A stretch of 32,288 nt of DNA from positions 1 through 32,288 of the forward strand of contig CAYYER010000001.1 in the NCBI GenBank assembly GCA_964471045.1. Direction: 5' to 3'. Source of the DNA: an uncultured archaeon. Its GTDB lineage: Archaea > Aenigmatarchaeota > Aenigmatarchaeia > CG10238-14 > SCSR01. Of this stretch, positions 1 to 32,288 are shown piece after piece (positions within the stretch are counted from its first letter, which is position 1; each line of letters starts with the position of its first letter). A program made the translations under genes and the position numbers. The notes under the pieces were generated by a model. It was not told the DNA's origin, made no database searches, and worked only from the letters and a program-made list of their open reading frames with translations.

Positions 1-1
1 G

Positions 2-67
2 AAGAAAGTTGAGCAAAAGAGAGTTGAAAGCTTTGAAGACTGGAATGCTCATTCTGGAATTAACTAA
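2..67 (+). CDS. 3' end of an unidentified protein gene (partial, runs off the window start)
   Basis: Open frame from position 2 to TAA at 65-67 (..KKVEQKRVESFEDWNAHSGIN*). Purine-rich like other + strand genes. Too short to identify. Confidence 0.25.
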   Translation, partial: KKVEQKRVESFEDWNAHSGIN

Positions 68-80
68 AAAATGACCCTTA

Positions 81-602
81 CTATTTCCTCAGATAAATCT
101 TCTTCTTTAAATATTTCAAGTATTCTTTATATTTTTCCTTCTTGAGTATTCCGTCTCTTAAGGCTGAGTCCAATACAGCTTTTACCACGGAAAACCTTAG
201 AGCGTTTCTACTTTTCTGGTCTATTTCCATTTGTTTCTCTACCAATTTTAAGGCCAAATCGCACGTATTCAAACTTACTTCTATGCAATAATTCAATTCA
301 TCAGGACTTTTTGAGATACAGTAGGAGAGGTAAGAAATCATCCTAAGATTATTCAGCTTCTTCAACCTTTCCTTAACTTTTTTTGGATTTGTTTTCTGGT
401 AATCTTCAGCAATCTCTTTCTTCATTCTCCCAACAGCTTCGAAAAATGTTGAAAGCTGTTTGAGATTAGAAGTTGCGATAACATTCCTTTTAACTATTAG
501 GCCTAAAGGTGTGACAATTTCTTGACTATAAACAGTTGGAACTTTAGTTTTACTAACCCTCTTGTACAAGTCTCTAATTAATTCTTCGAAAACTTTTGTC
601 AT
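81..602 (-). CDS. hypothetical helical protein (173 aa), last gene of the 3530->81 operon
   Basis: ATG at 602-600 overlaps the TGA of the upstream gene (ATGA at 599-602). K/E-rich coding composition. No motif I recognise. Confidence 0.6.
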   Translation of the reverse strand: MTKVFEELIRDLYKRVSKTKVPTVYSQEIVTPLGLIVKRNVIATSNLKQLSTFFEAVGRMKKEIAEDYQKTNPKKVKERLKKLNNLRMISYLSYCISKSPDELNYCIEVSLNTCDLALKLVEKQMEIDQKSRNALRFSVVKAVLDSALRDGILKKEKYKEYLKYLKKKIYLRK

Positions 603-1291
603 CTATCTTCACCAAAAATTTTGGTATTGGTTTTTTTAAACTTCTCCGAATCTAAAACCGAAATTTCTTCTAGACCTATAGCTAAAGGTGCGTGAGGGGT
701 TGGATAGAATGAAATTATAGTCAAAAGATTCTCTAAGTCTTTCATCATATTTAACGCTACCTTCCTGCTCTTCGGTATATCCTTACCCCTAATTTCATTT
801 TCTCCGTAAACTGCTTCCGAAAATCTTAGGGAGTCATAGAGATGTAGAAGCTCTCCTGGATAAACATAGGTTGCACTCAAGGTTTCGTTTCCTAGCTTTA
901 TTCTAAGATTGTGTAAAGGCACTAAAGCTGGGTTTAAGCCTTCTCTTAAATCCTCCCTTACTCTCATCACATCTCTCTCTTTATCTATCAAAATTTCGAT
1001 CAACCTCCAATTTTTTTCTCCCCTTCCGTACCTATCGTCTGGACCAGACGAAAAATATCTTTGCAAGGTAGTTTTTGCACTCCTCAAAACAGAGTGAATT
1101 TTTGAAATTATATCAAAGGTATAATGTTTTTCGGGATATGAAATAAGGAGTAAATCGAGCGAGTAATCCTTTCTTATAGAAGCTCTTAATTTATTTATGT
1201 ATTTTTCGCCGAATAATCCATACTCTATTTTCTCTTTCACTTTTCCCAAATCGAAAAGTCTCCTCACGAACTCTTTAAGCTTTTCAGACAT
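599..1291 (-). CDS. hypothetical protein (230 aa)
   Basis: ATG at 1291-1289, 33 nt downstream of the preceding gene on the same strand and translationally coupled to the 173-aa gene. No recognisable motif. Confidence 0.6.
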   Translation of the reverse strand: MSEKLKEFVRRLFDLGKVKEKIEYGLFGEKYINKLRASIRKDYSLDLLLISYPEKHYTFDIISKIHSVLRSAKTTLQRYFSSGPDDRYGRGEKNWRLIEILIDKERDVMRVREDLREGLNPALVPLHNLRIKLGNETLSATYVYPGELLHLYDSLRFSEAVYGENEIRGKDIPKSRKVALNMMKDLENLLTIISFYPTPHAPLAIGLEEISVLDSEKFKKTNTKIFGEDR

Positions 1292-1324
1292 ATCCTTAAG
1301 ATAGAAAAGAAAAATATTAATTTC

Positions 1325-2458
1325 TTATCCTTTTCTCCCTTCTTTTTCTTTCTCCTTCAAAACTCTGGCTAGCTCGCGAATAAGCCTTCTCACGTATTCA
1401 CGCATTTCATAAACTTCCTTATCGGGAATTTGGTCTATTTTCTTTTGGTCCGCTAATTTCTTCAAATCTTCTATTCGCTTCCAAACATCCCAGTAATAGC
1501 CCTCTACAAGCTTTTTATCGATGAACTCTCGCTTGAAAGCCAAAGGAATCTCTTCCTCTTTCTTAGGCATTTTCTTTAGGGTTTTTAAAGCAGTAATAGC
1601 TGCCTTATAAAGCACTTCGTGCGTCCTCTCCAAAATCTTTTCTCTTTTCCTTAGCTCTAAAGCATTGAGCAAGCTAAACATTTTATTAACAAATTTCTCC
1701 GCTTTATCGATCCACTCGTCTACAAAAGCTCCGCTCACATCCATTAGCTCTTTATGCTCAATCTTTTTCCTGATTTCGATTATTTCTCTCAGCCATTCTG
1801 CATACTCTTGCTCTAGAATACCTGGCTCAACCAAGTATTTCTTAACTTCTTGGTAGGCTTTACTAGGAACAGGAGGAGCCAGACCCATGAACATTAGGAC
1901 AGCTTGCGCAGTATTCAGCATAGCATAATAGCAATCCTCAGCAAGCATTAAGAGCTTAACAGTCTTTGCTCTCATTAGCTTCTTGGGAGCTCCTTCCATG
2001 TAGCTTTCTATAGCTTCTCTTGTAGCAGGAATTCTCCCCATCTCCAAGAGTTTTTTTATTGGCGTGAAGAAGCCTGTATCATAAATCGCAACTCCCTCTT
2101 TTATAAAGTTATAAATTATTGGATGGCAAACTCTTGCATAATCCCAGAATTCGGTTAGAGTATAGCTAGGCTGAACAGAGATTCTTTCGGAAATTTTCTT
2201 GGCCATTTGCTCCAAATCCTCGTCGAGCTTTTCTTGAAATTCTGGAGTTATTTTAAAGCTAGCATCGTCTATGACAACAAAAACATCTACGTCGCTCTTC
2301 GGCTTAAACTCTTCTCTTGCGACAGAACCCATCATCACTATGCACTTGACATACTTTCCATACTTGTCCAAAACCTTCTTCGCAAATTTTTTTACCTTTT
2401 CCAAAACTTCCTCCTTCGTCTCAAGCTTCTCTTCCTTCTTTTTTTCTTTTTTTGCCAT
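1325..2458 (-). CDS. Pol-beta-superfamily nucleotidyltransferase fused to a HEPN-like helical domain (KNTase-like architecture), 377 aa
   Basis: NT signature G-S-x10-D-x-D (MMGSVAREEFKPKSDVDVFVVIDD). Helical C-terminal half carries an R-x4-H motif (RKKIEH, codons at 1754-1771). K/E-rich N- and C-terminal extensions. Its ATG directly follows the TAG of the upstream gene. Confidence 0.7.
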   Translation of the reverse strand: MAKKEKKKEEKLETKEEVLEKVKKFAKKVLDKYGKYVKCIVMMGSVAREEFKPKSDVDVFVVIDDASFKITPEFQEKLDEDLEQMAKKISERISVQPSYTLTEFWDYARVCHPIIYNFIKEGVAIYDTGFFTPIKKLLEMGRIPATREAIESYMEGAPKKLMRAKTVKLLMLAEDCYYAMLNTAQAVLMFMGLAPPVPSKAYQEVKKYLVEPGILEQEYAEWLREIIEIRKKIEHKELMDVSGAFVDEWIDKAEKFVNKMFSLLNALELRKREKILERTHEVLYKAAITALKTLKKMPKKEEEIPLAFKREFIDKKLVEGYYWDVWKRIEDLKKLADQKKIDQIPDKEVYEMREYVRRLIRELARVLKEKEKEGRKG

Positions 2459-2680
2459 CTAACCACTTCTTTTAACTTCAACCCTCAAAGGACAGAACGA
2501 AACTTCTTCACACTTTGGAATGTATTCCTCTCCCTGCTTATGAGCGTGCTCTTTTACCAAAGAAAAAACATAAGGGTCTCTTTCTTTCAACCTACTCAAG
2601 TCAGAAGTTTCTACTCTGTTAGCTGGCAACAAGCATCTTCCCTGCTTGTCCATAAAATTCCCTTTACACTTGTATTCCAT
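2459..2680 (-). CDS. small 4-Cys protein (73 aa from ATG 2680; GTG at 2689 would give 76 aa), possible metal-binding
   Basis: MEYKCKGNFMDKQGRC...IPKCEEVSFCP has two Cys pairs at the two ends plus HAH. Sits between the two NT-HEPN genes with a 1-nt gap upstream and a 0-nt gap downstream. GTGAGTAGG lies immediately 5' of the ATG. Confidence 0.5.
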   Translation of the reverse strand: MEYKCKGNFMDKQGRCLLPANRVETSDLSRLKERDPYVFSLVKEHAHKQGEEYIPKCEEVSFCPLRVEVKRSG

Positions 2681-2681
2681 C

Positions 2682-3530
2682 CTACTCACCTTCCATCTCT
2701 TCCAAAATACCTTTTGGCAACAATTTTTTCATTCTTTCAATTATTTCTTTTGCAAGCTTTAGTGCTTTTTCCAAGTAAGCTGGACTTACTTCCTTAACTA
2801 TTTTATGGTCAATATCCTTCCAGAGCTTATCCAACTCCTCAAACTTTTCTATAAATTCTGGTTCTAATTTTTCCTCCTTCACGAGCTTTTCCAAGAAGCC
2901 TGGGATAGCCTTTTGGTCTGGCTGAGCCTTATAATAATGCATTATTACAGCTTGGCAAGCATCGGTTGCCGCATACCTCAACTCAAAAATCATCGATTTT
3001 AGGTCAAGCTCGATTTTCTTGACTCTTGCTTCGCTAGCCCTTGCCTTTAGCTTTACAGCTTCTTCGCTAGGCGGTATCAAACCCATCTGGAGCATTCTTT
3101 GAACGGGCTTAATAAAACCTGTATCATAAATAGGCAGACCATATCTTAAGAAATTTATTAGCTCTGGGGAGCCAAGCTTTACCCAATTCCAGAATTCTGT
3201 AAGAGTGGTTGTTTGAATGTGCAAATCCTTAAGCTCTTGAGCGATTAGATAAAGCTGAGTATTAACCTTTTGCAAATCCTCCGAGCTTTTTGTGGCCGTA
3301 TCATCCAGAATGACCCAAACATCTATGTCGCTACCCTCCTTCATCATTCCCCTAGCTGCAGAACCGAAGATTAAAACTGATTTAATTATCTCGCCGTACT
3401 GCTTTCTAGCTTCATTGGTAAAAGCTATGACTTTTGAATAAACTTCCTTAGGAGGTTTTTTTACTTCCTTAACTTCTTCGACCAATTTCTCAGCTTTTTC
3501 CAATTCCTCTTCTAGCTTTTCCAAAGCCAT
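2682..3530 (-). CDS. Pol-beta-superfamily nucleotidyltransferase fused to a HEPN-like domain with degenerate R-x4-H motif, 282 aa (paralog of 1325-2458)
   Basis: IFGSAARGMMKEGSDIDVWVILDD NT signature. Shares LTEFW, IYDTGF and MG.IP blocks with the 377-aa protein. The position aligned to the HEPN Arg is Trp (WKDIDH). Confidence 0.7.
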   Translation of the reverse strand: MALEKLEEELEKAEKLVEEVKEVKKPPKEVYSKVIAFTNEARKQYGEIIKSVLIFGSAARGMMKEGSDIDVWVILDDTATKSSEDLQKVNTQLYLIAQELKDLHIQTTTLTEFWNWVKLGSPELINFLRYGLPIYDTGFIKPVQRMLQMGLIPPSEEAVKLKARASEARVKKIELDLKSMIFELRYAATDACQAVIMHYYKAQPDQKAIPGFLEKLVKEEKLEPEFIEKFEELDKLWKDIDHKIVKEVSPAYLEKALKLAKEIIERMKKLLPKGILEEMEGE

Positions 3531-3550
3531 ATTTATCTTTTGGGATAACC

Positions 3551-3558
3551 TATTTAAA
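3551..3558 (-). promoter_or_regulatory. putative TATA box (TTTAAATA on minus strand) for the 3530->81 operon
   Basis: Centre lies about 25 nt upstream of ATG 3530, the geometry expected for a leaderless archaeal transcript. Confidence 0.4.
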
Positions 3559-3594
3559 TATTTTTCTATTTTTAACCACTCATAAGTGAAAACA

Positions 3595-4128
3595 TTAGAG
3601 CAAGTAAGGTAGAACTGGATTTAGCAACTGCAAAAGAATAAGATTAAAGATGAAGTTTACTGGGATGGAAATGAAATCCATCTCCCCAAAGCCTTCGTAC
3701 TTCGCAAAATTTTTAAAAGCTAGGACTATCAGCATGATCCAAACCAAGCTCAGGCCCAAGCCTGAAAGGAAATAGATTAAGAGAACTGCTATAAAATCCC
3801 TGGGATTTCCCGGTCCTATGGAAGAAGGGTTGAAGCTCGGATTGTAAACCCATCTATCTCCCAAAATTGCATTGACTATACCTGGAGCTATCAGGAGAAA
3901 AATACAAAAATAAATGCCCGGAAGCAAACCATACTTTAGAGTAACTAGAATGGTTGAAATGGTGGTAAACTCTATTCCTCCTATGGTAGTCGGATTAAGC
4001 CTTCCTATTATGCATTTCTCTATCAAAACGAGCATGCAAGCTATCAAGAAGACTTGCTTAGTCAAAAAGACTAATGCACAAGCTAGGAAAGAAATAGCCA
4101 GGGCTATTTTTGGTTTTGCATCTTCCAT
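3595..4128 (-). CDS. integral membrane protein (177 aa, about 5-6 hydrophobic segments), function unknown
   Basis: Long hydrophobic runs (ALAISFLACALVFL, IACMLVLI, LVWIMLIVLAF, FIFNLILLQLL). ATG at 4128. Confidence 0.55.
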   Translation of the reverse strand: MEDAKPKIALAISFLACALVFLTKQVFLIACMLVLIEKCIIGRLNPTTIGGIEFTTISTILVTLKYGLLPGIYFCIFLLIAPGIVNAILGDRWVYNPSFNPSSIGPGNPRDFIAVLLIYFLSGLGLSLVWIMLIVLAFKNFAKYEGFGEMDFISIPVNFIFNLILLQLLNPVLPYLL

Positions 4129-4195
4129 GGTTAATTTAAAATTTAGTTAAGCTTAAGATTTAAAATTTAATTTTTCAAAAGACCAAAATTTTAAA

Positions 4196-5158
4196 ATGAT
4201 TAAGGTTGGGGTCAATGCTTCTCGCCGCTTGCTCTGGAACTATCCTTTGAGTAAAAGGTTTAAGATTCTCGACATGTTCCTAGAAATTTTTGAGAGATTT
4301 AAAAGGAGGGAAGAGTGGTACGTCGAGCTTGGAATAAGTGCATTCCCAGAAGTGTTTGGAGCTAGCGGAAAGGGGATTAAAAAGCAGGTTGCCCTCAAGA
4401 TCAGAAGAGTTGCCGATAAAAGAGGTTTTAAGCTAACCATTCACGCCCCCCATATAAACGAGAAGCTAATGCCAGATTTAAATCTGTGCTCTTTAAGTAA
4501 GGAGGAAAGGAAGACTTCTCTAAACTATGCGCTTTCGACCATAGATTTGGCTTACTTGCTAGAAGCCGAGTTTGTAACTTTCCATCCAGGCTACATTTAT
4601 AAGGGTTTTAGTCCGGGAAAGGAGAGATTTTTATCCAACTACTTGCATGAAGCAAAAAAATATTTGATTGAAAGCTTAAAAAAACTTGCAAGCCATGCAG
4701 AAAAGAATGGTTTAACCATTACCATAGAAAACATGGAACCAAGGATAGACGTTGGCTATCTATTAACCCATCCCTCTGAAACCAAAGAAGTGGTTAAGGC
4801 TGTTGGGAATAAGTTTTTGAAAATAACCTACGATGTAGCTCATGCTGCACTGGCTGCAAGCTATTACAAGTTTGACCAGGTTAAAAATTTTATGGAAATA
4901 GCCGACCAGGTTGTAAAGCTCCACATTCACGACAACCTTTGCAAGCCAGGACTTTATGGAAGAGTGGATTATGCAGAAGGAATAGGAGACTTGCATCTGG
5001 TTCCGTTAATAGGGAAAGGAAAGGTTCCGAACGAAGCGATTTTAAAAGTTGCGGGAAGGAAAAAGCTCGTGATCTATGAAGTCACTCCTTTAGAAGTTGA
5101 GTTCAGGCTTAGCCTGAAAAAATTAAGAGAAATTTTTGGCATTCCAGACAGCTTGTAG
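4196..5158 (+). CDS. sugar phosphate isomerase/epimerase family protein (xylose isomerase-like TIM barrel)
   Basis: Ordered motifs typical of the family: IHAPH, VTFHPGY, ITIENME, YDVAHA, LHIHDN, VIYEV. Confidence 0.7.
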   Translation: MIKVGVNASRRLLWNYPLSKRFKILDMFLEIFERFKRREEWYVELGISAFPEVFGASGKGIKKQVALKIRRVADKRGFKLTIHAPHINEKLMPDLNLCSLSKEERKTSLNYALSTIDLAYLLEAEFVTFHPGYIYKGFSPGKERFLSNYLHEAKKYLIESLKKLASHAEKNGLTITIENMEPRIDVGYLLTHPSETKEVVKAVGNKFLKITYDVAHAALAASYYKFDQVKNFMEIADQVVKLHIHDNLCKPGLYGRVDYAEGIGDLHLVPLIGKGKVPNEAILKVAGRKKLVIYEVTPLEVEFRLSLKKLREIFGIPDSL

Positions 5159-6949
5159 TTATCTCAACTCTTCTTTCTTCCATTTTTCAGGGGCAACTCT
5201 TTCGGTAGCAGCCCTTCCCAGGAAAGTATGCTCCTCTTCAGGCACATAAACTAAACCTTTCAAAGGGTCTAGAGCGTGCTCGAATATTATTGCTCTTTGC
5301 CTTTCCAAGGAAGCTATTTCGCCAGTAGCAAAACCGTAGAATTCCATCGGTAGTTTTTCGGGCGGTACATCCTTTTCCAAAAATTCAACTATTTTCCTTA
5401 AAGCGATTATGGATTGCTTGATAGGGTCTGGACCTCCTCCTCTCTCAAAAATTATGTAGTAATCTTTCTCATCCTTCCCAAAACCTTTCTTTCTCAGCTT
5501 ATACATTAGCTTGTAAAGGTACAATTGTTGCTCCGAACCCAAAGGAATTGGTATGTGAGCAGGGGCTAGAGGGGAGGGATAGCCTACATGAAGAACGATT
5601 ACAAATTTTCCTGCCTCCTCTGGTAAGCAATCTATTACAACCTCTGGGTCTAATCTTATGCTTAACATATGCTCAAAATCCATCGCTACAGCTAAGCAGA
5701 AGAAACCGGCTTCTTCATTGACTTGCTTAGCCAGATAATACATTTGAATTGGATTCGGTAAGCGGAGCCATTCTTCTATGCCTCTATGAGCCATCGGAGT
5801 TTCTAGAACTAAAGGCATGTTATACTTCTTTATTATCTTTTTTAAATCGTAATAAGTTTTCTTTGGATTCTTATCTTGGTTCAAATGCCCCCATATGTAT
5901 TTAGCAGAAACTGCAGGAACCCATAGATAGCTGTACTTCCTAAAATTCTCATCGTCTATACTTTTCTCCTTTATTCCTTTTTCTCTCAGCCATTCTTCCA
6001 CGCTTTTTTTCTCGCTCCTAGCAAAAAATTCTATGGTTGCATTTACTATGTTATTCCAGAGAGGATCATTAGTTCTTTCCATCCATTTTGCGATGAAATA
6101 GTAAGCTATTCTTTCAGGACCATAATGCAGAGTTCTTGATTGAACATAGTTTAAGAGAGCTGTTCTTATATCGGAGACCAAAACATTTAAACTTCTCTTA
6201 ATTTGTTCATTGACTATTTTTTTCTTGTCAGGTTCCAAACTCTCATAATCTTTTCCAGTTTCTATCTCCCATGTTTCGACTCTATCTAAGATTCTTCCTC
6301 TTAGAATTTCTGCTAAAGGTCTTCCAATAACTTCAATCCATATAAAATCTTGGGGATTGAGACCGCTTGCTTTAAAAGCTCCTTTTATATCCTCTACGCT
6401 TATCCCTTTCTTCTTTTTTAGCCATACATCATATACACATTCAGAAATATCCTCAACCCCTCCTCCTAGAGCCCAATCCAGTAAATCTTTATTTTCTTCT
6501 AAGAATTCTCTTAAAGGATTTCCGAAGAAATCGACTAAAGCTGCTGGCTGTAGATGCCTTTCGAGTAATAAAAATGGGTGAGATTCAGAAGAATGGATTA
6601 AAACATACTCGCTCTTTATTTCTCCAGATTTTTCAAGAATCTCTCTTAGTCTTTCATGCCCAAACTTATAATCCGTTTCTATAGCAGAATCCAACTCAGC
6701 AACCTCAACTCCAAAAGCCCGAGTTTCAGAATGGATTCCATACCTTACCCCTAACTTCCTTATCTTCTCCATATCTTCTTTCAAGTTTGGTGCCTTAAAC
6801 TCAGAGACAGATTCCAAATCTATCTGAACAAACTGCACGCCTTTAGTTATACAATACTCAGCTTTCTTCGCCAATCCTGCATACTGAATTTTTTCGGCTT
6901 CGGGAACTGCCCCGAATATTCCGCTTGAAACTCCGATCAAATAAGCCAT
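5159..6949 (-). CDS. 596-aa protein with remote xylose-isomerase/EndoIV-like TIM-barrel residue pattern interrupted by a large insertion; function unknown
   Basis: Ordered IHSE, LIHSSES, LVLETP, AMDFEHM, VLHVGYP..AHIP, IIFERGGG resembles the metal-ligand order of the TIM-barrel family. About 250 residues separate the second and third motif. Probable ATG at 6949, 1 nt after the stop of the upstream gene. The track's TTG at 6967 is less likely. Confidence 0.5.
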   Translation of the reverse strand: MAYLIGVSSGIFGAVPEAEKIQYAGLAKKAEYCITKGVQFVQIDLESVSEFKAPNLKEDMEKIRKLGVRYGIHSETRAFGVEVAELDSAIETDYKFGHERLREILEKSGEIKSEYVLIHSSESHPFLLLERHLQPAALVDFFGNPLREFLEENKDLLDWALGGGVEDISECVYDVWLKKKKGISVEDIKGAFKASGLNPQDFIWIEVIGRPLAEILRGRILDRVETWEIETGKDYESLEPDKKKIVNEQIKRSLNVLVSDIRTALLNYVQSRTLHYGPERIAYYFIAKWMERTNDPLWNNIVNATIEFFARSEKKSVEEWLREKGIKEKSIDDENFRKYSYLWVPAVSAKYIWGHLNQDKNPKKTYYDLKKIIKKYNMPLVLETPMAHRGIEEWLRLPNPIQMYYLAKQVNEEAGFFCLAVAMDFEHMLSIRLDPEVVIDCLPEEAGKFVIVLHVGYPSPLAPAHIPIPLGSEQQLYLYKLMYKLRKKGFGKDEKDYYIIFERGGGPDPIKQSIIALRKIVEFLEKDVPPEKLPMEFYGFATGEIASLERQRAIIFEHALDPLKGLVYVPEEEHTFLGRAATERVAPEKWKKEELR

Positions 6950-6950
6950 A

Positions 6951-8753
6951 CTAACCGGGCACCCCAAAACTTTTCTTCAAGTATCTAACTATTCTTGCAA
7001 AATTCCCTCCCGTCTCCCTTTGATGATATTTTGCAAGCCTATGGTGCATGGCAAACTCGTAAGGTCCGACTGCTCTAAAGAATCGAAGCTCTAGGCCAAA
7101 AGTTGCGAAGAACTTTCCTATACCCAGTCTAATTTTCTTACCTAATTCCTTAAACCTTTTCCTAGATTCCTCAGCTTTCTTAAGCCTCTCTTCTAACTTT
7201 CTTTCTTTCTCTTCTTTTTCTATCTCTTCGAGAGTTTTGTAAACTTCCTTATACCCTTCTTCGACTATTTTTTCTATCGAGAGAATTTTCCCCTCTTTTT
7301 CCCCCATCTCTCCAAGCATCCTGCTTATGTACTGTTCCAACTGCTTATCCCTTGCTATAAGCTCCAAACAATTAACGAGTATCAAATTCTGAGTTCTGGT
7401 TGCGGCATACAAATTCTCTATCCACAAATCTTCGACTTGAGCACCATTGGGCAATCTTAGAACAGTTCTTTCCATCGGAATGCAAATAAAAGTGAAGTAT
7501 GGACTAAAAACCCAGGGTTCTTTTCCGCCCAGAGCTGGCAAAGATTTCCTGAATTGGTCCAAAAGCATTTCCCTAGCTTTATACAAGTCGTAGGCTGTTA
7601 TCTTAACTCCATATTCTTTTTCTATTATTGGGACAAATGCTCTGACAACCCTATCTATGGAAGGTTCTTGAGGCAATCCAGAAACTTTTTCGTCCCATTT
7701 TTCCCCCAAATGCTTTTTAATCTCCAAAATCTCGCTCCTAGTAAAGCCTGCTTTTGAAGCTGGAATTTGGTCGAAGTATTCTCTAGTAATCTTATACTTT
7801 TCAGCAACCTGGAATGGCTTCCATGCCCAAAGGGTGACCTTATCCACAGAAATTGCTTGGGCGTCTGGCCTCATATGAGCAGCCTTAAGTATGCCCGCTC
7901 TTCCTTCTGGCATGCTAAGAGCTTCTGTAATCATCTTATACCTTGCTATAGTTGGCTTTAGCATTTCTCTATATTCTTCTATGGAAGCTTTCCTCATTTC
8001 AACCACGCTTAAAATTCTTCTATACCTTTGCTTAACGTTTTCCTTGAACATCTCTCTCCATTCTTTATAAAGCTTGTTTTTAGTGGCTAGAACAACGCCT
8101 TGAGCCTCAGAAACCCCATATTTTTTTGCAATTTCTTTTGGGTCTGTATCCTCGTCGGTTAGCTTCATGAAATCGGCTATGATGGTAGGCCACCTTGGGG
8201 CAATTAGCTTTAAGGCTATTCCTTCCCCTGTATGCACATCAACCTGATCTATAAAAATTGCTTTAAGAGTTTGTTCCCCCTCTCTCACAAGCTTTTCTCC
8301 CTCTTCCTTCTTTCCTTCTTTAATCAGCCTCTTTCCCTTTTCGATTTTAAGAAAATGATTCATGTATTCCCTATACTTTCTCAAATCGTGCAAGGCTAGC
8401 TCAAAATCTGAAATGGCTCTCGCAACGCTAGCTAAACCTTCTTTAATCCTTGCTTCCAAAGCTTCTTTTTGCCTCAGAGTCATCTCGTAGTATTCCCTAA
8501 AGACAGGGGATACAAAAATGCTTTCTTCTATCTTTGCGGTAAAGAATCCCCATTTGGGTAGCTGAAAGGAGAGAGCATAAAAAACTTCGCTAACTTTTCC
8601 GAGCGAGGAAGTAAAATCTAGGAGCATTTCTCCCTCGTAGGGAACAGCATTTATAACTTCTCCTGGCTCGAACCTAAGCTTCGCTTCAGGTCTTTCTGGA
8701 GGAATAACAAACCATGGTCTTGGTGCAGGAAATTCTGGAATGATCACTGGCAT
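6951..8753 (-). CDS. 600-aa soluble coiled-coil-rich orphan protein
   Basis: Probable ATG at 8753 (MPVIIPEFPAPRPW...); the track start 8789 is a TTG. Pro-rich N-terminus, heptad-like K/E-rich stretches near residues 100-180 and in the C-terminal 80 aa. No TM segment, no NTPase or nuclease motif I recognise. Confidence 0.6.
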   Translation of the reverse strand: MPVIIPEFPAPRPWFVIPPERPEAKLRFEPGEVINAVPYEGEMLLDFTSSLGKVSEVFYALSFQLPKWGFFTAKIEESIFVSPVFREYYEMTLRQKEALEARIKEGLASVARAISDFELALHDLRKYREYMNHFLKIEKGKRLIKEGKKEEGEKLVREGEQTLKAIFIDQVDVHTGEGIALKLIAPRWPTIIADFMKLTDEDTDPKEIAKKYGVSEAQGVVLATKNKLYKEWREMFKENVKQRYRRILSVVEMRKASIEEYREMLKPTIARYKMITEALSMPEGRAGILKAAHMRPDAQAISVDKVTLWAWKPFQVAEKYKITREYFDQIPASKAGFTRSEILEIKKHLGEKWDEKVSGLPQEPSIDRVVRAFVPIIEKEYGVKITAYDLYKAREMLLDQFRKSLPALGGKEPWVFSPYFTFICIPMERTVLRLPNGAQVEDLWIENLYAATRTQNLILVNCLELIARDKQLEQYISRMLGEMGEKEGKILSIEKIVEEGYKEVYKTLEEIEKEEKERKLEERLKKAEESRKRFKELGKKIRLGIGKFFATFGLELRFFRAVGPYEFAMHHRLAKYHQRETGGNFARIVRYLKKSFGVPG

Positions 8754-8792
8754 AATATAAATTTGTTTTTTTGAAATCTTATTATTCAAGAT

Positions 8793-8957
8793 TTACAGCC
8801 AGAGCAAAACTAAGCCAATTATCATTAAAACTATTCCAAACAATACTCCTGCTCTCTGCATTTCAAAAGGTTGATAAGTAGGATGGGCAAAAGGAAATTT
8901 TACAACTATCAACAAGCCAAGAAAGAATAAGAATCCGCCAGCTATTTTGTTTATCAT
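8793..8957 (-). CDS. 54-aa two-TM hairpin membrane protein (below the ORF-track length cutoff)
   Basis: My translation of the minus strand: MINKIAGGFLFFLGLLIVVKFPFAHPTYQPFEMQRAGVLFGIVLMIIGLVLLWL*. ATG 8957-8955 overlaps the TGA 8956-8954 of the upstream small gene (ATGA). TAA at 8795-8793. Confidence 0.5.
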   Translation of the reverse strand: MINKIAGGFLFFLGLLIVVKFPFAHPTYQPFEMQRAGVLFGIVLMIIGLVLLWL

Positions 8958-9163
8958 AATTTAAGTAACTCCCAGCCAAGATAAATAAATATCGGTCCGA
9001 AGAAAAGCTGGAACAAGAAGTTTTTCTGATTTCCGACATAAACCAAGCCAAAGATAAAAACGCTTCCCAAAAACATTAAGACTGCTCCCAAAAGCTTAGA
9101 AACTAGAGGCGGTAAGCTTACTAACTTTACAAATTCTAAGATTTTTCCAGGATTTTCGAGCAT
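8954..9163 (-). CDS. 69-aa two-TM hairpin membrane protein
   Basis: MLENPGKILEFVKLVSLPPLVSKLLGAVLMFLGSVFIFGLVYVGNQKNFLFQLFFGPIFIYLGWELLKL. I prefer the internal ATG at 9163, because the track start at 9238 would overlap the divergent gene starting at 9223 and remove the promoter gap. Confidence 0.5.
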   Translation of the reverse strand: MLENPGKILEFVKLVSLPPLVSKLLGAVLMFLGSVFIFGLVYVGNQKNFLFQLFFGPIFIYLGWELLKL

Positions 9164-9183
9164 GAATAAAATTTCATGCAAAA

Positions 9184-9192
9184 ATTTATAAC
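9184..9192. promoter_or_regulatory. putative shared TATA element (ATTTATAAC / GTTATAAAT) in the 59-nt divergent gap
   Basis: Centre is about 25 nt from ATG 9163 (minus) and about 35 nt from ATG 9223 (plus). It is the only strong TATA-like word in the gap. Confidence 0.35.
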
Positions 9193-9222
9193 TTTTTAGT
9201 TTCTTAAAACCAAATTTTAAAT

Positions 9223-9777
9223 ATGCCAGTATTTGCAAGGACCAAGCTAGTTATACACGATGATTGTTTAGCTACTGCTCCAGGAAGCGTTTTGCCTGGA
9301 GTTCCTTACTTGCTTTTAACCTACGAGGGTCCAAACCCCCAGCGCTTGTACGAAAAGATAAAGGAGCTTTTTGCAACGATTTTTAGGCACGATCCTGGGG
9401 AGCTTCAAGAAAGGGATTTTGTTTGGGATAAGAGTGAAGCAGGAGAAAAGTTTAGGGTAAGGTTTGAGCTCATAAAGGATATGGACAGATTTTCCTTCAT
9501 TCAGGTAATAGTAACCCTGCAAGGTGAAGCAAGGCCTAGCAAGGAATTTGGGAAGGAGGGAAAGGCGAAGATAAGGATAGAGGGAAGGATAAGGACCGAA
9601 TATCCTCAGGATACTCTCTGGCAAAGAAGCTTATTCTATGAAATGTTTAGGGTTTTGTACCATAGGCTAATCTACGAAGAGAAAAGGCAGAGATATAAGA
9701 ATCAGTGCAGGGAATGGCTTTTAAGGTTTCAAGACGAACTAAAGGCTTTCCTTAACATCTTGCCAAGGGAGAGGTAA
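9223..9777 (+). CDS. uncharacterised protein, tandem paralog A (184 aa)
   Basis: Shares DDCLA, Y.GP.P, ERDF.WD, IRI.GR.RTEY, QRS and YH.L.YEE blocks with the next gene. Stop TAA overlaps the next ATG (TAATG at 9775-9779). Confidence 0.7.
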   Translation: MPVFARTKLVIHDDCLATAPGSVLPGVPYLLLTYEGPNPQRLYEKIKELFATIFRHDPGELQERDFVWDKSEAGEKFRVRFELIKDMDRFSFIQVIVTLQGEARPSKEFGKEGKAKIRIEGRIRTEYPQDTLWQRSLFYEMFRVLYHRLIYEEKRQRYKNQCREWLLRFQDELKAFLNILPRER

Positions 9778-10292
9778 TGCCACGCTGGGTTTTTGAGGAC
9801 GATTGCCTAGCTCCAGAAAGAACCTTAACCATAGAGTACAGCGGCCCAGATCCTTTTAGAGTTTGTAGAGTTTTAAGAGATATGCTCGGGAGAATTTTTC
9901 AAGTCGAAACCATAGATTTGTGGGAAAGGGATTTTAGGTGGGACATAAGCTCAGACCCAAGACCTTTTTACATGAGGATGTACGTGAATAAAGGAATAGA
10001 TGCAAGAACTAGGATGATGGTCGAAATTACTGTTCAGGGTCTGCAACCATCTGACCCAAGTAAAAAAGGGAAGGTAACTATTAGAATAAGCGGGAGGTTA
10101 AGAACCGAGTACAATTTAAAATCGTTCTTTCAGCGTTCTCCTCTCTACAAAGCTTTTGTATGGGTCTATCACAAGCTTTTCTATGAAGAGGTGAAGAGAA
10201 GTTATATTCATCTGTGTAATAGGCTTATCGAAGAATTGCACTTAGAATTAAGGGCTTTATTCAAATTGCCCGTATCCGAGAGGGTAAGATAA
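9777..10292 (+). CDS. uncharacterised protein, tandem paralog B (171 aa)
   Basis: See paralog A. GGAGAGGT Shine-Dalgarno-like motif just upstream. TAATG overlap with the next gene at 10290-10294. Confidence 0.7.
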   Translation: MPRWVFEDDCLAPERTLTIEYSGPDPFRVCRVLRDMLGRIFQVETIDLWERDFRWDISSDPRPFYMRMYVNKGIDARTRMMVEITVQGLQPSDPSKKGKVTIRISGRLRTEYNLKSFFQRSPLYKAFVWVYHKLFYEEVKRSYIHLCNRLIEELHLELRALFKLPVSERVR

Positions 10293-10543
10293 TGGGAATA
10301 TTTTCGAGGATAAAGGGCATCTTTAGAAGGAAGAAAGAGGAGCCAGTAGAAGAATTGCCTGAGATTCCGGAGGAAAAGCCCTTGGAAAGCTTGGAGCCGG
10401 CAACCCTGGAAAATCTAAAGGCAAAAATGGATTTGATCCTAACCCAAATGGAAAGCTTAAAGATCCAGAATGAAACCTTGATGGAAAGACTGAAAATTAT
10501 AGAAAAACTGTTGATAGAAATAAGAAAGCTAGCGGTTAGCTGA
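10292..10543 (+). CDS. 83-aa protein: N-terminal basic amphipathic helix (MGIFSRIKGIFRRKK), acidic Pro-rich linker, C-terminal coiled coil
   Basis: Translation from the track. GAGAGGGT SD-like motif 7 nt upstream. Hydrophobic residues at positions 3, 4, 7, 10 and 11 with flanking R/K. Heptad-like L/I/M spacing in LKAKMDLILTQMESLKIQNETLMERLKIIEKLLIEIRKL. Confidence 0.6.
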   Translation: MGIFSRIKGIFRRKKEEPVEELPEIPEEKPLESLEPATLENLKAKMDLILTQMESLKIQNETLMERLKIIEKLLIEIRKLAVS

Positions 10544-11023
10544 AAATCTCTTAAGGACAAAATAAGTAACAATTCTCTTTTCTAGATTTAGCCAATCCTT
10601 TAAGTATTCTAAAGTTTCATCCTCTAGCTTGCATATTTTACTAACCGAGTTTGCCCTACTCCTAAGAAAAAGAAAGTCATCCTTCGTCAGATAAATTTCC
10701 TCGTAATCCTTTAACTCCTTTAACCTCTTTACTAATTCTTCATTTCTGTTAACATAGACTCTTATCCAGAAAGGAATGATTCCTCTTTTCTTTTCTCCTA
10801 AAATTTCAACTTCTATTTCCTTTAACCCTTCTTTTTCTATCCCCAAATTCTTACAAATTTTATCCACATCCTTTTTACTACCCTCAAACTTTCCTATCCC
10901 ATCTATCAATTCGCTAGCTATAGAATCAACATATTCACATCCTTCATACTCAACCAATCTTTCAGCTAAAGGAAAAAGTGGATTAGTTCTTTCTAGGAGA
11001 ACCAAGTATTTTTTGATTTTCAT
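10529..11023 (-). CDS. hypothetical protein (164 aa)
   Basis: ATG at 11023. TTTAAA-type box about 25-30 nt upstream in the 35-nt gap. 3' end overlaps the convergent 83-aa gene by 15 nt. No motif recognised. Confidence 0.55.
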   Translation of the reverse strand: MKIKKYLVLLERTNPLFPLAERLVEYEGCEYVDSIASELIDGIGKFEGSKKDVDKICKNLGIEKEGLKEIEVEILGEKKRGIIPFWIRVYVNRNEELVKRLKELKDYEEIYLTKDDFLFLRSRANSVSKICKLEDETLEYLKDWLNLEKRIVTYFVLKRFSANR

Positions 11024-11058
11024 TCCAATTAGTTAGAGGGGTAGAAAAATTTAAAATT

Positions 11059-11556
11059 TTAGAGTTCATCTCTACAAGTTTCGCATAACCATTTTCCTTC
11101 AACCTTTTTCAGCCCGTCATAAGCTTGACCGCAAGACTCACAAATCCCAATTTCCAAATCTTTTTCTTGATCTTCGGCTATTATTATAGGCTCGACTTTC
11201 CTCAATTTTAAGACATAGCCTGTGCCTAAAAAGTCGAAGTTAAAGAATTGAGCCAATTTTCTTGCCAGCTCTATATCTTTCCCAAAAAGCCACCAGAAAA
11301 GCTCGTTTATATAACAATAAGGACAAACCATCACATCGAAAGTTCTTTTACACCTTATGCATTTTACCTTTTTTTCTGGATTGCTCGATAAGAAGAATTT
11401 TGAAAATTTTTCGTGAAAAGATTCGAATTCCTTCCTAAGCTCTGGCTTATCCGAAAACAAGAATTTTTTGACATCCTTTGCTAAGCAATCTACGCAAATG
11501 AAATTGAACAAAGGTTCCAAGCACAATTTGCAAATCTGCGTTTCCCTTGCTTCCAT
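11059..11556 (-). CDS. Cys-rich protein with six CxxC motifs (three predicted zinc-ribbon sites), 165 aa
   Basis: CKLC..CVDC, CIRC..CPYC and CESC..CETC are arranged as three pairs. Confidence 0.65.
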   Translation of the reverse strand: MEARETQICKLCLEPLFNFICVDCLAKDVKKFLFSDKPELRKEFESFHEKFSKFFLSSNPEKKVKCIRCKRTFDVMVCPYCYINELFWWLFGKDIELARKLAQFFNFDFLGTGYVLKLRKVEPIIIAEDQEKDLEIGICESCGQAYDGLKKVEGKWLCETCRDEL

Positions 11557-11655
11557 TTTCTCGTGTATATTTAAACATTTTTAGAGTATTTAAGCTTTTC
11601 CTATAAAAAGTAAAATTTAAATACTTAAAGTTGGAAAAATTTTTAGTGAAAAATT

Positions 11656-12207
11656 ATGAAATCTAAAAATTTTTTAGACGAAACGAATAGGTTTATAATC
11701 TCAGAACTTCTGAAGAATGGAAGGATAAAGCTTACAGAGCTGGCAAAAAAGCTTAAAGTAACTCCTGCTGCAGTTAAAGAAAGAGTTGATAGGCTGATAA
11801 AAAAGAAGGTCATAACCATAAGCGCTTTGATAAATCCAGAAAGCCTTTATCCCTTGAGCGCTTGCATTGGAGTAGAGGCTGATGCTGACGGGGTTAATTT
11901 GATAGTAAGAAAGCTGAGAAATTGTCCTTTGGTCTTTCATTTAGCAAAAACTTCGGGAAACCATAACTTAATAATCAACATGGTTGCTAGGGATATCGCC
12001 CAGCTCGAAGAATTTTTGAACAAGCAAATAAGGTCAGAGCCTGGAATTAGGCATGTGGAAGTAAACATAAGCAATTCAATCATAGTCCCAAAGTATTTGC
12101 CTCTAAGATTTTTTTATCCCTATGACCCAGAATATGCACCTTGTGGCTTGAGGTTTGATGATGAAGAAAGATGTCCAAGCTGTCCAGCGTTCGAGAAAAA
12201 GAAATAA
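11656..12207 (+). CDS. Lrp/AsnC-family transcriptional regulator with a Cys-containing C-terminal extension (183 aa)
   Basis: N-terminal HTH (IISELLKNGRIKLTELAKKLKVTPAAVKERVDRLIKKKVI), then a RAM-like domain, then about 35 extra residues ending PCGLRFDDEERCPSCPAFEKKK (C-x10-C-x2-C). Confidence 0.75.
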   Translation: MKSKNFLDETNRFIISELLKNGRIKLTELAKKLKVTPAAVKERVDRLIKKKVITISALINPESLYPLSACIGVEADADGVNLIVRKLRNCPLVFHLAKTSGNHNLIINMVARDIAQLEEFLNKQIRSEPGIRHVEVNISNSIIVPKYLPLRFFYPYDPEYAPCGLRFDDEERCPSCPAFEKKK

Positions 12208-12238
12208 ATTTATCTAAAAACACTTAAAAAGTGAGAGG

Positions 12239-12763
12239 ATGGAATTTGAGGAGAATAAAAAGGAGAAACGCTTAATGGAAAGAATTTTTTCAAAAGTGCC
12301 AGAAAAAGAGAAGATTAGATCTACGAGCATTACTCTAGGAAATATAATATGCATCCTAGCCAAGCATTTGATTAATTCAATGGGTTATGGTATTGCTGCG
12401 AGAGTAATCTCGAGAGAAATAAGAGAATTAGGTAAGAACGATATAAAAAGATTGGAGAAGCTTTTCAACATGAAAAAAACTTTTAAGAATAAAAAAAGGC
12501 TTACACGATTGGCCGGAATGCTTCTTGGGTTAGACTTAAGGATAGTAAAAGACGAAAAAGGAGAAACTCATGCGTTTATCATGAACTGTCCGTTCAACGA
12601 AATAATAAGGAAAATCCACGAGCCCTTCATTTGCAAAATGTGCGAGGAATATAATAGGGGTGTGGTAGAAAGCCTTTTCGGACCTAAGTTCAAGCTTGTA
12701 CCGCTTAAAAGGATGAGTGAAGGAGATAAATACTGCAAATATCACATAGTCGAAAAAGATTAA
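12239..12763 (+). CDS. V4R-like (4-vinyl-reductase / hydrocarbon-binding type) Cys-rich domain protein, tentative
   Basis: C-terminal pattern NCPF..x..PFICKMCEEYNRGVVESLFGP..x..SEGDKYCKYHIVE resembles the V4R domain Cys/Gly pattern. 31 nt downstream of the Lrp gene. Confidence 0.4.
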   Translation: MEFEENKKEKRLMERIFSKVPEKEKIRSTSITLGNIICILAKHLINSMGYGIAARVISREIRELGKNDIKRLEKLFNMKKTFKNKKRLTRLAGMLLGLDLRIVKDEKGETHAFIMNCPFNEIIRKIHEPFICKMCEEYNRGVVESLFGPKFKLVPLKRMSEGDKYCKYHIVEKD

Positions 12764-12793
12764 TTTTTAACTACCTTAATCTCTGTGAGGAGC

Positions 12794-13957
12794 ATGGGAA
12801 AGAAATATGAAGTCGGGATAATAGGAGGAGGTCCAGCAGGGAGTACTTGTGCTTATTATCTAGCTAGAAAAGGCGTTGATGTGATAATATTCGACCATAC
12901 TCAACCCAGGGAAAAAGTTTGTGGAGGCATCTTAAGCTCAACTCTTTTATCGAGATATACCATTCCTGTCGACATAATCGAAAGGAATTTAAATTTTTGC
13001 GAGGTGTATTCTCCCACTTACAAGAAGATCAGATGGACTTATAAAAAAACTCATGGTTCGGTTTCAAGAAAAAAATTTGATTGGTTTTTACTAGAAAAGG
13101 CGCTGGACGAAGGAGCTGAATGGAAAAAGCTCAAGGTAAACGACGTAGAAGAGAAAAGAGGGAGGTTTATACTTTCTACTAAAGAGGGGGAGTTTAAAGT
13201 TGAAAACGCTGTAGGGGCTGGCGGAGTCAATGGAATCTTAAGAAAGAAAAAAATAGGAGCGTTCCCGACAAAGCATCTTAGCAAGACTTATGACCTCAAG
13301 TTGAAGTTTGAAAAGGAATATGTAGATGAGCATTTTGAAGATGGTTGGTATCTGCTTTTCCTCGACGATAGATACGTTGGAAAAGGTTATGGCTGGCTTG
13401 TCCCAAAAAAGGATTATGTTTTAGTAGGATTGGGGTGTGAGCTAGAATACAAGGGAAATCTTAAAAAATCTTTGAAAGAATTGCTCCAGGTTCATCCCCT
13501 CCTTAAGGAAAAAATTGGAAAACCGAAGTCTGTAAAAGAGAGAGCTGCACTAATAGTTAGTCCAAAAACAGCAGAATTCTTCAAATCGAAGCATTGCGAT
13601 AAGAATTGGGTAATAATAGGAGAAGAAGGCGGCTTTGTCCATCCTTTAGAAGGAGATGGTCTTACTTACGCGATGATAACAGGAGAACTTGCTGCAAAGC
13701 TTTACATTGCTAATTCTTCCTTCGAAGATTTTGATAAGAAATGGGTTGAGGAATTTGGCGAAAAAATAGTAATTCCTAAGGATGGTATAGAAAACTTTTA
13801 CAACAAAAGCGTTTTGGACTTTCTTTTTGATATAGCTGAAGGGAAACCAGAACTAATCGACCAACTCTTTGAAGGTAAGCTAGAACTTAAAACTTTCCTA
13901 GCTGCCATCAAGAAAAAAACCGAAATGAATAATTCTAAGAAAGAGTCTGATAGTTAA
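12794..13957 (+). CDS. geranylgeranyl reductase family FAD-dependent oxidoreductase (archaeal lipid saturation type)
   Basis: N-terminal dinucleotide fold VGIIGGGPAGSTCAYYLARKGVDVIIFD followed by KVCGGIL, and later GEEGGFVHPLEGDGLTYAM. ATG at 12794 preferred over the track's GTG at 12785. Confidence 0.8.
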   Translation: MGKKYEVGIIGGGPAGSTCAYYLARKGVDVIIFDHTQPREKVCGGILSSTLLSRYTIPVDIIERNLNFCEVYSPTYKKIRWTYKKTHGSVSRKKFDWFLLEKALDEGAEWKKLKVNDVEEKRGRFILSTKEGEFKVENAVGAGGVNGILRKKKIGAFPTKHLSKTYDLKLKFEKEYVDEHFEDGWYLLFLDDRYVGKGYGWLVPKKDYVLVGLGCELEYKGNLKKSLKELLQVHPLLKEKIGKPKSVKERAALIVSPKTAEFFKSKHCDKNWVIIGEEGGFVHPLEGDGLTYAMITGELAAKLYIANSSFEDFDKKWVEEFGEKIVIPKDGIENFYNKSVLDFLFDIAEGKPELIDQLFEGKLELKTFLAAIKKKTEMNNSKKESDS

Positions 13958-13965
13958 AAATAAAG

Positions 13966-15108
13966 CTAGACCATTACTTTAATCTTGAACCTTTTCTCGA
14001 ACTTTTTAACTTCTCTTTCAACAATCTCTTCCATAAAGCCGAATACATAAGGCAAATCTTCTTCGTAAGGAGAATCCTTTAGGTTTTCATAGCTCTTCTC
14101 TAAATTTTCTGCATGCAGCACTATCATCCTAGAAATTTCAATCGAATTTTTCTTAAGGTAATTCTTCAGCTCTTTCAAACTCAAATGGTCGTAACCTTCC
14201 GAGACCATCTTGAGAGCCAAAACGTTTGCAGGATTTTTTATCCCAACCTTGCTTTTAGGGTCGTAAGCAAAATCTTCCTCTACCTCTTTTAAGTCGTCTG
14301 CAGCCAAATTCAAAAGGCTCGTCCCATTCAAGTAAAACTTCTCCAAATCTTCTAAGTATCCTTCTTCTCCACCAGCCAACAAATGGCTTACCACAGCCCA
14401 TGTAGCCCCTATTTCTCCAAGCTTTCTTTGGGTCTCTAAAATCTTTTCGAGAGAGACCAAGTTCTTTCTCACTTCTTCTATCCTTCCCTTTCTTAGACAG
14501 AATCTGTAGTAAAAATCTTTTGCCTGCACAGGGTCTAATCTTTCTCTTTTTCTTCTCGAATACTCTTCAAAAGCCCTTTCACTTCTCCTTCTAAGCCTGC
14601 TTGCTCCTTCGGTAAGCAGGTAGTGAGTGGCTTTAGCTAGATTTAGCGCTTCTCTATTCCCCGAAGAAATCCTGATCAAATTTTTAGTATCCCTCAGTAA
14701 ATCCAAGATTCTCTCGTATTTTTCGTTGGAACTAATAAAACTTTCCAGATAGTTATCGCAAAAATCATCCTCTGAATCTCCTCCTGGATAAAGGAATGCA
14801 CTCCCAGTTATCATATCGTATAAGCATTCTTCAGAAAAAGTTTTTTCATAATTTTGGTTGCAGGCATAAGCGGAAAGGGTTATGTTTCTGATAAACCAAG
14901 GCGGTCTGGTCTCCTTAAGCTTTCTCTTAATGATTTTAAAAATGTCTTGCTCTCGAGCGTAAACCCTTCCGATAATTTTTTCGGCTTCCCTGGCCCCGAT
15001 TAAGTTTTGAAGGTTATACTTTTTACCAATAGCTTTTGCATTCTTGCCATACTTTAATCCGAGACCAAAAATCTCCAGCTTGTTTCTAAGCCTCAAGCTT
15101 AGACTCAT
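13966..15108 (-). CDS. 380-aa soluble helical protein with DDxxD (DDFCD) and DDxxE (DDLKE) motifs; possible highly divergent isoprenoid (polyprenyl) synthase-fold protein
   Basis: DDFCD at codons 14755-14769. LLAGGEEGYLEDLEKFYLNGTSLLNLAADDLKE resembles the region preceding the second Asp-rich motif of trans-prenyltransferases. Embedded in the lipid gene cluster. The RRG that normally follows the first motif is absent. Confidence 0.35.
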   Translation of the reverse strand: MSLSLRLRNKLEIFGLGLKYGKNAKAIGKKYNLQNLIGAREAEKIIGRVYAREQDIFKIIKRKLKETRPPWFIRNITLSAYACNQNYEKTFSEECLYDMITGSAFLYPGGDSEDDFCDNYLESFISSNEKYERILDLLRDTKNLIRISSGNREALNLAKATHYLLTEGASRLRRRSERAFEEYSRRKRERLDPVQAKDFYYRFCLRKGRIEEVRKNLVSLEKILETQRKLGEIGATWAVVSHLLAGGEEGYLEDLEKFYLNGTSLLNLAADDLKEVEEDFAYDPKSKVGIKNPANVLALKMVSEGYDHLSLKELKNYLKKNSIEISRMIVLHAENLEKSYENLKDSPYEEDLPYVFGFMEEIVEREVKKFEKRFKIKVMV

Positions 15109-15152
15109 ATTTCTAATAACTAGAGTAAACCTTAAATCCTTTCGCCAGAAGA

Positions 15153-15160
15153 TTTAAAAT
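15153..15160 (+). promoter_or_regulatory. putative TATA box (TTTAAAAT) for the GGGPS-egsA operon
   Basis: Centre is 26-27 nt upstream of ATG 15183, consistent with a leaderless start. Confidence 0.4.
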
Positions 15161-15182
15161 TTTTAAATCGAATATCTATCCG

Positions 15183-15914
15183 ATGAAATTTTGCATACTC
15201 TACGACCCTGATAAGCCTTCCCTAGCAAAAAGAATGTTTGAAGAAACCGTTAAGCACAAAGAGATGATCGAAAAGGTTTGCGATTTTTGGGTTGGGACTA
15301 CCAAAGGCTCTTCCAAAGCCATAAGCTTCTGGTTAAAAAGGCTTGAAGAGGAAGGTTTGGAGGAAAGATATTTATTTCCAGGGCAAGTTTGGCATGCCTT
15401 GGCTGGAAAGCACGCCAAATACATCCTAAGACCAGAGTTGCTGAACAGAACTCCTTCTTTCAAAAGCTCTCTTGCTCGCTTGTACACAAAACTCGGAAAG
15501 CTTGCAACCAGATTTTTATATCCTTATTCTCCTCCTTATGAATTGGATTTTGGCTACCTAATCCTGGGGCCAGGGACGAGCGTCGGAGATTTTACAGGAG
15601 CTGCTAGGATAAGCGATGAAGATGCTTTAGCTTGCGTAGAAAATTATTTGGAGAAGAATAAAGCTTGTTATGGAGTTTACATAGAAGGAGGTTCTGGGGC
15701 GAGGATACCAGTGAGTAAGAGGATAGAATTAATAAAAAAAGCTAGAGAGATTTTGCCGAGCGATAAGGTTCTCCATGCAGGCGGGGGAATCAGGAGCCTG
15801 GAGGAACTAAAACTCTTGCTCGATTTAGGAACCAAGCCAGTAATAAGCACTCATTTCGAAGAAAAACCAAAAGATATTTATAGGTTTGCTAAAGAAGTGT
15901 ATAAAAGGGTATAA
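15183..15914 (+). CDS. geranylgeranylglyceryl phosphate synthase (PcrB/GGGPS family)
   Basis: TIM-barrel family motifs YIEGGSGA and HAGGGIRS near the C-terminus. Typical size (243 aa). Stop overlaps the egsA ATG (TAATG at 15912-15916). Confidence 0.75.
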   Translation: MKFCILYDPDKPSLAKRMFEETVKHKEMIEKVCDFWVGTTKGSSKAISFWLKRLEEEGLEERYLFPGQVWHALAGKHAKYILRPELLNRTPSFKSSLARLYTKLGKLATRFLYPYSPPYELDFGYLILGPGTSVGDFTGAARISDEDALACVENYLEKNKACYGVYIEGGSGARIPVSKRIELIKKAREILPSDKVLHAGGGIRSLEELKLLLDLGTKPVISTHFEEKPKDIYRFAKEVYKRV

Positions 15915-16978
15915 TGCCCTTCCATAAGGTCCATCTAATAAAAATACCCTGGAGAATAGCGATAGGAAAGAATGCTATCAAGACCATACCGAATCTCTTG
16001 GAAGAGCTTGGAGTTTTTTCTGCTCTCTTAGTCCACGGACCTCTAACCTCCGAGCTTGCTGGAAAAAGAATAGAAAAAATTCTAAGGAGAAATGGGTTTG
16101 AAGTTAGCTCGTTCATCGTAAACAAAGCGGATTTTTCGAGCGTTAAAAAAGTGGAGAAAAAAGCTAGGGCTTTAAAAGCCCAAGCTTTATTGGGGATAGG
16201 AGGAGGAAAAAACATAGACGTTGCAAAAACCGCTGCTTTCAAGCTCAAAATACCTTACTTAAGCGTTCCGACCATTCCTTCGCACGATGGCATAGCTTCG
16301 GCTTGCTCGAGCCTTTTCAAAGGAAGAAAAAAACATTCCCTGTTTTTAGATCCTCCTGCTGCCATAGTTGCTGACATGAAGTATTTGAGCAAAGCTCCCT
16401 TTAGATTTTTTGCCTCGGGCGCTGGAGACGTTATAGCAAAGTATACTGCAGTAACCGATTGGGAGCTTGCAAAAGAAAGGAAGGGAGAATATTATGGAGA
16501 GTATGCAGCCCAAATAACCTCTCTTGCAGCTTCTGTTATAATGGAGAATGCATCTAGGTATAAAGAAGATTATGGGTCGGCGGTAAGGCTTTTGACAGAA
16601 GCTTTGATAAGCTGTGGCTATGCGATGTGTATGGCTGGCTCTTCCAGACCATGCTCAGGCTCAGAGCATTTATTCGCCCATGCCATAGATTGGCTCTATC
16701 CATCAAACCAAGCTTTGCACGGAGAAAAAGTTGCTCTGGGAACTTTAATAATGAGCTATTATCAAGGAAAAGACTTTGAGTTTGTTAAGGAAGTTCTTAA
16801 GACTTTAAAGCTTCCTACAAACTATAGGGAGATAGAAATTCCTAGCAAGATTTTGATTAAGGCGGTAACCCACGCTTCAAAGATGAGAAAAAGGTATACT
16901 ATACTCGATGAGCTAAGAATAAAGAAAGGGAAAGAAAGGGAGGTTGAAAGAGTTCTTAAAAAATTGGAAATCATCTAG
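15914..16978 (+). CDS. egsA: glycerol-1-phosphate dehydrogenase [NAD(P)+]
   Basis: Iron-ADH/DHQS-like fold motifs GIGGGKNIDVAK, PTIPSHDGIAS, GAGDVIAK, SGSEHLFAHAID and HGEKVALGT. Confidence 0.88.
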   Translation: MPFHKVHLIKIPWRIAIGKNAIKTIPNLLEELGVFSALLVHGPLTSELAGKRIEKILRRNGFEVSSFIVNKADFSSVKKVEKKARALKAQALLGIGGGKNIDVAKTAAFKLKIPYLSVPTIPSHDGIASACSSLFKGRKKHSLFLDPPAAIVADMKYLSKAPFRFFASGAGDVIAKYTAVTDWELAKERKGEYYGEYAAQITSLAASVIMENASRYKEDYGSAVRLLTEALISCGYAMCMAGSSRPCSGSEHLFAHAIDWLYPSNQALHGEKVALGTLIMSYYQGKDFEFVKEVLKTLKLPTNYREIEIPSKILIKAVTHASKMRKRYTILDELRIKKGKEREVERVLKKLEII

Positions 16979-17783
16979 CTTTTTTCGAAATCTCGAGGAA
17001 ATAGTAGGTTTTTGAAATTAGGTTGAATGCATACATTATCGAGATGAAGAAAGATGCGACTATCGCTTCTATTACTAACAAGTGATAGTTCTGCAGGATT
17101 AAAGAAATCGCCCTTGTAACCTCGTAAGACTGAAATGCTTGAGCAGTCGAAGAGATAACAAACCTAAGCTCGGAGAATATGGGCAAAAGGATTGCCGTCG
17201 AAATGAAGAGGGAGAATAGGAATATGACAAAAATTATGAAGCGCGTTAAAACCCAGAAAGAAAAAGTGCTGAAAACTTTTTTCTTTACTAAGTTAAAGCT
17301 CCTTGCTAAAGCAAAGTCAAAGCTATCCTTTTTTATGACAACGGCTGGTAAAGCAAAGATGAAAATCCAGTCTATGAGGATTTGGAATATTATAGAAAAA
17401 CTCTTGAGGAAGAAGGTGAGGAGGACTAGTATGCAAATAACCAGGCAAAGAGCAAACATTTGCAAGTAAACCTTCTTAGAGTACTTCAAGCATTTTTCAA
17501 AACCTTTCTTCGATTTTATATCCCAAATTAGGGCACCGCTAAACCAAATGTTTACCAATACTGTAGCTATCAAGGCTATTGCTATACCAGCCAAATTGGC
17601 ATAGAAAATTTGTACGTCGACCGAAGAGGGGGAAGTATAAAAAGATGGAATTCTAGAAAGGATTGGCAAAAGAAATATCAGCAGGGAAAGCGAGAAGATG
17701 AGATACAAGAGGAAGAAAGGGAGGAATCTTCTCGGCCAGAGCATTTCCCTTAAACTCCTTGAAATTACCCCAATTATGCCCAT
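16971..17783 (-). CDS. polytopic membrane protein (270 aa), function unknown
   Basis: About six long hydrophobic segments. 3' end overlaps the egsA 3' end by 8 nt. Confidence 0.55.
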   Translation of the reverse strand: MGIIGVISRSLREMLWPRRFLPFFLLYLIFSLSLLIFLLPILSRIPSFYTSPSSVDVQIFYANLAGIAIALIATVLVNIWFSGALIWDIKSKKGFEKCLKYSKKVYLQMFALCLVICILVLLTFFLKSFSIIFQILIDWIFIFALPAVVIKKDSFDFALARSFNLVKKKVFSTFSFWVLTRFIIFVIFLFSLFISTAILLPIFSELRFVISSTAQAFQSYEVTRAISLILQNYHLLVIEAIVASFFISIMYAFNLISKTYYFLEISKKAR

Positions 17784-17805
17784 GTTTTTAATTTGGAAAA
17801 ATCCG

Positions 17806-17814
17806 TATTTAAAG
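17806..17814. promoter_or_regulatory. single symmetric TATA element (TATTTAAAG; minus strand reads CTTTAAATA) shared by divergent genes
   Basis: Centre at about 17810 is equidistant (about 27 nt) from ATG 17783 (minus) and ATG 17837 (plus). Confidence 0.45.
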
Positions 17815-17836
17815 GTTAAAAAACAAGTATTTTTGG

Positions 17837-18997
17837 ATGATAGTTGGCTTAGTGGGAAAGCCGAATAGCGGGAAATCCAGCTTTTTAAAAGCAGCTACTT
17901 TAGCAGAAGTTGGAATTTCCCCCGTTCCATTCACTACTATTAAGCCCAACGTAGCTGTTGGTTACGTTTCGATAGATTGCGTATGCAAAGAGTTTGGAGT
18001 TGAGTGCAACCCGAAAAAAGGTTATTGCAAGAATGGAAAAAGGTTTGTCCCGATTAAGCTTGTGGATGTGGCTGGCTTGGTTCCCGATGCCCATAAGGGT
18101 AAAGGCTTGGGCAATCAATTCTTAGATGATTTAAGGCAAGCTTCTGTTCTAATCCATGTGGTCGATTTTTCTGGCTTAACTGATGAGGAGGGAAAACCAA
18201 CAAAAAACCATGATCCAAGCTTGGACATAGAGTTTTTAGAGAAAGAAATCGACTTATGGTTCGCTTCCATAATTAAAAGAGCTATCCAGAAATTTGAAAA
18301 GAAGATTGCAAAATTTTCCAAAGCAGATTTATTTCGAGTGCTAGCCGAACCACTCTATGGATTAGAAGTTAAAAAAGAACATGTAGAGAAGGCTTTGGAA
18401 AAAACTTCTATAAGCGATGTGGAAAATTTTGCAAAAGTTTTAAGAAAAATTTCCAAGCCGATTTTGATAGCTGCGAACAAGATAGATTTACCCCAAGCTC
18501 AAGCTAACTTTGAGCGATTGAAGGAAAGGTATGAGCACATAGTTCCTACGAGTGCTGAGGCTGAGATTGCCTTGAAAAAAGCTGCAGAGAAAAATTTAAT
18601 AGAATACTTACCAGGAAATGATTTTAAGATTTTGGAGGAAAGCAAGCTTGATGAAAGGCAGTTAAAAGCCTTAAAGCTCATAAGGGAAGGAGTTATTGAA
18701 AAGTACGGATCGACAGGAATTCAAGCTTGCTTGAATAAGGCTGTGTTTGAGTTGCTTGACTACATAGCCGTCTACCCCGTTGCAGATTCTAACAAGCTGT
18801 GCGATAAGGAAGGGAATGTCTTGCCAGACGTCTTTCTTGTGCCTAAAGGAACTACCTTAAAGGAATTCGCTTTTAAAATTCATACTGAGATTGGGGAAAA
18901 GTTTATTTGCGGAATAGATGCCAGGACAAAAAAGAGGTTGTCCGCTGATTATGTTTTAAAGGATAGGGATGTAATCGAAATAGCTTTTAGAAAATAG
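17837..18997 (+). CDS. OBG-family GTPase (Ygr210/YchF-related) with C-terminal TGS domain
   Basis: G1 GKPNSGKSS at residues 7-15, G3 DVAGLV, G4 NKID, GNQFLDDLRQASVLIHVVD, and a TGS-like C-terminus (..YVLKDRDVIEIAF). Confidence 0.8.
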   Translation: MIVGLVGKPNSGKSSFLKAATLAEVGISPVPFTTIKPNVAVGYVSIDCVCKEFGVECNPKKGYCKNGKRFVPIKLVDVAGLVPDAHKGKGLGNQFLDDLRQASVLIHVVDFSGLTDEEGKPTKNHDPSLDIEFLEKEIDLWFASIIKRAIQKFEKKIAKFSKADLFRVLAEPLYGLEVKKEHVEKALEKTSISDVENFAKVLRKISKPILIAANKIDLPQAQANFERLKERYEHIVPTSAEAEIALKKAAEKNLIEYLPGNDFKILEESKLDERQLKALKLIREGVIEKYGSTGIQACLNKAVFELLDYIAVYPVADSNKLCDKEGNVLPDVFLVPKGTTLKEFAFKIHTEIGEKFICGIDARTKKRLSADYVLKDRDVIEIAFRK

Positions 18998-20624
18998 ACT
19001 GAGTTATGTTCCTAAGTTTTTCGATTATTTTAGCGAAAAAACCTGTTAAAGGATAGGTTCTAGGTTTATAGGTAGAGCAATAGACATACTGCTTGACATT
19101 GTTTACGTACAAGTTTCCTGAATAATACTCATCTGCTTCTAAGGGTTGAGGGAGAGTGAAGTTTAGAATTTTTATTTCACCTTTTTTGGCACTATCAAAA
19201 GATAAGCTAGTTTTAAACCTTTCGGTTTTGTATCCGTAGCTATTATATTCATTCCAGCCTTGTAAGCTTCCATCCTCAAAACTATAGATTGTTTTCGAGC
19301 CATCTTTTTCTACTTCAATGTAATCTATGGCAGCATCCCATTTATTATTTCCATCGCCAGGGGAGTAAACTCCTATACCTATCTTATGGGTTCCGCTGAG
19401 TTCAAGCGAATATTCGTACCATTTCTCCTTTTCAGCATAACAGAAATCCAAAACATCTGTTCTTTCCTCATCAAGCCAGTAAGAAAGTGTTCTAAAACCG
19501 CAATATTTTGCATCGTGGTTTATCATCCATCTCCATGTTATTTTTCCGCTATTTCCAAAATCGATTGTTTTGTAGATATAATTTTTCTCTCCTCCCCAGT
19601 TATCGTTTTCTGGGTCAATAAATACCGCGTAAGAGCCGTCATAAGCATACGAGGAAGTAATGTATACATCACCGCTCTGCCCATAAGTTGAGTACTTGAG
19701 AGTGAGATTGGCTAGCCCTGCTGGTATGTTCTTAGTAGCTTCTATTGCAATTTTCACTTCATTAGAATCAGGCTTGCAAAGTGTTTCAAGTATTCTATAG
19801 TTGGGAAGCCATTCAACCTTTTCGTAAGGCACGGGCAAGCTTATTTCTTCGACTCCAGCATCCCTGCTGAAGCTTGTAGCTTCGTAAGTGAATTCCATGG
19901 AAGATGAAGAAGAATAATACTTACTGTAGTTATAGAAGATATCAAACTTGAATGAAAATTCTAGAGGAATTCCAGTTTCTTTATCATAGCAGGAAAATAT
20001 GGTAAAGTTAACATTTTCGCTTTTAACATAAAGGGGAAGCTCCATCTCTTCCTTCATCAACTTTTCAACATCCATGTCAAACCTAAAGTTTTGACAAGTT
20101 CTTCCGGCAACTTTCTTTTCTCCTTCGTAAGAAATCTTTGCTATACCTTTATCCTTCCATTCTTGTAATTTTTGAGTTTGAGCTTGAGGGGGCATGGGAG
20201 TCTCTCCAAACGCTACTTCTGATTCAACCTCCTTGCAATGATATTCTGGCTCGATTATAGAAGTTTGATAGCACATCACATTTCCTTCGGGAAGCACATA
20301 ATATTCGTAAGTATTCCTGTAAGAGCTAAAGTAATAAGAGCTCTCTGGAGTTTCGAGTCTTATGGTTGTTTTAATCTTCCCGTTTTTTGCAATAGTCTCT
20401 GCGCTTCCTCTTAATTCGCTTCCTATTCCTCCTGAGCTAATATTTGCTTTTATATCATAAGTTATCCTATACTCCTTCAAATTCTCCATCCTTTGGAAGA
20501 GTCGGTCTAAAAGCTTGAGCGGGTCTGGCTTAAAAAACCAGTTATAATAGTATCCTGCAAAGAAAATTAATCCAGACGCAGATAGAATAAGTATTAAAAA
20601 GAAAACTTTTACCGCAGTTTCCAT
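18987..20624 (-). CDS. N-terminally anchored extracellular protein (545 aa), probable cell-surface protein
   Basis: N-terminal hydrophobic segment VKVFFLILILSASGLIFFAGYYY. Y/S/N/E-rich beta-type sequence. Several N-x-S/T sequons (NISS, NFT, NYS, NLT, NIT). C-terminal FEDGSLQGW-type motif as seen at starts of carbohydrate-binding/jelly-roll modules. Confidence 0.6.
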   Translation of the reverse strand: METAVKVFFLILILSASGLIFFAGYYYNWFFKPDPLKLLDRLFQRMENLKEYRITYDIKANISSGGIGSELRGSAETIAKNGKIKTTIRLETPESSYYFSSYRNTYEYYVLPEGNVMCYQTSIIEPEYHCKEVESEVAFGETPMPPQAQTQKLQEWKDKGIAKISYEGEKKVAGRTCQNFRFDMDVEKLMKEEMELPLYVKSENVNFTIFSCYDKETGIPLEFSFKFDIFYNYSKYYSSSSSMEFTYEATSFSRDAGVEEISLPVPYEKVEWLPNYRILETLCKPDSNEVKIAIEATKNIPAGLANLTLKYSTYGQSGDVYITSSYAYDGSYAVFIDPENDNWGGEKNYIYKTIDFGNSGKITWRWMINHDAKYCGFRTLSYWLDEERTDVLDFCYAEKEKWYEYSLELSGTHKIGIGVYSPGDGNNKWDAAIDYIEVEKDGSKTIYSFEDGSLQGWNEYNSYGYKTERFKTSLSFDSAKKGEIKILNFTLPQPLEADEYYSGNLYVNNVKQYVYCSTYKPRTYPLTGFFAKIIEKLRNITQSIF

Positions 20625-20653
20625 AATTAAATTTAGTTTTTTTACCTTAAAAT

Positions 20654-21109
20654 TTAAATTAACCTGAAATCTTCCTTGACTGTAGTCAAAACTAAGTGCG
20701 TATTAGTTCTTTCGACAAAGGGCATCGCTAGAATTTTTTTGACAAATTCGCTCAATTCCTGTCTTCGTCTAAACTTAGCTATGATCAAAGCATCTGTCAA
20801 GCCAGTAATGTCATAAACTGCACAAACGTTCTTAAGCTTAGCTACCTCTCTCTCAACTTCCAGAAGCTTTCCCTTAGAAACCGTTATTTCTATCACTGCA
20901 GTCAACTCATAGCCAAGCTTTTCGTGGTCAACTATTGCTGCATACCCCTTTACTATTCTTTCTTTTTCCATCCATTTTATCCTAGAAATGACTGTACCGA
21001 CTGATAGATTAAGATGCCTGGCTATTTCTCTGAAAGAAAGTCTCGAGTTTGAAAGCAAGAGCTTAAGGATTTTAACGTCTGTCTCATCCAGTTCTATCTT
21101 TCTCCTCAT
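20654..21109 (-). CDS. lrp: Lrp/AsnC-family transcriptional regulator (151 aa)
   Basis: LDETDVKILKLLLSNSRLSFREIARHLNLSVGTVISRIKWMEKERIVKGY HTH plus a RAM domain. Divergent from glnA. Confidence 0.85.
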   Translation of the reverse strand: MRRKIELDETDVKILKLLLSNSRLSFREIARHLNLSVGTVISRIKWMEKERIVKGYAAIVDHEKLGYELTAVIEITVSKGKLLEVEREVAKLKNVCAVYDITGLTDALIIAKFRRRQELSEFVKKILAMPFVERTNTHLVLTTVKEDFRLI

Positions 21110-21143
21110 CTATTAGATATTTGTTAATATAAAATTAAATTTT

Positions 21144-21159
21144 TTGAATTTTTGTTCAA
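21144..21159. promoter_or_regulatory. inverted repeat TTGAA-N6-TTCAA, candidate Lrp-type operator between lrp and glnA
   Basis: Perfect 5-bp arms with an AT-rich spacer. A third TTCAA half-site lies at 21162-21166. Sits just upstream of the glnA TATA. Confidence 0.35.
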
Positions 21160-21177
21160 TTTTCAAGCTATAAAAAA

Positions 21178-21185
21178 TTTATATT
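21178..21185 (+). promoter_or_regulatory. putative glnA TATA box (TTTATATT)
   Basis: 3' edge is 21 nt upstream of ATG 21206, the same geometry as the 3551-3558 box. A mirror TTTATATT on the minus strand (21126-21133) precedes lrp. Confidence 0.4.
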
Positions 21186-21205
21186 TTTAGATTTAAAAGT
21201 AATGA

Positions 21206-22573
21206 ATGAACAAAGAGAAGGAAGGGTTAAACAGCATATTAGAAACGGTAAAAAAAGAAAAGGTAAAAAGAGTCCATTTTCAGTTCGTCGACATTGTCGG
21301 CAACTTAAAAAGCGTTAGCGTACCTACGGCCGAAAAAAACTTAAAGGATTTTGAAGATTATCTGGAGAATGGTGTTGGTTTTGATGGTTCTTCGATAGAA
21401 GGTTTTGTCAGAATAGCTGAAAGCGACTTGGTTCTAAAGCCTGATCTATCGACCTTTAAAATTTTCCCTTGGAGAATAAACGAGATAAAAGAAGGGAGGA
21501 TTATTTGCGAAGTCTTAAAACCTGGGGGATTTCCTTTTGAAGGCGACCCAATTTATGCTCTAAAAAGATGCGAGAAAAAGCTGGAGAGAAAGCTTGGCAA
21601 AGGAACAACCTATCAAGTAAGCTCCGAGATCGAGTTTTTCCTTTTTGAGATGAAAGATGATATAGTAACCAGGCCTTTGAAAACTGATGTCTACGGATAT
21701 TTCGACTATGCTCCCTTACACAAAACGACTCTAGCTTTGAACAGAGCTATAGATTACATGCAAGCTCTAGGCCTTACAGTCTGTAAAGGGCACCATGAGG
21801 TAGCGAAGGGTCAGTATGAAATAGATTATAAGCATGATTCTGCCTTAAGGTCTGCCATAAACTTCGTGAACTATAAGCTTTGCGTTAAGACCGCAAGCGC
21901 TGAAAGTGGCCTGCTCGCAAGCTTCATGCCAAAACCGATTTATGGAGTCTATGGCTCGGGGGCCCATACCCATCAAAGTCTTATGAAAAATGGGGAAAAC
22001 TTGTTCTTCGATGAAGAAGACGAATATCATCTTTCTTCCTTAGCAAAGCATTTCCTCGCTGGACAATTAAAATGCGTTAAAGAAATAGTTGGAGTGACCA
22101 ATCCTACCGTCAATTCTTATAAAAGACTAGTAGTTGGTTATGAAGCGCCCGTTTACATCTGCTGGGGAACTAGGAATAGGTCTGCCCTAATAAGGAAGCC
22201 AGAATACTTTCCTGGAAAAGAAAAGGAAACTAGGCTAGAAGCAAGATGGCCAGACCCTTCTATGAATCCTTTCCTTGGCTATGCTGTAATGCTTGAAGCT
22301 GGCTTGTACGGAATAGACAAGAAAATAGAACTTCCCGATCCTATAGAAGAAGACGTTTATCATTTCGACGATGCAAAGTTAAAGAAGTTCTACATAGAGA
22401 CTTTGCCCAGGTCTTTGGGAGAGGCTATGGAACTTACGAGAAAGAGTAAAGTAGTTGAAAATGCTTTGGGTAGCTTCATCCAAAAAAAGCTCTATGAAAT
22501 GCATGAAAAACAATGGGATGAGTATAGGACCCAAGTTCATCCATGGGAAGTTGAAAGGTATTTATTCATCTAG
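21206..22573 (+). CDS. glnA: glutamine synthetase, type I
   Basis: FDGSSIEGF, EIEFFLF, GSGAHTHQSL, NSYKRLVVGYEAP and RNRSALIR motifs in canonical order. 455 aa. Confidence 0.93.
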   Translation: MNKEKEGLNSILETVKKEKVKRVHFQFVDIVGNLKSVSVPTAEKNLKDFEDYLENGVGFDGSSIEGFVRIAESDLVLKPDLSTFKIFPWRINEIKEGRIICEVLKPGGFPFEGDPIYALKRCEKKLERKLGKGTTYQVSSEIEFFLFEMKDDIVTRPLKTDVYGYFDYAPLHKTTLALNRAIDYMQALGLTVCKGHHEVAKGQYEIDYKHDSALRSAINFVNYKLCVKTASAESGLLASFMPKPIYGVYGSGAHTHQSLMKNGENLFFDEEDEYHLSSLAKHFLAGQLKCVKEIVGVTNPTVNSYKRLVVGYEAPVYICWGTRNRSALIRKPEYFPGKEKETRLEARWPDPSMNPFLGYAVMLEAGLYGIDKKIELPDPIEEDVYHFDDAKLKKFYIETLPRSLGEAMELTRKSKVVENALGSFIQKKLYEMHEKQWDEYRTQVHPWEVERYLFI

Positions 22574-25500
22574 CCTTTAATCTCATTATTTCGGCATAAA
22601 GTTCATTCAAGACATTCGTATAAGCTTCCTTCCCTTCCTCGATCCTATCCATTATAGCTTCTAATCTTCGAGTAACTTCTTCGCTTATGTATTCTCCATA
22701 ATTTTTGATCAAGAAATTATAAACCTTGAAGCCGAGCTTTGTGTTAACTAGCTTATTCCTCCTTTCGACCACATATTTTCTTTCCAACAAGACTTGAACA
22801 ATTTTCGAATAGGTGCTAGGCCTTCCAATCTTTCTCTCCTTCATCAAGCCAACAACCTCTCCTTGCGAAAATGGCCAAGCTTTCGGAGCTCTTTTTATTC
22901 TTGCAAAGATTATTCTGTAAAGTCCGCTTTCCACCCTTCTCTTCACTTCAAAATGAACTAGCCTGTTAAAACCTTCCTTAATAATTTCGACCGCTAATTC
23001 CAAGCTTGTGTCATTCCCAAAAACCTTAATTTTTAGAATTTGATACTTAACTTCGATTTCTCTCATTTGGCTTGCCATAAACCTTTTGAAAATCAAATCG
23101 TAAAGCATGCAATGCTCCTCACTCAAAACTTTAACAAACCTTATCCTACCAGAGAAAATCAAATCCTTAAGTTTGGCTGGATCTATGGCTCTAGTCGGTC
23201 TAATGCATTCATGAGCCCCTTCCTTTCTATAGCTTCTTCCAACAAAAAATTCTTTCCCAAACTTCTTTTGAATATAATCTTTTGCCAGGTTAATTCCAAA
23301 GGTTGAAACGCTCGTAGAATCTGTTCTATGATAGGTTATTAGCCCGCATTCAAACAAATCTTGAGCAATTCTCATGGTTTGGTTTACCGAAAAATTCAGC
23401 TTTAGGGAAGCATCCTTGAGCAAAGCATCCGTAGTATAAGGAGGTAGTGGATAAACTTTCCTAATTTCTTCCTTCACGACTTCAACTTTTGCTCTCTCTT
23501 CTCTAGCCTTTTTGTAAATTTCCCTGAAATCGAATTCAAGCTTGGGTTCTTCTATTCTTATCGAAAGATTGTTTTCTAACTTTGCATTCAAGACAATTTT
23601 TTTCTCCCAGCTTTCTTTAGTCCTTTCGATTATCCATCCTAGAACCGGGGTTTGAACCCTTCCTGCAGAGAGCTTTCTGTTTTTGAAAACTTTCCAAAGA
23701 ATCTGGCTTAATTCAAATCCTATCCATCTATCTTCTATCCTTCTTACTATCTGGGCTTCGACCAGGCTAAAGTTTATTCCTCTCTTGTTGGCAATCGCAT
23801 TCAGTATAGCTTTCTTAGTTATCTCATGAAACTCTAACCTATAAATTTTGCTATTTATTGGGTAAAGGCTGCAGTACAAATCGTAAGCAATCTTTTCCCC
23901 TTCTGCATCAGGGTCTGTTGCTATAAAAATTAGATTAGTCTCTAGTGCTATCTTCCTTAAGGAACCGACTATCCTTTCTTTCGAAACTATTTCCAAACTT
24001 TTACATTTTGGACAAGAGTCGTATTCGGTAAACTGATGTCCGCACTTTAAACATTTCTTGATGAAATCGTAGATCGGATAAAAATTGTTTTCTTTTTTAA
24101 GCACTCCATGAAAACCTTCTGAAAAGATTAAATCGTAGAGATGACCCATCGTTGCAACTATGTTCAATATATACTCTCCAGTACTCGTTTCGTAGACAGT
24201 TAAATTACCGACTAACCTTTTACTCGGCTTTCCGAAAAATTTTGCGATGGTCTTTGCTTTTGTTGGAGATTCCACTATCAAAAGAGCGACTTTGATGTAA
24301 TCCTTGATTCGCTTCGAAACTTTACCTTCTGAAATTTCTTTTATTAGCTTCCTATCTTCATCTACTTGCTTAAACCATCTAGCAAGCTTTTTAAGTTCAA
24401 AACTTTCCCAGCTTATGTCTTCGAGGAAATAGCTTAGCTTTTCAACAAGCCCATTAAAAGCTTTTCTATCGTCGACCAGCAGAATGCTAGCTCCTCTTGA
24501 GATTCCACCAGCAAATAGGCGAGAGGCTCTTCCAGAAGCTTGGATGTAAGCAACTGGGTCCGAAATTATCAAATAAAACTCGTTAGCCTTTTCCTTTAGG
24601 CTTATCGTCTCATCCTTTCTAATTTTTTCTATCAAATCTCTTGTAAGAAGTTTTTCCAAAAATTTTTGAGTTTTGATTATAATCTTTTGAGCAAAACCTT
24701 CAAAACCTTCTAGGCTTAAGTTATTCGAACAAGCTTCCTCAATCTTCTGAATCATTTCTTTGCTCAAGGGAATTATTTTCTTAAGCTGTGCGATTAGATC
24801 ATCGATTTTTTCTTTTGTCTTTTCGTCGAAAAATTCTCTTATGTTCTTAATCAAAGTCAAAAGCTTAGTCGGGTTGAATTCCTTTGCACTCAACCTTATC
24901 TCAAACCTTGGTACGCCCGCAAAAATTACATACCTTATTCTTTCTGGTAAATCGATTCCCCTTGCTAAAGGAGACCGAAAGCTCGCAACCCCAACCAAGC
25001 AATCGTAGAATCCATTCTCGAAATTTTCCAGAATATCTTCTTCCATTTTCTCGTAAACATAAGAATTAATTCCATTAGTCTTCAAGTATTCAGCCAGATT
25101 CTTTGCATAAGCTTTCCCCTTTTCCATCGGAACGAAAATCAAGCAACCGGAACCGAATTTCCTGATTATTTCGAGAGTATCTTTTTCAAGTTCCTTACTC
25201 TCTTTATAAAAATCTCTTATATTCCTTAGGAATTGGGGTAAATAGCCCAATTCGAAGCCCAAAAGCTCTTTAAAAAGTTTTACTCTCTTCGTCCTCTTAG
25301 CTTTTGTAGTAGCACCCGAAACTACGAGTATCCCAATCTTATTCCTTAGCTTAAACTCTTCAACCCTTTTCCTTATTCTCTCTATTTCTTTCGAAATTTT
25401 CTTCGTCGAAGCTTTCATCTTCTTGAGCTTGTTAAGCTCTTTTCTCAATTCTAAAAGTCTTAGAGAATCGTTTACTATTTCTTCTGAAAAACCTAGACAA

Positions 25501-26168
25501 ATCAAAACCTTATCTATGTTTTTTCTCGACTTAAGGAAAGAATCGACGTCATCTATAAAAATGAAATCAAAATTGTTGGACCTTATGCTTTCAAAGTTGT
25601 TTATCAAAAACCTTTCTGTAGAGATTAGAATCTTGAAGTTACCATTTCTAATCCTTTCCAAGCATTCTTCCTTTTCCCTTTTCTTCATGGTTGCAAGATA
25701 GTAGACAAAATCGAAATCCATTCCTAACTTTTCAGCCAATTCCTCTACCTTTCTTGCTAGCTGCTCTACTAGAATGCTAGTTGGAACTATTATATAGCTC
25801 TTCTTGTTTTTGAGGGAAATGAAAAGAGCGTACAATAGACCTAGGGAAGTTTTTCCTACTCCCGTGGGCGCGACTAGAGAAAAGGACCTTCTAAGCATTA
25901 TCCTCCTTATCCAAACTTGCTGCAAGGACCACATCCTTTGTCCAATAGCTCTTTTAAAAAATTTGGAGAATTCTTCATAGCTTTTTTCTAGCTCTAGCAG
26001 ACTCTTATAATTCCAAAGCTTGTTTTCCTTAGTCAAAACTTTAAAAATTTCTTTTCTTTTTTGCGGGATCGATGGAACACAATTCTCGCATAAACCTAGC
26101 TTGAGCAGTCTTTCATCCGAAATTCTTCCGTTGCAGTTTAGACAAAGGGAATTGTAGTAAGCTCTCAT
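22566..26168 (-). CDS. rgy: reverse gyrase (helicase-like domain fused to type IA topoisomerase), 1200 aa
   Basis: N-terminal Zn finger CLNC..CENC, Walker A APTGVGKT, DDVD box, TOPRIM LIVESPTKAKTIAKFFG and DPDAEGEKIA, second Zn finger CLKC..CPKC, catalytic Tyr context ITYHRTDS. Confidence 0.95.
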   Translation of the reverse strand: MRAYYNSLCLNCNGRISDERLLKLGLCENCVPSIPQKRKEIFKVLTKENKLWNYKSLLELEKSYEEFSKFFKRAIGQRMWSLQQVWIRRIMLRRSFSLVAPTGVGKTSLGLLYALFISLKNKKSYIIVPTSILVEQLARKVEELAEKLGMDFDFVYYLATMKKREKEECLERIRNGNFKILISTERFLINNFESIRSNNFDFIFIDDVDSFLKSRKNIDKVLICLGFSEEIVNDSLRLLELRKELNKLKKMKASTKKISKEIERIRKRVEEFKLRNKIGILVVSGATTKAKRTKRVKLFKELLGFELGYLPQFLRNIRDFYKESKELEKDTLEIIRKFGSGCLIFVPMEKGKAYAKNLAEYLKTNGINSYVYEKMEEDILENFENGFYDCLVGVASFRSPLARGIDLPERIRYVIFAGVPRFEIRLSAKEFNPTKLLTLIKNIREFFDEKTKEKIDDLIAQLKKIIPLSKEMIQKIEEACSNNLSLEGFEGFAQKIIIKTQKFLEKLLTRDLIEKIRKDETISLKEKANEFYLIISDPVAYIQASGRASRLFAGGISRGASILLVDDRKAFNGLVEKLSYFLEDISWESFELKKLARWFKQVDEDRKLIKEISEGKVSKRIKDYIKVALLIVESPTKAKTIAKFFGKPSKRLVGNLTVYETSTGEYILNIVATMGHLYDLIFSEGFHGVLKKENNFYPIYDFIKKCLKCGHQFTEYDSCPKCKSLEIVSKERIVGSLRKIALETNLIFIATDPDAEGEKIAYDLYCSLYPINSKIYRLEFHEITKKAILNAIANKRGINFSLVEAQIVRRIEDRWIGFELSQILWKVFKNRKLSAGRVQTPVLGWIIERTKESWEKKIVLNAKLENNLSIRIEEPKLEFDFREIYKKAREERAKVEVVKEEIRKVYPLPPYTTDALLKDASLKLNFSVNQTMRIAQDLFECGLITYHRTDSTSVSTFGINLAKDYIQKKFGKEFFVGRSYRKEGAHECIRPTRAIDPAKLKDLIFSGRIRFVKVLSEEHCMLYDLIFKRFMASQMREIEVKYQILKIKVFGNDTSLELAVEIIKEGFNRLVHFEVKRRVESGLYRIIFARIKRAPKAWPFSQGEVVGLMKERKIGRPSTYSKIVQVLLERKYVVERRNKLVNTKLGFKVYNFLIKNYGEYISEEVTRRLEAIMDRIEEGKEAYTNVLNELYAEIMRLKAR

Positions 26169-26179
26169 AATAGAAAGAA

Positions 26180-26200
26180 TTAAATTTCAAAATTTATAGT
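26180..26200. promoter_or_regulatory. interleaved divergent TATA elements for rgy and gatD in a 45-nt gap
   Basis: TTAAATTT (26180-26187) is about 27-30 nt from the gatD start. TATAAATT on the minus strand (26191-26198) is about 26 nt from rgy ATG 26168. Each box lies nearer the opposite gene. Confidence 0.35.
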
Positions 26201-26213
26201 TTATTTAGTGGCC

Positions 26214-27563
26214 ATGTACTCGAAAGAAATCGAGAAAATTCTTAAAAAATTTAGGGTTAGAGTTGGGGATAGGATAAAAGTTACTAAAGGTAAGGAAAGT
26301 TATGAAGGAATTCTAATGCCGAGAATAGAATTGGGGGATAAAGATTGCTTGGTTTTAAAGCTGGATAATGGTTATAACTTAGGGATAAAATTCGATAAGA
26401 ATACAAAAATCAAGCTCGTAAAAAAAGGTAGACCTATAAAGCTTAAGCCAGCTAAGGTTAAAACAGAAAAAGATTCTTCCAAGCCAACCGTTTCTATTTT
26501 GGGATGCGGAGGTACAATTGCGGCAAGAGTAGAGTATCTGACAGGGGCAGTTTTTCCTACTTTCTCCCCAAGCGATTTATTGCTATCCTTTCCTCAACTC
26601 AAAGAAATTGCAAACCTTCAAGGAAGAAAACTCTTTGATTTGCTCAGCGAAGACATGACACCCCATCATTGGAAAATAATTGCAAAAGAAGTTGCGAAGG
26701 AAATTAAGCAAAAGGTTGACGGGATTGTCTTAACCCATGGAACGGATACCATGCACTATACGAGTGCTGCTTTAAGCTTCATGCTTCAAAATTTGCCCAT
26801 TCCAGTAGTTCTAACAGGAGCTCAGAGGAGCTCTGATAGAGGGTCTAGTGATAATGCGATGAATTTGATTTGCTCAGTTTTGGCTGCAGCAAAAGGCAAG
26901 GTCGCAGAAGTAATTGTATGCATGCATGGCAGCATAAGCGATGAATTTTGCTACTTGCATCAAGGAACGAAAGTAAGGAAGATGCATACTTCAAGGAGAG
27001 ATACTTTTCGAAGCATTAACGTTTTACCTTTTGGAAAAGTTTTTTGGTTAGAGAAGAAGATTGAGTATTTGAGGAATGATTTCAGAAAGAGGGATAAAAA
27101 AAGGAAGGCTAAGGTTGATACAAAAATTAACCCAAACGTTTGCTTGGTTTACATCCATCCTGGAATTAAGCCCGAGTTTATCGAAAGCCTGAAGAAGTTT
27201 TATGATGGTGTAGTGATAGCTGCTACTGGCTTGGGACATGTGCCAACCAACCCTTTTAAAGACAGATTTACAAAAAGTTTAATACCAGCCTTAAAAAGCC
27301 TAATTGATTCGGGTATACCAGTTGTTGTAGCACCTCAAACAATCTATGGTAGATTGGATTTGAACGTCTATACTGCTGGAAGGTTGTTGAATGAGGTTGG
27401 AGTCATAGGAAATTATTGTGACTGGCTGCCAGAGGTTGCTTTAGTGAAGCTGATGTGGGTTTTGGGTCATACAAGAAATATGAAAAAAGTTAAGGAGTTA
27501 ATGCTAACTAATCTGGCTGGAGAAATTTCTGAGAGAAGCGAGGAAAGAGGATTTTTGGTGTAG
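26214..27563 (+). CDS. gatD: Glu-tRNA(Gln) amidotransferase subunit D (asparaginase-like)
   Basis: N-terminal beta domain, then asparaginase motifs GCGGTIA and LTHGTDTM, and GLGH. ATG 26214 (GTG 26208 also possible). Confidence 0.88.
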   Translation: MYSKEIEKILKKFRVRVGDRIKVTKGKESYEGILMPRIELGDKDCLVLKLDNGYNLGIKFDKNTKIKLVKKGRPIKLKPAKVKTEKDSSKPTVSILGCGGTIAARVEYLTGAVFPTFSPSDLLLSFPQLKEIANLQGRKLFDLLSEDMTPHHWKIIAKEVAKEIKQKVDGIVLTHGTDTMHYTSAALSFMLQNLPIPVVLTGAQRSSDRGSSDNAMNLICSVLAAAKGKVAEVIVCMHGSISDEFCYLHQGTKVRKMHTSRRDTFRSINVLPFGKVFWLEKKIEYLRNDFRKRDKKRKAKVDTKINPNVCLVYIHPGIKPEFIESLKKFYDGVVIAATGLGHVPTNPFKDRFTKSLIPALKSLIDSGIPVVVAPQTIYGRLDLNVYTAGRLLNEVGVIGNYCDWLPEVALVKLMWVLGHTRNMKKVKELMLTNLAGEISERSEERGFLV

Positions 27564-27566
27564 AGA

Positions 27567-27950
27567 ATGAGATTCAAATTTGGTGCAATCCAAATTTTTG
27601 TTTCGGACCTAGAAAAAGCAAAGAAATGGTACGAAGAAAAACTCGGGTTTGGAATAATAGAAGAGTTAAGAGAGTATAAATGCGCGCTAATGGAATTTGA
27701 TGGAATAGAGTTTGACATATGCGAGCCAAACCCAAGCTGGGAAGAGGGTTGGGAAGAATATAAAGAGAAAATAGGTAGGCATATTGGGGTAATTTTCGAG
27801 ACGGATGACATAGAAAGTTTGGTTAAAGAATTGGAAGAAAGAGGAGTTAAATTCGTTAAGCTGCCCGAGGAAAAGCCTTGGGGAGAGATAAGGGCTACTT
27901 TTGTAGACTTGGATGGAAATAGCTTTGATATTCTTCAGGTGAAGAAATGA
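27567..27950 (+). CDS. VOC-family (glyoxalase/bleomycin-resistance fold) protein, 127 aa
   Basis: IFVSDLEKAKKWYEEKLGF and PWGEIRATFVDLDGNSFDILQ are typical VOC N- and C-terminal blocks. 3-nt gap after gatD and ATGA overlap with gatE. Confidence 0.7.
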   Translation: MRFKFGAIQIFVSDLEKAKKWYEEKLGFGIIEELREYKCALMEFDGIEFDICEPNPSWEEGWEEYKEKIGRHIGVIFETDDIESLVKELEERGVKFVKLPEEKPWGEIRATFVDLDGNSFDILQVKK

Positions 27951-29410
27951 ACAAAGTAGATTATAAAAAGCTTGAGTTAAAAGCTGGGTTGGAAATTCAT
28001 CTGCAGTTGAATACAAAGCATAAGCTCTTCTGCAACTGTTTAACTACTATGCAAGAAAAAGAACCCATAGCAATAGTAAAAAGAAAGTTACATCCTGTAG
28101 CTAGCGAGCTTGGAGAGATAGATGTAGCTGCTCAGTATGAGTATCTGAGAAATAGAACATTCTATTACCAAGTTTTTAAAAACGAGACTTGTTTGATTGA
28201 TTTGGATGAAGAACCACCTTTACCCTTAAATAGAGAAGCTTTGGAAATTGCTCTGCAAATTGCCCTATTATTCAACTGTTCTATACCAGAAGAAATTCAT
28301 GTGATGAGAAAAACTGTCATAGATGGTAGCACGCCCATGGGATTTCAAAGAACTATGATGGTTGGAAGGAATGGTTGTCTAAAGTATAAAAATAGAAAAA
28401 TCGAGATTACGCATGTTGCCTTGGAAGAGGATGCGGCTGCAATAGTTAAGGAAGAAGATGGAAAAGTTACTTATCGTTTGAACAGGCTTGGAATACCGTT
28501 AGTCGAGATTGGCACAGGCTTGCTAACTGATTTTACTCCAGCAGAAATTCAGGAAATCGCTTATCTAATCGGGATAACTTGCAAATCGACGGGAAAAATC
28601 AAGCGAGGTATTGGAAGCATAAGACAAGATTTGAATGTCAGCATAAAAAATGGAGCTAGGGTTGAAATTAAAGGCGTGCAAGAATTAGGAATGATAGCAA
28701 AGGTGATCGAGTTAGAAGTTAGAAGACAGCTAGGGTTGATCGAAAAAGGAGAAAAGGTTAAGGAAGAAACTAGGGCTGCTTTGCCAGATGGTACTACCAA
28801 ATTTTTAAGACCCTTGCCTGGGGCTGCAAGAATGTATCCAGAGACGGACATAGAGCCAATAATAATTTCAAGAAAATATGTTAGAGAATTGAAGAGAAAA
28901 CTACCAGAGCCTTGGACCAAGAAATTGGAAAGATTTAGAAAAAAATTAAAACTATCTGAAGACTTGGCAAAACAGATTTTGAGGTCAGACTGGCTAGATT
29001 TATTCGAGCAAATAGTTAGAACGAAAAAAGTCGAAGCATCCATAGTTGCGAATACGTTCGTTTCTTTGCTTAAAGATTTGAAGAAAAGAGAGAATGTAAA
29101 AATAGAGAATTTAAAAGATGAGCATTTTATCCAGATTTTTGATTTTCTGGCTAAGCATAAAATTGTGAAAGAAGCGATCCCTGAAATTTTGAAGTATTTA
29201 GCGAGAAATCCTGAAAAAAGCGTGGAGGATGCTATCAAAGAGCTTAAGCTTGAAGTTTTGGGGAAGGAAGAATTGGAAAAAATTGTCAAAGAAGCTATCT
29301 CTCCTGATTTGAGTTTTGGAAAAGTAGTTGGGTTGGTTATGAGCAAGGTTAGGGGGAGGGCTAACGCTCAAGATGTAATAAAACTAGTTAAAAAGTTCAT
29401 GAGGAAATGA
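27947..29410 (+). CDS. gatE: Glu-tRNA(Gln) amidotransferase subunit E, short form (487 aa)
   Basis: GLEIHLQL, VIDGSTPMGFQRT (GatE-type rather than GatB-type), LNRLGIPLVEI, RGIGSIRQDLNVS, EIKGVQ, LPGAARMYPETD, and a YqeY-like tail. AGGTGA SD 5 nt upstream. Confidence 0.82.
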   Translation: MNKVDYKKLELKAGLEIHLQLNTKHKLFCNCLTTMQEKEPIAIVKRKLHPVASELGEIDVAAQYEYLRNRTFYYQVFKNETCLIDLDEEPPLPLNREALEIALQIALLFNCSIPEEIHVMRKTVIDGSTPMGFQRTMMVGRNGCLKYKNRKIEITHVALEEDAAAIVKEEDGKVTYRLNRLGIPLVEIGTGLLTDFTPAEIQEIAYLIGITCKSTGKIKRGIGSIRQDLNVSIKNGARVEIKGVQELGMIAKVIELEVRRQLGLIEKGEKVKEETRAALPDGTTKFLRPLPGAARMYPETDIEPIIISRKYVRELKRKLPEPWTKKLERFRKKLKLSEDLAKQILRSDWLDLFEQIVRTKKVEASIVANTFVSLLKDLKKRENVKIENLKDEHFIQIFDFLAKHKIVKEAIPEILKYLARNPEKSVEDAIKELKLEVLGKEELEKIVKEAISPDLSFGKVVGLVMSKVRGRANAQDVIKLVKKFMRK

Positions 29411-29535
29411 TCCTATTAGGGCATGCTTGAGGAAGATATTGAAAGAAGTTAAGATATCGTAGAAAAACATTAGAAAATAAAAAATTGTTTCCAATATTCC
29501 TGCCGTTTAAATATTTATCTTAATTTTCCAAATTC

Positions 29536-29949
29536 TCAATGGATTACTGAAATGAGTAAAAAGGGTATAGCTGGGTTGGTAAGCAATCCCATTAGAAATG
29601 AATATCGATTAATTTGTTTTTTATTTAACTTTATAAACTGAGGTATGAATAATCTAAACACCAAGAAGATTGATACGTAGGAAAGGATAAAGAAAAGATA
29701 ACTTGAGGATGTGAATGAAAAGATGGAGTATAAGATTAAAAAGAGAATTACTTCTATCATACCAACGATGCATGTGTAAGCAAAAATTGGTAGAAAAAGT
29801 TCAGAGATTTTTATTTTTACCCTACTTAGCAAAAGCCAGACTATAAGTAAATTAAAAAAGTAACTAGCCAAAAAAAGGAAAGGGAGAAAAATAATTCCAA
29901 GTAATATCGCTCCTGGCATAAATGCTATATCCAACCCTGTTACTCTCAT
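29536..29949 (-). CDS. small polytopic membrane protein (137 aa, about 4 TM)
   Basis: Hydrophobic segments throughout. ATG at 29949. T-rich tract downstream on its strand (about 29481-29491). Confidence 0.5.
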   Translation of the reverse strand: MRVTGLDIAFMPGAILLGIIFLPFLFLASYFFNLLIVWLLLSRVKIKISELFLPIFAYTCIVGMIEVILFLILYSIFSFTSSSYLFFILSYVSIFLVFRLFIPQFIKLNKKQINRYSFLMGLLTNPAIPFLLISVIH

Positions 29950-29999
29950 AAATAAAACTAGTCTTTTGAATTAATTATTGTTTTACTATTTTTCTATTT

Positions 30000-30614
30000 A
30001 TGGGAACGAACCCGAAAACCAAAAAGGAAAAATTGAGAGAAAAAATTTGGGAGTTGATGGAAGACTTAGGAATAGCAAGATTTCCTCTTCCGATCAAAGG
30101 AAGGATTCCGAACTTTGAGGGTAGCGAGAAAGCTGCAAGGCTAGTTAGAGAGCTTGAAGAATGGAGAAGGGCAAAAATAGTGTTTACAAATCCTGATTCT
30201 CCTCAAAGAAAAATTAGAGAATTTGCTTTAAGAGATGGAAAAATTCTAGTGATGGCATCTCCCAAGCTTAAGCAAGGTTATTTGCTTATTAAACCGGAAA
30301 AAGTTAAGGGTAGAGAAAAATTTGCTTCCACCATAAAAGGAGCATTCAAGTTTGGGGAAAAAGTTAAAGAACTGCCAAAGCCAGACCTTATAGTTACAGG
30401 ATGCGTGGCTGTAGATAAGAATACTTTTTACAGGCTTGGAAAGGGTGGAGGTTATGGGGATAGAGAAATTAAAACTCTCAAAGAAAAATTTGGAGAAATT
30501 CCAGTCCTTACAACCATCCATGAGGTTCAACTTGTTGAAAAAGTTCCTGTAGAGAAGCATGATACAAAAGTTGATATAGTTGTTACTCCAACAAAAGTTA
30601 TTAGGAGAAAATGA
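30000..30614 (+). CDS. 5-formyltetrahydrofolate cyclo-ligase family protein (MTHFS-like)
   Basis: PDLIVTGCVAVD..YRLGKGGGYGDRE matches the family G-x-G-x-G-Y-Y/G-D-R block. C-terminal HD.KVDIVVTP. 204 aa. Confidence 0.7.
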   Translation: MGTNPKTKKEKLREKIWELMEDLGIARFPLPIKGRIPNFEGSEKAARLVRELEEWRRAKIVFTNPDSPQRKIREFALRDGKILVMASPKLKQGYLLIKPEKVKGREKFASTIKGAFKFGEKVKELPKPDLIVTGCVAVDKNTFYRLGKGGGYGDREIKTLKEKFGEIPVLTTIHEVQLVEKVPVEKHDTKVDIVVTPTKVIRRK

Positions 30615-31480
30615 AATGCTACAAATGCAATAAAAAGGCTGTGGTCTTGATTAGAAGAAAAAAATATGCTTGCAAAGAGCATTTTAATCGATGGGTCAGA
30701 GGAAGAGTCGAAAGCGTGATTAGAAAATTTAAGGTAAAAGGAAAGATAGCAGTCGCTATTTCAGGAGGGAAAGATTCTGCCACATGCTTAAAACTTTTAT
30801 CGACTTTCAAAAACTTGCAAATCTTTCCCTTTCACATAAACTTAGGCATTAAAAACTATTCGAGAAATTGTTTAAAGGCTGTTAGAAAAGTATGCAGCGA
30901 ACTTAAGCTCGAGCCCTATATAATTGATTTGAAAAAGGAATACGGGATAACTCTAGATAGGGTAAAGGGAAAGAAGTGTAGCGACTGCGGGACTATAAAA
31001 AGATACTTGAGCAATAAATTTGCTTTTGAGAATAAGTTGGATTGGGTAGCCACCGGTCATAATTTGACGGATGAAGTAGTTTTTATTTTTAATAACCTTC
31101 TCTCTGGCCAAGTATCTCAACTCTTAAGAATAGGCCCAGCTTTGCCGAGCATGAAGGAAAAGAAATTGGTTGGAAGAGTTAAACCACTCTACTTTTTAAT
31201 GGAAAGTGAAACTGAAAAATTTGCTATACTGAATGAAATCCCTTTCTACAGAGGTAAATGTCCTTATTCTAAAGAAGCTCCTACTACTAGCTTAAAAAAG
31301 ATTGTTAAAGTTCTTGAGAAGGATTATCCAGACAAGGTTAGGAATTTGGTCAATTCATTCCTTAGAATAAAAGAAAAATTACCAGAGGAAAGGTTTAAAA
31401 CAAAATTTTGTAAAAAATGCGGCTATCCTTCTCTCGGCAAAATCTGCAAGTTTTGCAGGATAATTCAAGCTTCAGGATAA
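30611..31480 (+). CDS. ttuA: PP-loop ATPase of the TtuA/NcsA tRNA 2-thiolation family
   Basis: N-terminal Zn finger CYKC..CKEH, PP-loop AISGGKDSA, Fe-S ligand candidates CSDCG and GKCPYS, GHNLTDE, C-terminal Zn finger CKKC..CKFC. ATGA overlap with the upstream gene. Confidence 0.75.
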   Translation: MKCYKCNKKAVVLIRRKKYACKEHFNRWVRGRVESVIRKFKVKGKIAVAISGGKDSATCLKLLSTFKNLQIFPFHINLGIKNYSRNCLKAVRKVCSELKLEPYIIDLKKEYGITLDRVKGKKCSDCGTIKRYLSNKFAFENKLDWVATGHNLTDEVVFIFNNLLSGQVSQLLRIGPALPSMKEKKLVGRVKPLYFLMESETEKFAILNEIPFYRGKCPYSKEAPTTSLKKIVKVLEKDYPDKVRNLVNSFLRIKEKLPEERFKTKFCKKCGYPSLGKICKFCRIIQASG

Positions 31481-31980
31481 GCATAGGTAACAAAGCAAAT
31501 CGCAACTATTGCACAACCAAATTTTTTCTGAGGAATAAAACTTCTCAGATGAATTTCTACATCTTTGAGTTCATATCCTTCGCCATACCTTTCCTTAAAC
31601 ATTTCTTCCAACCTTTTTCTAAGTTCAGCTTTTGCCTCAGCTTCATCCAAATTGCCGTTATACTCAGAAACCAGGCCACCAATTTTCTCTCCGTTTTTAT
31701 AGACCCAACCTATTATCAAGCCAGCTGTCAGCCTTTCTCCTTTCTTTCCATCCTGCCTTGCCATTATGGTTTCTAGGACGCAGCCATGCTCGAGCCTTGG
31801 TATTTCTCCTATTTTCTTAGCCTCTTTTGGGAGAATTGAAGTATAAGTAATGATGTTACAATTCTCTATTCCTGCTTGCTTTAAAGCTTTATCGAAAGCT
31901 CCTGGATAGACCGCTACATCGCTTTCCCCAATTCCTGAGGTGATGAAATAGTCTTTTGGAATTCTGTTGCCAAAAATCAT
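31465..31980 (-). CDS. pdaD: pyruvoyl-dependent arginine decarboxylase
   Basis: FITSGIGES..AFDKALKQAGIENCNIITYTSILPKEA aligns by eye with the M. jannaschii PvlArgDC self-cleavage region (..NLIRISSIMPPEA). ATG 31980 is preceded by AGGGTG; the track's GTG at 31989 is less likely. Confidence 0.82.
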   Translation of the reverse strand: MIFGNRIPKDYFITSGIGESDVAVYPGAFDKALKQAGIENCNIITYTSILPKEAKKIGEIPRLEHGCVLETIMARQDGKKGERLTAGLIIGWVYKNGEKIGGLVSEYNGNLDEAEAKAELRKRLEEMFKERYGEGYELKDVEIHLRSFIPQKKFGCAIVAICFVTYAYPEA

Positions 31981-32161
31981 GGCTAACACCCTTACATTAA
32001 GAAGAAGTATTTCTTCTCTCTTTGGAATTTGAATTGTCTCTTCATTTTCCTTTTCGGTTTTTTGATAATTAAGAATATTCAGAGTAAGTATTTAAAGCTA
32101 TCCCTTCTTTTGTAAACCTTTGAATAAATATCCCTAAAACCAAGTATTAAGAGGTGATAAA

Positions 32162-32288
32162 ATGCTTTCTCAAACGCCCATAAGCCTTGAAAAGGTAAAG
32201 AAGGAAGAATTGGATAAAGAGATACTAAGGCTCGGGATGATAGCTGAGTTGGATGCTGTAAACCTCTACGAACAGCTGGCTGCCATGA
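32162..32288 (+). CDS. 5' part of a ferritin-like / rubrerythrin-like (EncFtn-type) protein gene, runs off the window end
   Basis: GAGGTGAT at 32151-32158, 3 nt before the ATG. MLSQTPISLEKVKKEELDKEILRLGMIAELDAVNLYEQLAAM; the E..A..LYE.LA pattern resembles the first helix of ferritin-like di-iron proteins. Confidence 0.45.
   Translation, partial: MLSQTPISLEKVKKEELDKEILRLGMIAELDAVNLYEQLAAM

Follow-up and report, generated by a model that had tools for sequence, protein, structure and literature searches.

Organisation of the locus

The locus occupies positions 81 to 3530 of the analysed stretch of DNA (32 288 nucleotides from an uncultured archaeon of the Aenigmatarchaeota, referred to below as the window) and comprises five genes, all read from the minus strand. 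Gene A (2682–3530, 282 aa) encodes a Pol-beta nucleotidyltransferase carrying one HEPN-like domain. It is followed by an open reading frame for a miniprotein with four cysteine residues (2459–2680; 73 aa when counted from the ATG, 76 aa from a GTG at 2689) and by gene B (1325–2458, 377 aa), the product of which combines a nucleotidyltransferase with a HEPN domain containing the R-x4-H motif and a second, degenerate HEPN-like repeat. The row is completed by orf230 (599–1291, 230 aa) and orf173 (81–602, 173 aa). Gaps of 1 nt (A to miniprotein), 0 nt (miniprotein to B), and 33 nt (B to orf230) separate the genes, and orf230 and orf173 share a 4 nt ATGA overlap. The sequence TTTAAATA at 3551–3558 (minus strand), about 24 nt before the ATG of A, was read as a TATA box; in most of the 12 relatives examined, a TATA-like box is located at an equal distance from the start of A, right after the stop codon of a gene for a 602-aa protein. 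This element is likely to be the promoter of a leaderless transcript of A, the miniprotein, and B. In all of these points (five minus-strand ORFs spaced by −4 to 33 nt, the TATA box, and a four-cysteine miniprotein between two paralogues), the ORF list and the sequence agree with the first-pass annotation.

The two genes behind B are true orphans, recently added, specific to the strain, and located in a variable spot outside the conserved unit. Only self-matches were obtained for orf230 among 1.84 billion representatives and for orf173 among 5.8 billion clusters; both are absent from all 40 relatives and from 80 further loci, and neither gave a family match in Pfam, NCBIfam, PHROG, or PADLOC. 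Homology to the nearest genome (G004, 93 % nucleotide identity) ends at window position 1330, where the region of the two orphans starts. Their in-frame codon usage is host-like, ORFs of their length are unexpected by chance in DNA of about 35 % G+C, and the 33 nt gap before orf230 contains a T5+T4 tract and the TATA-like sequence TTAATATT.

The miniprotein is a recent insertion between A and B that is restricted to a few close relatives: two other genomes (97 % and 54 % BLAST identity) and one short metagenome contig. Two matching clusters were found among 5.8 billion, and searches of Pfam, NCBIfam, PHROG, and PADLOC gave no match. When the four sequences were aligned, C5, C16, and C57 were present in all four and C63 in three, and the motif CLLPANR..TSD was kept. 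Small ORFs occupy the A–B junction in 11 of 65 loci, and two kinds of them carry four cysteines; those of other lineages are mutually unrelated. In 52 of the 65 loci the junction is empty.

It had been proposed from the sequence that the five genes form one functional module, a proposal to be given up if they did not co-occur in other genomes. In such an operon the miniprotein, orf230, and orf173 would be working parts of a nucleotidyltransferase–HEPN machine, and the tight spacing behind one clear TATA box, the host-like codon usage of the orphans, and the recurrence of small junction ORFs, some with four cysteines, speak in its favour. The five-gene order was nevertheless found nowhere else among the 40 relatives, the 80 further loci, and large protein libraries: no homologue of the 230- or the 173-aa gene turned up in any of them, the start of these two genes coincides exactly with the end of homology to the 93 %-identical genome, and the miniprotein is confined to few genomes. 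The T-rich tract and TATA-like box separating B from orf230, the unrelatedness of the junction ORFs, and the many loci with no gene between A and B point the same way. The lack of co-occurrence largely refutes the five-gene operon, which we regard as extremely improbable.

Domains, motifs, and fold of A and B

A and B align over 247 residues with 32 % identity (E=3e-29) and are thus paralogues; Pfam NTP_transf_2 was detected in both above the gathering score (A, E=1.4e-8; B, E=2.6e-9). At the sequence level, the support for HEPN is weaker, the Pfam match on A (E=2.5e-4) reaching 21.6 bits against a cut-off of 22 bits. The AlphaFold model of B (AF2, pLDDT 84.5) matches KNTase-type two-domain enzymes as well as HEPN proteins, the top Foldseek matches being KNTase/ANT(4′) (E=6e-5), AAD(9), HalB, GlnE, and the HEPN protein AF_0298 (TMt 0.79). 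KNTase was also the top match in the family profile search (E=4.8e-10), and kanamycin nucleotidyltransferase is the closest solved fold of A and B. Two paralogous fusions of a nucleotidyltransferase with a HEPN-like domain are therefore present, as the first reading had it. It had overlooked that fusions of MNT with HEPN were known before, in KNTase, GlnE, FhepTA, and the DPANN cluster cls.004259.

The nucleotidyltransferase domain of B (about residues 20–135; 2054–2401, minus strand) contains G44-S45, S55-D56-x-D58, and D64-D65 in invariant columns. The corresponding motifs of A (G-S, S-D-x-D, and D-D-T) are kept in all A orthologues, and the G-S, D-x-D, and D-D catalytic motifs are retained in every A, B, and single-copy sequence. 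At the position of the third catalytic carboxylate of many Pol-beta nucleotidyltransferases no carboxylate was identified, and a Gln is conserved where this position was examined.

The first HEPN-like domain of B (about residues 140–266; 1661–2041, minus strand) contains R230-K-K-I-E-H235 (nt 1754–1771). This motif (RK..EH) is invariant across the order to which the window belongs; the 19 single-copy proteins from other orders all have the K and the E, 18 of them the R, and 16 the H. In A, the equivalent segment is W237-K-D-I-D-H242 (2805–2822, minus strand), with Trp at the position of the Arg of R-x4-H, and all 13 A-type sequences compared share W237, K238, and H242. The second, degenerate HEPN-like repeat of B (about residues 267–377; 1328–1660, minus strand), which had been overlooked in the first-pass annotation, carries K-K-L-A-D-Q at the R-x4-H position. 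It was aligned with the first by hhalign (B 172–266 against B 275–369; probability 98.4 %, E=6.4e-15), shows four further helices in the AF2 model, and is missing from A.

Distribution and evolution of the pair

Of the 151 Aenigmatarchaeota genomes sampled, 149 contain a B-type gene; for the high-quality genomes the count is 88 of 89. A is confined to the order of the window and one other, neighbouring family; within that order, A and B are adjacent in 39 of 41 genomes. In 52 of 65 loci compared, A and B are separated by at most 50 nt, often overlapping. The identity of B across the order amounts to 58–98 % in all but one of 19 loci (48 % in the outlier), and the neighbouring 602- and 612-aa proteins drop to roughly 30–50 % beyond the genus. 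In the tree, A forms a single clade (support 99/98) outside the clade of B and the single-copy proteins, and B nests within the latter (94/86). Judged from these sequences, B is orthologous to the gene that occurs throughout the phylum in single copy, and A is a derived, shorter, faster-evolving duplicate that arose in the order of the window and the one neighbouring family. A and B are a slowly evolving core gene pair of the phylum, and the conserved unit consists of these two genes rather than of five. No relatives of either were detected by tblastn in phages or plasmids.

This distribution bears directly on a role in defence. A fused type VII toxin–antitoxin (TA) or abortive-infection module like FhepTA or HepT/MntA would have the HEPN domain of B as an RNase toxin, restrained through AMPylation by its own nucleotidyltransferase domain or that of A, with the small Cys protein and the orphans as accessory sensors. 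In line with this, matches to NCBIfam MntA (29 and 23.5 bits) and PADLOC PDC-S09 (E=7e-13 and 4e-12) were obtained, and every B of the order has R-x4-H. The MntA score is, however, far under the NCBIfam cut-off of 60 bits, the Tyr of R-x4-H-x-Y that serves as the AMPylation site is missing (E in B, I in A), A lacks the Arg of the motif, the H is lost from three of the 19 single-copy proteins, and the orphans are not conserved alongside the pair. We know of no TA or defence system that is near-universal, syntenic, and slowly evolving as B is. Fused MNT-HEPN TA proteins of 276 aa do exist (PMC13000451), and a DPANN cluster has been called, by origin, “most probably a toxin-antitoxin module” (Makarova et al. 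2019, PMC6393860). A near-universal, syntenic core feature without phage or plasmid relatives is nonetheless the opposite of the defence-island pattern, and A/B do not show the patchy, mobile spread that a TA or defence system would be expected to have. The defence reading offered by the first annotation is thus not borne out, and a TA function is very improbable; its remark that the layout differs from a standard TA pair was correct.

Conserved neighbours

The A/B pair has conserved partners upstream, the genes for the 612- and 602-aa proteins, which the first annotation had missed. In the loci of relatives the order is 171←184 | 612→602→A→B, and in 20 loci of other orders it is 612→602→single B. 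The 612-aa protein (6951–8789, minus strand), the first large gene of this row by synteny, has no Pfam match. The 602-aa protein (5159–6967, minus strand) is a metal enzyme with a divergent TIM barrel, similar to MJ1311 and endonuclease IV: its family profile matched MJ1311 (3wqo, E=8.7e-6) and, weakly, AP endonuclease and Endo IV. The residues H79, H125, H361, E389, D430, H460, H471, and E508 are invariant, a ligand pattern that we take to be like that of endonuclease IV. From these weak profile matches and the presumed ligand pattern, the protein looks like a metallo-phosphodiesterase. Members of the family were detected in 150 of the 151 genomes. The gene and B are no more than 5 kb apart in at least 103 of 142 genomes, 101 of which have it upstream of B in the same orientation; in three families (f12, f14, and f20), which account for about a quarter of the genomes, the listed B copy does not adjoin it.

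Between the 602-aa gene and the promoter of A, the window carries a lineage-specific insertion (3595–5158), in which the minus strand encodes a membrane protein of 177 aa and the plus strand a canonical xylose-isomerase-like TIM barrel of 320 aa (Pfam AP_endonuc_2, E=2.3e-30). It is shared only with the 93 %-identical relative; elsewhere, A directly follows the 602-aa gene. In at least 15 of about 105 loci, B is followed after 14–76 nt by a co-oriented gene for a second, canonical AP_endonuc_2 barrel (best PDB match MJ1311, E=4e-13), so that the link between nucleotidyltransferase–HEPN proteins and TIM barrels is seen twice. Most AP_endonuc_2 barrels isomerise or epimerise sugars; in NCBIfam, those found here have as neighbours sugar epimerases and CbiR, a cobamide-remodelling phosphodiesterase (E=1e-12, below the cut-off).

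Proposed function

The architecture of A and B is that of domesticated MNT-HEPN proteins such as KNTase and GlnE, and the identity and evolutionary history given above, taken without the acceptor, are held with high confidence. The fuller statement, a core pair acting as a heteromeric nucleotidyltransferase together with TIM-barrel enzymes, is somewhat favoured. Adjacency, coupling, and the precedent of the KNTase dimer suggest that A and B may form a heteromer, in which the site for nucleotide and acceptor on one chain would be completed by the helical domain of its partner; AF2 on natural in-frame A-stop-B read-through sequences gave a pTM of 0.44. In lineages with B only, the two HEPN repeats of B, or a homodimer, might replace the heteromer. 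The enzyme would transfer an NMP to a hydroxyl group of a substrate made or trimmed by the neighbouring TIM-barrel enzymes. The acceptor might be RNA or another nucleotide-bearing 3′ end, in a sequence of cutting or healing followed by extension. This is our preferred acceptor, put forward tentatively, and a specific acceptor as part of the whole explanation is doubtful. Since the H is replaced in three and the R in one of the 19 single-copy proteins, an RNase role of HEPN is not strictly conserved, and the cutting step is weakened.

A nucleotidyltransferase for small molecules, in the narrow sense of the KNTase/ANT/Lnu enzymes, in which the A–B dimer would adenylylate a metabolite hydroxyl, appears rather unlikely. 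Its acceptor would be a sugar- or aminocyclitol-like metabolite or the nucleotide loop of a cofactor, isomerised or hydrolysed by the neighbouring xylose-isomerase-like barrels. The best sequence and fold matches (ANT(4′)/KNTase, AAD(9), and LinB) accord with this, as do the twofold link to AP_endonuc_2 barrels and the sugar epimerases and CbiR among their NCBIfam neighbours. The ANT family scores are far under the cut-offs, however (e.g., 31.8 bits against 350), identity of about 80 % across a whole family, which is unusually high, may fit a macromolecular partner better than a metabolite, and these tiny genomes have little metabolism. B also retains R-x4-H, which is not a KNTase feature (PMC3710099).

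The pair could also act as a protein-modifying switch, one paralogue adding an NMP to a partner protein (the 602-aa protein, the 612-aa protein, or the 184/171 pair) and the other removing it, with the HEPN-like domains as docking surface. GlnE itself contains two homologous nucleotidyltransferase + HEPN-like modules with opposite activities, its domains were among the Foldseek matches (1v4a, E=3e-3; 3k7d, E=9e-3), and the catalytic motifs are kept in both A and B. Protein-modifying enzymes are, moreover, a common fate of domesticated MNT-HEPN (PMC3710099). These GlnE matches are weak, though, and no target residue can be named. Most orders have one copy, which excludes a switch of two enzymes as the ancestral function, and we consider such a switch unlikely.

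Comparison with known systems

The A/B family has probably been flagged before by Makarova, Wolf, and Koonin (Biochem Soc Trans 2019, 47, 389; PMC6393860) as the DPANN-specific cluster cls.004259, matched by description rather than by sequence. That cluster (prototype NEQ050, “MNT fused to HEPN”) was reported from 36 of 67 DPANN genomes with unusual conservation and a typically house-keeping, not TA-like, context. As far as the description goes, it shares with A/B the MNT-HEPN fusion, the superphylum, the unusual conservation, and the house-keeping context. That paper makes no mention of two paralogues A and B, of a second HEPN-like repeat, of Trp in place of the motif Arg, or of a linkage to the 612-aa protein and to MJ1311/Endo IV-like barrels.

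FhepTA (NAR 2026, PMC13000451), a single polypeptide of 276 aa, has the combination of MNT and HEPN in common with A/B, and B has R-x4-H. Unlike TA systems of this type, A/B have no AMPylation-site Tyr beside the motif, A has no Arg in it, and the pair is found off mobile elements, near-universal and syntenic rather than patchy.

GlnE, likewise a domesticated MNT-HEPN protein in which two homologous nucleotidyltransferase + HEPN-like modules work together, is matched weakly at the level of the fold (1v4a, 3k7d), and no sequence-level match to A/B was found. It is a bacterial enzyme made of a single long chain, and its target is known, whereas A and B are separate short archaeal proteins, only one of which is present in most lineages.

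In KNTase ANT(4′)-Ia (1KNY, 6UN8) and the ANT/AAD/Lnu enzymes, as in A/B, an N-terminal Pol-beta nucleotidyltransferase is followed by a HEPN-derived helical domain; MNT-fused HEPN domains have been described as domesticated substrate-binding modules (Anantharaman et al. 2013, PMC3710099). Enzymes of the KNTase type are dimers with sites shared between the subunits. Identity to A/B is only about 15 %, with NCBIfam ANT scores a tenth of the cut-offs, and B differs in its extra HEPN-like repeat and retained R-x4-H. KNTase and the ANT enzymes are encoded by resistance genes, whereas A and B are chromosomal core genes of an archaeal phylum.

Locus layout

Two paralogous fusions of a Pol-beta nucleotidyltransferase (NT) domain to a HEPN-like domain, A (minus strand, 2682-3530, 282 aa) and B (minus strand, 1325-2458, 377 aa), are separated in the window by a miniprotein with four cysteines (minus strand, 2459-2680; 73 aa from the ATG, 76 aa if an upstream GTG is used). 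B is followed by two open reading frames on the minus strand, orf230 (599-1291) and orf173 (81-602), named after their lengths in residues. All five ORFs were recovered exactly where the first-pass annotation had placed them, and the spacing read off the sequence in the order A to orf173 was 1, 0 and 33 nt, followed by an ATGA overlap of 4 nt. The sequence TTTAAATA was read at 3551-3558, with the ATG of A approximately 24 nt further on; at so short a distance the mRNA would be leaderless. The proposal that the five genes make up a single functional unit was not borne out: the segment consists of a conserved backbone (A and B), an insert of narrow distribution and two ORFans specific to the strain.

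Domain architecture and motifs of A and B

The description of A and B as paralogous NT fusions held, with 32% identity over 247 residues (E 3e-29) and scores of 35.5 bits (A) and 37.8 bits (B) for Pfam NTP_transf_2 (cut-off 21). The Pol-beta superfamily was defined by hG[GS] followed by the carboxylates [DE]h[DE]h, together with a Pfam score exceeding the gathering threshold, and both were found. The series G-S ... S-D-x-D ... D-D-T was present in 61 of 61 sequences (A, B and the single-copy B-type genes of other orders, referred to as singletons). Kanamycin nucleotidyltransferase (KNTase) and other ANT enzymes were the best solved relatives by single-sequence search, family profile and fold, and the family profile matched KNTase among solved structures with E 4.8e-10. 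When an AF2 model of B (pLDDT 84.5, pTM 0.62) was submitted to Foldseek, ANT(4') was returned at the top (E 6e-5), followed by AAD(9), HalB, GlnE, AF_0298 and HepT/MntA chains. The four-helix up-down bundle of HEPN domains was recognised in this model by its likeness to AF_0298 (2hsb, TMt 0.79), HEPN toxin chains (7ae9) and the helical domain of KNTase, and the alignment of A with B spans the entire HEPN-like domain. At the sequence level the support for HEPN was weak: Pfam HEPN reached 21.6 bits (cut-off 22) and was matched in 2 of 13 A-type sequences, and HepT-like was matched in 1 of 13 B-type sequences. From these matches, the architecture is a Pol-beta NT domain with a HEPN-type helical bundle behind it. 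Relatives are named "predicted nucleotidyltransferase / UPF0332 family" in IMG.

In B, the HEPN-like domain at 172-266 is repeated in degenerate form at residues 275-369 (hhalign probability 98.4%, E 6.4e-15). The first-pass annotation, correct in seeing an NT plus HEPN-like fusion in both proteins, had overlooked this repeat; B is NT-HEPN-HEPN' and A is NT-HEPN. RNase-active HEPN proteins carry R-x4-6-H as their catalytic motif. The motif R230-K-K-I-E-H235 of B is invariant within the order, as is W237-K-D-I-D-H242 of A, in which Trp occupies the Arg position; the second repeat of B reads K-K-L-A-D-Q at the motif position. Among 19 singletons, the His of R-x4-H was replaced in three and the Arg in one, and the Lys and Glu of RK..EH were kept in all. 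Since His and Arg can be replaced, RNase chemistry may not be the conserved role of the R-x4-H helix.

Several variants of the architecture were encountered. One B orthologue (L034:7250-8464, genome G036) carries a Zn-ribbon-like insertion (CPNC ... CPKC) within the NT domain, and several others have an insertion of approximately 18 residues (KITIKTPDGKEEKINLIS) at the same position. Another NT-HEPN pair, very divergent and with the B-like gene placed before the A-like one, is found at L041:7178-9014 (genome G006, contig C10); neither G-S nor D-x-D survives in the A-like protein, which is presumably inactive. Genomes of family f12 contain a second B-like copy as well.

Distribution and evolution of the pair

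The window belongs to an Aenigmatarchaeota (DPANN) metagenome-assembled genome of approximately 0.6 Mb. A and B are adjacent in 39 of the 41 genomes of its order, and the gap between them is 50 nt or less in 52 of the 65 loci carrying both. Within the order, identity to A is 57-96% and identity to B is 58-98% in 18 of 19 loci (the outlier, L034, has 48%); the neighbouring 602- and 612-aa proteins retain only about 30-50% identity beyond the genus. At approximately 80% amino-acid identity across a family, the gene evolves far more slowly than its neighbours. The B profile matched 149 of 151 genomes sampled across the phylum and 88 of the 89 high-quality ones. Most genomes outside the window's order have a single copy, and in 20 loci fetched from other orders this copy encodes a B-type protein of 380-500 aa. 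A maximum-likelihood tree groups the A sequences in a single long-stemmed clade (99/98) and nests B among the singletons (B plus singletons, 94/86). These phylum-wide single copies and the placement in the tree argue that B is the ancestral gene and A a derived, shortened duplicate, limited to the window's order and one other family (represented by G070). DPANN archaea have very small genomes; because the gene is nevertheless retained in 149 of 151 of those sampled, it is almost certainly important.

No relatives of B were found in the phage and plasmid collections searched. The first-pass annotation had considered the five-gene architecture as a possible nucleotide-modifying or defence/regulatory module. 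A toxin-antitoxin (TA) or defence system is very improbable: the distribution is near-universal, syntenic and slowly evolving, mobile relatives are lacking from those collections, MntA and HalB scores fall below threshold, and the Tyr that is AMPylated in HepT and FhepTA is missing beside the motif.

In 12 of the 65 loci (e.g., L100:1785-3833, L108, L113 and L121) A and B are in frame, with one or two stops (TAA, TAG or TGA) and 0-21 nt between them. Programmed A-stop-B read-through was dropped as an explanation because this number does not exceed the chance expectation of one in three.

Conserved neighbourhood

Two minus-strand genes lie upstream of A, encoding a conserved 612-aa protein (6951-8789) and a 602-aa predicted TIM-barrel metal enzyme (5159-6967); comparison of both proteins ruled out that they are paralogues. 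The order is 171<-184 | 612->602->A->B in the window's order and 612->602->B in other orders. The 602-aa family is present in 150 of 151 genomes. In the 142 genomes with best matches listed for both B and the 602-aa protein, B lies within 5 kb of the 602-aa gene in at least 103, and in 101 of those the 602-aa gene precedes B in the same orientation; the exceptions are concentrated in families f12, f14 and f20.

An insertion (3595-5158) separates the 602-aa gene from the promoter of A in the window; it encodes a multi-pass membrane protein of 177 aa and a canonical xylose-isomerase-like TIM barrel of 320 aa. This insertion is confined to the window and its closest relative (G004); elsewhere A stands directly behind the 602-aa gene. 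Upstream of A, the window is almost identical in sequence to the spacer between the 602-aa gene and A in two genomes of the same genus; the predicted promoter of A has moved together with A. A TATA-like box approximately 25 nt before the start of A was seen in most of 12 relatives examined. Because this box is retained and the promoter region moved with A, A and B would constitute a short transcription unit of their own directly behind the 612-602 pair.

Pfam gave no match for the 602-aa protein. A profile built from 18 orthologues matched the TIM barrel MJ1311 (3wqo) with E 8.7e-6 and, weakly, AP endonuclease and endonuclease IV; its N-terminal and C-terminal halves align with the barrels in the correct order, on either side of an insertion of approximately 220 residues. 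Residues H79, H125, H361, E389, D430, H460, H471 and E508 are invariant across the phylum. We take this His-rich set to resemble the metal ligands of endonuclease IV more than those of sugar isomerases, and regard the likeness as a lead. A canonical AP_endonuc_2 barrel of 265 aa stands 14-76 nt behind B, in the same orientation, in at least 15 of approximately 105 non-redundant loci (L030, L035, L039, L057, L075, L076, L081, L084, L090, L091, L094, L098, L101, L106 and L117); its best PDB match is again MJ1311 (E 4e-13), and it weakly matches the cobamide-remodelling phosphodiesterase CbiR. Since the 602-aa gene upstream and this separate barrel downstream of B both resemble MJ1311, the NT-HEPN gene is linked twice, independently, to MJ1311-like TIM barrels.

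In the window's family, 29 of 110 loci (e.g., L024:6625-7119) have a DUF488 gene 0-2.5 kb behind B in the same orientation. The interval between B and DUF488 differs in content, which makes the stretch behind B a variable insertion spot where strain-specific genes collect. The DUF488 gene of the window's own genome is on another contig (C69).

The miniprotein and the ORFs behind B

Besides the window's genome, just two genomes, those of close relatives (97% and 54% BLAST identity), and one short metagenome contig were seen to encode the miniprotein. It matched no family in Pfam, NCBIfam, PHROGs or PADLOC, and no homologues were found beyond the close relatives of the window. In the alignment of four sequences C5, C16 and C57 are present in all, C63 is present in three, and a CLLPANR..TSD motif is conserved; the miniprotein is a real gene of very narrow range. 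Small ORFs are inserted between A and B in 11 of the 65 loci and are of at least six unrelated kinds. In two of these loci (L056:2148-2465 and L058) the junction holds a 105-aa ORF with four cysteines and an N-terminal C-K-x-N-[FY]-x4-G-x-C as in the miniprotein; the small ORFs of the other nine are unrelated. Kinship of the 105-aa ORF with the miniprotein was unsupported (BLAST E 0.02, hhalign probability 1%).

The first-pass annotation had called orf230 and orf173 orphans, in agreement with zero matches in Pfam, NCBIfam, PHROGs and PADLOC. Neither was found in 40 relatives, 80 further loci, 5.8 billion clusters or 1.84 billion representatives. The alignment with G004, the nearest genome (93% nucleotide identity), runs from 10453 to 1330 of the window and ends at the end of B; the genes downstream of B in G004 are on other contigs of the window's own assembly. 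The G+C content of orf230 and orf173 is 0.33-0.36 versus 0.39 for A and B. Because their in-frame codon usage is host-like, both look like real genes. Their co-transcription with A and B is not assured, since the 33-nt spacer after B contains a T5+T4 tract and the TATA-like TTAATATT. The contig ends 80 nt past orf173. On the plus strand, 1-66 appears to be the 3' end of an ORF (...KKVEQKRVESFEDWNAHSGIN*) converging on orf173, and the assembly break at the window start coincides with the edge of the strain-specific segment.

Proposed function

In the KNTase dimer each active site combines the NT domain of one subunit with the helical domain of its partner. A and B may assemble into a KNTase-like heteromer, with one chain using its helical domain to complete the site of its partner; in lineages with a single copy that role would fall to the two HEPN repeats of B or to a homodimer. 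AF2 modelling of the natural in-frame A-stop-B read-through sequences (alignment A5, 12 loci) gave no confident arrangement (pLDDT 74.9, pTM 0.44). The enzyme would transfer an NMP to a hydroxyl of a substrate made or trimmed by the neighbouring metal-dependent TIM-barrel enzymes.

The 3' end of an RNA or nucleotide is proposed tentatively as the acceptor. A small molecule, ranked second, is a doubtful candidate for this role; the likeness to ANT(4')/KNTase is confined to the fold and the NT motifs, with NCBIfam scores of 31.8 bits versus 350 for ANT_4p_I and 27.1 versus 340 for ANT_9. A partner protein, acted upon in a GlnE-like manner, comes third and is an unlikely acceptor. If RNA or nucleotide-bearing cofactor 3' ends are the substrate, NT-HEPN-HEPN' (with A where present) and the MJ1311/endonuclease-IV-like enzymes could conceivably act as a lineage-specific essential machine that cuts or heals such ends and then extends them, a combined reading put forward as speculation. 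If true, a former TA pair would have become a housekeeping enzyme for nucleic acids, and this enzyme would be a defining trait of Aenigmatarchaeota, perhaps of DPANN archaea at large. The family also clearly exemplifies how a TA-type module can be domesticated as a core gene, and it warns against labelling MNT-HEPN genes as TA or defence by default.

Comparison with known systems

Type VII TA systems (HepT/MntA, including FhepTA) have a HEPN domain that is toxic by itself and is neutralised by the MNT. They carry an AMPylated Tyr in R-x4-H-x-Y, whereas A and B are without it, the residue at H+2 being Glu in B and Ile in A. Those systems are patchy and occur on prophages, islands and plasmids, in contrast to the syntenic B. 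Fused MNT-HEPN TA proteins have been described on Shewanella mobile elements, with the Tyr as the AMPylation site (Yao et al. 2026, PMC13000451).

Hailong HalB and the CBASS signalling NTs were rejected as identities for A and B on account of their scores (HalB 20-23 bits versus 190, CBASS cyclase 13-15 versus 200), the universal distribution and the lack of an effector-like neighbour gene. A role as substitute for a missing CCA-adding enzyme was likewise rejected, cca (TIGR03671) being recognised at scores above its cut-off in 38 of 41 relatives, the window's genome among them.

MNT-fused HEPN domains are usually inactive, domesticated substrate-binding modules, as in KNTase and GlnE (Anantharaman et al. 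2013, PMC3710099). A literature search for an Aenigmatarchaeota-specific description returned nothing relevant. The closest match is the DPANN-restricted cluster cls.004259 (NEQ050), an MNT fused to HEPN in a house-keeping context, whose unusual conservation was held to suggest an important role and which was listed in 2019 among priority "dark/gray matter" families (Makarova, Wolf and Koonin 2019, PMC6393860). A and B match this cluster by its description only, which fits in the NT-HEPN architecture, the DPANN phylum (Aenigmatarchaeota) and the conserved, non-mobile context. The A/B pair is thus probably a member of a family that was flagged before and is still uncharacterised. To that family the locus adds the detail that the ancestral protein has an NT domain with two HEPN-like repeats, and that in one order the work is shared by two paralogues that differ in HEPN motif. 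Three features appear to be new: the division into paralogues, the extra HEPN repeat of B and the twofold linkage to MJ1311/endonuclease-IV-like barrels.

Follow-up and report, generated by a model that had tools for sequence, protein, structure and literature searches.

Gene content and layout of the locus

The window analysed here comprises 32,288 nt from a contig of Candidatus Aenigmatarchaeota (DPANN). Seven genes, designated A to G, were identified in it in two divergent operons. The minus-strand operon consists of D (8954-9163; 69 aa), C (8793-8957; 54 aa), B (6951-8753; 600 aa) and A (5159-6949; 596 aa), with an ATGA overlap joining D to C and a spacing of 1 nt between B and A. The plus-strand operon consists of E (9223-9777; 184 aa), F (9777-10292; 171 aa) and G (10292-10543; 83 aa), with a TAATG overlap at both the E/F and F/G junctions. 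Between D and E lies a 59-nt AT-rich gap (9164-9222). All seven ORFs, the overlaps and the gap were recovered as a preliminary description of this DNA had mapped them, and independent gene calls deposited with public assemblies for this organism list the identical seven products. These are genuine genes, beyond chance ORFs: full-length homologs of B, A and E were found by the hundreds, and the small ORFs C, D and G are under purifying selection (dN/dS 0.01-0.08, 0.10-0.20 and 0.08, respectively).

None of the seven proteins matched Pfam, NCBIfam, PADLOC or PHROGs above threshold, and A, B, E/F and G had no match among PDB sequences, in agreement with the earlier statement that the genes are uncharacterised. 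The seven-gene cluster is undescribed, no account of it having been found in literature searches. TM prediction on the window proteins found no TM segments in A, B, E, F or G, and signal peptides were absent from all non-membrane products, so a complex built from them would be cytoplasmic. No tRNAs or Rfam families were found in the window. Promoters and terminators were also scanned with a sigma-70 model, which is bacterial and uninformative for an archaeon.

Within the gap, a palindromic BRE-TATA-BRE element was located (9179-9199; CAAAAA-TTTATAA-CTTTTTAG). Its TATA centre (~9188) lies 35 nt from the ATG of E and 25 nt from the ATG of D, the latter distance implying a leaderless mRNA. Of 61 loci, 28 had the motif CTTTTTW/ACTTTTW in the 90 nt preceding the E start, nearly all at -30 to -43, against a background rate of 0.1 per 90 nt. 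The element is probably one putative promoter firing both operons, D-C-B-A and E-F-G, and its palindromic form supports the bidirectional promoter that had been suggested for this gap.

Conservation and genomic neighbourhood

The divergent layout, with E and F reading in one direction and (D), C, B and A in the other, was retained in >90% of ~140 loci, whichever side served as seed, at identities as low as 33%. Among genome loci seeded with B (n=80), A directly followed B in 63/69, E/F were divergent and <=1 kb away in 65/70, and E and F were both present in 75-76/80. Among metagenome loci seeded with E (n=80), B was divergent upstream in 58/59, and an F-like gene followed E in 70/70 loci with room for one. 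Median junctions were 1 nt for B-A and 4 nt for E-F. Co-localisation and the divergent layout are kept phylum-wide, the opposite of the scattered families that the preliminary description had named as the contrary outcome.

The module is core genome, specific to the phylum Aenigmatarchaeota, and not a mobile element. It is retained by almost every Aenigmatarchaeota genome, and its role is likely to be important and lineage-defining. All of its families appear confined to this phylum, with B alone covered by an exhaustive search. Housekeeping genes (YchF, TFIIB, ABCE1, GatD and CTP synthase) flank the module, a setting that speaks against its being a mobile island for effectors or defence, and the module adjoins core translation and transcription genes. 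No integrase or repeats were seen, and composition was uniform.

Background synteny in the region was assessed from the neighbouring genes: an NTP-transferase follows A in 83% of loci (two NTP_transf_2(+HEPN) genes in 83%), TFIIB occurs close by in 68%, and YchF is found past F in 58%. Because the region is syntenic as a whole, the E/F-B adjacency (93-96%; reciprocally 58/59) stands only moderately above background, although it exceeds every other adjacency except B-A. The two operons were found apart in at least three loci, with E-F-G present without B in L093 and B present without E/F in L053 and L070.

Protein families of the module

A is probably a metal-dependent enzyme with a split xylose-isomerase-like TIM barrel, as judged from its sequence. 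Homologs of A numbered 287, and every named one is from Aenigmatarchaeota. The sole recurrent Pfam match for the family was AP_endonuc_2, always sub-threshold; it was obtained for 4/19 full-length members and for 6/12 members from which the insertion (~220 aa, residues ~150-365) had been excised (best E=6e-6), with the N and C parts aligning collinearly to positions 8-94 and 115-173 of the profile, respectively. The best A member scored 22.9 bits (E=8e-5) against the PF01261 gathering score of 31.1 bits, and the window's own A protein gave no AP_endonuc_2 match. A did not match NCBIfam nfo, and a PDB profile search returned nothing for A or its insertion-free core. Alignments with hhalign of A to the neighbouring canonical TIM barrel and to a profile built from 11 canonical AP_endonuc_2 proteins of Aenigmatarchaeota were off-register and non-significant, and A was not recovered when the 11-protein profile was run against A cores with hmmsearch.

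Ten residues were invariant in 65 A members compared down to 25% identity (H73, H119, H355, E383, D424, H454, P458, H465, E502 and R503), and H427 was present in 63/65. Eight of the ten are His, Glu or Asp, in TIM-barrel ligand order. Order and spacing parallel the canonical same-phylum AP_endonuc_2 residues (H65, H105, E147, D176, H179, H204/206, H215 and E244), the two sets having been matched by eye while automated profile alignments were off-register and non-significant. The resulting His/His/Glu/Asp/His/His/His/Glu set presumably resembles the three-metal site of endonuclease IV. The C-terminal half of the insertion (~271-355) is highly conserved and supplies the invariant H355. In longer A homologs the extra length is made up of variable expansions of the insertion alone, which rules out extra domains. 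Of the earlier description of A as a TIM-barrel-like protein, the large insertion was borne out and the conserved ligand pattern is in its favour, but all profile matches fall below threshold.

A canonical AP_endonuc_2 gene abuts A in the window (4196-5158; E=1.8e-13 to MJ1311, PDB 3WQO), and other canonical members lie <=6 kb away in 10 further loci. The combination of a TIM barrel, small proteins and an invariant Cys pair in E/F had prompted the idea of MNIO/DUF692-type peptide modification; it was dropped, there being no DUF692 match and no Cys in C, D or G.

B had been called an orphan, and it belongs instead to a phylum-wide family of 391 full-length homologs (45-99% identity). When 1.84e9 representative clusters were searched, 230 matched B at E<=1e-3, and cluster look-up of the most distant relatives gave a single name, again Aenigmatarchaeota. 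The family has ~35 invariant columns, including F167-D169-D172-T175 and R187-W188-P189-T190. In the AF2 model (pLDDT 86.4, pTM 0.78), B (pI 9.2) is an alpha/beta protein with helical hairpins of 45-65 residues, and the coiled-coil label previously given to it fits these hairpins without covering the rest of the predicted structure. As modelled, the B fold is without known structural relative: Foldseek against PDB returned none at E<=1e-3 (best TM<0.2, to coiled-coil stalks), and Foldseek against BFVD returned nothing meaningful. Matches to ssRNA-phage maturation proteins recurred in BFVD and were rejected as relatives at TM~0.1, and no B relative was found on IMG/VR viral contigs. An E-like module inside B was considered and rejected, hhalign of B against E/F being negative.

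E (a basic protein) and F share 35% identity (E=3e-31) and, by this similarity, are ancient paralogs, as their earlier designation as tandem paralogs implied. Neither the 330 homologs of E nor 96 E/F-family members searched against Pfam carried a Pfam domain, and E/F had no match in a PDB profile search. C15 and C162 are invariant throughout E and F; conserved residues of E are mostly polar or aromatic, with no obvious greasy cavity. The AF2 model of E (pLDDT 81.4) has a six-stranded sheet and a 46-residue C-terminal helix in a helix-grip-like arrangement. Foldseek matches of this model in PDB were weak (best E 1e-4 to 1e-3, TM 0.2-0.33) and comprised Cyt1Aa/volvatoxin and SRPBCC/START/Bet v1/Ups1-PRELID lipid binders, the top matches all being lipid- or membrane-interacting sheet-plus-helix folds. 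The model thus weakly suggests a START/Cyt-like sheet with a long helix for E/F.

C has TM segments at 1-27 and 31-54, and D has one long hydrophobic stretch and a weaker second one (1-2 TM); the earlier description of both as small 2-TM proteins is clear for C and less so for D. The two were considered as paralogs and rejected as such, BLASTP having found no similarity. A C-like ~53-aa 2-TM ORF lies directly upstream of B in 70/76 loci, and more than one small TM ORF is found there in 35/76, the extra one usually ~47 aa and D-like. In L070, a single fusion protein of ~110 aa with 4 TM combines D and C (checked residue by residue), and C remains beside B though E/F and A are missing. ORFs of ~111-112 aa with 4-5 TM occupy the position of this fusion in L075, L076 and L079 (not read residue by residue).

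G starts with a basic amphipathic helix (hydrophobic moment 0.76 over residues 3-13), continues with a linker rich in acidic residues and Pro, and ends in a coiled coil that is conserved; its net charge is +6 over residues 1-15 and -9 over residues 16-40. G-family members follow F in at least 50 loci with this three-part build retained; they always start with a basic amphipathic or hydrophobic helix, and the C-terminal motif reads ...LNERI.NIEKMV.EIY.MAKS. The N-terminal helix is presumably akin to general membrane-targeting sequences of the SepF/MinD/FtsA type. In a subclade without C/D, a tail-anchored coiled-coil protein occupies the G position. Neither PspA_IM30 nor Snf7 was matched by 28 G-family members, which gave generic coiled-coil families only, as did a PDB profile search with G; weak FtsB/DivIC/FlaC-type matches were also obtained.

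Proposed function and comparison with known systems

DPANN archaea are mostly uncultured, with tiny genomes and a dependence on hosts, and the building and maintenance of their envelopes is largely obscure. Conserved clusters without assigned function are common in their genomes. The module described here offers a bounded target, with one putative enzyme, one new fold and few partners, and a phylum-specific genomic marker.

A link of the module to the membrane, as the preliminary description had proposed, is credible given the C-like 2-TM ORF before B in 70/76 loci, the D-C fusions, the N-terminal helix of G and the tail-anchored protein in the G position. From the features above we infer a physical assembly, membrane location, substrate class and chemistry as follows. 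A possible reading, tentatively favoured, is that the module encodes an enzyme complex tethered to the membrane and working on a substrate associated with lipids. Its products would come together on the cytoplasmic side of the membrane, where the C and D hairpins and G, through its N-terminal amphipathic helix, would anchor them. B, translationally coupled to A, would act as scaffold or adaptor. Catalysis would fall to A alone, as a strongly diverged xylose-isomerase/endonuclease-IV-like barrel that retains an intact putative metal site of several His, Asp and Glu residues. E and F would probably form a heterodimer via their long C-terminal helices, and the ligand that they bind and present would be hydrophobic or amphiphilic. 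A might then act on a membrane-associated substrate, for which a lipid head group and a lipid-linked glycan or precursor are candidates, either hydrolysing a phosphoester or isomerising a sugar in a metal-dependent reaction.

A more specific proposal, quite unlikely in our estimation, is that E/F hand membrane lipids, possibly scavenged from the host, to A as a three-metal TIM-barrel phosphoesterase, with the novel B fold as the base. If true, this hand-over would amount to a lineage-specific apparatus for lipid acquisition or remodelling in a DPANN symbiont. One report states that it is still unclear what lipids a symbiont of this kind obtains from the host (PMC11035636).

The same components could instead serve as a structural or membrane-shaping scaffold, for instance an apparatus particular to this lineage that would serve the cytoskeleton, division, vesicles or host contact, in which B, the E/F helices and the G coiled coil would polymerise or form a membrane lattice and A would be accessory or moonlighting. 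The long helical hairpins of B, a protein structurally echoed by nothing but coiled-coil stalks and BAR domains, the joining in G of a membrane-targeting-type helix to a conserved coiled coil with weak division-type matches, and the presence of a universal, highly conserved module among the housekeeping genes of one phylum would all suit such an apparatus. We consider it rather unlikely, since the module lacks any NTPase or fold known to polymerise, B is mostly compact alpha/beta with a confident globular model and coiled-coil matches at TM<0.2, and the invariance of the putative A active-site residues points to catalysis as central, not vestigial. It is unlikely that the two operons are functionally unrelated and that C/D-B-A and E-F-G are adjacent merely through regional synteny and shared promoter space. 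The high background synteny and the loci in which the operons are separated agree with that explanation; it is opposed by an E/F-B adjacency that tops all others but B-A, by the short common intergenic region with its dyad-symmetric putative promoter element, and by the apparent restriction of all families to one phylum (searched exhaustively for B alone).

A role in nucleic-acid handling would make A an endonuclease-IV-like phosphodiesterase acting on DNA or RNA and the basic B, E and F nucleic-acid binders, maybe membrane-tethered for uptake or salvage of host nucleic acid and maybe working with the adjacent nucleotidyltransferases. The pI of B, E and F (9.2-9.5) fits nucleic-acid binding equally well, the invariant set of A resembles the endonuclease IV site, the two NTP_transf_2(+HEPN) genes lie behind A in most loci, and B contains weak SMC/JetABC-type coiled-coil echoes. 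Against these points, no nucleic-acid-binding domain, helicase or ATPase was detected, A lacks an nfo match, C and D are too small for a conduit, and basic pI values are widespread in the low-GC genome at hand (that of the adjoining canonical TIM barrel is 9.4), which leaves this role very unlikely. Weak matches of B to PADLOC PbeC (E=2.8e-4, 17.5 bits) and, in 3/15 members, to Pfam PHA01746-like, together with the BFVD matches to phage maturation proteins noted above, would be the traces of a mobile, viral or anti-virus defence island. The weak matches sit in low-complexity coiled-coil segments; PbeC was the sole match when PADLOC-DB was run on the whole cluster, which was not assigned to a defence system. 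With a chromosomal context fixed phylum-wide among housekeeping genes, no IMG/VR relatives and neither integrase nor repeats seen, such an island is extremely improbable.

For the tentatively favoured membrane-tethered enzyme complex, the closest known counterpart of A is the xylose isomerase-like superfamily (PF01261), which includes endonuclease IV, sugar-phosphate isomerases/epimerases, the CbiR phosphodiesterase and MJ1311. Both halves of A are collinear with the model, and the order and spacing of invariant residues look similar when matched by eye; A differs from these members in scoring below the gathering score, in having double the usual length with a ~220-aa insertion between presumed strands 4 and 5, and in being always translationally coupled to B. 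G had been likened to PspA/ESCRT-III. It shares with PspA/Vipp1/ESCRT-III a basic amphipathic start and a coiled coil, the N-terminal helix being a feature not specific to those families, whereas homology to them was not found and G, at 66-140 aa against ~220 aa, is far too short and is without the hairpin-based five-helix core.

E resembles SRPBCC proteins (START, Bet v1, PYR/PYL, CoxG and Ups1-PRELID) in having a long-strand antiparallel sheet followed by a long C-terminal helix, and many of them were among its Foldseek matches (E 1e-4 to 1e-2). It differs in having one short helix in place of the usual pair and a 46-residue terminal helix that far exceeds the sheet in length; TM was 0.17-0.28, below the 0.5 taken to mark membership, and no profile match was obtained. 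The best Foldseek matches of E were Cyt1Aa and volvatoxin A2 (E 1.5e-4 to 6e-4, probability 1.0, TM <=0.33), sheet-plus-helix proteins that insert into lipid bilayers. Unlike these toxins, E is without the two helix-hairpin layers, a signal peptide or protoxin features, and it is conserved, set in a housekeeping context and present as one of a paralog pair.

Seven genes in a conserved divergent arrangement

Seven open reading frames were recovered on the DNA at coordinates identical to those of the preliminary description. A (5159-6949, 596 aa), B (6951-8753, 600 aa), C (8793-8957, 54 aa) and D (8954-9163, 69 aa) form an operon on the minus strand in the order D-C-B-A, and E (9223-9777, 184 aa), F (9777-10292, 171 aa) and G (10292-10543, 83 aa) form a second operon on the plus strand. 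The junctions were likewise confirmed: D and C share an ATGA, E/F and F/G have one-base overlaps (TAATG), B and A are spaced by 1 nt, and the intergenic gap at 9164-9222 is AT-rich and 59 nt long. Gene calls of two independent public assemblies from this organism contain the same seven products, with a Pfam family assigned to none of the seven. A was a 100% match to NCBI locus DRP00_01960 of 'Candidatus Aenigmatarchaeota archaeon', which identifies the window as a contig from the MAG of a DPANN archaeon. GC content is uniform across the window at ~38%, with no compositional island, and tRNA and Rfam scans of the window returned no match. Purifying selection on the small ORFs is evident from their dN/dS values (C, 0.01-0.08; D, 0.10-0.20; G, 0.08). 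The proteins had been called uncharacterised, and indeed none of the seven passed a threshold of Pfam, NCBIfam, PADLOC or PHROGs; for A, B, E/F and G, PDB gave no match by sequence or by profile, and no published description of the seven-gene cluster was found in the literature. Homologs of A and E numbered 287 and 330, respectively.

Conservation of the neighbourhood, the key check proposed for the cluster, was assessed from B and from E as seeds, and the divergent layout is kept across Aenigmatarchaeota. The B-seeded set comprised 80 genome loci, labelled either Aenigmatarchaeota or 'uncultured archaeon', with B identities as low as 33%. A lies directly after B in 63 of the 69 loci with room for it, and divergent E/F lie <1 kb from B in 65 of 70 and <4 kb in 67 of 70; median junction lengths are 1 nt (B-A) and 4 nt (E-F). 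An ORF of ~53 aa with two transmembrane (TM) segments is found directly 5' of B in 70 of 76 loci; two or more small TM ORFs are present in 35 of these loci, the additional one being mostly ~47 aa and D-like. A G-like ORF is present 3' of F in at least 50 loci. Among the E-seeded metagenome contigs, 58 of 59 loci have B upstream in divergent orientation, and all 70 of 70 have an F-like gene on the downstream side. Two distinct copies of the whole cluster, with B identities to the window of 56% (L014) and 44% (L052), occur on two contigs of one MAG (JZ-2_201705_bins_269), reflecting either a true duplication or a mixed bin.

Several other genes of the window were noted. An FAD-dependent oxidoreductase (12785-13957, plus strand), with generic FAD-binding Pfam matches only, could by its sequence be geranylgeranyl-reductase-like, and the product of 15183-15914 (plus strand) has a weak match (24.5 bits) to the PcrB family, which we take to be the GGGP-synthase family. 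Both lie 2-5 kb from the cluster, and from these candidates the organism may retain some lipid biosynthesis genes. A 165-aa protein with 12 cysteines as CxxC pairs and no Pfam family (11059-11556, minus strand) is conserved in 19 loci in an orientation convergent to G and adjoins an Lrp/AsnC regulator (11656-12207). The largest ORF of the window (1200 aa) is at 22566-26168 on the minus strand.

Sequence and model features of A, B, E and F

The sole recurrent Pfam match for the A family was AP_endonuc_2, obtained for 4 of 19 full-length members and, with residues ~149-365 excised, for 6 of 12 (best E = 6e-6), with no A match reaching the gathering score of that family. The N-terminal part of A (37-125) aligns to profile positions 8-94 and the C-terminal part (404-466) to positions 115-173, and one A homolog is annotated by JGI as 'sugar phosphate isomerase/epimerase'. 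In 65 family members, with identities as low as 25%, residues H73, H119, H355, E383, D424, H454, P458, H465, E502 and R503 are invariant, and 63 of the 65 have H427. The order and spacing of the invariant His, Glu and Asp residues parallel those of invariant residues in canonical AP_endonuc_2 proteins (ordinary xylose-isomerase-like TIM barrels) of the same phylum. Profile-profile, hmmsearch and PDB profile tests of A as a TIM barrel all failed. On this sequence evidence, A is probably a derived, split xylose-isomerase-like barrel with its metal site intact.

A canonical xylose-isomerase-like TIM barrel gene (4196-5158, plus strand; Pfam 2e-30), related to MJ1311 (PDB 3WQO, E = 1.8e-13), abuts A convergently and ends one base before the A stop. 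It is found at this place in the same species only (L001); in 10 other loci B has another canonical AP_endonuc_2 gene ~5.6 kb away, and the proximity of such a gene to A may be a functional link or coincidence. In 83% of loci, A is followed on its own strand by a tandem pair of NTP_transf_2 genes (minus strand; 2682-3530, also with a HEPN-like C-terminus, and 1325-2458); in the window this pair is displaced from A by the TIM barrel gene and a 177-aa multi-TM protein (3595-4128). The up282 protein of this pair has 55-91% identity in most loci, where it is better conserved than A or B, and the pair might be part of the module.

B had been described as a coiled-coil orphan, a label that was abandoned: it has 391 homologs and an alpha/beta model, and is not a low-complexity orphan. 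Among the 120 matches listed, identities were 45-99%, nearly all matches were full length, and the named homologs were from Aenigmatarchaeota only. A B profile HMM, run exhaustively against 1.84 billion representative proteins, returned 230 clusters at E <= 1e-3, of which the single named distant match was again from Aenigmatarchaeota; no B relatives were found in IMG/VR. The AlphaFold2 model (93-sequence alignment; pLDDT 86.4, pTM 0.78) has very long helices (86-145, 149-175, 216-280, 508-551) and long strands (300-313, 419-433, 439-454). Foldseek of this model against PDB returned nothing at E <= 1e-3, the best hits being coiled-coil stalks with a TM score <0.2, and there was no meaningful match in BFVD. 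Across the 93 sequences ~35 columns are invariant, including F167-D169-D172-T175, R187-W188-P189-T190, W414-S417-P418 and Y565-E566. B is basic (pI 9.2), has no TM segments and is a conserved protein whose fold, judging by the model, is apparently new. A weak match to Pfam PF21017 (PHA01746-like protein) was seen in 3 of 15 B homologs (best E = 3.5e-4).

E and F are paralogs, as proposed (35% identity, E = 3e-31), and both are present phylum-wide, which indicates an ancient duplication and makes a heterodimer plausible. The E model (pLDDT 81.4) comprises two short strands, a helix and four long strands, and ends in a helix of 46 residues. Its Foldseek matches are weak (E 1e-4 to 1e-3, TM score 0.2-0.33) and include Cyt1Aa/volvatoxin and many SRPBCC/START/Bet v1/Ups1-PRELID proteins, all of which have a sheet-plus-helix fold that binds lipid or ligand. 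This modelled resemblance to lipid- or ligand-binding folds is a lead rather than family membership; no recurrent Pfam family was found among 96 E/F members. Two cysteines, C15 after the first strand and C162 within the C-terminal helix (E numbering), are invariant in all 96 aligned sequences and are candidates for a disulfide, metal or modification site.

Small predicted membrane proteins and a putative shared promoter

Both C and D are short hydrophobic hairpin proteins. In locus L070 (9540-9872), a ~110-aa four-TM protein 5' of B is a fusion of a D-like with a C-like hairpin, and ORFs of ~111-112 aa with 4-5 TM segments occupy the same position in L075, L076 and L079. Members of the G family have a basic amphipathic or hydrophobic N-terminal helix, a variable Pro/Glu-rich linker and a conserved C-terminal coiled coil. 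The amphipathic helix and coiled coil noted in the preliminary description of G as PspA/ESCRT-III-like stand, but a PspA/Snf7 match was absent and generic coiled-coil families alone were matched. A subclade free of C and D (L038, L039, L041, L044, L046) has other membrane-anchored proteins nearby; at the G position in L039 (7558-7842) and L041 (8575-8898) is a tail-anchored protein of 94-107 aa that combines an acidic N-terminus and a coiled coil with a TM anchor at its C-terminus. This exchange of anchors is the strongest indirect indication that tethering to the membrane is important. In L057, L060 and L065 an ORF of ~260 aa (starting M..KIVLKLGGS..) is inserted between F and G and looks, by eye, like an amino-acid kinase or isopentenyl-phosphate kinase.

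The gap between the operons contains the element CAAAAA-TTTATAA-CTTTTTAG (9179-9199), a dyad-symmetric TATA box with a purine-rich BRE-like run on each side when read on the transcribed strand, and the complete A-run/TATA/T-run palindrome recurs in many loci of the window's clade. CTTTTTW/ACTTTTW was found within 90 nt 5' of the E start in 28 of 61 loci, nearly all at -30 to -43, against a background expectation of 0.1 per 90 nt. The palindromic element and the position-conserved motif support the bidirectional promoter suggested earlier, and 9179-9199 looks like an archaeal BRE-TATA-BRE promoter serving both directions. If transcription starts ~26 nt from TATA, as is usual in archaea, D would be translated from a leaderless mRNA and E from one with a ~9-nt leader.

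Interpretation and relation to described systems

The seven genes are a real, phylum-restricted and tightly organised module that includes one probable metalloenzyme, one protein without detectable structural relative, an ancient paralog pair and three small, predicted membrane-associated proteins. We tentatively prefer a model in which these proteins would make up a cytoplasmic complex tethered to the membrane, E/F would present a lipid-associated substrate, A would act on the substrate so brought to it, and B would be the scaffold of the complex. That the module is a structural or membrane-shaping scaffold is unlikely.

The operons may instead be two unrelated modules with a common promoter space, a reading we consider doubtful. 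Exceptions are found in which B-A (L053), the fused D-C protein with B (L070) or E-F-G (L093) stand alone, and background synteny is high, with the two NTP_transf_2(+HEPN) genes after A (83% of loci), YchF beyond F in 58% and TFIIB nearby in 68%, so that the E/F-B link is above background, though not overwhelmingly; the predicted promoter layout supports co-regulation of both operons. Processing of nucleic acids by the complex appears improbable. A mobile or defence element is highly improbable: the flanking genes are housekeeping genes (YchF, ABCE1, GatD, CTP synthase, TFIIB), which points to a module of the core genome rather than an island.

The module is a well-defined part of DPANN dark matter, with the caveat that conserved clusters without assigned function are common in DPANN genomes. 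No component falls in a characterised family, the fold of B is without a solved relative and the combination matches no described system.

Follow-up and report, generated by a model that had tools for sequence, protein, structure and literature searches.

Tandem paralogs of an undescribed protein family conserved across the Aenigmatarchaeota, with a plausible heteromeric role

What are two similar genes of no described family, placed head to tail and sharing a single base, doing in the genome of an archaeon with few genes to spare? In the Aenigmatarchaeota, uncultivated DPANN archaea with reduced genomes, most of the functions that define the lifestyle lie concealed in genes annotated as “hypothetical”, and the pair discussed here, A and B, lies on contig CAYYER010000001.1 of an uncultured member of this phylum (assembly GCA_964471045.1), analysed over its whole stretch of 32,288 nucleotides (the window). 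A sequence-only reading of the window had proposed that A and B are tandem duplicates of an unknown family, that their fold recalls the helix-grip (SRPBCC-like) ligand-binding proteins and that they form an obligate heterodimer. Here we report that, by alignment and phylogeny, A and B are genuine tandem paralogs of ancient origin, belonging to an undescribed family of ∼160–190-aa proteins, and that they constitute a near-universal core gene pair of the phylum Aenigmatarchaeota. On the sequence patterns described below, an A–B heteromer is plausible.

The two products align over approximately their full length, with 62 identities in 177 positions (35%), 53% positives and a BLASTP E value of 3e-31, a similarity that by this measure is far above chance and that bears out the end-to-end alignment claimed from the sequence. 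The conserved blocks listed at that time all recur in both proteins, namely DDCLA, Y-x-GP-x-P, ERDF-x-WD, V-T-x-QG, GK-x-x-IRI-x-GR-x-RTEY, QRS, YH-x-L-x-YEE and a late Cys, and the TAATG junction is as described, the TAA stop codon of A (9775–9777) sharing its final base with the ATG of B (9777–9779). Each paralog also carries signatures of its own (GPNPQ and RTEYPQDTxWQRS in A, WERDFRWD and DPRxF in B), and B lacks both the first N-terminal strand of A and the insert that A has at residues 19–26. Neither protein has a predicted signal peptide or TM segment. In the family tree A and B fall into separate clades, the A clade with a local support of 98%, and from this topology the duplication is older than most family-level splits within the phylum. 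Comparison with close relatives gave dN values of 0.07–0.10 for A and 0.17–0.20 for B, with dS saturated; judged by these values, selection on both genes is strongly purifying, and B is evolving about twice as fast as A.

Table 1. Features of the A/B locus, in window coordinates.
Feature	Coordinates	Strand	Description
P602	5159..6967	-	∼600-aa divergent TIM barrel with large insertion
P612	6951..8753	-	∼600-aa stalk protein
TM2	8793..8957	-	54-aa miniprotein, two predicted hydrophobic helices
TM1	8954..9163	-	69-aa miniprotein, two predicted hydrophobic helices; first gene of divergent operon
Divergent control region	9164..9222	.	59 nt, AT-rich, between the two operons
Gene A	9223..9777	+	184 aa; slower-evolving paralog; predicted soluble; pI 9.2
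Gene B	9777..10292	+	171 aa; faster-evolving paralog; predicted soluble; pI 9.45
Gene C	10292..10543	+	83 aa; third gene of A-B-C operon

A search of 1.84 billion proteins returned 287 family representatives at 50% identity, all of them 97–222 aa long and mostly 150–200 aa, and the named members carry Aenigmatarchaeota labels with the exception of two records, which are probably mislabelled or misbinned. Within the phylum the family is present in 286 of 301 genomes and in 96 of 98 high-quality genomes, which places A/B among the few phylum-specific, near-universal gene families of the Aenigmatarchaeota. The pair probably matters to the cell, given such stubborn retention in genomes of 0.5–1 Mb. 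Exactly two copies were found in about 242 of the 301 genomes (a hand count of the table), while four families (f9, f17, f27 and f32) carry a lone A-type gene, outside the cluster described below and with no paralog beside it. These single-copy genes nest inside the A clade and derive from A, B having been lost in the single-copy lineages. In lineages without B, P612 is reduced to its N-terminal ∼400 aa.

The description of the family as unknown withstood every search made. Queried as single sequences and as a 96-sequence profile, A and B gave no credible match in Pfam, NCBIfam, PADLOC, PHROGs or the sequences of the PDB, no assignment to a known family came out of the library and profile searches, and the named homologues are all annotated as “hypothetical protein”. 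A match to 4HPAD_g_N in 8 of the 96 family members (best E value 0.007, over 15 residues) was set aside as a short compositional match, and SRPBCC models of Pfam matched none of the 96 at E≤1. Homology to domains of P612 or P602 was rejected on hhalign probabilities of 0.3% and 0.7%, and a reading of A/B as part of a defence island or mobile element was rejected on the phylum-wide core distribution together with the empty PADLOC and PHROGs searches. No natural A–B fusion was found among the family members and related loci, open frames of 306–322 aa being the result of upstream read-through of the frame rather than fusions. Comparison with the BFVD library of viral structures yielded nothing but uncharacterised proteins, at TM scores of at most 0.35, and these were rejected as relatives.

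A and B are the first two genes of an operon, A-B-C, which is tightly spaced phylum-wide and faces a conserved divergent operon, TM1-TM2-P612-P602 (Table 1). The ATG of C overlaps the stop codon of B in a second instance of TAATG, TM1 and TM2 are joined by an ATGA overlap, and a TATA-like TTTATAA, read by eye, is located at about 9185–9191, some 35 nt ahead of the start codon of A. In C, a basic amphipathic N-terminus, itself conserved (MGIFSRIKGIFRRKKEE), is followed by a Pro-rich acidic linker and then by a coiled coil at the C-terminus. P612, which only one of 151 Aenigmatarchaeota genomes lacks, is predicted to form a long antiparallel helical stalk (helices 86–145 and 216–280) with beta-hairpin domains; no structural relative was found in the PDB, where its only fold matches are coiled-coil stalks, those of SMC included. 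P602 is a xylose-isomerase/Endo-IV-like barrel of the AP_endonuc_2 family (PF01261), with weak PDB sequence matches to endonuclease IV, and its invariant His, Glu and Asp are putative metal ligands, being of the kind that bind metal in the xylose-isomerase-like superfamily. Paralogy between P612 and P602 was tested and rejected. Nucleotidyltransferase/HEPN genes are syntenic next door to the cluster.

Related loci were gathered with an alignment of A only, which gave 80 species-level loci, and their counts are limited by contig ends. B-type genes were detected at 74 of these loci and adjoin A at 72; P612 was found in 66, P602 in 54, C in 51, TM2 in 47 and TM1 in 31, the last being a lower bound owing to the short query. 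The gap from A to B has a median of 4 nt and falls within −10 to +15 nt in 64 of the 74. P602 and P612 are always-adjacent partners, and linkage of the cluster persists through rearrangement at two loci (L114 and L124); in family f2 the A/B pair is at least 20 kb from P612/P602. The conserved seven-gene cluster joins a putative metalloenzyme and a fold-orphan stalk protein with what may be membrane tethers.

The beta-rich core and long C-terminal helix that had been read from the sequence were reproduced by an AlphaFold2 model of A (mean pLDDT 81, pTM 0.74), with strands at residues 2–5, 8–14, 29–37, 62–69, 75–86, 91–106 and 110–128 and helices at 41–53 and 137–179, the latter 43 residues long. 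Each paralog is accordingly predicted to be a two-layer alpha+beta protein of six or seven long antiparallel strands (seven in the A model, six expected in B). In a mean-field DCA of some 450 family sequences (Meff ∼300) the signal came chiefly from artefacts of the indels that separate the A and B subfamilies; few helix–sheet pairs were usable once gappy columns had been removed, and the analysis yielded neither a sheet order nor an intermolecular signal. Weak covariation of Y127 with I150 and of G121 with L166 suggests that the C-terminal helix runs antiparallel along strand 7, the last strand. This helix is amphipathic and rich in Tyr and Phe, and its conserved Tyr/Phe face, together with conserved aromatics on the sheet, would fit a cavity as well as a solid core. 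Conservation is highest at charged residues (E63, D69, D88, E126, R155 and D13/D14), those near-invariant in both paralogs are E63, D88, T125, Y151, R155, W68 and F77, and in the model conserved residues appear to cluster at both ends of an elongated molecule.

Two cysteines, Cys15 and Cys162, vary together across the family, both being present in 324 sequences and both absent from 121, with 9 mixed. The pair is replaced as a unit, Cys/Cys giving way to Leu, Val or Ile with Gly or Ala, in 27% of members and by nine or more independent changes, and five of five independent tree contrasts run in the same direction. In same-genome pairs A keeps both cysteines in 65 of 65, while B has lost both in 12 of 65; as A keeps the pair where B loses it, the contact is intramolecular, and the coupling marks a contact of the C-terminal helix with the end of the N-terminal strand. 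This coupled swap to a hydrophobic/small pair offers a sequence-derived restraint that can be checked against a future structure. Habitat, in the form of thermophily, was rejected as the factor behind loss of the pair, which showed no such pattern and is also missing from B in hot-spring MAGs.

The proposed likeness to helix-grip folds is weakly supported: Foldseek does list the group, at E values of 3e-4 to 5e-3, but neither superposition nor profile comparison places A/B within it. The features that A/B are predicted to share with the group are a length of ∼150–200 aa, an alpha+beta composition, an antiparallel sheet of about seven strands and a long amphipathic C-terminal helix packed on that sheet; the SRPBCC core sheet is seven-stranded (PMC12139934). 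SRPBCC-type chains of the PDB (Bet v1, PYL, CoxG and START), with the analogous Ups1/PRELI lipid carriers, supply most Foldseek matches at E<5e-3, yet at TM scores of 0.15–0.31 and rmsd of 11–17 Å, and no solved member superposes at the same-fold level (TM≥0.5). No SRPBCC family (Polyketide_cyc2, START, Bet_v_1, AHSA1, COXG etc.) was matched by A/B using Pfam or profiles, and when the family profile was aligned by hhalign with three Polyketide_cyc2 proteins from the Aenigmatarchaeota the probability was 0.2%, the SRPBCC profile being thin at three sequences. The topology also differs, with beta-beta-beta-alpha-beta4-alpha and one short helix after the third strand in A/B against beta-alpha-alpha-beta6-alpha in Bet v 1, as do the much longer strands (up to 19 residues) and helix (43 residues) and the largely charged conserved residues of A/B. 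Across all Foldseek fold matches the TM score was 0.15–0.34 and the rmsd 8–17 Å, and those with E<1e-3 are all Cyt-like or SRPBCC lipid/ligand binders. The geometrically best are Cyt1Aa and volvatoxin A2 (TM 0.30–0.34, probability 1.0, ∼145 aligned columns). Cyt-like proteins (the Cyt1Aa/Cyt2 delta-endotoxins and volvatoxin A2) interact with membranes or lipids and resemble A/B in their long antiparallel strands flanked by amphipathic helices. In contrast to A/B, Cyt proteins have helix hairpins on both sides of the sheet and no 43-residue C-terminal helix, whereas A/B are core cytoplasmic symbiont genes with no signal peptide or toxin context; a TM score of ∼0.3, below the usual same-fold threshold, and the lack of a Pfam match place A/B outside the Cyt-like proteins.

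We suggest that A and B assemble into a heteromer in which A, the constrained partner, would provide the core and B, which evolves faster, an auxiliary subunit that some lineages can dispense with. The heteromer would be the soluble portion of a complex associated with the membrane, held there by C and the TM miniproteins and acting alongside P612 and P602. Its likeliest role would be to bind a ligand that is hydrophobic or lipid-like, or else the membrane surface, on behalf of the TIM-barrel enzyme, a role proposed because the nearest fold analogues (START, Bet v1 and Ups1 among helix-grip proteins, and the Cyt-like proteins) do so. We prefer this explanation as a whole while giving it slightly less than an even chance of being right. 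The pair shows the co-occurrence, adjacency and tight spacing of retained paralogs, along with distinct motifs and separate clades, and helix-grip-type modules often act as heteromers, as in Ups1–Mdm35 and PYL–PP2C. A membrane context is favoured by the hydrophobic TM1 and TM2 and by the conserved amphipathic or hydrophobic N-terminus of C. On the other hand, the most conserved residues of A/B are charged, whereas a pure lipid carrier would be expected to conserve a hydrophobic lining of its cavity. Both proteins are basic, and therefore charge complementarity between them is not evident. The word “obligate” in the original proposal is argued against by the four single-copy families, in which an A-type protein manages without B and off the cluster.

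The same single-copy families, with their different genomic context, lend weight to the view that A and B are subfunctionalised paralogs acting separately, as homo-oligomers or monomers, and are adjacent through operon inheritance only, as do the faster evolution of B, the loss of its Cys pair in some genomes and the shared basic charge. We nevertheless consider this unlikely, given that ∼80% of genomes keep exactly two copies, nearly always adjoining with gaps of ∼0–8 nt or a stop/start overlap, that the same polar residues are conserved in both proteins, and that a duplication predating most family-level splits has almost never been followed by the parting of the genes. A different role for the pair, which we regard as improbable, would be to bind nucleic acid as accessory subunits within an Endo-IV-like complex for repair or processing, with the basic A/B sheet presenting DNA or RNA to P602 as a metal-dependent phosphodiesterase and P612 as an SMC/Rad50-like stalk. 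The high pI of both window proteins (Table 1) and their outward-facing Lys/Arg runs on strands 5 and 7 would fit, as would the AP_endonuc_2 superfamily and endonuclease IV matches of P602, the coiled-coil stalk matches of P612, the neighbouring nucleotidyltransferase/HEPN genes and a beta-alpha-beta4-alpha order that we take to recall TBP-like DNA-binding domains. However, the basic positions on the exposed face (114, 116, 118 and 122) are poorly conserved, with Lys/Arg fractions of 0.25–0.39, no TBP or nucleic-acid-binding fold occurs among the best 50 Foldseek matches, and two membrane miniproteins with a membrane-tethered C would be unusual for repair machinery. Moreover, going by the Pfam description, most AP_endonuc_2 barrels are enzymes of sugars or phosphoesters and not nucleases.

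Membrane association is shared by the idea that A/B scaffold an Aenigmatarchaeota-specific apparatus for membrane remodelling, division or cell contact, polymerising or capping the P612 stalks with C as a PspA/ESCRT-III-like anchor. It draws on the conserved clusters at both ends of A/B, the PspA-like MGIFS... N-terminus and coiled coil of C, the long P612 stalk and its truncation where B is missing, and the status of the module as phylum-wide core rather than accessory; we judge it quite improbable, since A/B bear no likeness to known cytoskeletal, ESCRT or PspA proteins, C is far too short for a PspA/ESCRT-III protein, and the enzyme P602 is integral to the module, always adjoining P612. That A/B itself acts as an enzyme or senses redox state, for instance as an SRPBCC-type cyclase/dehydratase-like catalyst or as a Cys15/Cys162 thiol-disulfide switch, seems very unlikely. 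The near-invariant acidic, basic and aromatic residues of both paralogs do look more like an active site than a passive carrier, A retains its Cys pair in every same-genome comparison and the SRPBCC superfamily includes enzymes, but replacement of the cysteines by a hydrophobic/small pair in over a quarter of the family is structural rather than catalytic behaviour, and no enzyme family was matched.

If the preferred heteromeric, membrane-associated reading is taken further, A/B, C, TM1, TM2, P612 and P602 could together make up a previously undescribed membrane-associated machine, Aenigmatarchaeota-specific and essential, such as an apparatus for handling lipids or envelope precursors or for host contact, in which A/B would be a new heteromeric lipid/ligand carrier not descended from START/Bet v 1; this we hold to be a doubtful though conceivable extension. 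A and B, being small, predicted to be soluble and confidently modelled, are practical entry points toward the role of the whole module. In one genome that is 94% complete (G004), A/B, P612 and P602 are all missing together.

A and B, the tandem genes that open the A-B-C operon, encode paralogous proteins (BLASTP E 3e-31; of 177 aligned columns, 35% are identical and 53% positive), so that the end-to-end alignment described in the sequence-only reading is borne out, and every conserved block listed there is found in A as well as in B. The TAATG overlap of the two genes is likewise seen at 9775-9779, with one base common to the A stop codon (TAA, 9775-9777) and the B start codon (ATG, 9777-9779), and the same overlap joins B to C. 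Both proteins are basic (pI 9.2 for A and 9.45 for B) and neither contains a hydrophobic segment (top 19-residue Kyte-Doolittle windows 1.28 and 0.50). In comparisons with close relatives dS is saturated, but A has a dN of only 0.07-0.10 and B one of 0.17-0.20, which indicates that both genes are coding and under strong purifying selection; B evolves approximately twice as fast as A. Two antisense ORFs overlapping A and B/C are most likely spurious, as they lie opposite frames under strong purifying selection and have a low-complexity look.

Features of the A/B gene cluster and its surroundings, with the number of 80 species-level loci in which each was detected
Feature	Position	Strand	Description	Loci
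Nucleotidyltransferases	81-3530	-	two genes (NTP_transf_2/Polbeta, one with HEPN)	
Canonical barrel	4196-5158		320 aa, xylose-isomerase-like	
P602	5159-6967	-	divergent xylose-isomerase-like/AP_endonuc_2 TIM barrel	54
P612	6951-8753	-	helical stalk and beta-hairpin domains (AF2)	66
TM2	8793-8957	-	two hydrophobic helices	47
TM1	8954-9163	-	two hydrophobic helices	31
A	9223-9777	+	ORF, 184 aa	80
Antisense ORF	9316-9624	-	102 aa	
B	9777-10292	+	ORF, 171 aa	74 (adjoining A in 72)
Antisense ORF	10261-10572	-	103 aa	
C	10292-10543	+	83 aa; conserved N-terminus, linker, coiled coil	51
Orphan	10529-11023	-	164 aa	5
Cys-rich protein	11059-11556	-	165 aa; multiple CxxC, zinc-ribbon-like	14

The suggestion that A and B belong to an unknown family was also upheld. 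Neither has a match in Pfam, NCBIfam, PADLOC or PHROGs, PDB chains were not matched by a single query or by a 96-sequence profile, a Pfam scan of the 96 individual members gave no consistent match, and a full-text literature search yielded no publication on the family, which is undescribed in all libraries searched. Homologue searches with A and with B gave 330 and 37 relatives, respectively, each of them annotated as “hypothetical protein” and, where named, assigned to Candidatus Aenigmatarchaeota. When 1.84 billion representatives were searched exhaustively with a profile, 287 proteins were recovered at E<=1e-3, all of 97-222 aa and mostly 150-200 aa; the distant named representatives are again Aenigmatarchaeota, bar one “WOR-3” record that is probably mis-binned. 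Scanning one genome per GTDB species gave 209 loci, the named ones all from Aenigmatarchaeota except for one MAG that bears the label “Micrarchaeota”, which is probably out of date. Within the phylum, the family is present in 286 of 301 sampled genomes (96 of 98 high-quality genomes), with exactly two copies in ∼242, one in ∼32 and three or four in 12 by hand count. We infer that the family is restricted to Aenigmatarchaeota, where ∼150 genera with two paralogs each would roughly account for the 287 representatives, and we regard the pair as a robust, testable and phylum-defining unknown. Several B-type matches (G076, G090, G092, G130, G206 and G041) carry a flag for one internal TAA, most likely because the alignment to the profile extends slightly too far upstream and crosses the A stop, and not because the gene is recoded or broken.

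Re-examination of eight “one-hit” genomes at a lax threshold revealed an adjacent, very divergent second copy in two (families f24 and f3-g28) and a true single gene with no neighbouring paralog in six (families f9, f17, f27 and f32), confirming that the single-copy and duplicated states raised by the sequence-only reading both exist. The single gene has a different context, adjoining a CBS-domain gene and a ∼127-aa gene whose product we read, judging by its sequence, as Hjc-like. In the family tree, A orthologues, the upstream copies of divergent pairs and all singles form one clade (52 rows, 98% local support), within which the singles are a nested subclade (96% support). The single-copy state is therefore derived by loss of B, which probably happened once, and is not an ancestral unduplicated state; the A/B duplication is older than most family-level splits of the phylum.

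An AlphaFold2 model of the family, built from the 96-sequence alignment (mean pLDDT 81, pTM 0.74), predicts strands at 2-5, 8-14, 29-37, 62-69, 75-86, 91-106 and 110-128 (protein A numbering) and helices at 41-53 and 137-179, in agreement with the beta-rich core and long C-terminal helix proposed from sequence. The accompanying suggestion of a helix-grip (SRPBCC-like) fold, as defined in PMC12139934, is reasonable as far as overall architecture goes, with an extended sheet held by a lengthy C-terminal helix, but none of the defining tests gave clear support for membership of the superfamily: Foldseek matches to SRPBCC/Bet v 1 proteins (CoxG-like APE2225, mll3774, PYL, Cor a 1, LlPR-10 and Ara h 8) have TM scores of just 0.15-0.31, and profile-profile comparison with three Polyketide_cyc2 proteins of the same phylum gave a probability of 0.2%. 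The 12 Foldseek matches to PDB at E<=1e-3 comprise these proteins together with Cyt1Aa and volvatoxin A2 (probability 1.0, TM 0.30-0.33, rmsd ∼8.5 Å); START, Ups1/PRELID and carotenoid-binding proteins come next (E ∼1e-3 to 5e-3), and a viral structure library gave nothing useful. In its modelled architecture the protein resembles an elongated version of alpha+beta folds already known to bind ligands.

Residues Cys15 and Cys162 vary together: both are present in 324 of 454 family sequences and both absent from 121, with only nine mixed cases (Fisher p 2.6e-98, computed without phylogenetic correction). When lost, position 15 becomes Leu/Val/Ile and position 162 Gly/Ala, a large/small swap. On a tree built with both columns left out, Cys15 changed at least nine times and Cys162 at least 13 times, and independent contrasts across well-supported branches ran in the same direction in 5/5 cases (sign test p 0.0625, the best reachable with five pairs). 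In 12 of 65 same-genome pairs A retains both cysteines while B has lost both (two more are half-lost), which places the coupling within one chain rather than between A and B. The N-terminal strand would thus meet the C-terminal helix with its end, at a point ∼25 residues into the helix. The pair probably forms a disulfide or a tight Cys-Cys contact, and its loss does not track habitat. Weaker covariation (Y127-I150 and G121-L166) indicates that the helix runs antiparallel along strand 7.

Two long contigs of relatives share a layout in which genes for proteins of ∼600-670, ∼576-612 and ∼55 aa diverge from A, B and a gene for ∼85-106 aa. Using phmmer with the window proteins, we found the order P602-P612-TM2-TM1 facing A-B-C to be almost invariant among 80 species-level loci; the detection counts are lower bounds, since many loci run into a contig end and the TM proteins make very short queries. 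Between A and B the median gap is 4 nt, with 64 of 74 gaps falling between -10 and +15 nt, and two rearranged loci (L114 and L124) keep the genes linked. There are exceptions to this linkage: A and B of family f2 are at least 20 kb away from P612/P602 or on a separate contig, and in single-copy lineages A is unlinked and P612 and P602 remain adjacent. P602 always abuts P612, also where A/B sit elsewhere.

Among the partners, P602 orthologues match PF01261 (AP_endonuc_2, xylose-isomerase-like TIM barrel) in 11 of 31 cases (best E 5.4e-8), the window copy itself falling below match level; its His/Glu/Asp residues are invariant in the orthologues, and the barrel is split midway by a large insertion of low conservation. 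P612 belongs to no known family; its AlphaFold2 model (pLDDT 80, pTM 0.72), in which beta-hairpin domains accompany a long stalk of antiparallel helices, has no PDB match at E<0.1, with only dynein-stalk or SMC coiled coils surfacing. Comparison ruled out P612 and P602 as paralogs of each other or as relatives of A/B. P612 is present in 150 of 151 phylum genomes, and in the exception (G004, 94% complete) A/B and P602 are missing too. In lineages without B, P612 has just ∼400-437 aa, its N-terminal half alone, which hints that B is linked to the C-terminal half, although these lineages probably reflect one evolutionary event only. The N-terminus of protein C is amphipathic and conserved across the phylum, MG(I/L)F..(K/R)..RRKKKE (also given as MG(I/L)FS..RRKKKE), followed by a linker rich in Pro and Glu and then by a coiled coil that is likewise conserved (NLKAKxDLxLTQxDSLKxQ). 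Because the N-terminus is extended to a ∼20-residue hydrophobic segment in some lineages, C looks like a membrane tether, and together with TM1, TM2 and P602 this points to a membrane-associated module with one recognisable enzyme.

We tentatively favour a reading in which A and B, paralogs of ancient origin confined to this phylum, form a heteromer, with A as its constrained core subunit and B as a faster-evolving, occasionally dispensable auxiliary subunit. This heteromer would be the soluble part of the membrane-associated P602/P612/TM/C module and would bind a hydrophobic ligand, lipid or the membrane. The analysis establishes that the genes are real and paralogous, along with their distribution, synteny, fold class, unequal rates and cysteine contact within the chain; that they form a heteromer, bind a ligand or lipid and associate physically with the module is inferred. 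From hydrophobic alternation, one sheet face (F66, W68, F77, V79, F81, I93-L99, I117-L123 and Y127) would pack on the side of the helix that is rich in Tyr and Phe (Y139, F142, Y146, F150, Y151 and Y158), and the polar residues most conserved in both paralogs (E63, D69, D88, K85, T125, E126, R155 and D13/D14) would lie on the opposite face or at both ends of the sheet. Such exposed conserved charges accord with contacts to other proteins or with a site for a polar ligand.

That A and B act separately, as subfunctionalised paralogs with differing rates and losses, is unlikely. The weak PDB sequence matches of P602 are to endonuclease IV, and A/B could be a nucleic-acid-binding accessory of an Endo-IV-like complex; however, the outward basic residues of the window proteins are poorly kept family-wide (Lys/Arg fraction 0.25-0.39 at positions 114-122), which weakens this reading; we hold it to be quite improbable. 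About equally improbable is a structural or scaffolding role for A/B in an apparatus for membrane remodelling or contact, and an enzyme or redox sensor is more improbable still. We consider it rather doubtful that the module as a whole represents a machine of an entirely new category.

Several observations concern the surroundings of the cluster. The Cys-rich protein lies downstream of A-B-C and is often followed by an Lrp/AsnC regulator (13 loci); neither it nor the 164-aa orphan has a Pfam family. One MAG, JZ-2_201705_bins_269, contains two complete cluster copies on two scaffolds (L061 and L093, whose A proteins are 59% and 46% identical to that of the window), so that either the bin is mixed or the module has truly been duplicated; a few other genomes (G203, G263) show three to four family matches. 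A canonical barrel intervenes between the nucleotidyltransferases and the cluster in this window only. The nucleotidyltransferase block beyond P602 (also at 1729-3785 in L003 and 1322-3457 in L005) is syntenic with the cluster across the phylum, distant relatives included.

Follow-up and report, generated by a model that had tools for sequence, protein, structure and literature searches.

Aenigmatarchaeota are uncultured DPANN archaea with small genomes, in which a large share of the conserved genes lacks a functional assignment. The window, by which we mean the whole 32,288-nucleotide stretch of DNA analysed here, comes from a 589-kb assembly that is 76% complete, and carries two tandem paralogs followed directly by a gene for an 83-residue protein that begins MGIFSRIKGIFRRKKEEP. 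A sequence-only reading of the window had likened this N-terminus to the membrane-binding helix of PspA, Vipp1 and ESCRT-III. The locus thus raises the question of whether the small protein is a miniature member of that superfamily or a different protein equipped with a similar peptide, and what it does beside its two neighbours. We find that it represents a new protein family using a known device, within an uncharacterised phylum-wide module. We define this module of three genes (A, B and the small gene) and propose a testable membrane-tethering role for its smallest member.

The small gene closes a three-gene operon

The small gene, whose full translation is MGIFSRIKGIFRRKKEEPVEELPEIPEEKPLESLEPATLENLKAKMDLILTQMESLKIQNETLMERLKIIEKLLIEIRKLAVS, is the last of three genes read from the forward strand downstream of a divergent intergenic gap:

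9185–9191, + strand: TATA-like element TTTATAA within the AT-rich gap between the divergent operons, about 32 nt 5′ of the paralog A ATG (putative; inspection of the sequence)
9223–9777, + strand: paralog A, 184 aa, first gene of the A–B–small operon (open reading frame, gene order)
9777–10292, + strand: paralog B, 171 aa, directly 5′ of the small gene with a one-base overlap (open reading frame, gene order, AF2 model)
10292–10543, + strand: small-protein gene, 83 aa, stop codon included (open reading frame, homologues, synonymous codon variation)

At 10290–10294, in the sequence TAATG, the ATG of the small gene and the TAA stop of paralog B share one base, and paralog A is joined to paralog B likewise, by a one-base overlap at 9775–9779. 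These stop/start overlaps therefore mark A, B and the small gene as a tightly coupled three-gene operon, in agreement with the sequence-only reading, which had described the small gene as translationally coupled to the tandem paralogs. The operon is putatively transcribed from the AT-rich divergent gap that holds the TTTATAA element.

The small open reading frame is short, and a longer frame of 103 aa overlaps it on the opposite strand, both of which would fit the objection that it is not a gene, or that translation begins further downstream and leaves out the MGIFSR motif. Its relatives speak against this. A word-indexed search returned 12 close homologues with 49–100% identity, and a search of whole genomes placed the family in 137 of the phylum's 301. 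An exhaustive HMMER profile search covering 1.84 billion representatives recovered 204 cluster representatives at E ≤ 1e-3, 135 of these at E ≤ 1e-10. The 204 representatives keep both the length (all clusters are 37–150 aa) and the N-terminus, and the named members all come from Candidatus Aenigmatarchaeota. Among 21 relatives that start with MG, the codons vary over constant residues, with four codons for G2, ATA or ATT for I3, TTT or TTC for F4 and TCG, TCA or TCT for S5; a Shine–Dalgarno-like motif, GGTGA-like or GAGG, is present 5–12 nt 5′ of the ATG. The next in-frame ATG is that of M46, and the conserved residues E35–K45 precede it. The codon variation at residues 2–5, the Shine–Dalgarno-like motif and the conserved residues before M46 together argue that the N-terminal motif is translated from M1, and not from a start downstream of the motif, an outcome that the sequence-only reading had itself held open. 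Judged by these sequence patterns, the frame is a real gene with M1 as its start, and we regard the contrary view as extremely improbable.

A three-part architecture with a conserved coiled-coil helix

In all 151 family sequences, an N-terminal peptide with a basic cluster is connected by a variable Pro-rich linker to a conserved C-terminal helix. In the window protein these parts are:

10292–10339, + strand: residues 1–16, MGIFSRIKGIFRRKKE, predicted amphipathic membrane-targeting peptide and basic cluster (hydrophobic moment, family consensus, SepF motif, transmembrane replacement in family member P0192)
10340–10405, + strand: residues 17–38, acidic Pro-rich linker (poor conservation, variable length, richness in P and E)
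10406–10540, + strand: residues 39–83, conserved helix with the pattern of a six-heptad coiled coil, core motif ENLKAKMDLILTQ (conservation, 3.5-residue periodicity)

The N-terminal peptide has the pattern M-G-[IL]-[FL]-[SD]-[RK]-hydrophobic, with the family consensus M-G-I-F-[DS]-[RK]-[IF]-K-K-K, and some members open with MGLFDR or MGIFDR. The first KK or RR pair falls at a median position of 10, and residues 1–16 carry a mean net charge of +2.9. The motif singled out by the sequence-only reading is thus retained by homologues across the family. The linker that follows is rich in P and E, poorly conserved and between about 15 and more than 80 residues long.

The C-terminal helix spans about 45 residues, with the consensus ..EN[VL]KAK[MI]DL[IVL]LTQ[ML]DSL[KR]xQ[YN]ExLNERIxNIE[KR]M.., in which D47 and E71 never vary and K43, K45, L48 and E76 hardly do. 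Across the 151 members, hydrophobic residues recur at positions 42, 46, 49, 53, 56, 60, 63, 67, 70, 74, 77 and 80 with strict 3–4 spacing, and the heptad a and d positions are at least 91% hydrophobic, with the exception of position 60, which is Y or N. The Fourier power of helix hydrophobicity in the family is 1.62 at a period of 3.5 residues, compared with 0.84 at 3.6. The 3–4 repeat runs continuously over six heptads, where at least four are expected of a coiled coil. On this pattern we read the C-terminal part as a genuine six-heptad coiled coil, consistent with the earlier description of an acidic Pro-rich linker followed by about 40 residues of heptad repeats, and consider it probable that this coiled coil oligomerises. 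The C-terminal tail itself comes in flavours that track subfamilies, namely ..MAKS (95 of 151), ..G[IV][RK]YY, for example ..MRGIRYY (29 of 151), and ..R[SG][FY]CK, for example ..RSFCK (19 of 151).

Generic short parallel coiled coils of the leucine-zipper type resemble the small protein in having continuous heptads (six here) and an Asn or Tyr at one core position (60 here), and the small protein gives weak matches to bZIP_1 and HALZ. Unlike them, it has further conserved hydrophobic residues in the helix, at positions 48, 50, 58 and 73. Together with the invariant D47 and E71, these residues suggest, from the conservation pattern, a wider and specific interface, possibly hetero-oligomeric or of higher order, and not a simple dimer.

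Scans of the small protein and its neighbours against Pfam, NCBIfam, PADLOC and PHROGs gave no match above cut-off, and those below it for the small protein were confined to generic coiled coils. A PDB sequence search with the family profile returned a spurious ubiquitin match (ENVKAKI) and coiled coils alone, and a sequence search with the 25-residue N-terminus returned no matches.

The likeness to PspA and Vipp1 ends at residue 13

Residues 1–6 of the small protein are identical to those of E. coli PspA, which begins MGIFSRFADIV (PDB 4WHE; MGIFSRFADIVNAN), as the sequence-only reading had stated for the first seven residues. The family members that open with MGLFDR match Synechocystis Vipp1, which begins MGLFDRLGRVV (MGLFDRLGRVVRAN). 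The N-terminus is therefore of the PspA/Vipp1 type that the reading had claimed. In PspA, helix α0 inserts into the membrane surface (PMC12358876). Aligning the family with residues 1–63 of PspA/Vipp1 by hhalign paired 13 columns at 54% identity with a probability of 38%. By the MGIFSR identity, these 13 columns and a hydrophobic moment (μH) of 0.76, the small protein would have a counterpart of the N-terminal amphipathic helix α0. In eukaryotic and archaeal ESCRT-III proteins (Snf7), membrane insertion likewise involves a short N-terminal motif of basic and hydrophobic residues, resembling that of the small protein.

The likenesses to PspA and Vipp1 would suit a minimal PspA/Vipp1/ESCRT-III-like protein, a homologue or a remnant, whose α0 inserts into the membrane while the coiled coil polymerises into a remodelling or protective coat. 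The window's genome and 20 relatives, moreover, contain no canonical PspA or Snf7 gene above cut-off that would make such a protein redundant. Beyond residue 13, however, the likeness stops. The profiles PF04012 and PF03357 gave no match to the window protein at E ≤ 1, nor to 23 family members at E ≤ 10, and PspA, Vipp1 and ESCRT-III are absent from the matches of the PDB profile search at E ≤ 10. PspA and Vipp1 are 222–277 aa long and comprise an α1–α2 hairpin of about 100 residues and helices α3–α5, whereas the family of 37–150 aa lacks these and has a single helix of about 45 residues. The profile match over the helical core of PspA/IM30 is missing, as are the core fold and the profile match of ESCRT-III/Snf7. 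Longer relatives, which the sequence-only reading had proposed to look for, did not appear: the exhaustive profile search found no homologue above 150 aa among the 1.84 billion representatives, and the extra length in the longest family members is Pro-rich linker.

Because the defining helical hairpin is absent, we rejected membership in PspA/ESCRT-III. A mini PspA/ESCRT-III reading of the small protein is contradicted by a similarity that ends at residue 13, the lack of a profile match and the lack of the hairpin, and we find a homologue or remnant that builds such a coat very hard to credit. What stands of the original interpretation is a membrane-binding motif, predicted from sequence, and an oligomerisation module; kinship with PspA or ESCRT-III beyond 13 residues is unsupported, as is membrane remodelling.

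The same motif heads SepF in the same genome

We scanned all open reading frames of the assembly for the N-terminal pattern M-[GSA]-φ-φ-[SDGNT]...[KR]3. Two ATG-started frames in the 589-kb genome carry it, the small gene and a SepF homologue, and a third match is a TTG-started frame on contig C31. The SepF homologue is a 107-aa frame outside the window (contig C5, 6725–7048, − strand) that matches PF04472 above the Pfam cut-off. It starts MGIFDLLKKKEEEE, the longer N-terminal stretch being MGIFDLLKKKEEEEAIEV. SepF orthologues in five congeners (L054–L058) begin MGILDIFKKKEEE, MGIFDKLKSKSEE or MGILDKLKGKSEE, and the N-terminus of one member of the small-protein family (P0261, MGILDIFKRKKKS) is near-identical to that of SepF in the congener L055 (MGILDIFKKKEEE). 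In archaeal SepF, an amphipathic helix at residues 1–12, whose binding to lipid vesicles has been demonstrated experimentally, leads into a flexible linker and then a binding core (PMC8178401).

The same motif thus heads SepF and the small protein in one genome, as a generic membrane-targeting sequence of the lineage would, and this also argues against the motif being specific to the PspA/ESCRT-III superfamily. By this analogy, MG-[IL]-F-[SD]-[RK] is better read as such a generic sequence than as a sign of PspA kinship. The PspA/Vipp1-type N-terminus would then be a portable membrane-targeting peptide, carried within one archaeal lineage by unrelated proteins (SepF and the small family), and its presence on unrelated proteins calls for caution, since ESCRT-III ancestry cannot be deduced from the motif alone.

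The parallel with SepF (PF04472), the archaeal and bacterial FtsZ membrane anchor, extends to the overall plan, in which a flexible linker joins an N-terminal helix of about 12 residues to a C-terminal interaction module. Judging by its motif and its Pro/Glu-rich linker of variable length, the small protein has both the helix and the linker. It differs in its C-terminal part, where a single coiled-coil helix takes the place of the FtsZ-binding α/β core: PF04472 finds no match in the small protein, and the two true SepF genes of the genome lie on contigs C5 and C12. The plan of anchor, linker and interaction module makes a tether like SepF the better analogy, compared with a membrane-remodelling ESCRT-III polymer.

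The near-identical N-termini of P0261 and the SepF of L055 could also be taken to mean that the small protein is a cytoskeleton or division adaptor working alongside SepF, with a coiled coil that binds FtsZ or another filament and not A/B; small coiled-coil proteins are, after all, common divisome accessories. Such a role is distinctly unlikely, however, for a protein without the SepF core domain whose gene is unlinked to ftsZ and sepF, SepF being encoded on other contigs. The small gene adjoins the A/B paralogs, not division genes, and is consistently linked and translationally coupled to them.

The second SepF paralog (L050, contig C12) starts MVFKKLLEKIK. The C5 and C12 proteins differ at the N-terminus, so the two SepF genes of this genome encode different anchors.

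Transmembrane variants support membrane association

For residues 3–13 of the small protein, μH on the Eisenberg scale is 0.76, which lies between the values for PspA (0.57) and Vipp1 (0.83). A value this high also arises in 15% of shuffles of the same composition, so that the amphipathic moment alone is non-discriminating; across the family, the mean moment is 0.53, against 0.46 for shuffles. The moment check proposed by the sequence-only reading thus gave a value of the expected size that is not significant against shuffles.

Variation within the family is more telling. In 3 of the 151 members, for example P0192 (MNMAFLTLVIAFFIIVVVVVVLIKFGILKKLLRRKKEE), the N-terminus is transmembrane-like, and in 8 of the 151 it is a longer hydrophobic segment containing FPF; the same basic patch comes next in both groups. 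The gene order around P0192 is identical to that of the window. Replacement of a peripheral peptide by a transmembrane helix in orthologues is what an anchoring role predicts.

A soluble coiled-coil protein, resembling a chaperone, a prefoldin or a regulator and using its N-terminus as a protein contact or as a degradation or sorting tag, would account for the statistically unexceptional moment and for weak coiled-coil matches to Prefoldin_2, FlaC_arch, bZIP_1 and YabA. None of those matches, however, reaches its curated cut-off, and coiled coils of any kind typically give them. A protein that stays off the membrane, by contrast, does not easily account for orthologues that carry genuine transmembrane helices in an unchanged gene order, or for a motif identical to the SepF anchor. 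We therefore consider a soluble protein unlikely, and the sequence evidence makes it highly probable that the small protein associates with the membrane.

A proposed tether for paralogs A and B

Of 30 close loci, 26 have the order A→B→small, usually with stop and start codons that overlap or nearly do, and in 26 of the 30 paralog B ends within 60 nt of the start of the small gene. All seven sampled loci from distant families of the class have the same order; the small protein there is 117–151 aa long, with starts such as MSIFDRVIGAVRKF and MGIFSAIKKRLGR. Three other sampled genomes differ, the small gene being unlinked from A/B in two (L047 and L048) and two genes away in the third (L049). Members of the A/B family occur in 285 of the phylum's 301 genomes and in 96 of the 98 high-quality ones, typically in two copies.

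The AF2 model of paralog B (pLDDT 90.4) has a seven-stranded sheet, one short helix and a C-terminal helix of 40 residues. Foldseek returned weak matches (E about 2e-3, TM 0.2–0.3), many of which are START/Bet v 1/SRPBCC lipid-binding proteins; SecB-like and DcrB-like structures also matched weakly. On the predicted structure, the A/B fold is weakly START/SRPBCC-like. Two cysteines (C10 and C147 of B) are invariant across the A/B family, which also shares an ERDFRWD block and corresponds to no Pfam family. One in-frame stop was seen in the paralog-B matches of G076, G090, G092, G253, G017 (TAA), G283 and G221 (TGA), genomes of which three belong to one genus and two to another; these stops could be genuine, or could reflect alignment across the junction of the A stop and the B start.

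Taking the observed architecture, conservation, heptad pattern, gene order and coupling together, our preferred reading, to which we assign a probability of roughly 55%, is that the small protein is a peripheral-membrane tether whose coiled coil oligomerises or docks A/B. In this model, residues 1–13 would fold into an amphipathic helix on the cytoplasmic face of the membrane, with I3, F4, I7, I10 and F11 on one face of the helix and S5, R6, K8, R12 and R13 on the other, and the basic cluster that follows would bind anionic lipid head groups. The acidic Pro-rich linker would act as a flexible spacer that holds the six-heptad coiled coil off the membrane, where it would self-associate, dock the co-translated A and B, or both. 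A and B, each ending in a helix of about 40 residues, would thereby be concentrated at the membrane. That A and B are the docked partners is suggested by gene order, and we give this part of the model slightly less than even odds. If A and B are indeed membrane-recruited lipid-binding proteins, the module would bear on how these reduced archaea build or maintain their membranes.

The divergent operon and the wider neighbourhood

On the other side of the intergenic gap, the divergent operon contains:

8793–9163, − strand: two small 2-TM proteins, 69 and 54 aa, at the head of the divergent operon (conserved neighbours)
6951–8753, − strand: conserved 600-aa protein (homologues, AF2 model)

It also includes a TIM-barrel-like protein. 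The counterpart 2-TM pair in L062/L063 measures 53 and 50 aa. The search for relatives of the 600-aa protein gave more than 524 homologues with about 50% identity, all of them hypothetical proteins of Aenigmatarchaeota; in distant families the protein keeps its position relative to the A–B–small module. Its AF2 model (pLDDT 77) contains two helices of 60–65 residues and β domains, and a search of PDB and BFVD for structural relatives gave no meaningful match (TM ≤ 0.17). No gene of the module or the divergent operon matched defence or phage families.

A bolder proposal, which we offer tentatively and consider doubtful as it stands, is that the small protein is the membrane anchor of an undescribed machine found throughout Aenigmatarchaeota, made up of START/helix-grip-like A/B, the 600-aa long-hairpin protein and the two 2-TM miniproteins. 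If this were true, the machine might serve DPANN archaea as a novel system for handling lipids or scaffolding the envelope.

Directly downstream of the module, at 12785–16978 of the window, lies an ether-lipid biosynthesis cluster comprising an FAD-dependent oxidoreductase (geranylgeranyl-reductase-like), an orphan on the opposite strand, a PcrB-family protein (GGGP-synthase-like) and an Fe-ADH_2 protein (G1P-dehydrogenase-like), and in L006 a polyprenyl synthetase, assigned by a Pfam match, comes next after the module. In the distant families that we scanned, the flanks hold housekeeping genes (Obg-like GTPase, NAD kinase, deoxyhypusine synthase and ABCE1), and the ether-lipid linkage is therefore lineage-specific. 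We accordingly dropped lipid-gene linkage, missing from these families, as functional evidence for the module.

An Obg-like GTPase with YGR210-like_G4, MMR_HSR1 and TGS domains is encoded at 17837–18997 of the window (+ strand). It recurs within a few kilobases of the module in L040, L041, L042 and L062, distant families included, which points to a conserved neighbourhood of long standing. At 11059–11556 of the window (− strand), convergent to the small gene, is a gene for a Cys-rich protein of 165 aa with several CxxC pairs and no Pfam family, which is kept in place in L005 (8642–9136, − strand) and L007 (8147–8653, − strand). Finally, the protein encoded at 12239–12763 of the window (+ strand), earlier labelled V4R-like, matches the Pfam family ATC_hydrolase (PF14196) above the cut-off with an E value of 1e-8.
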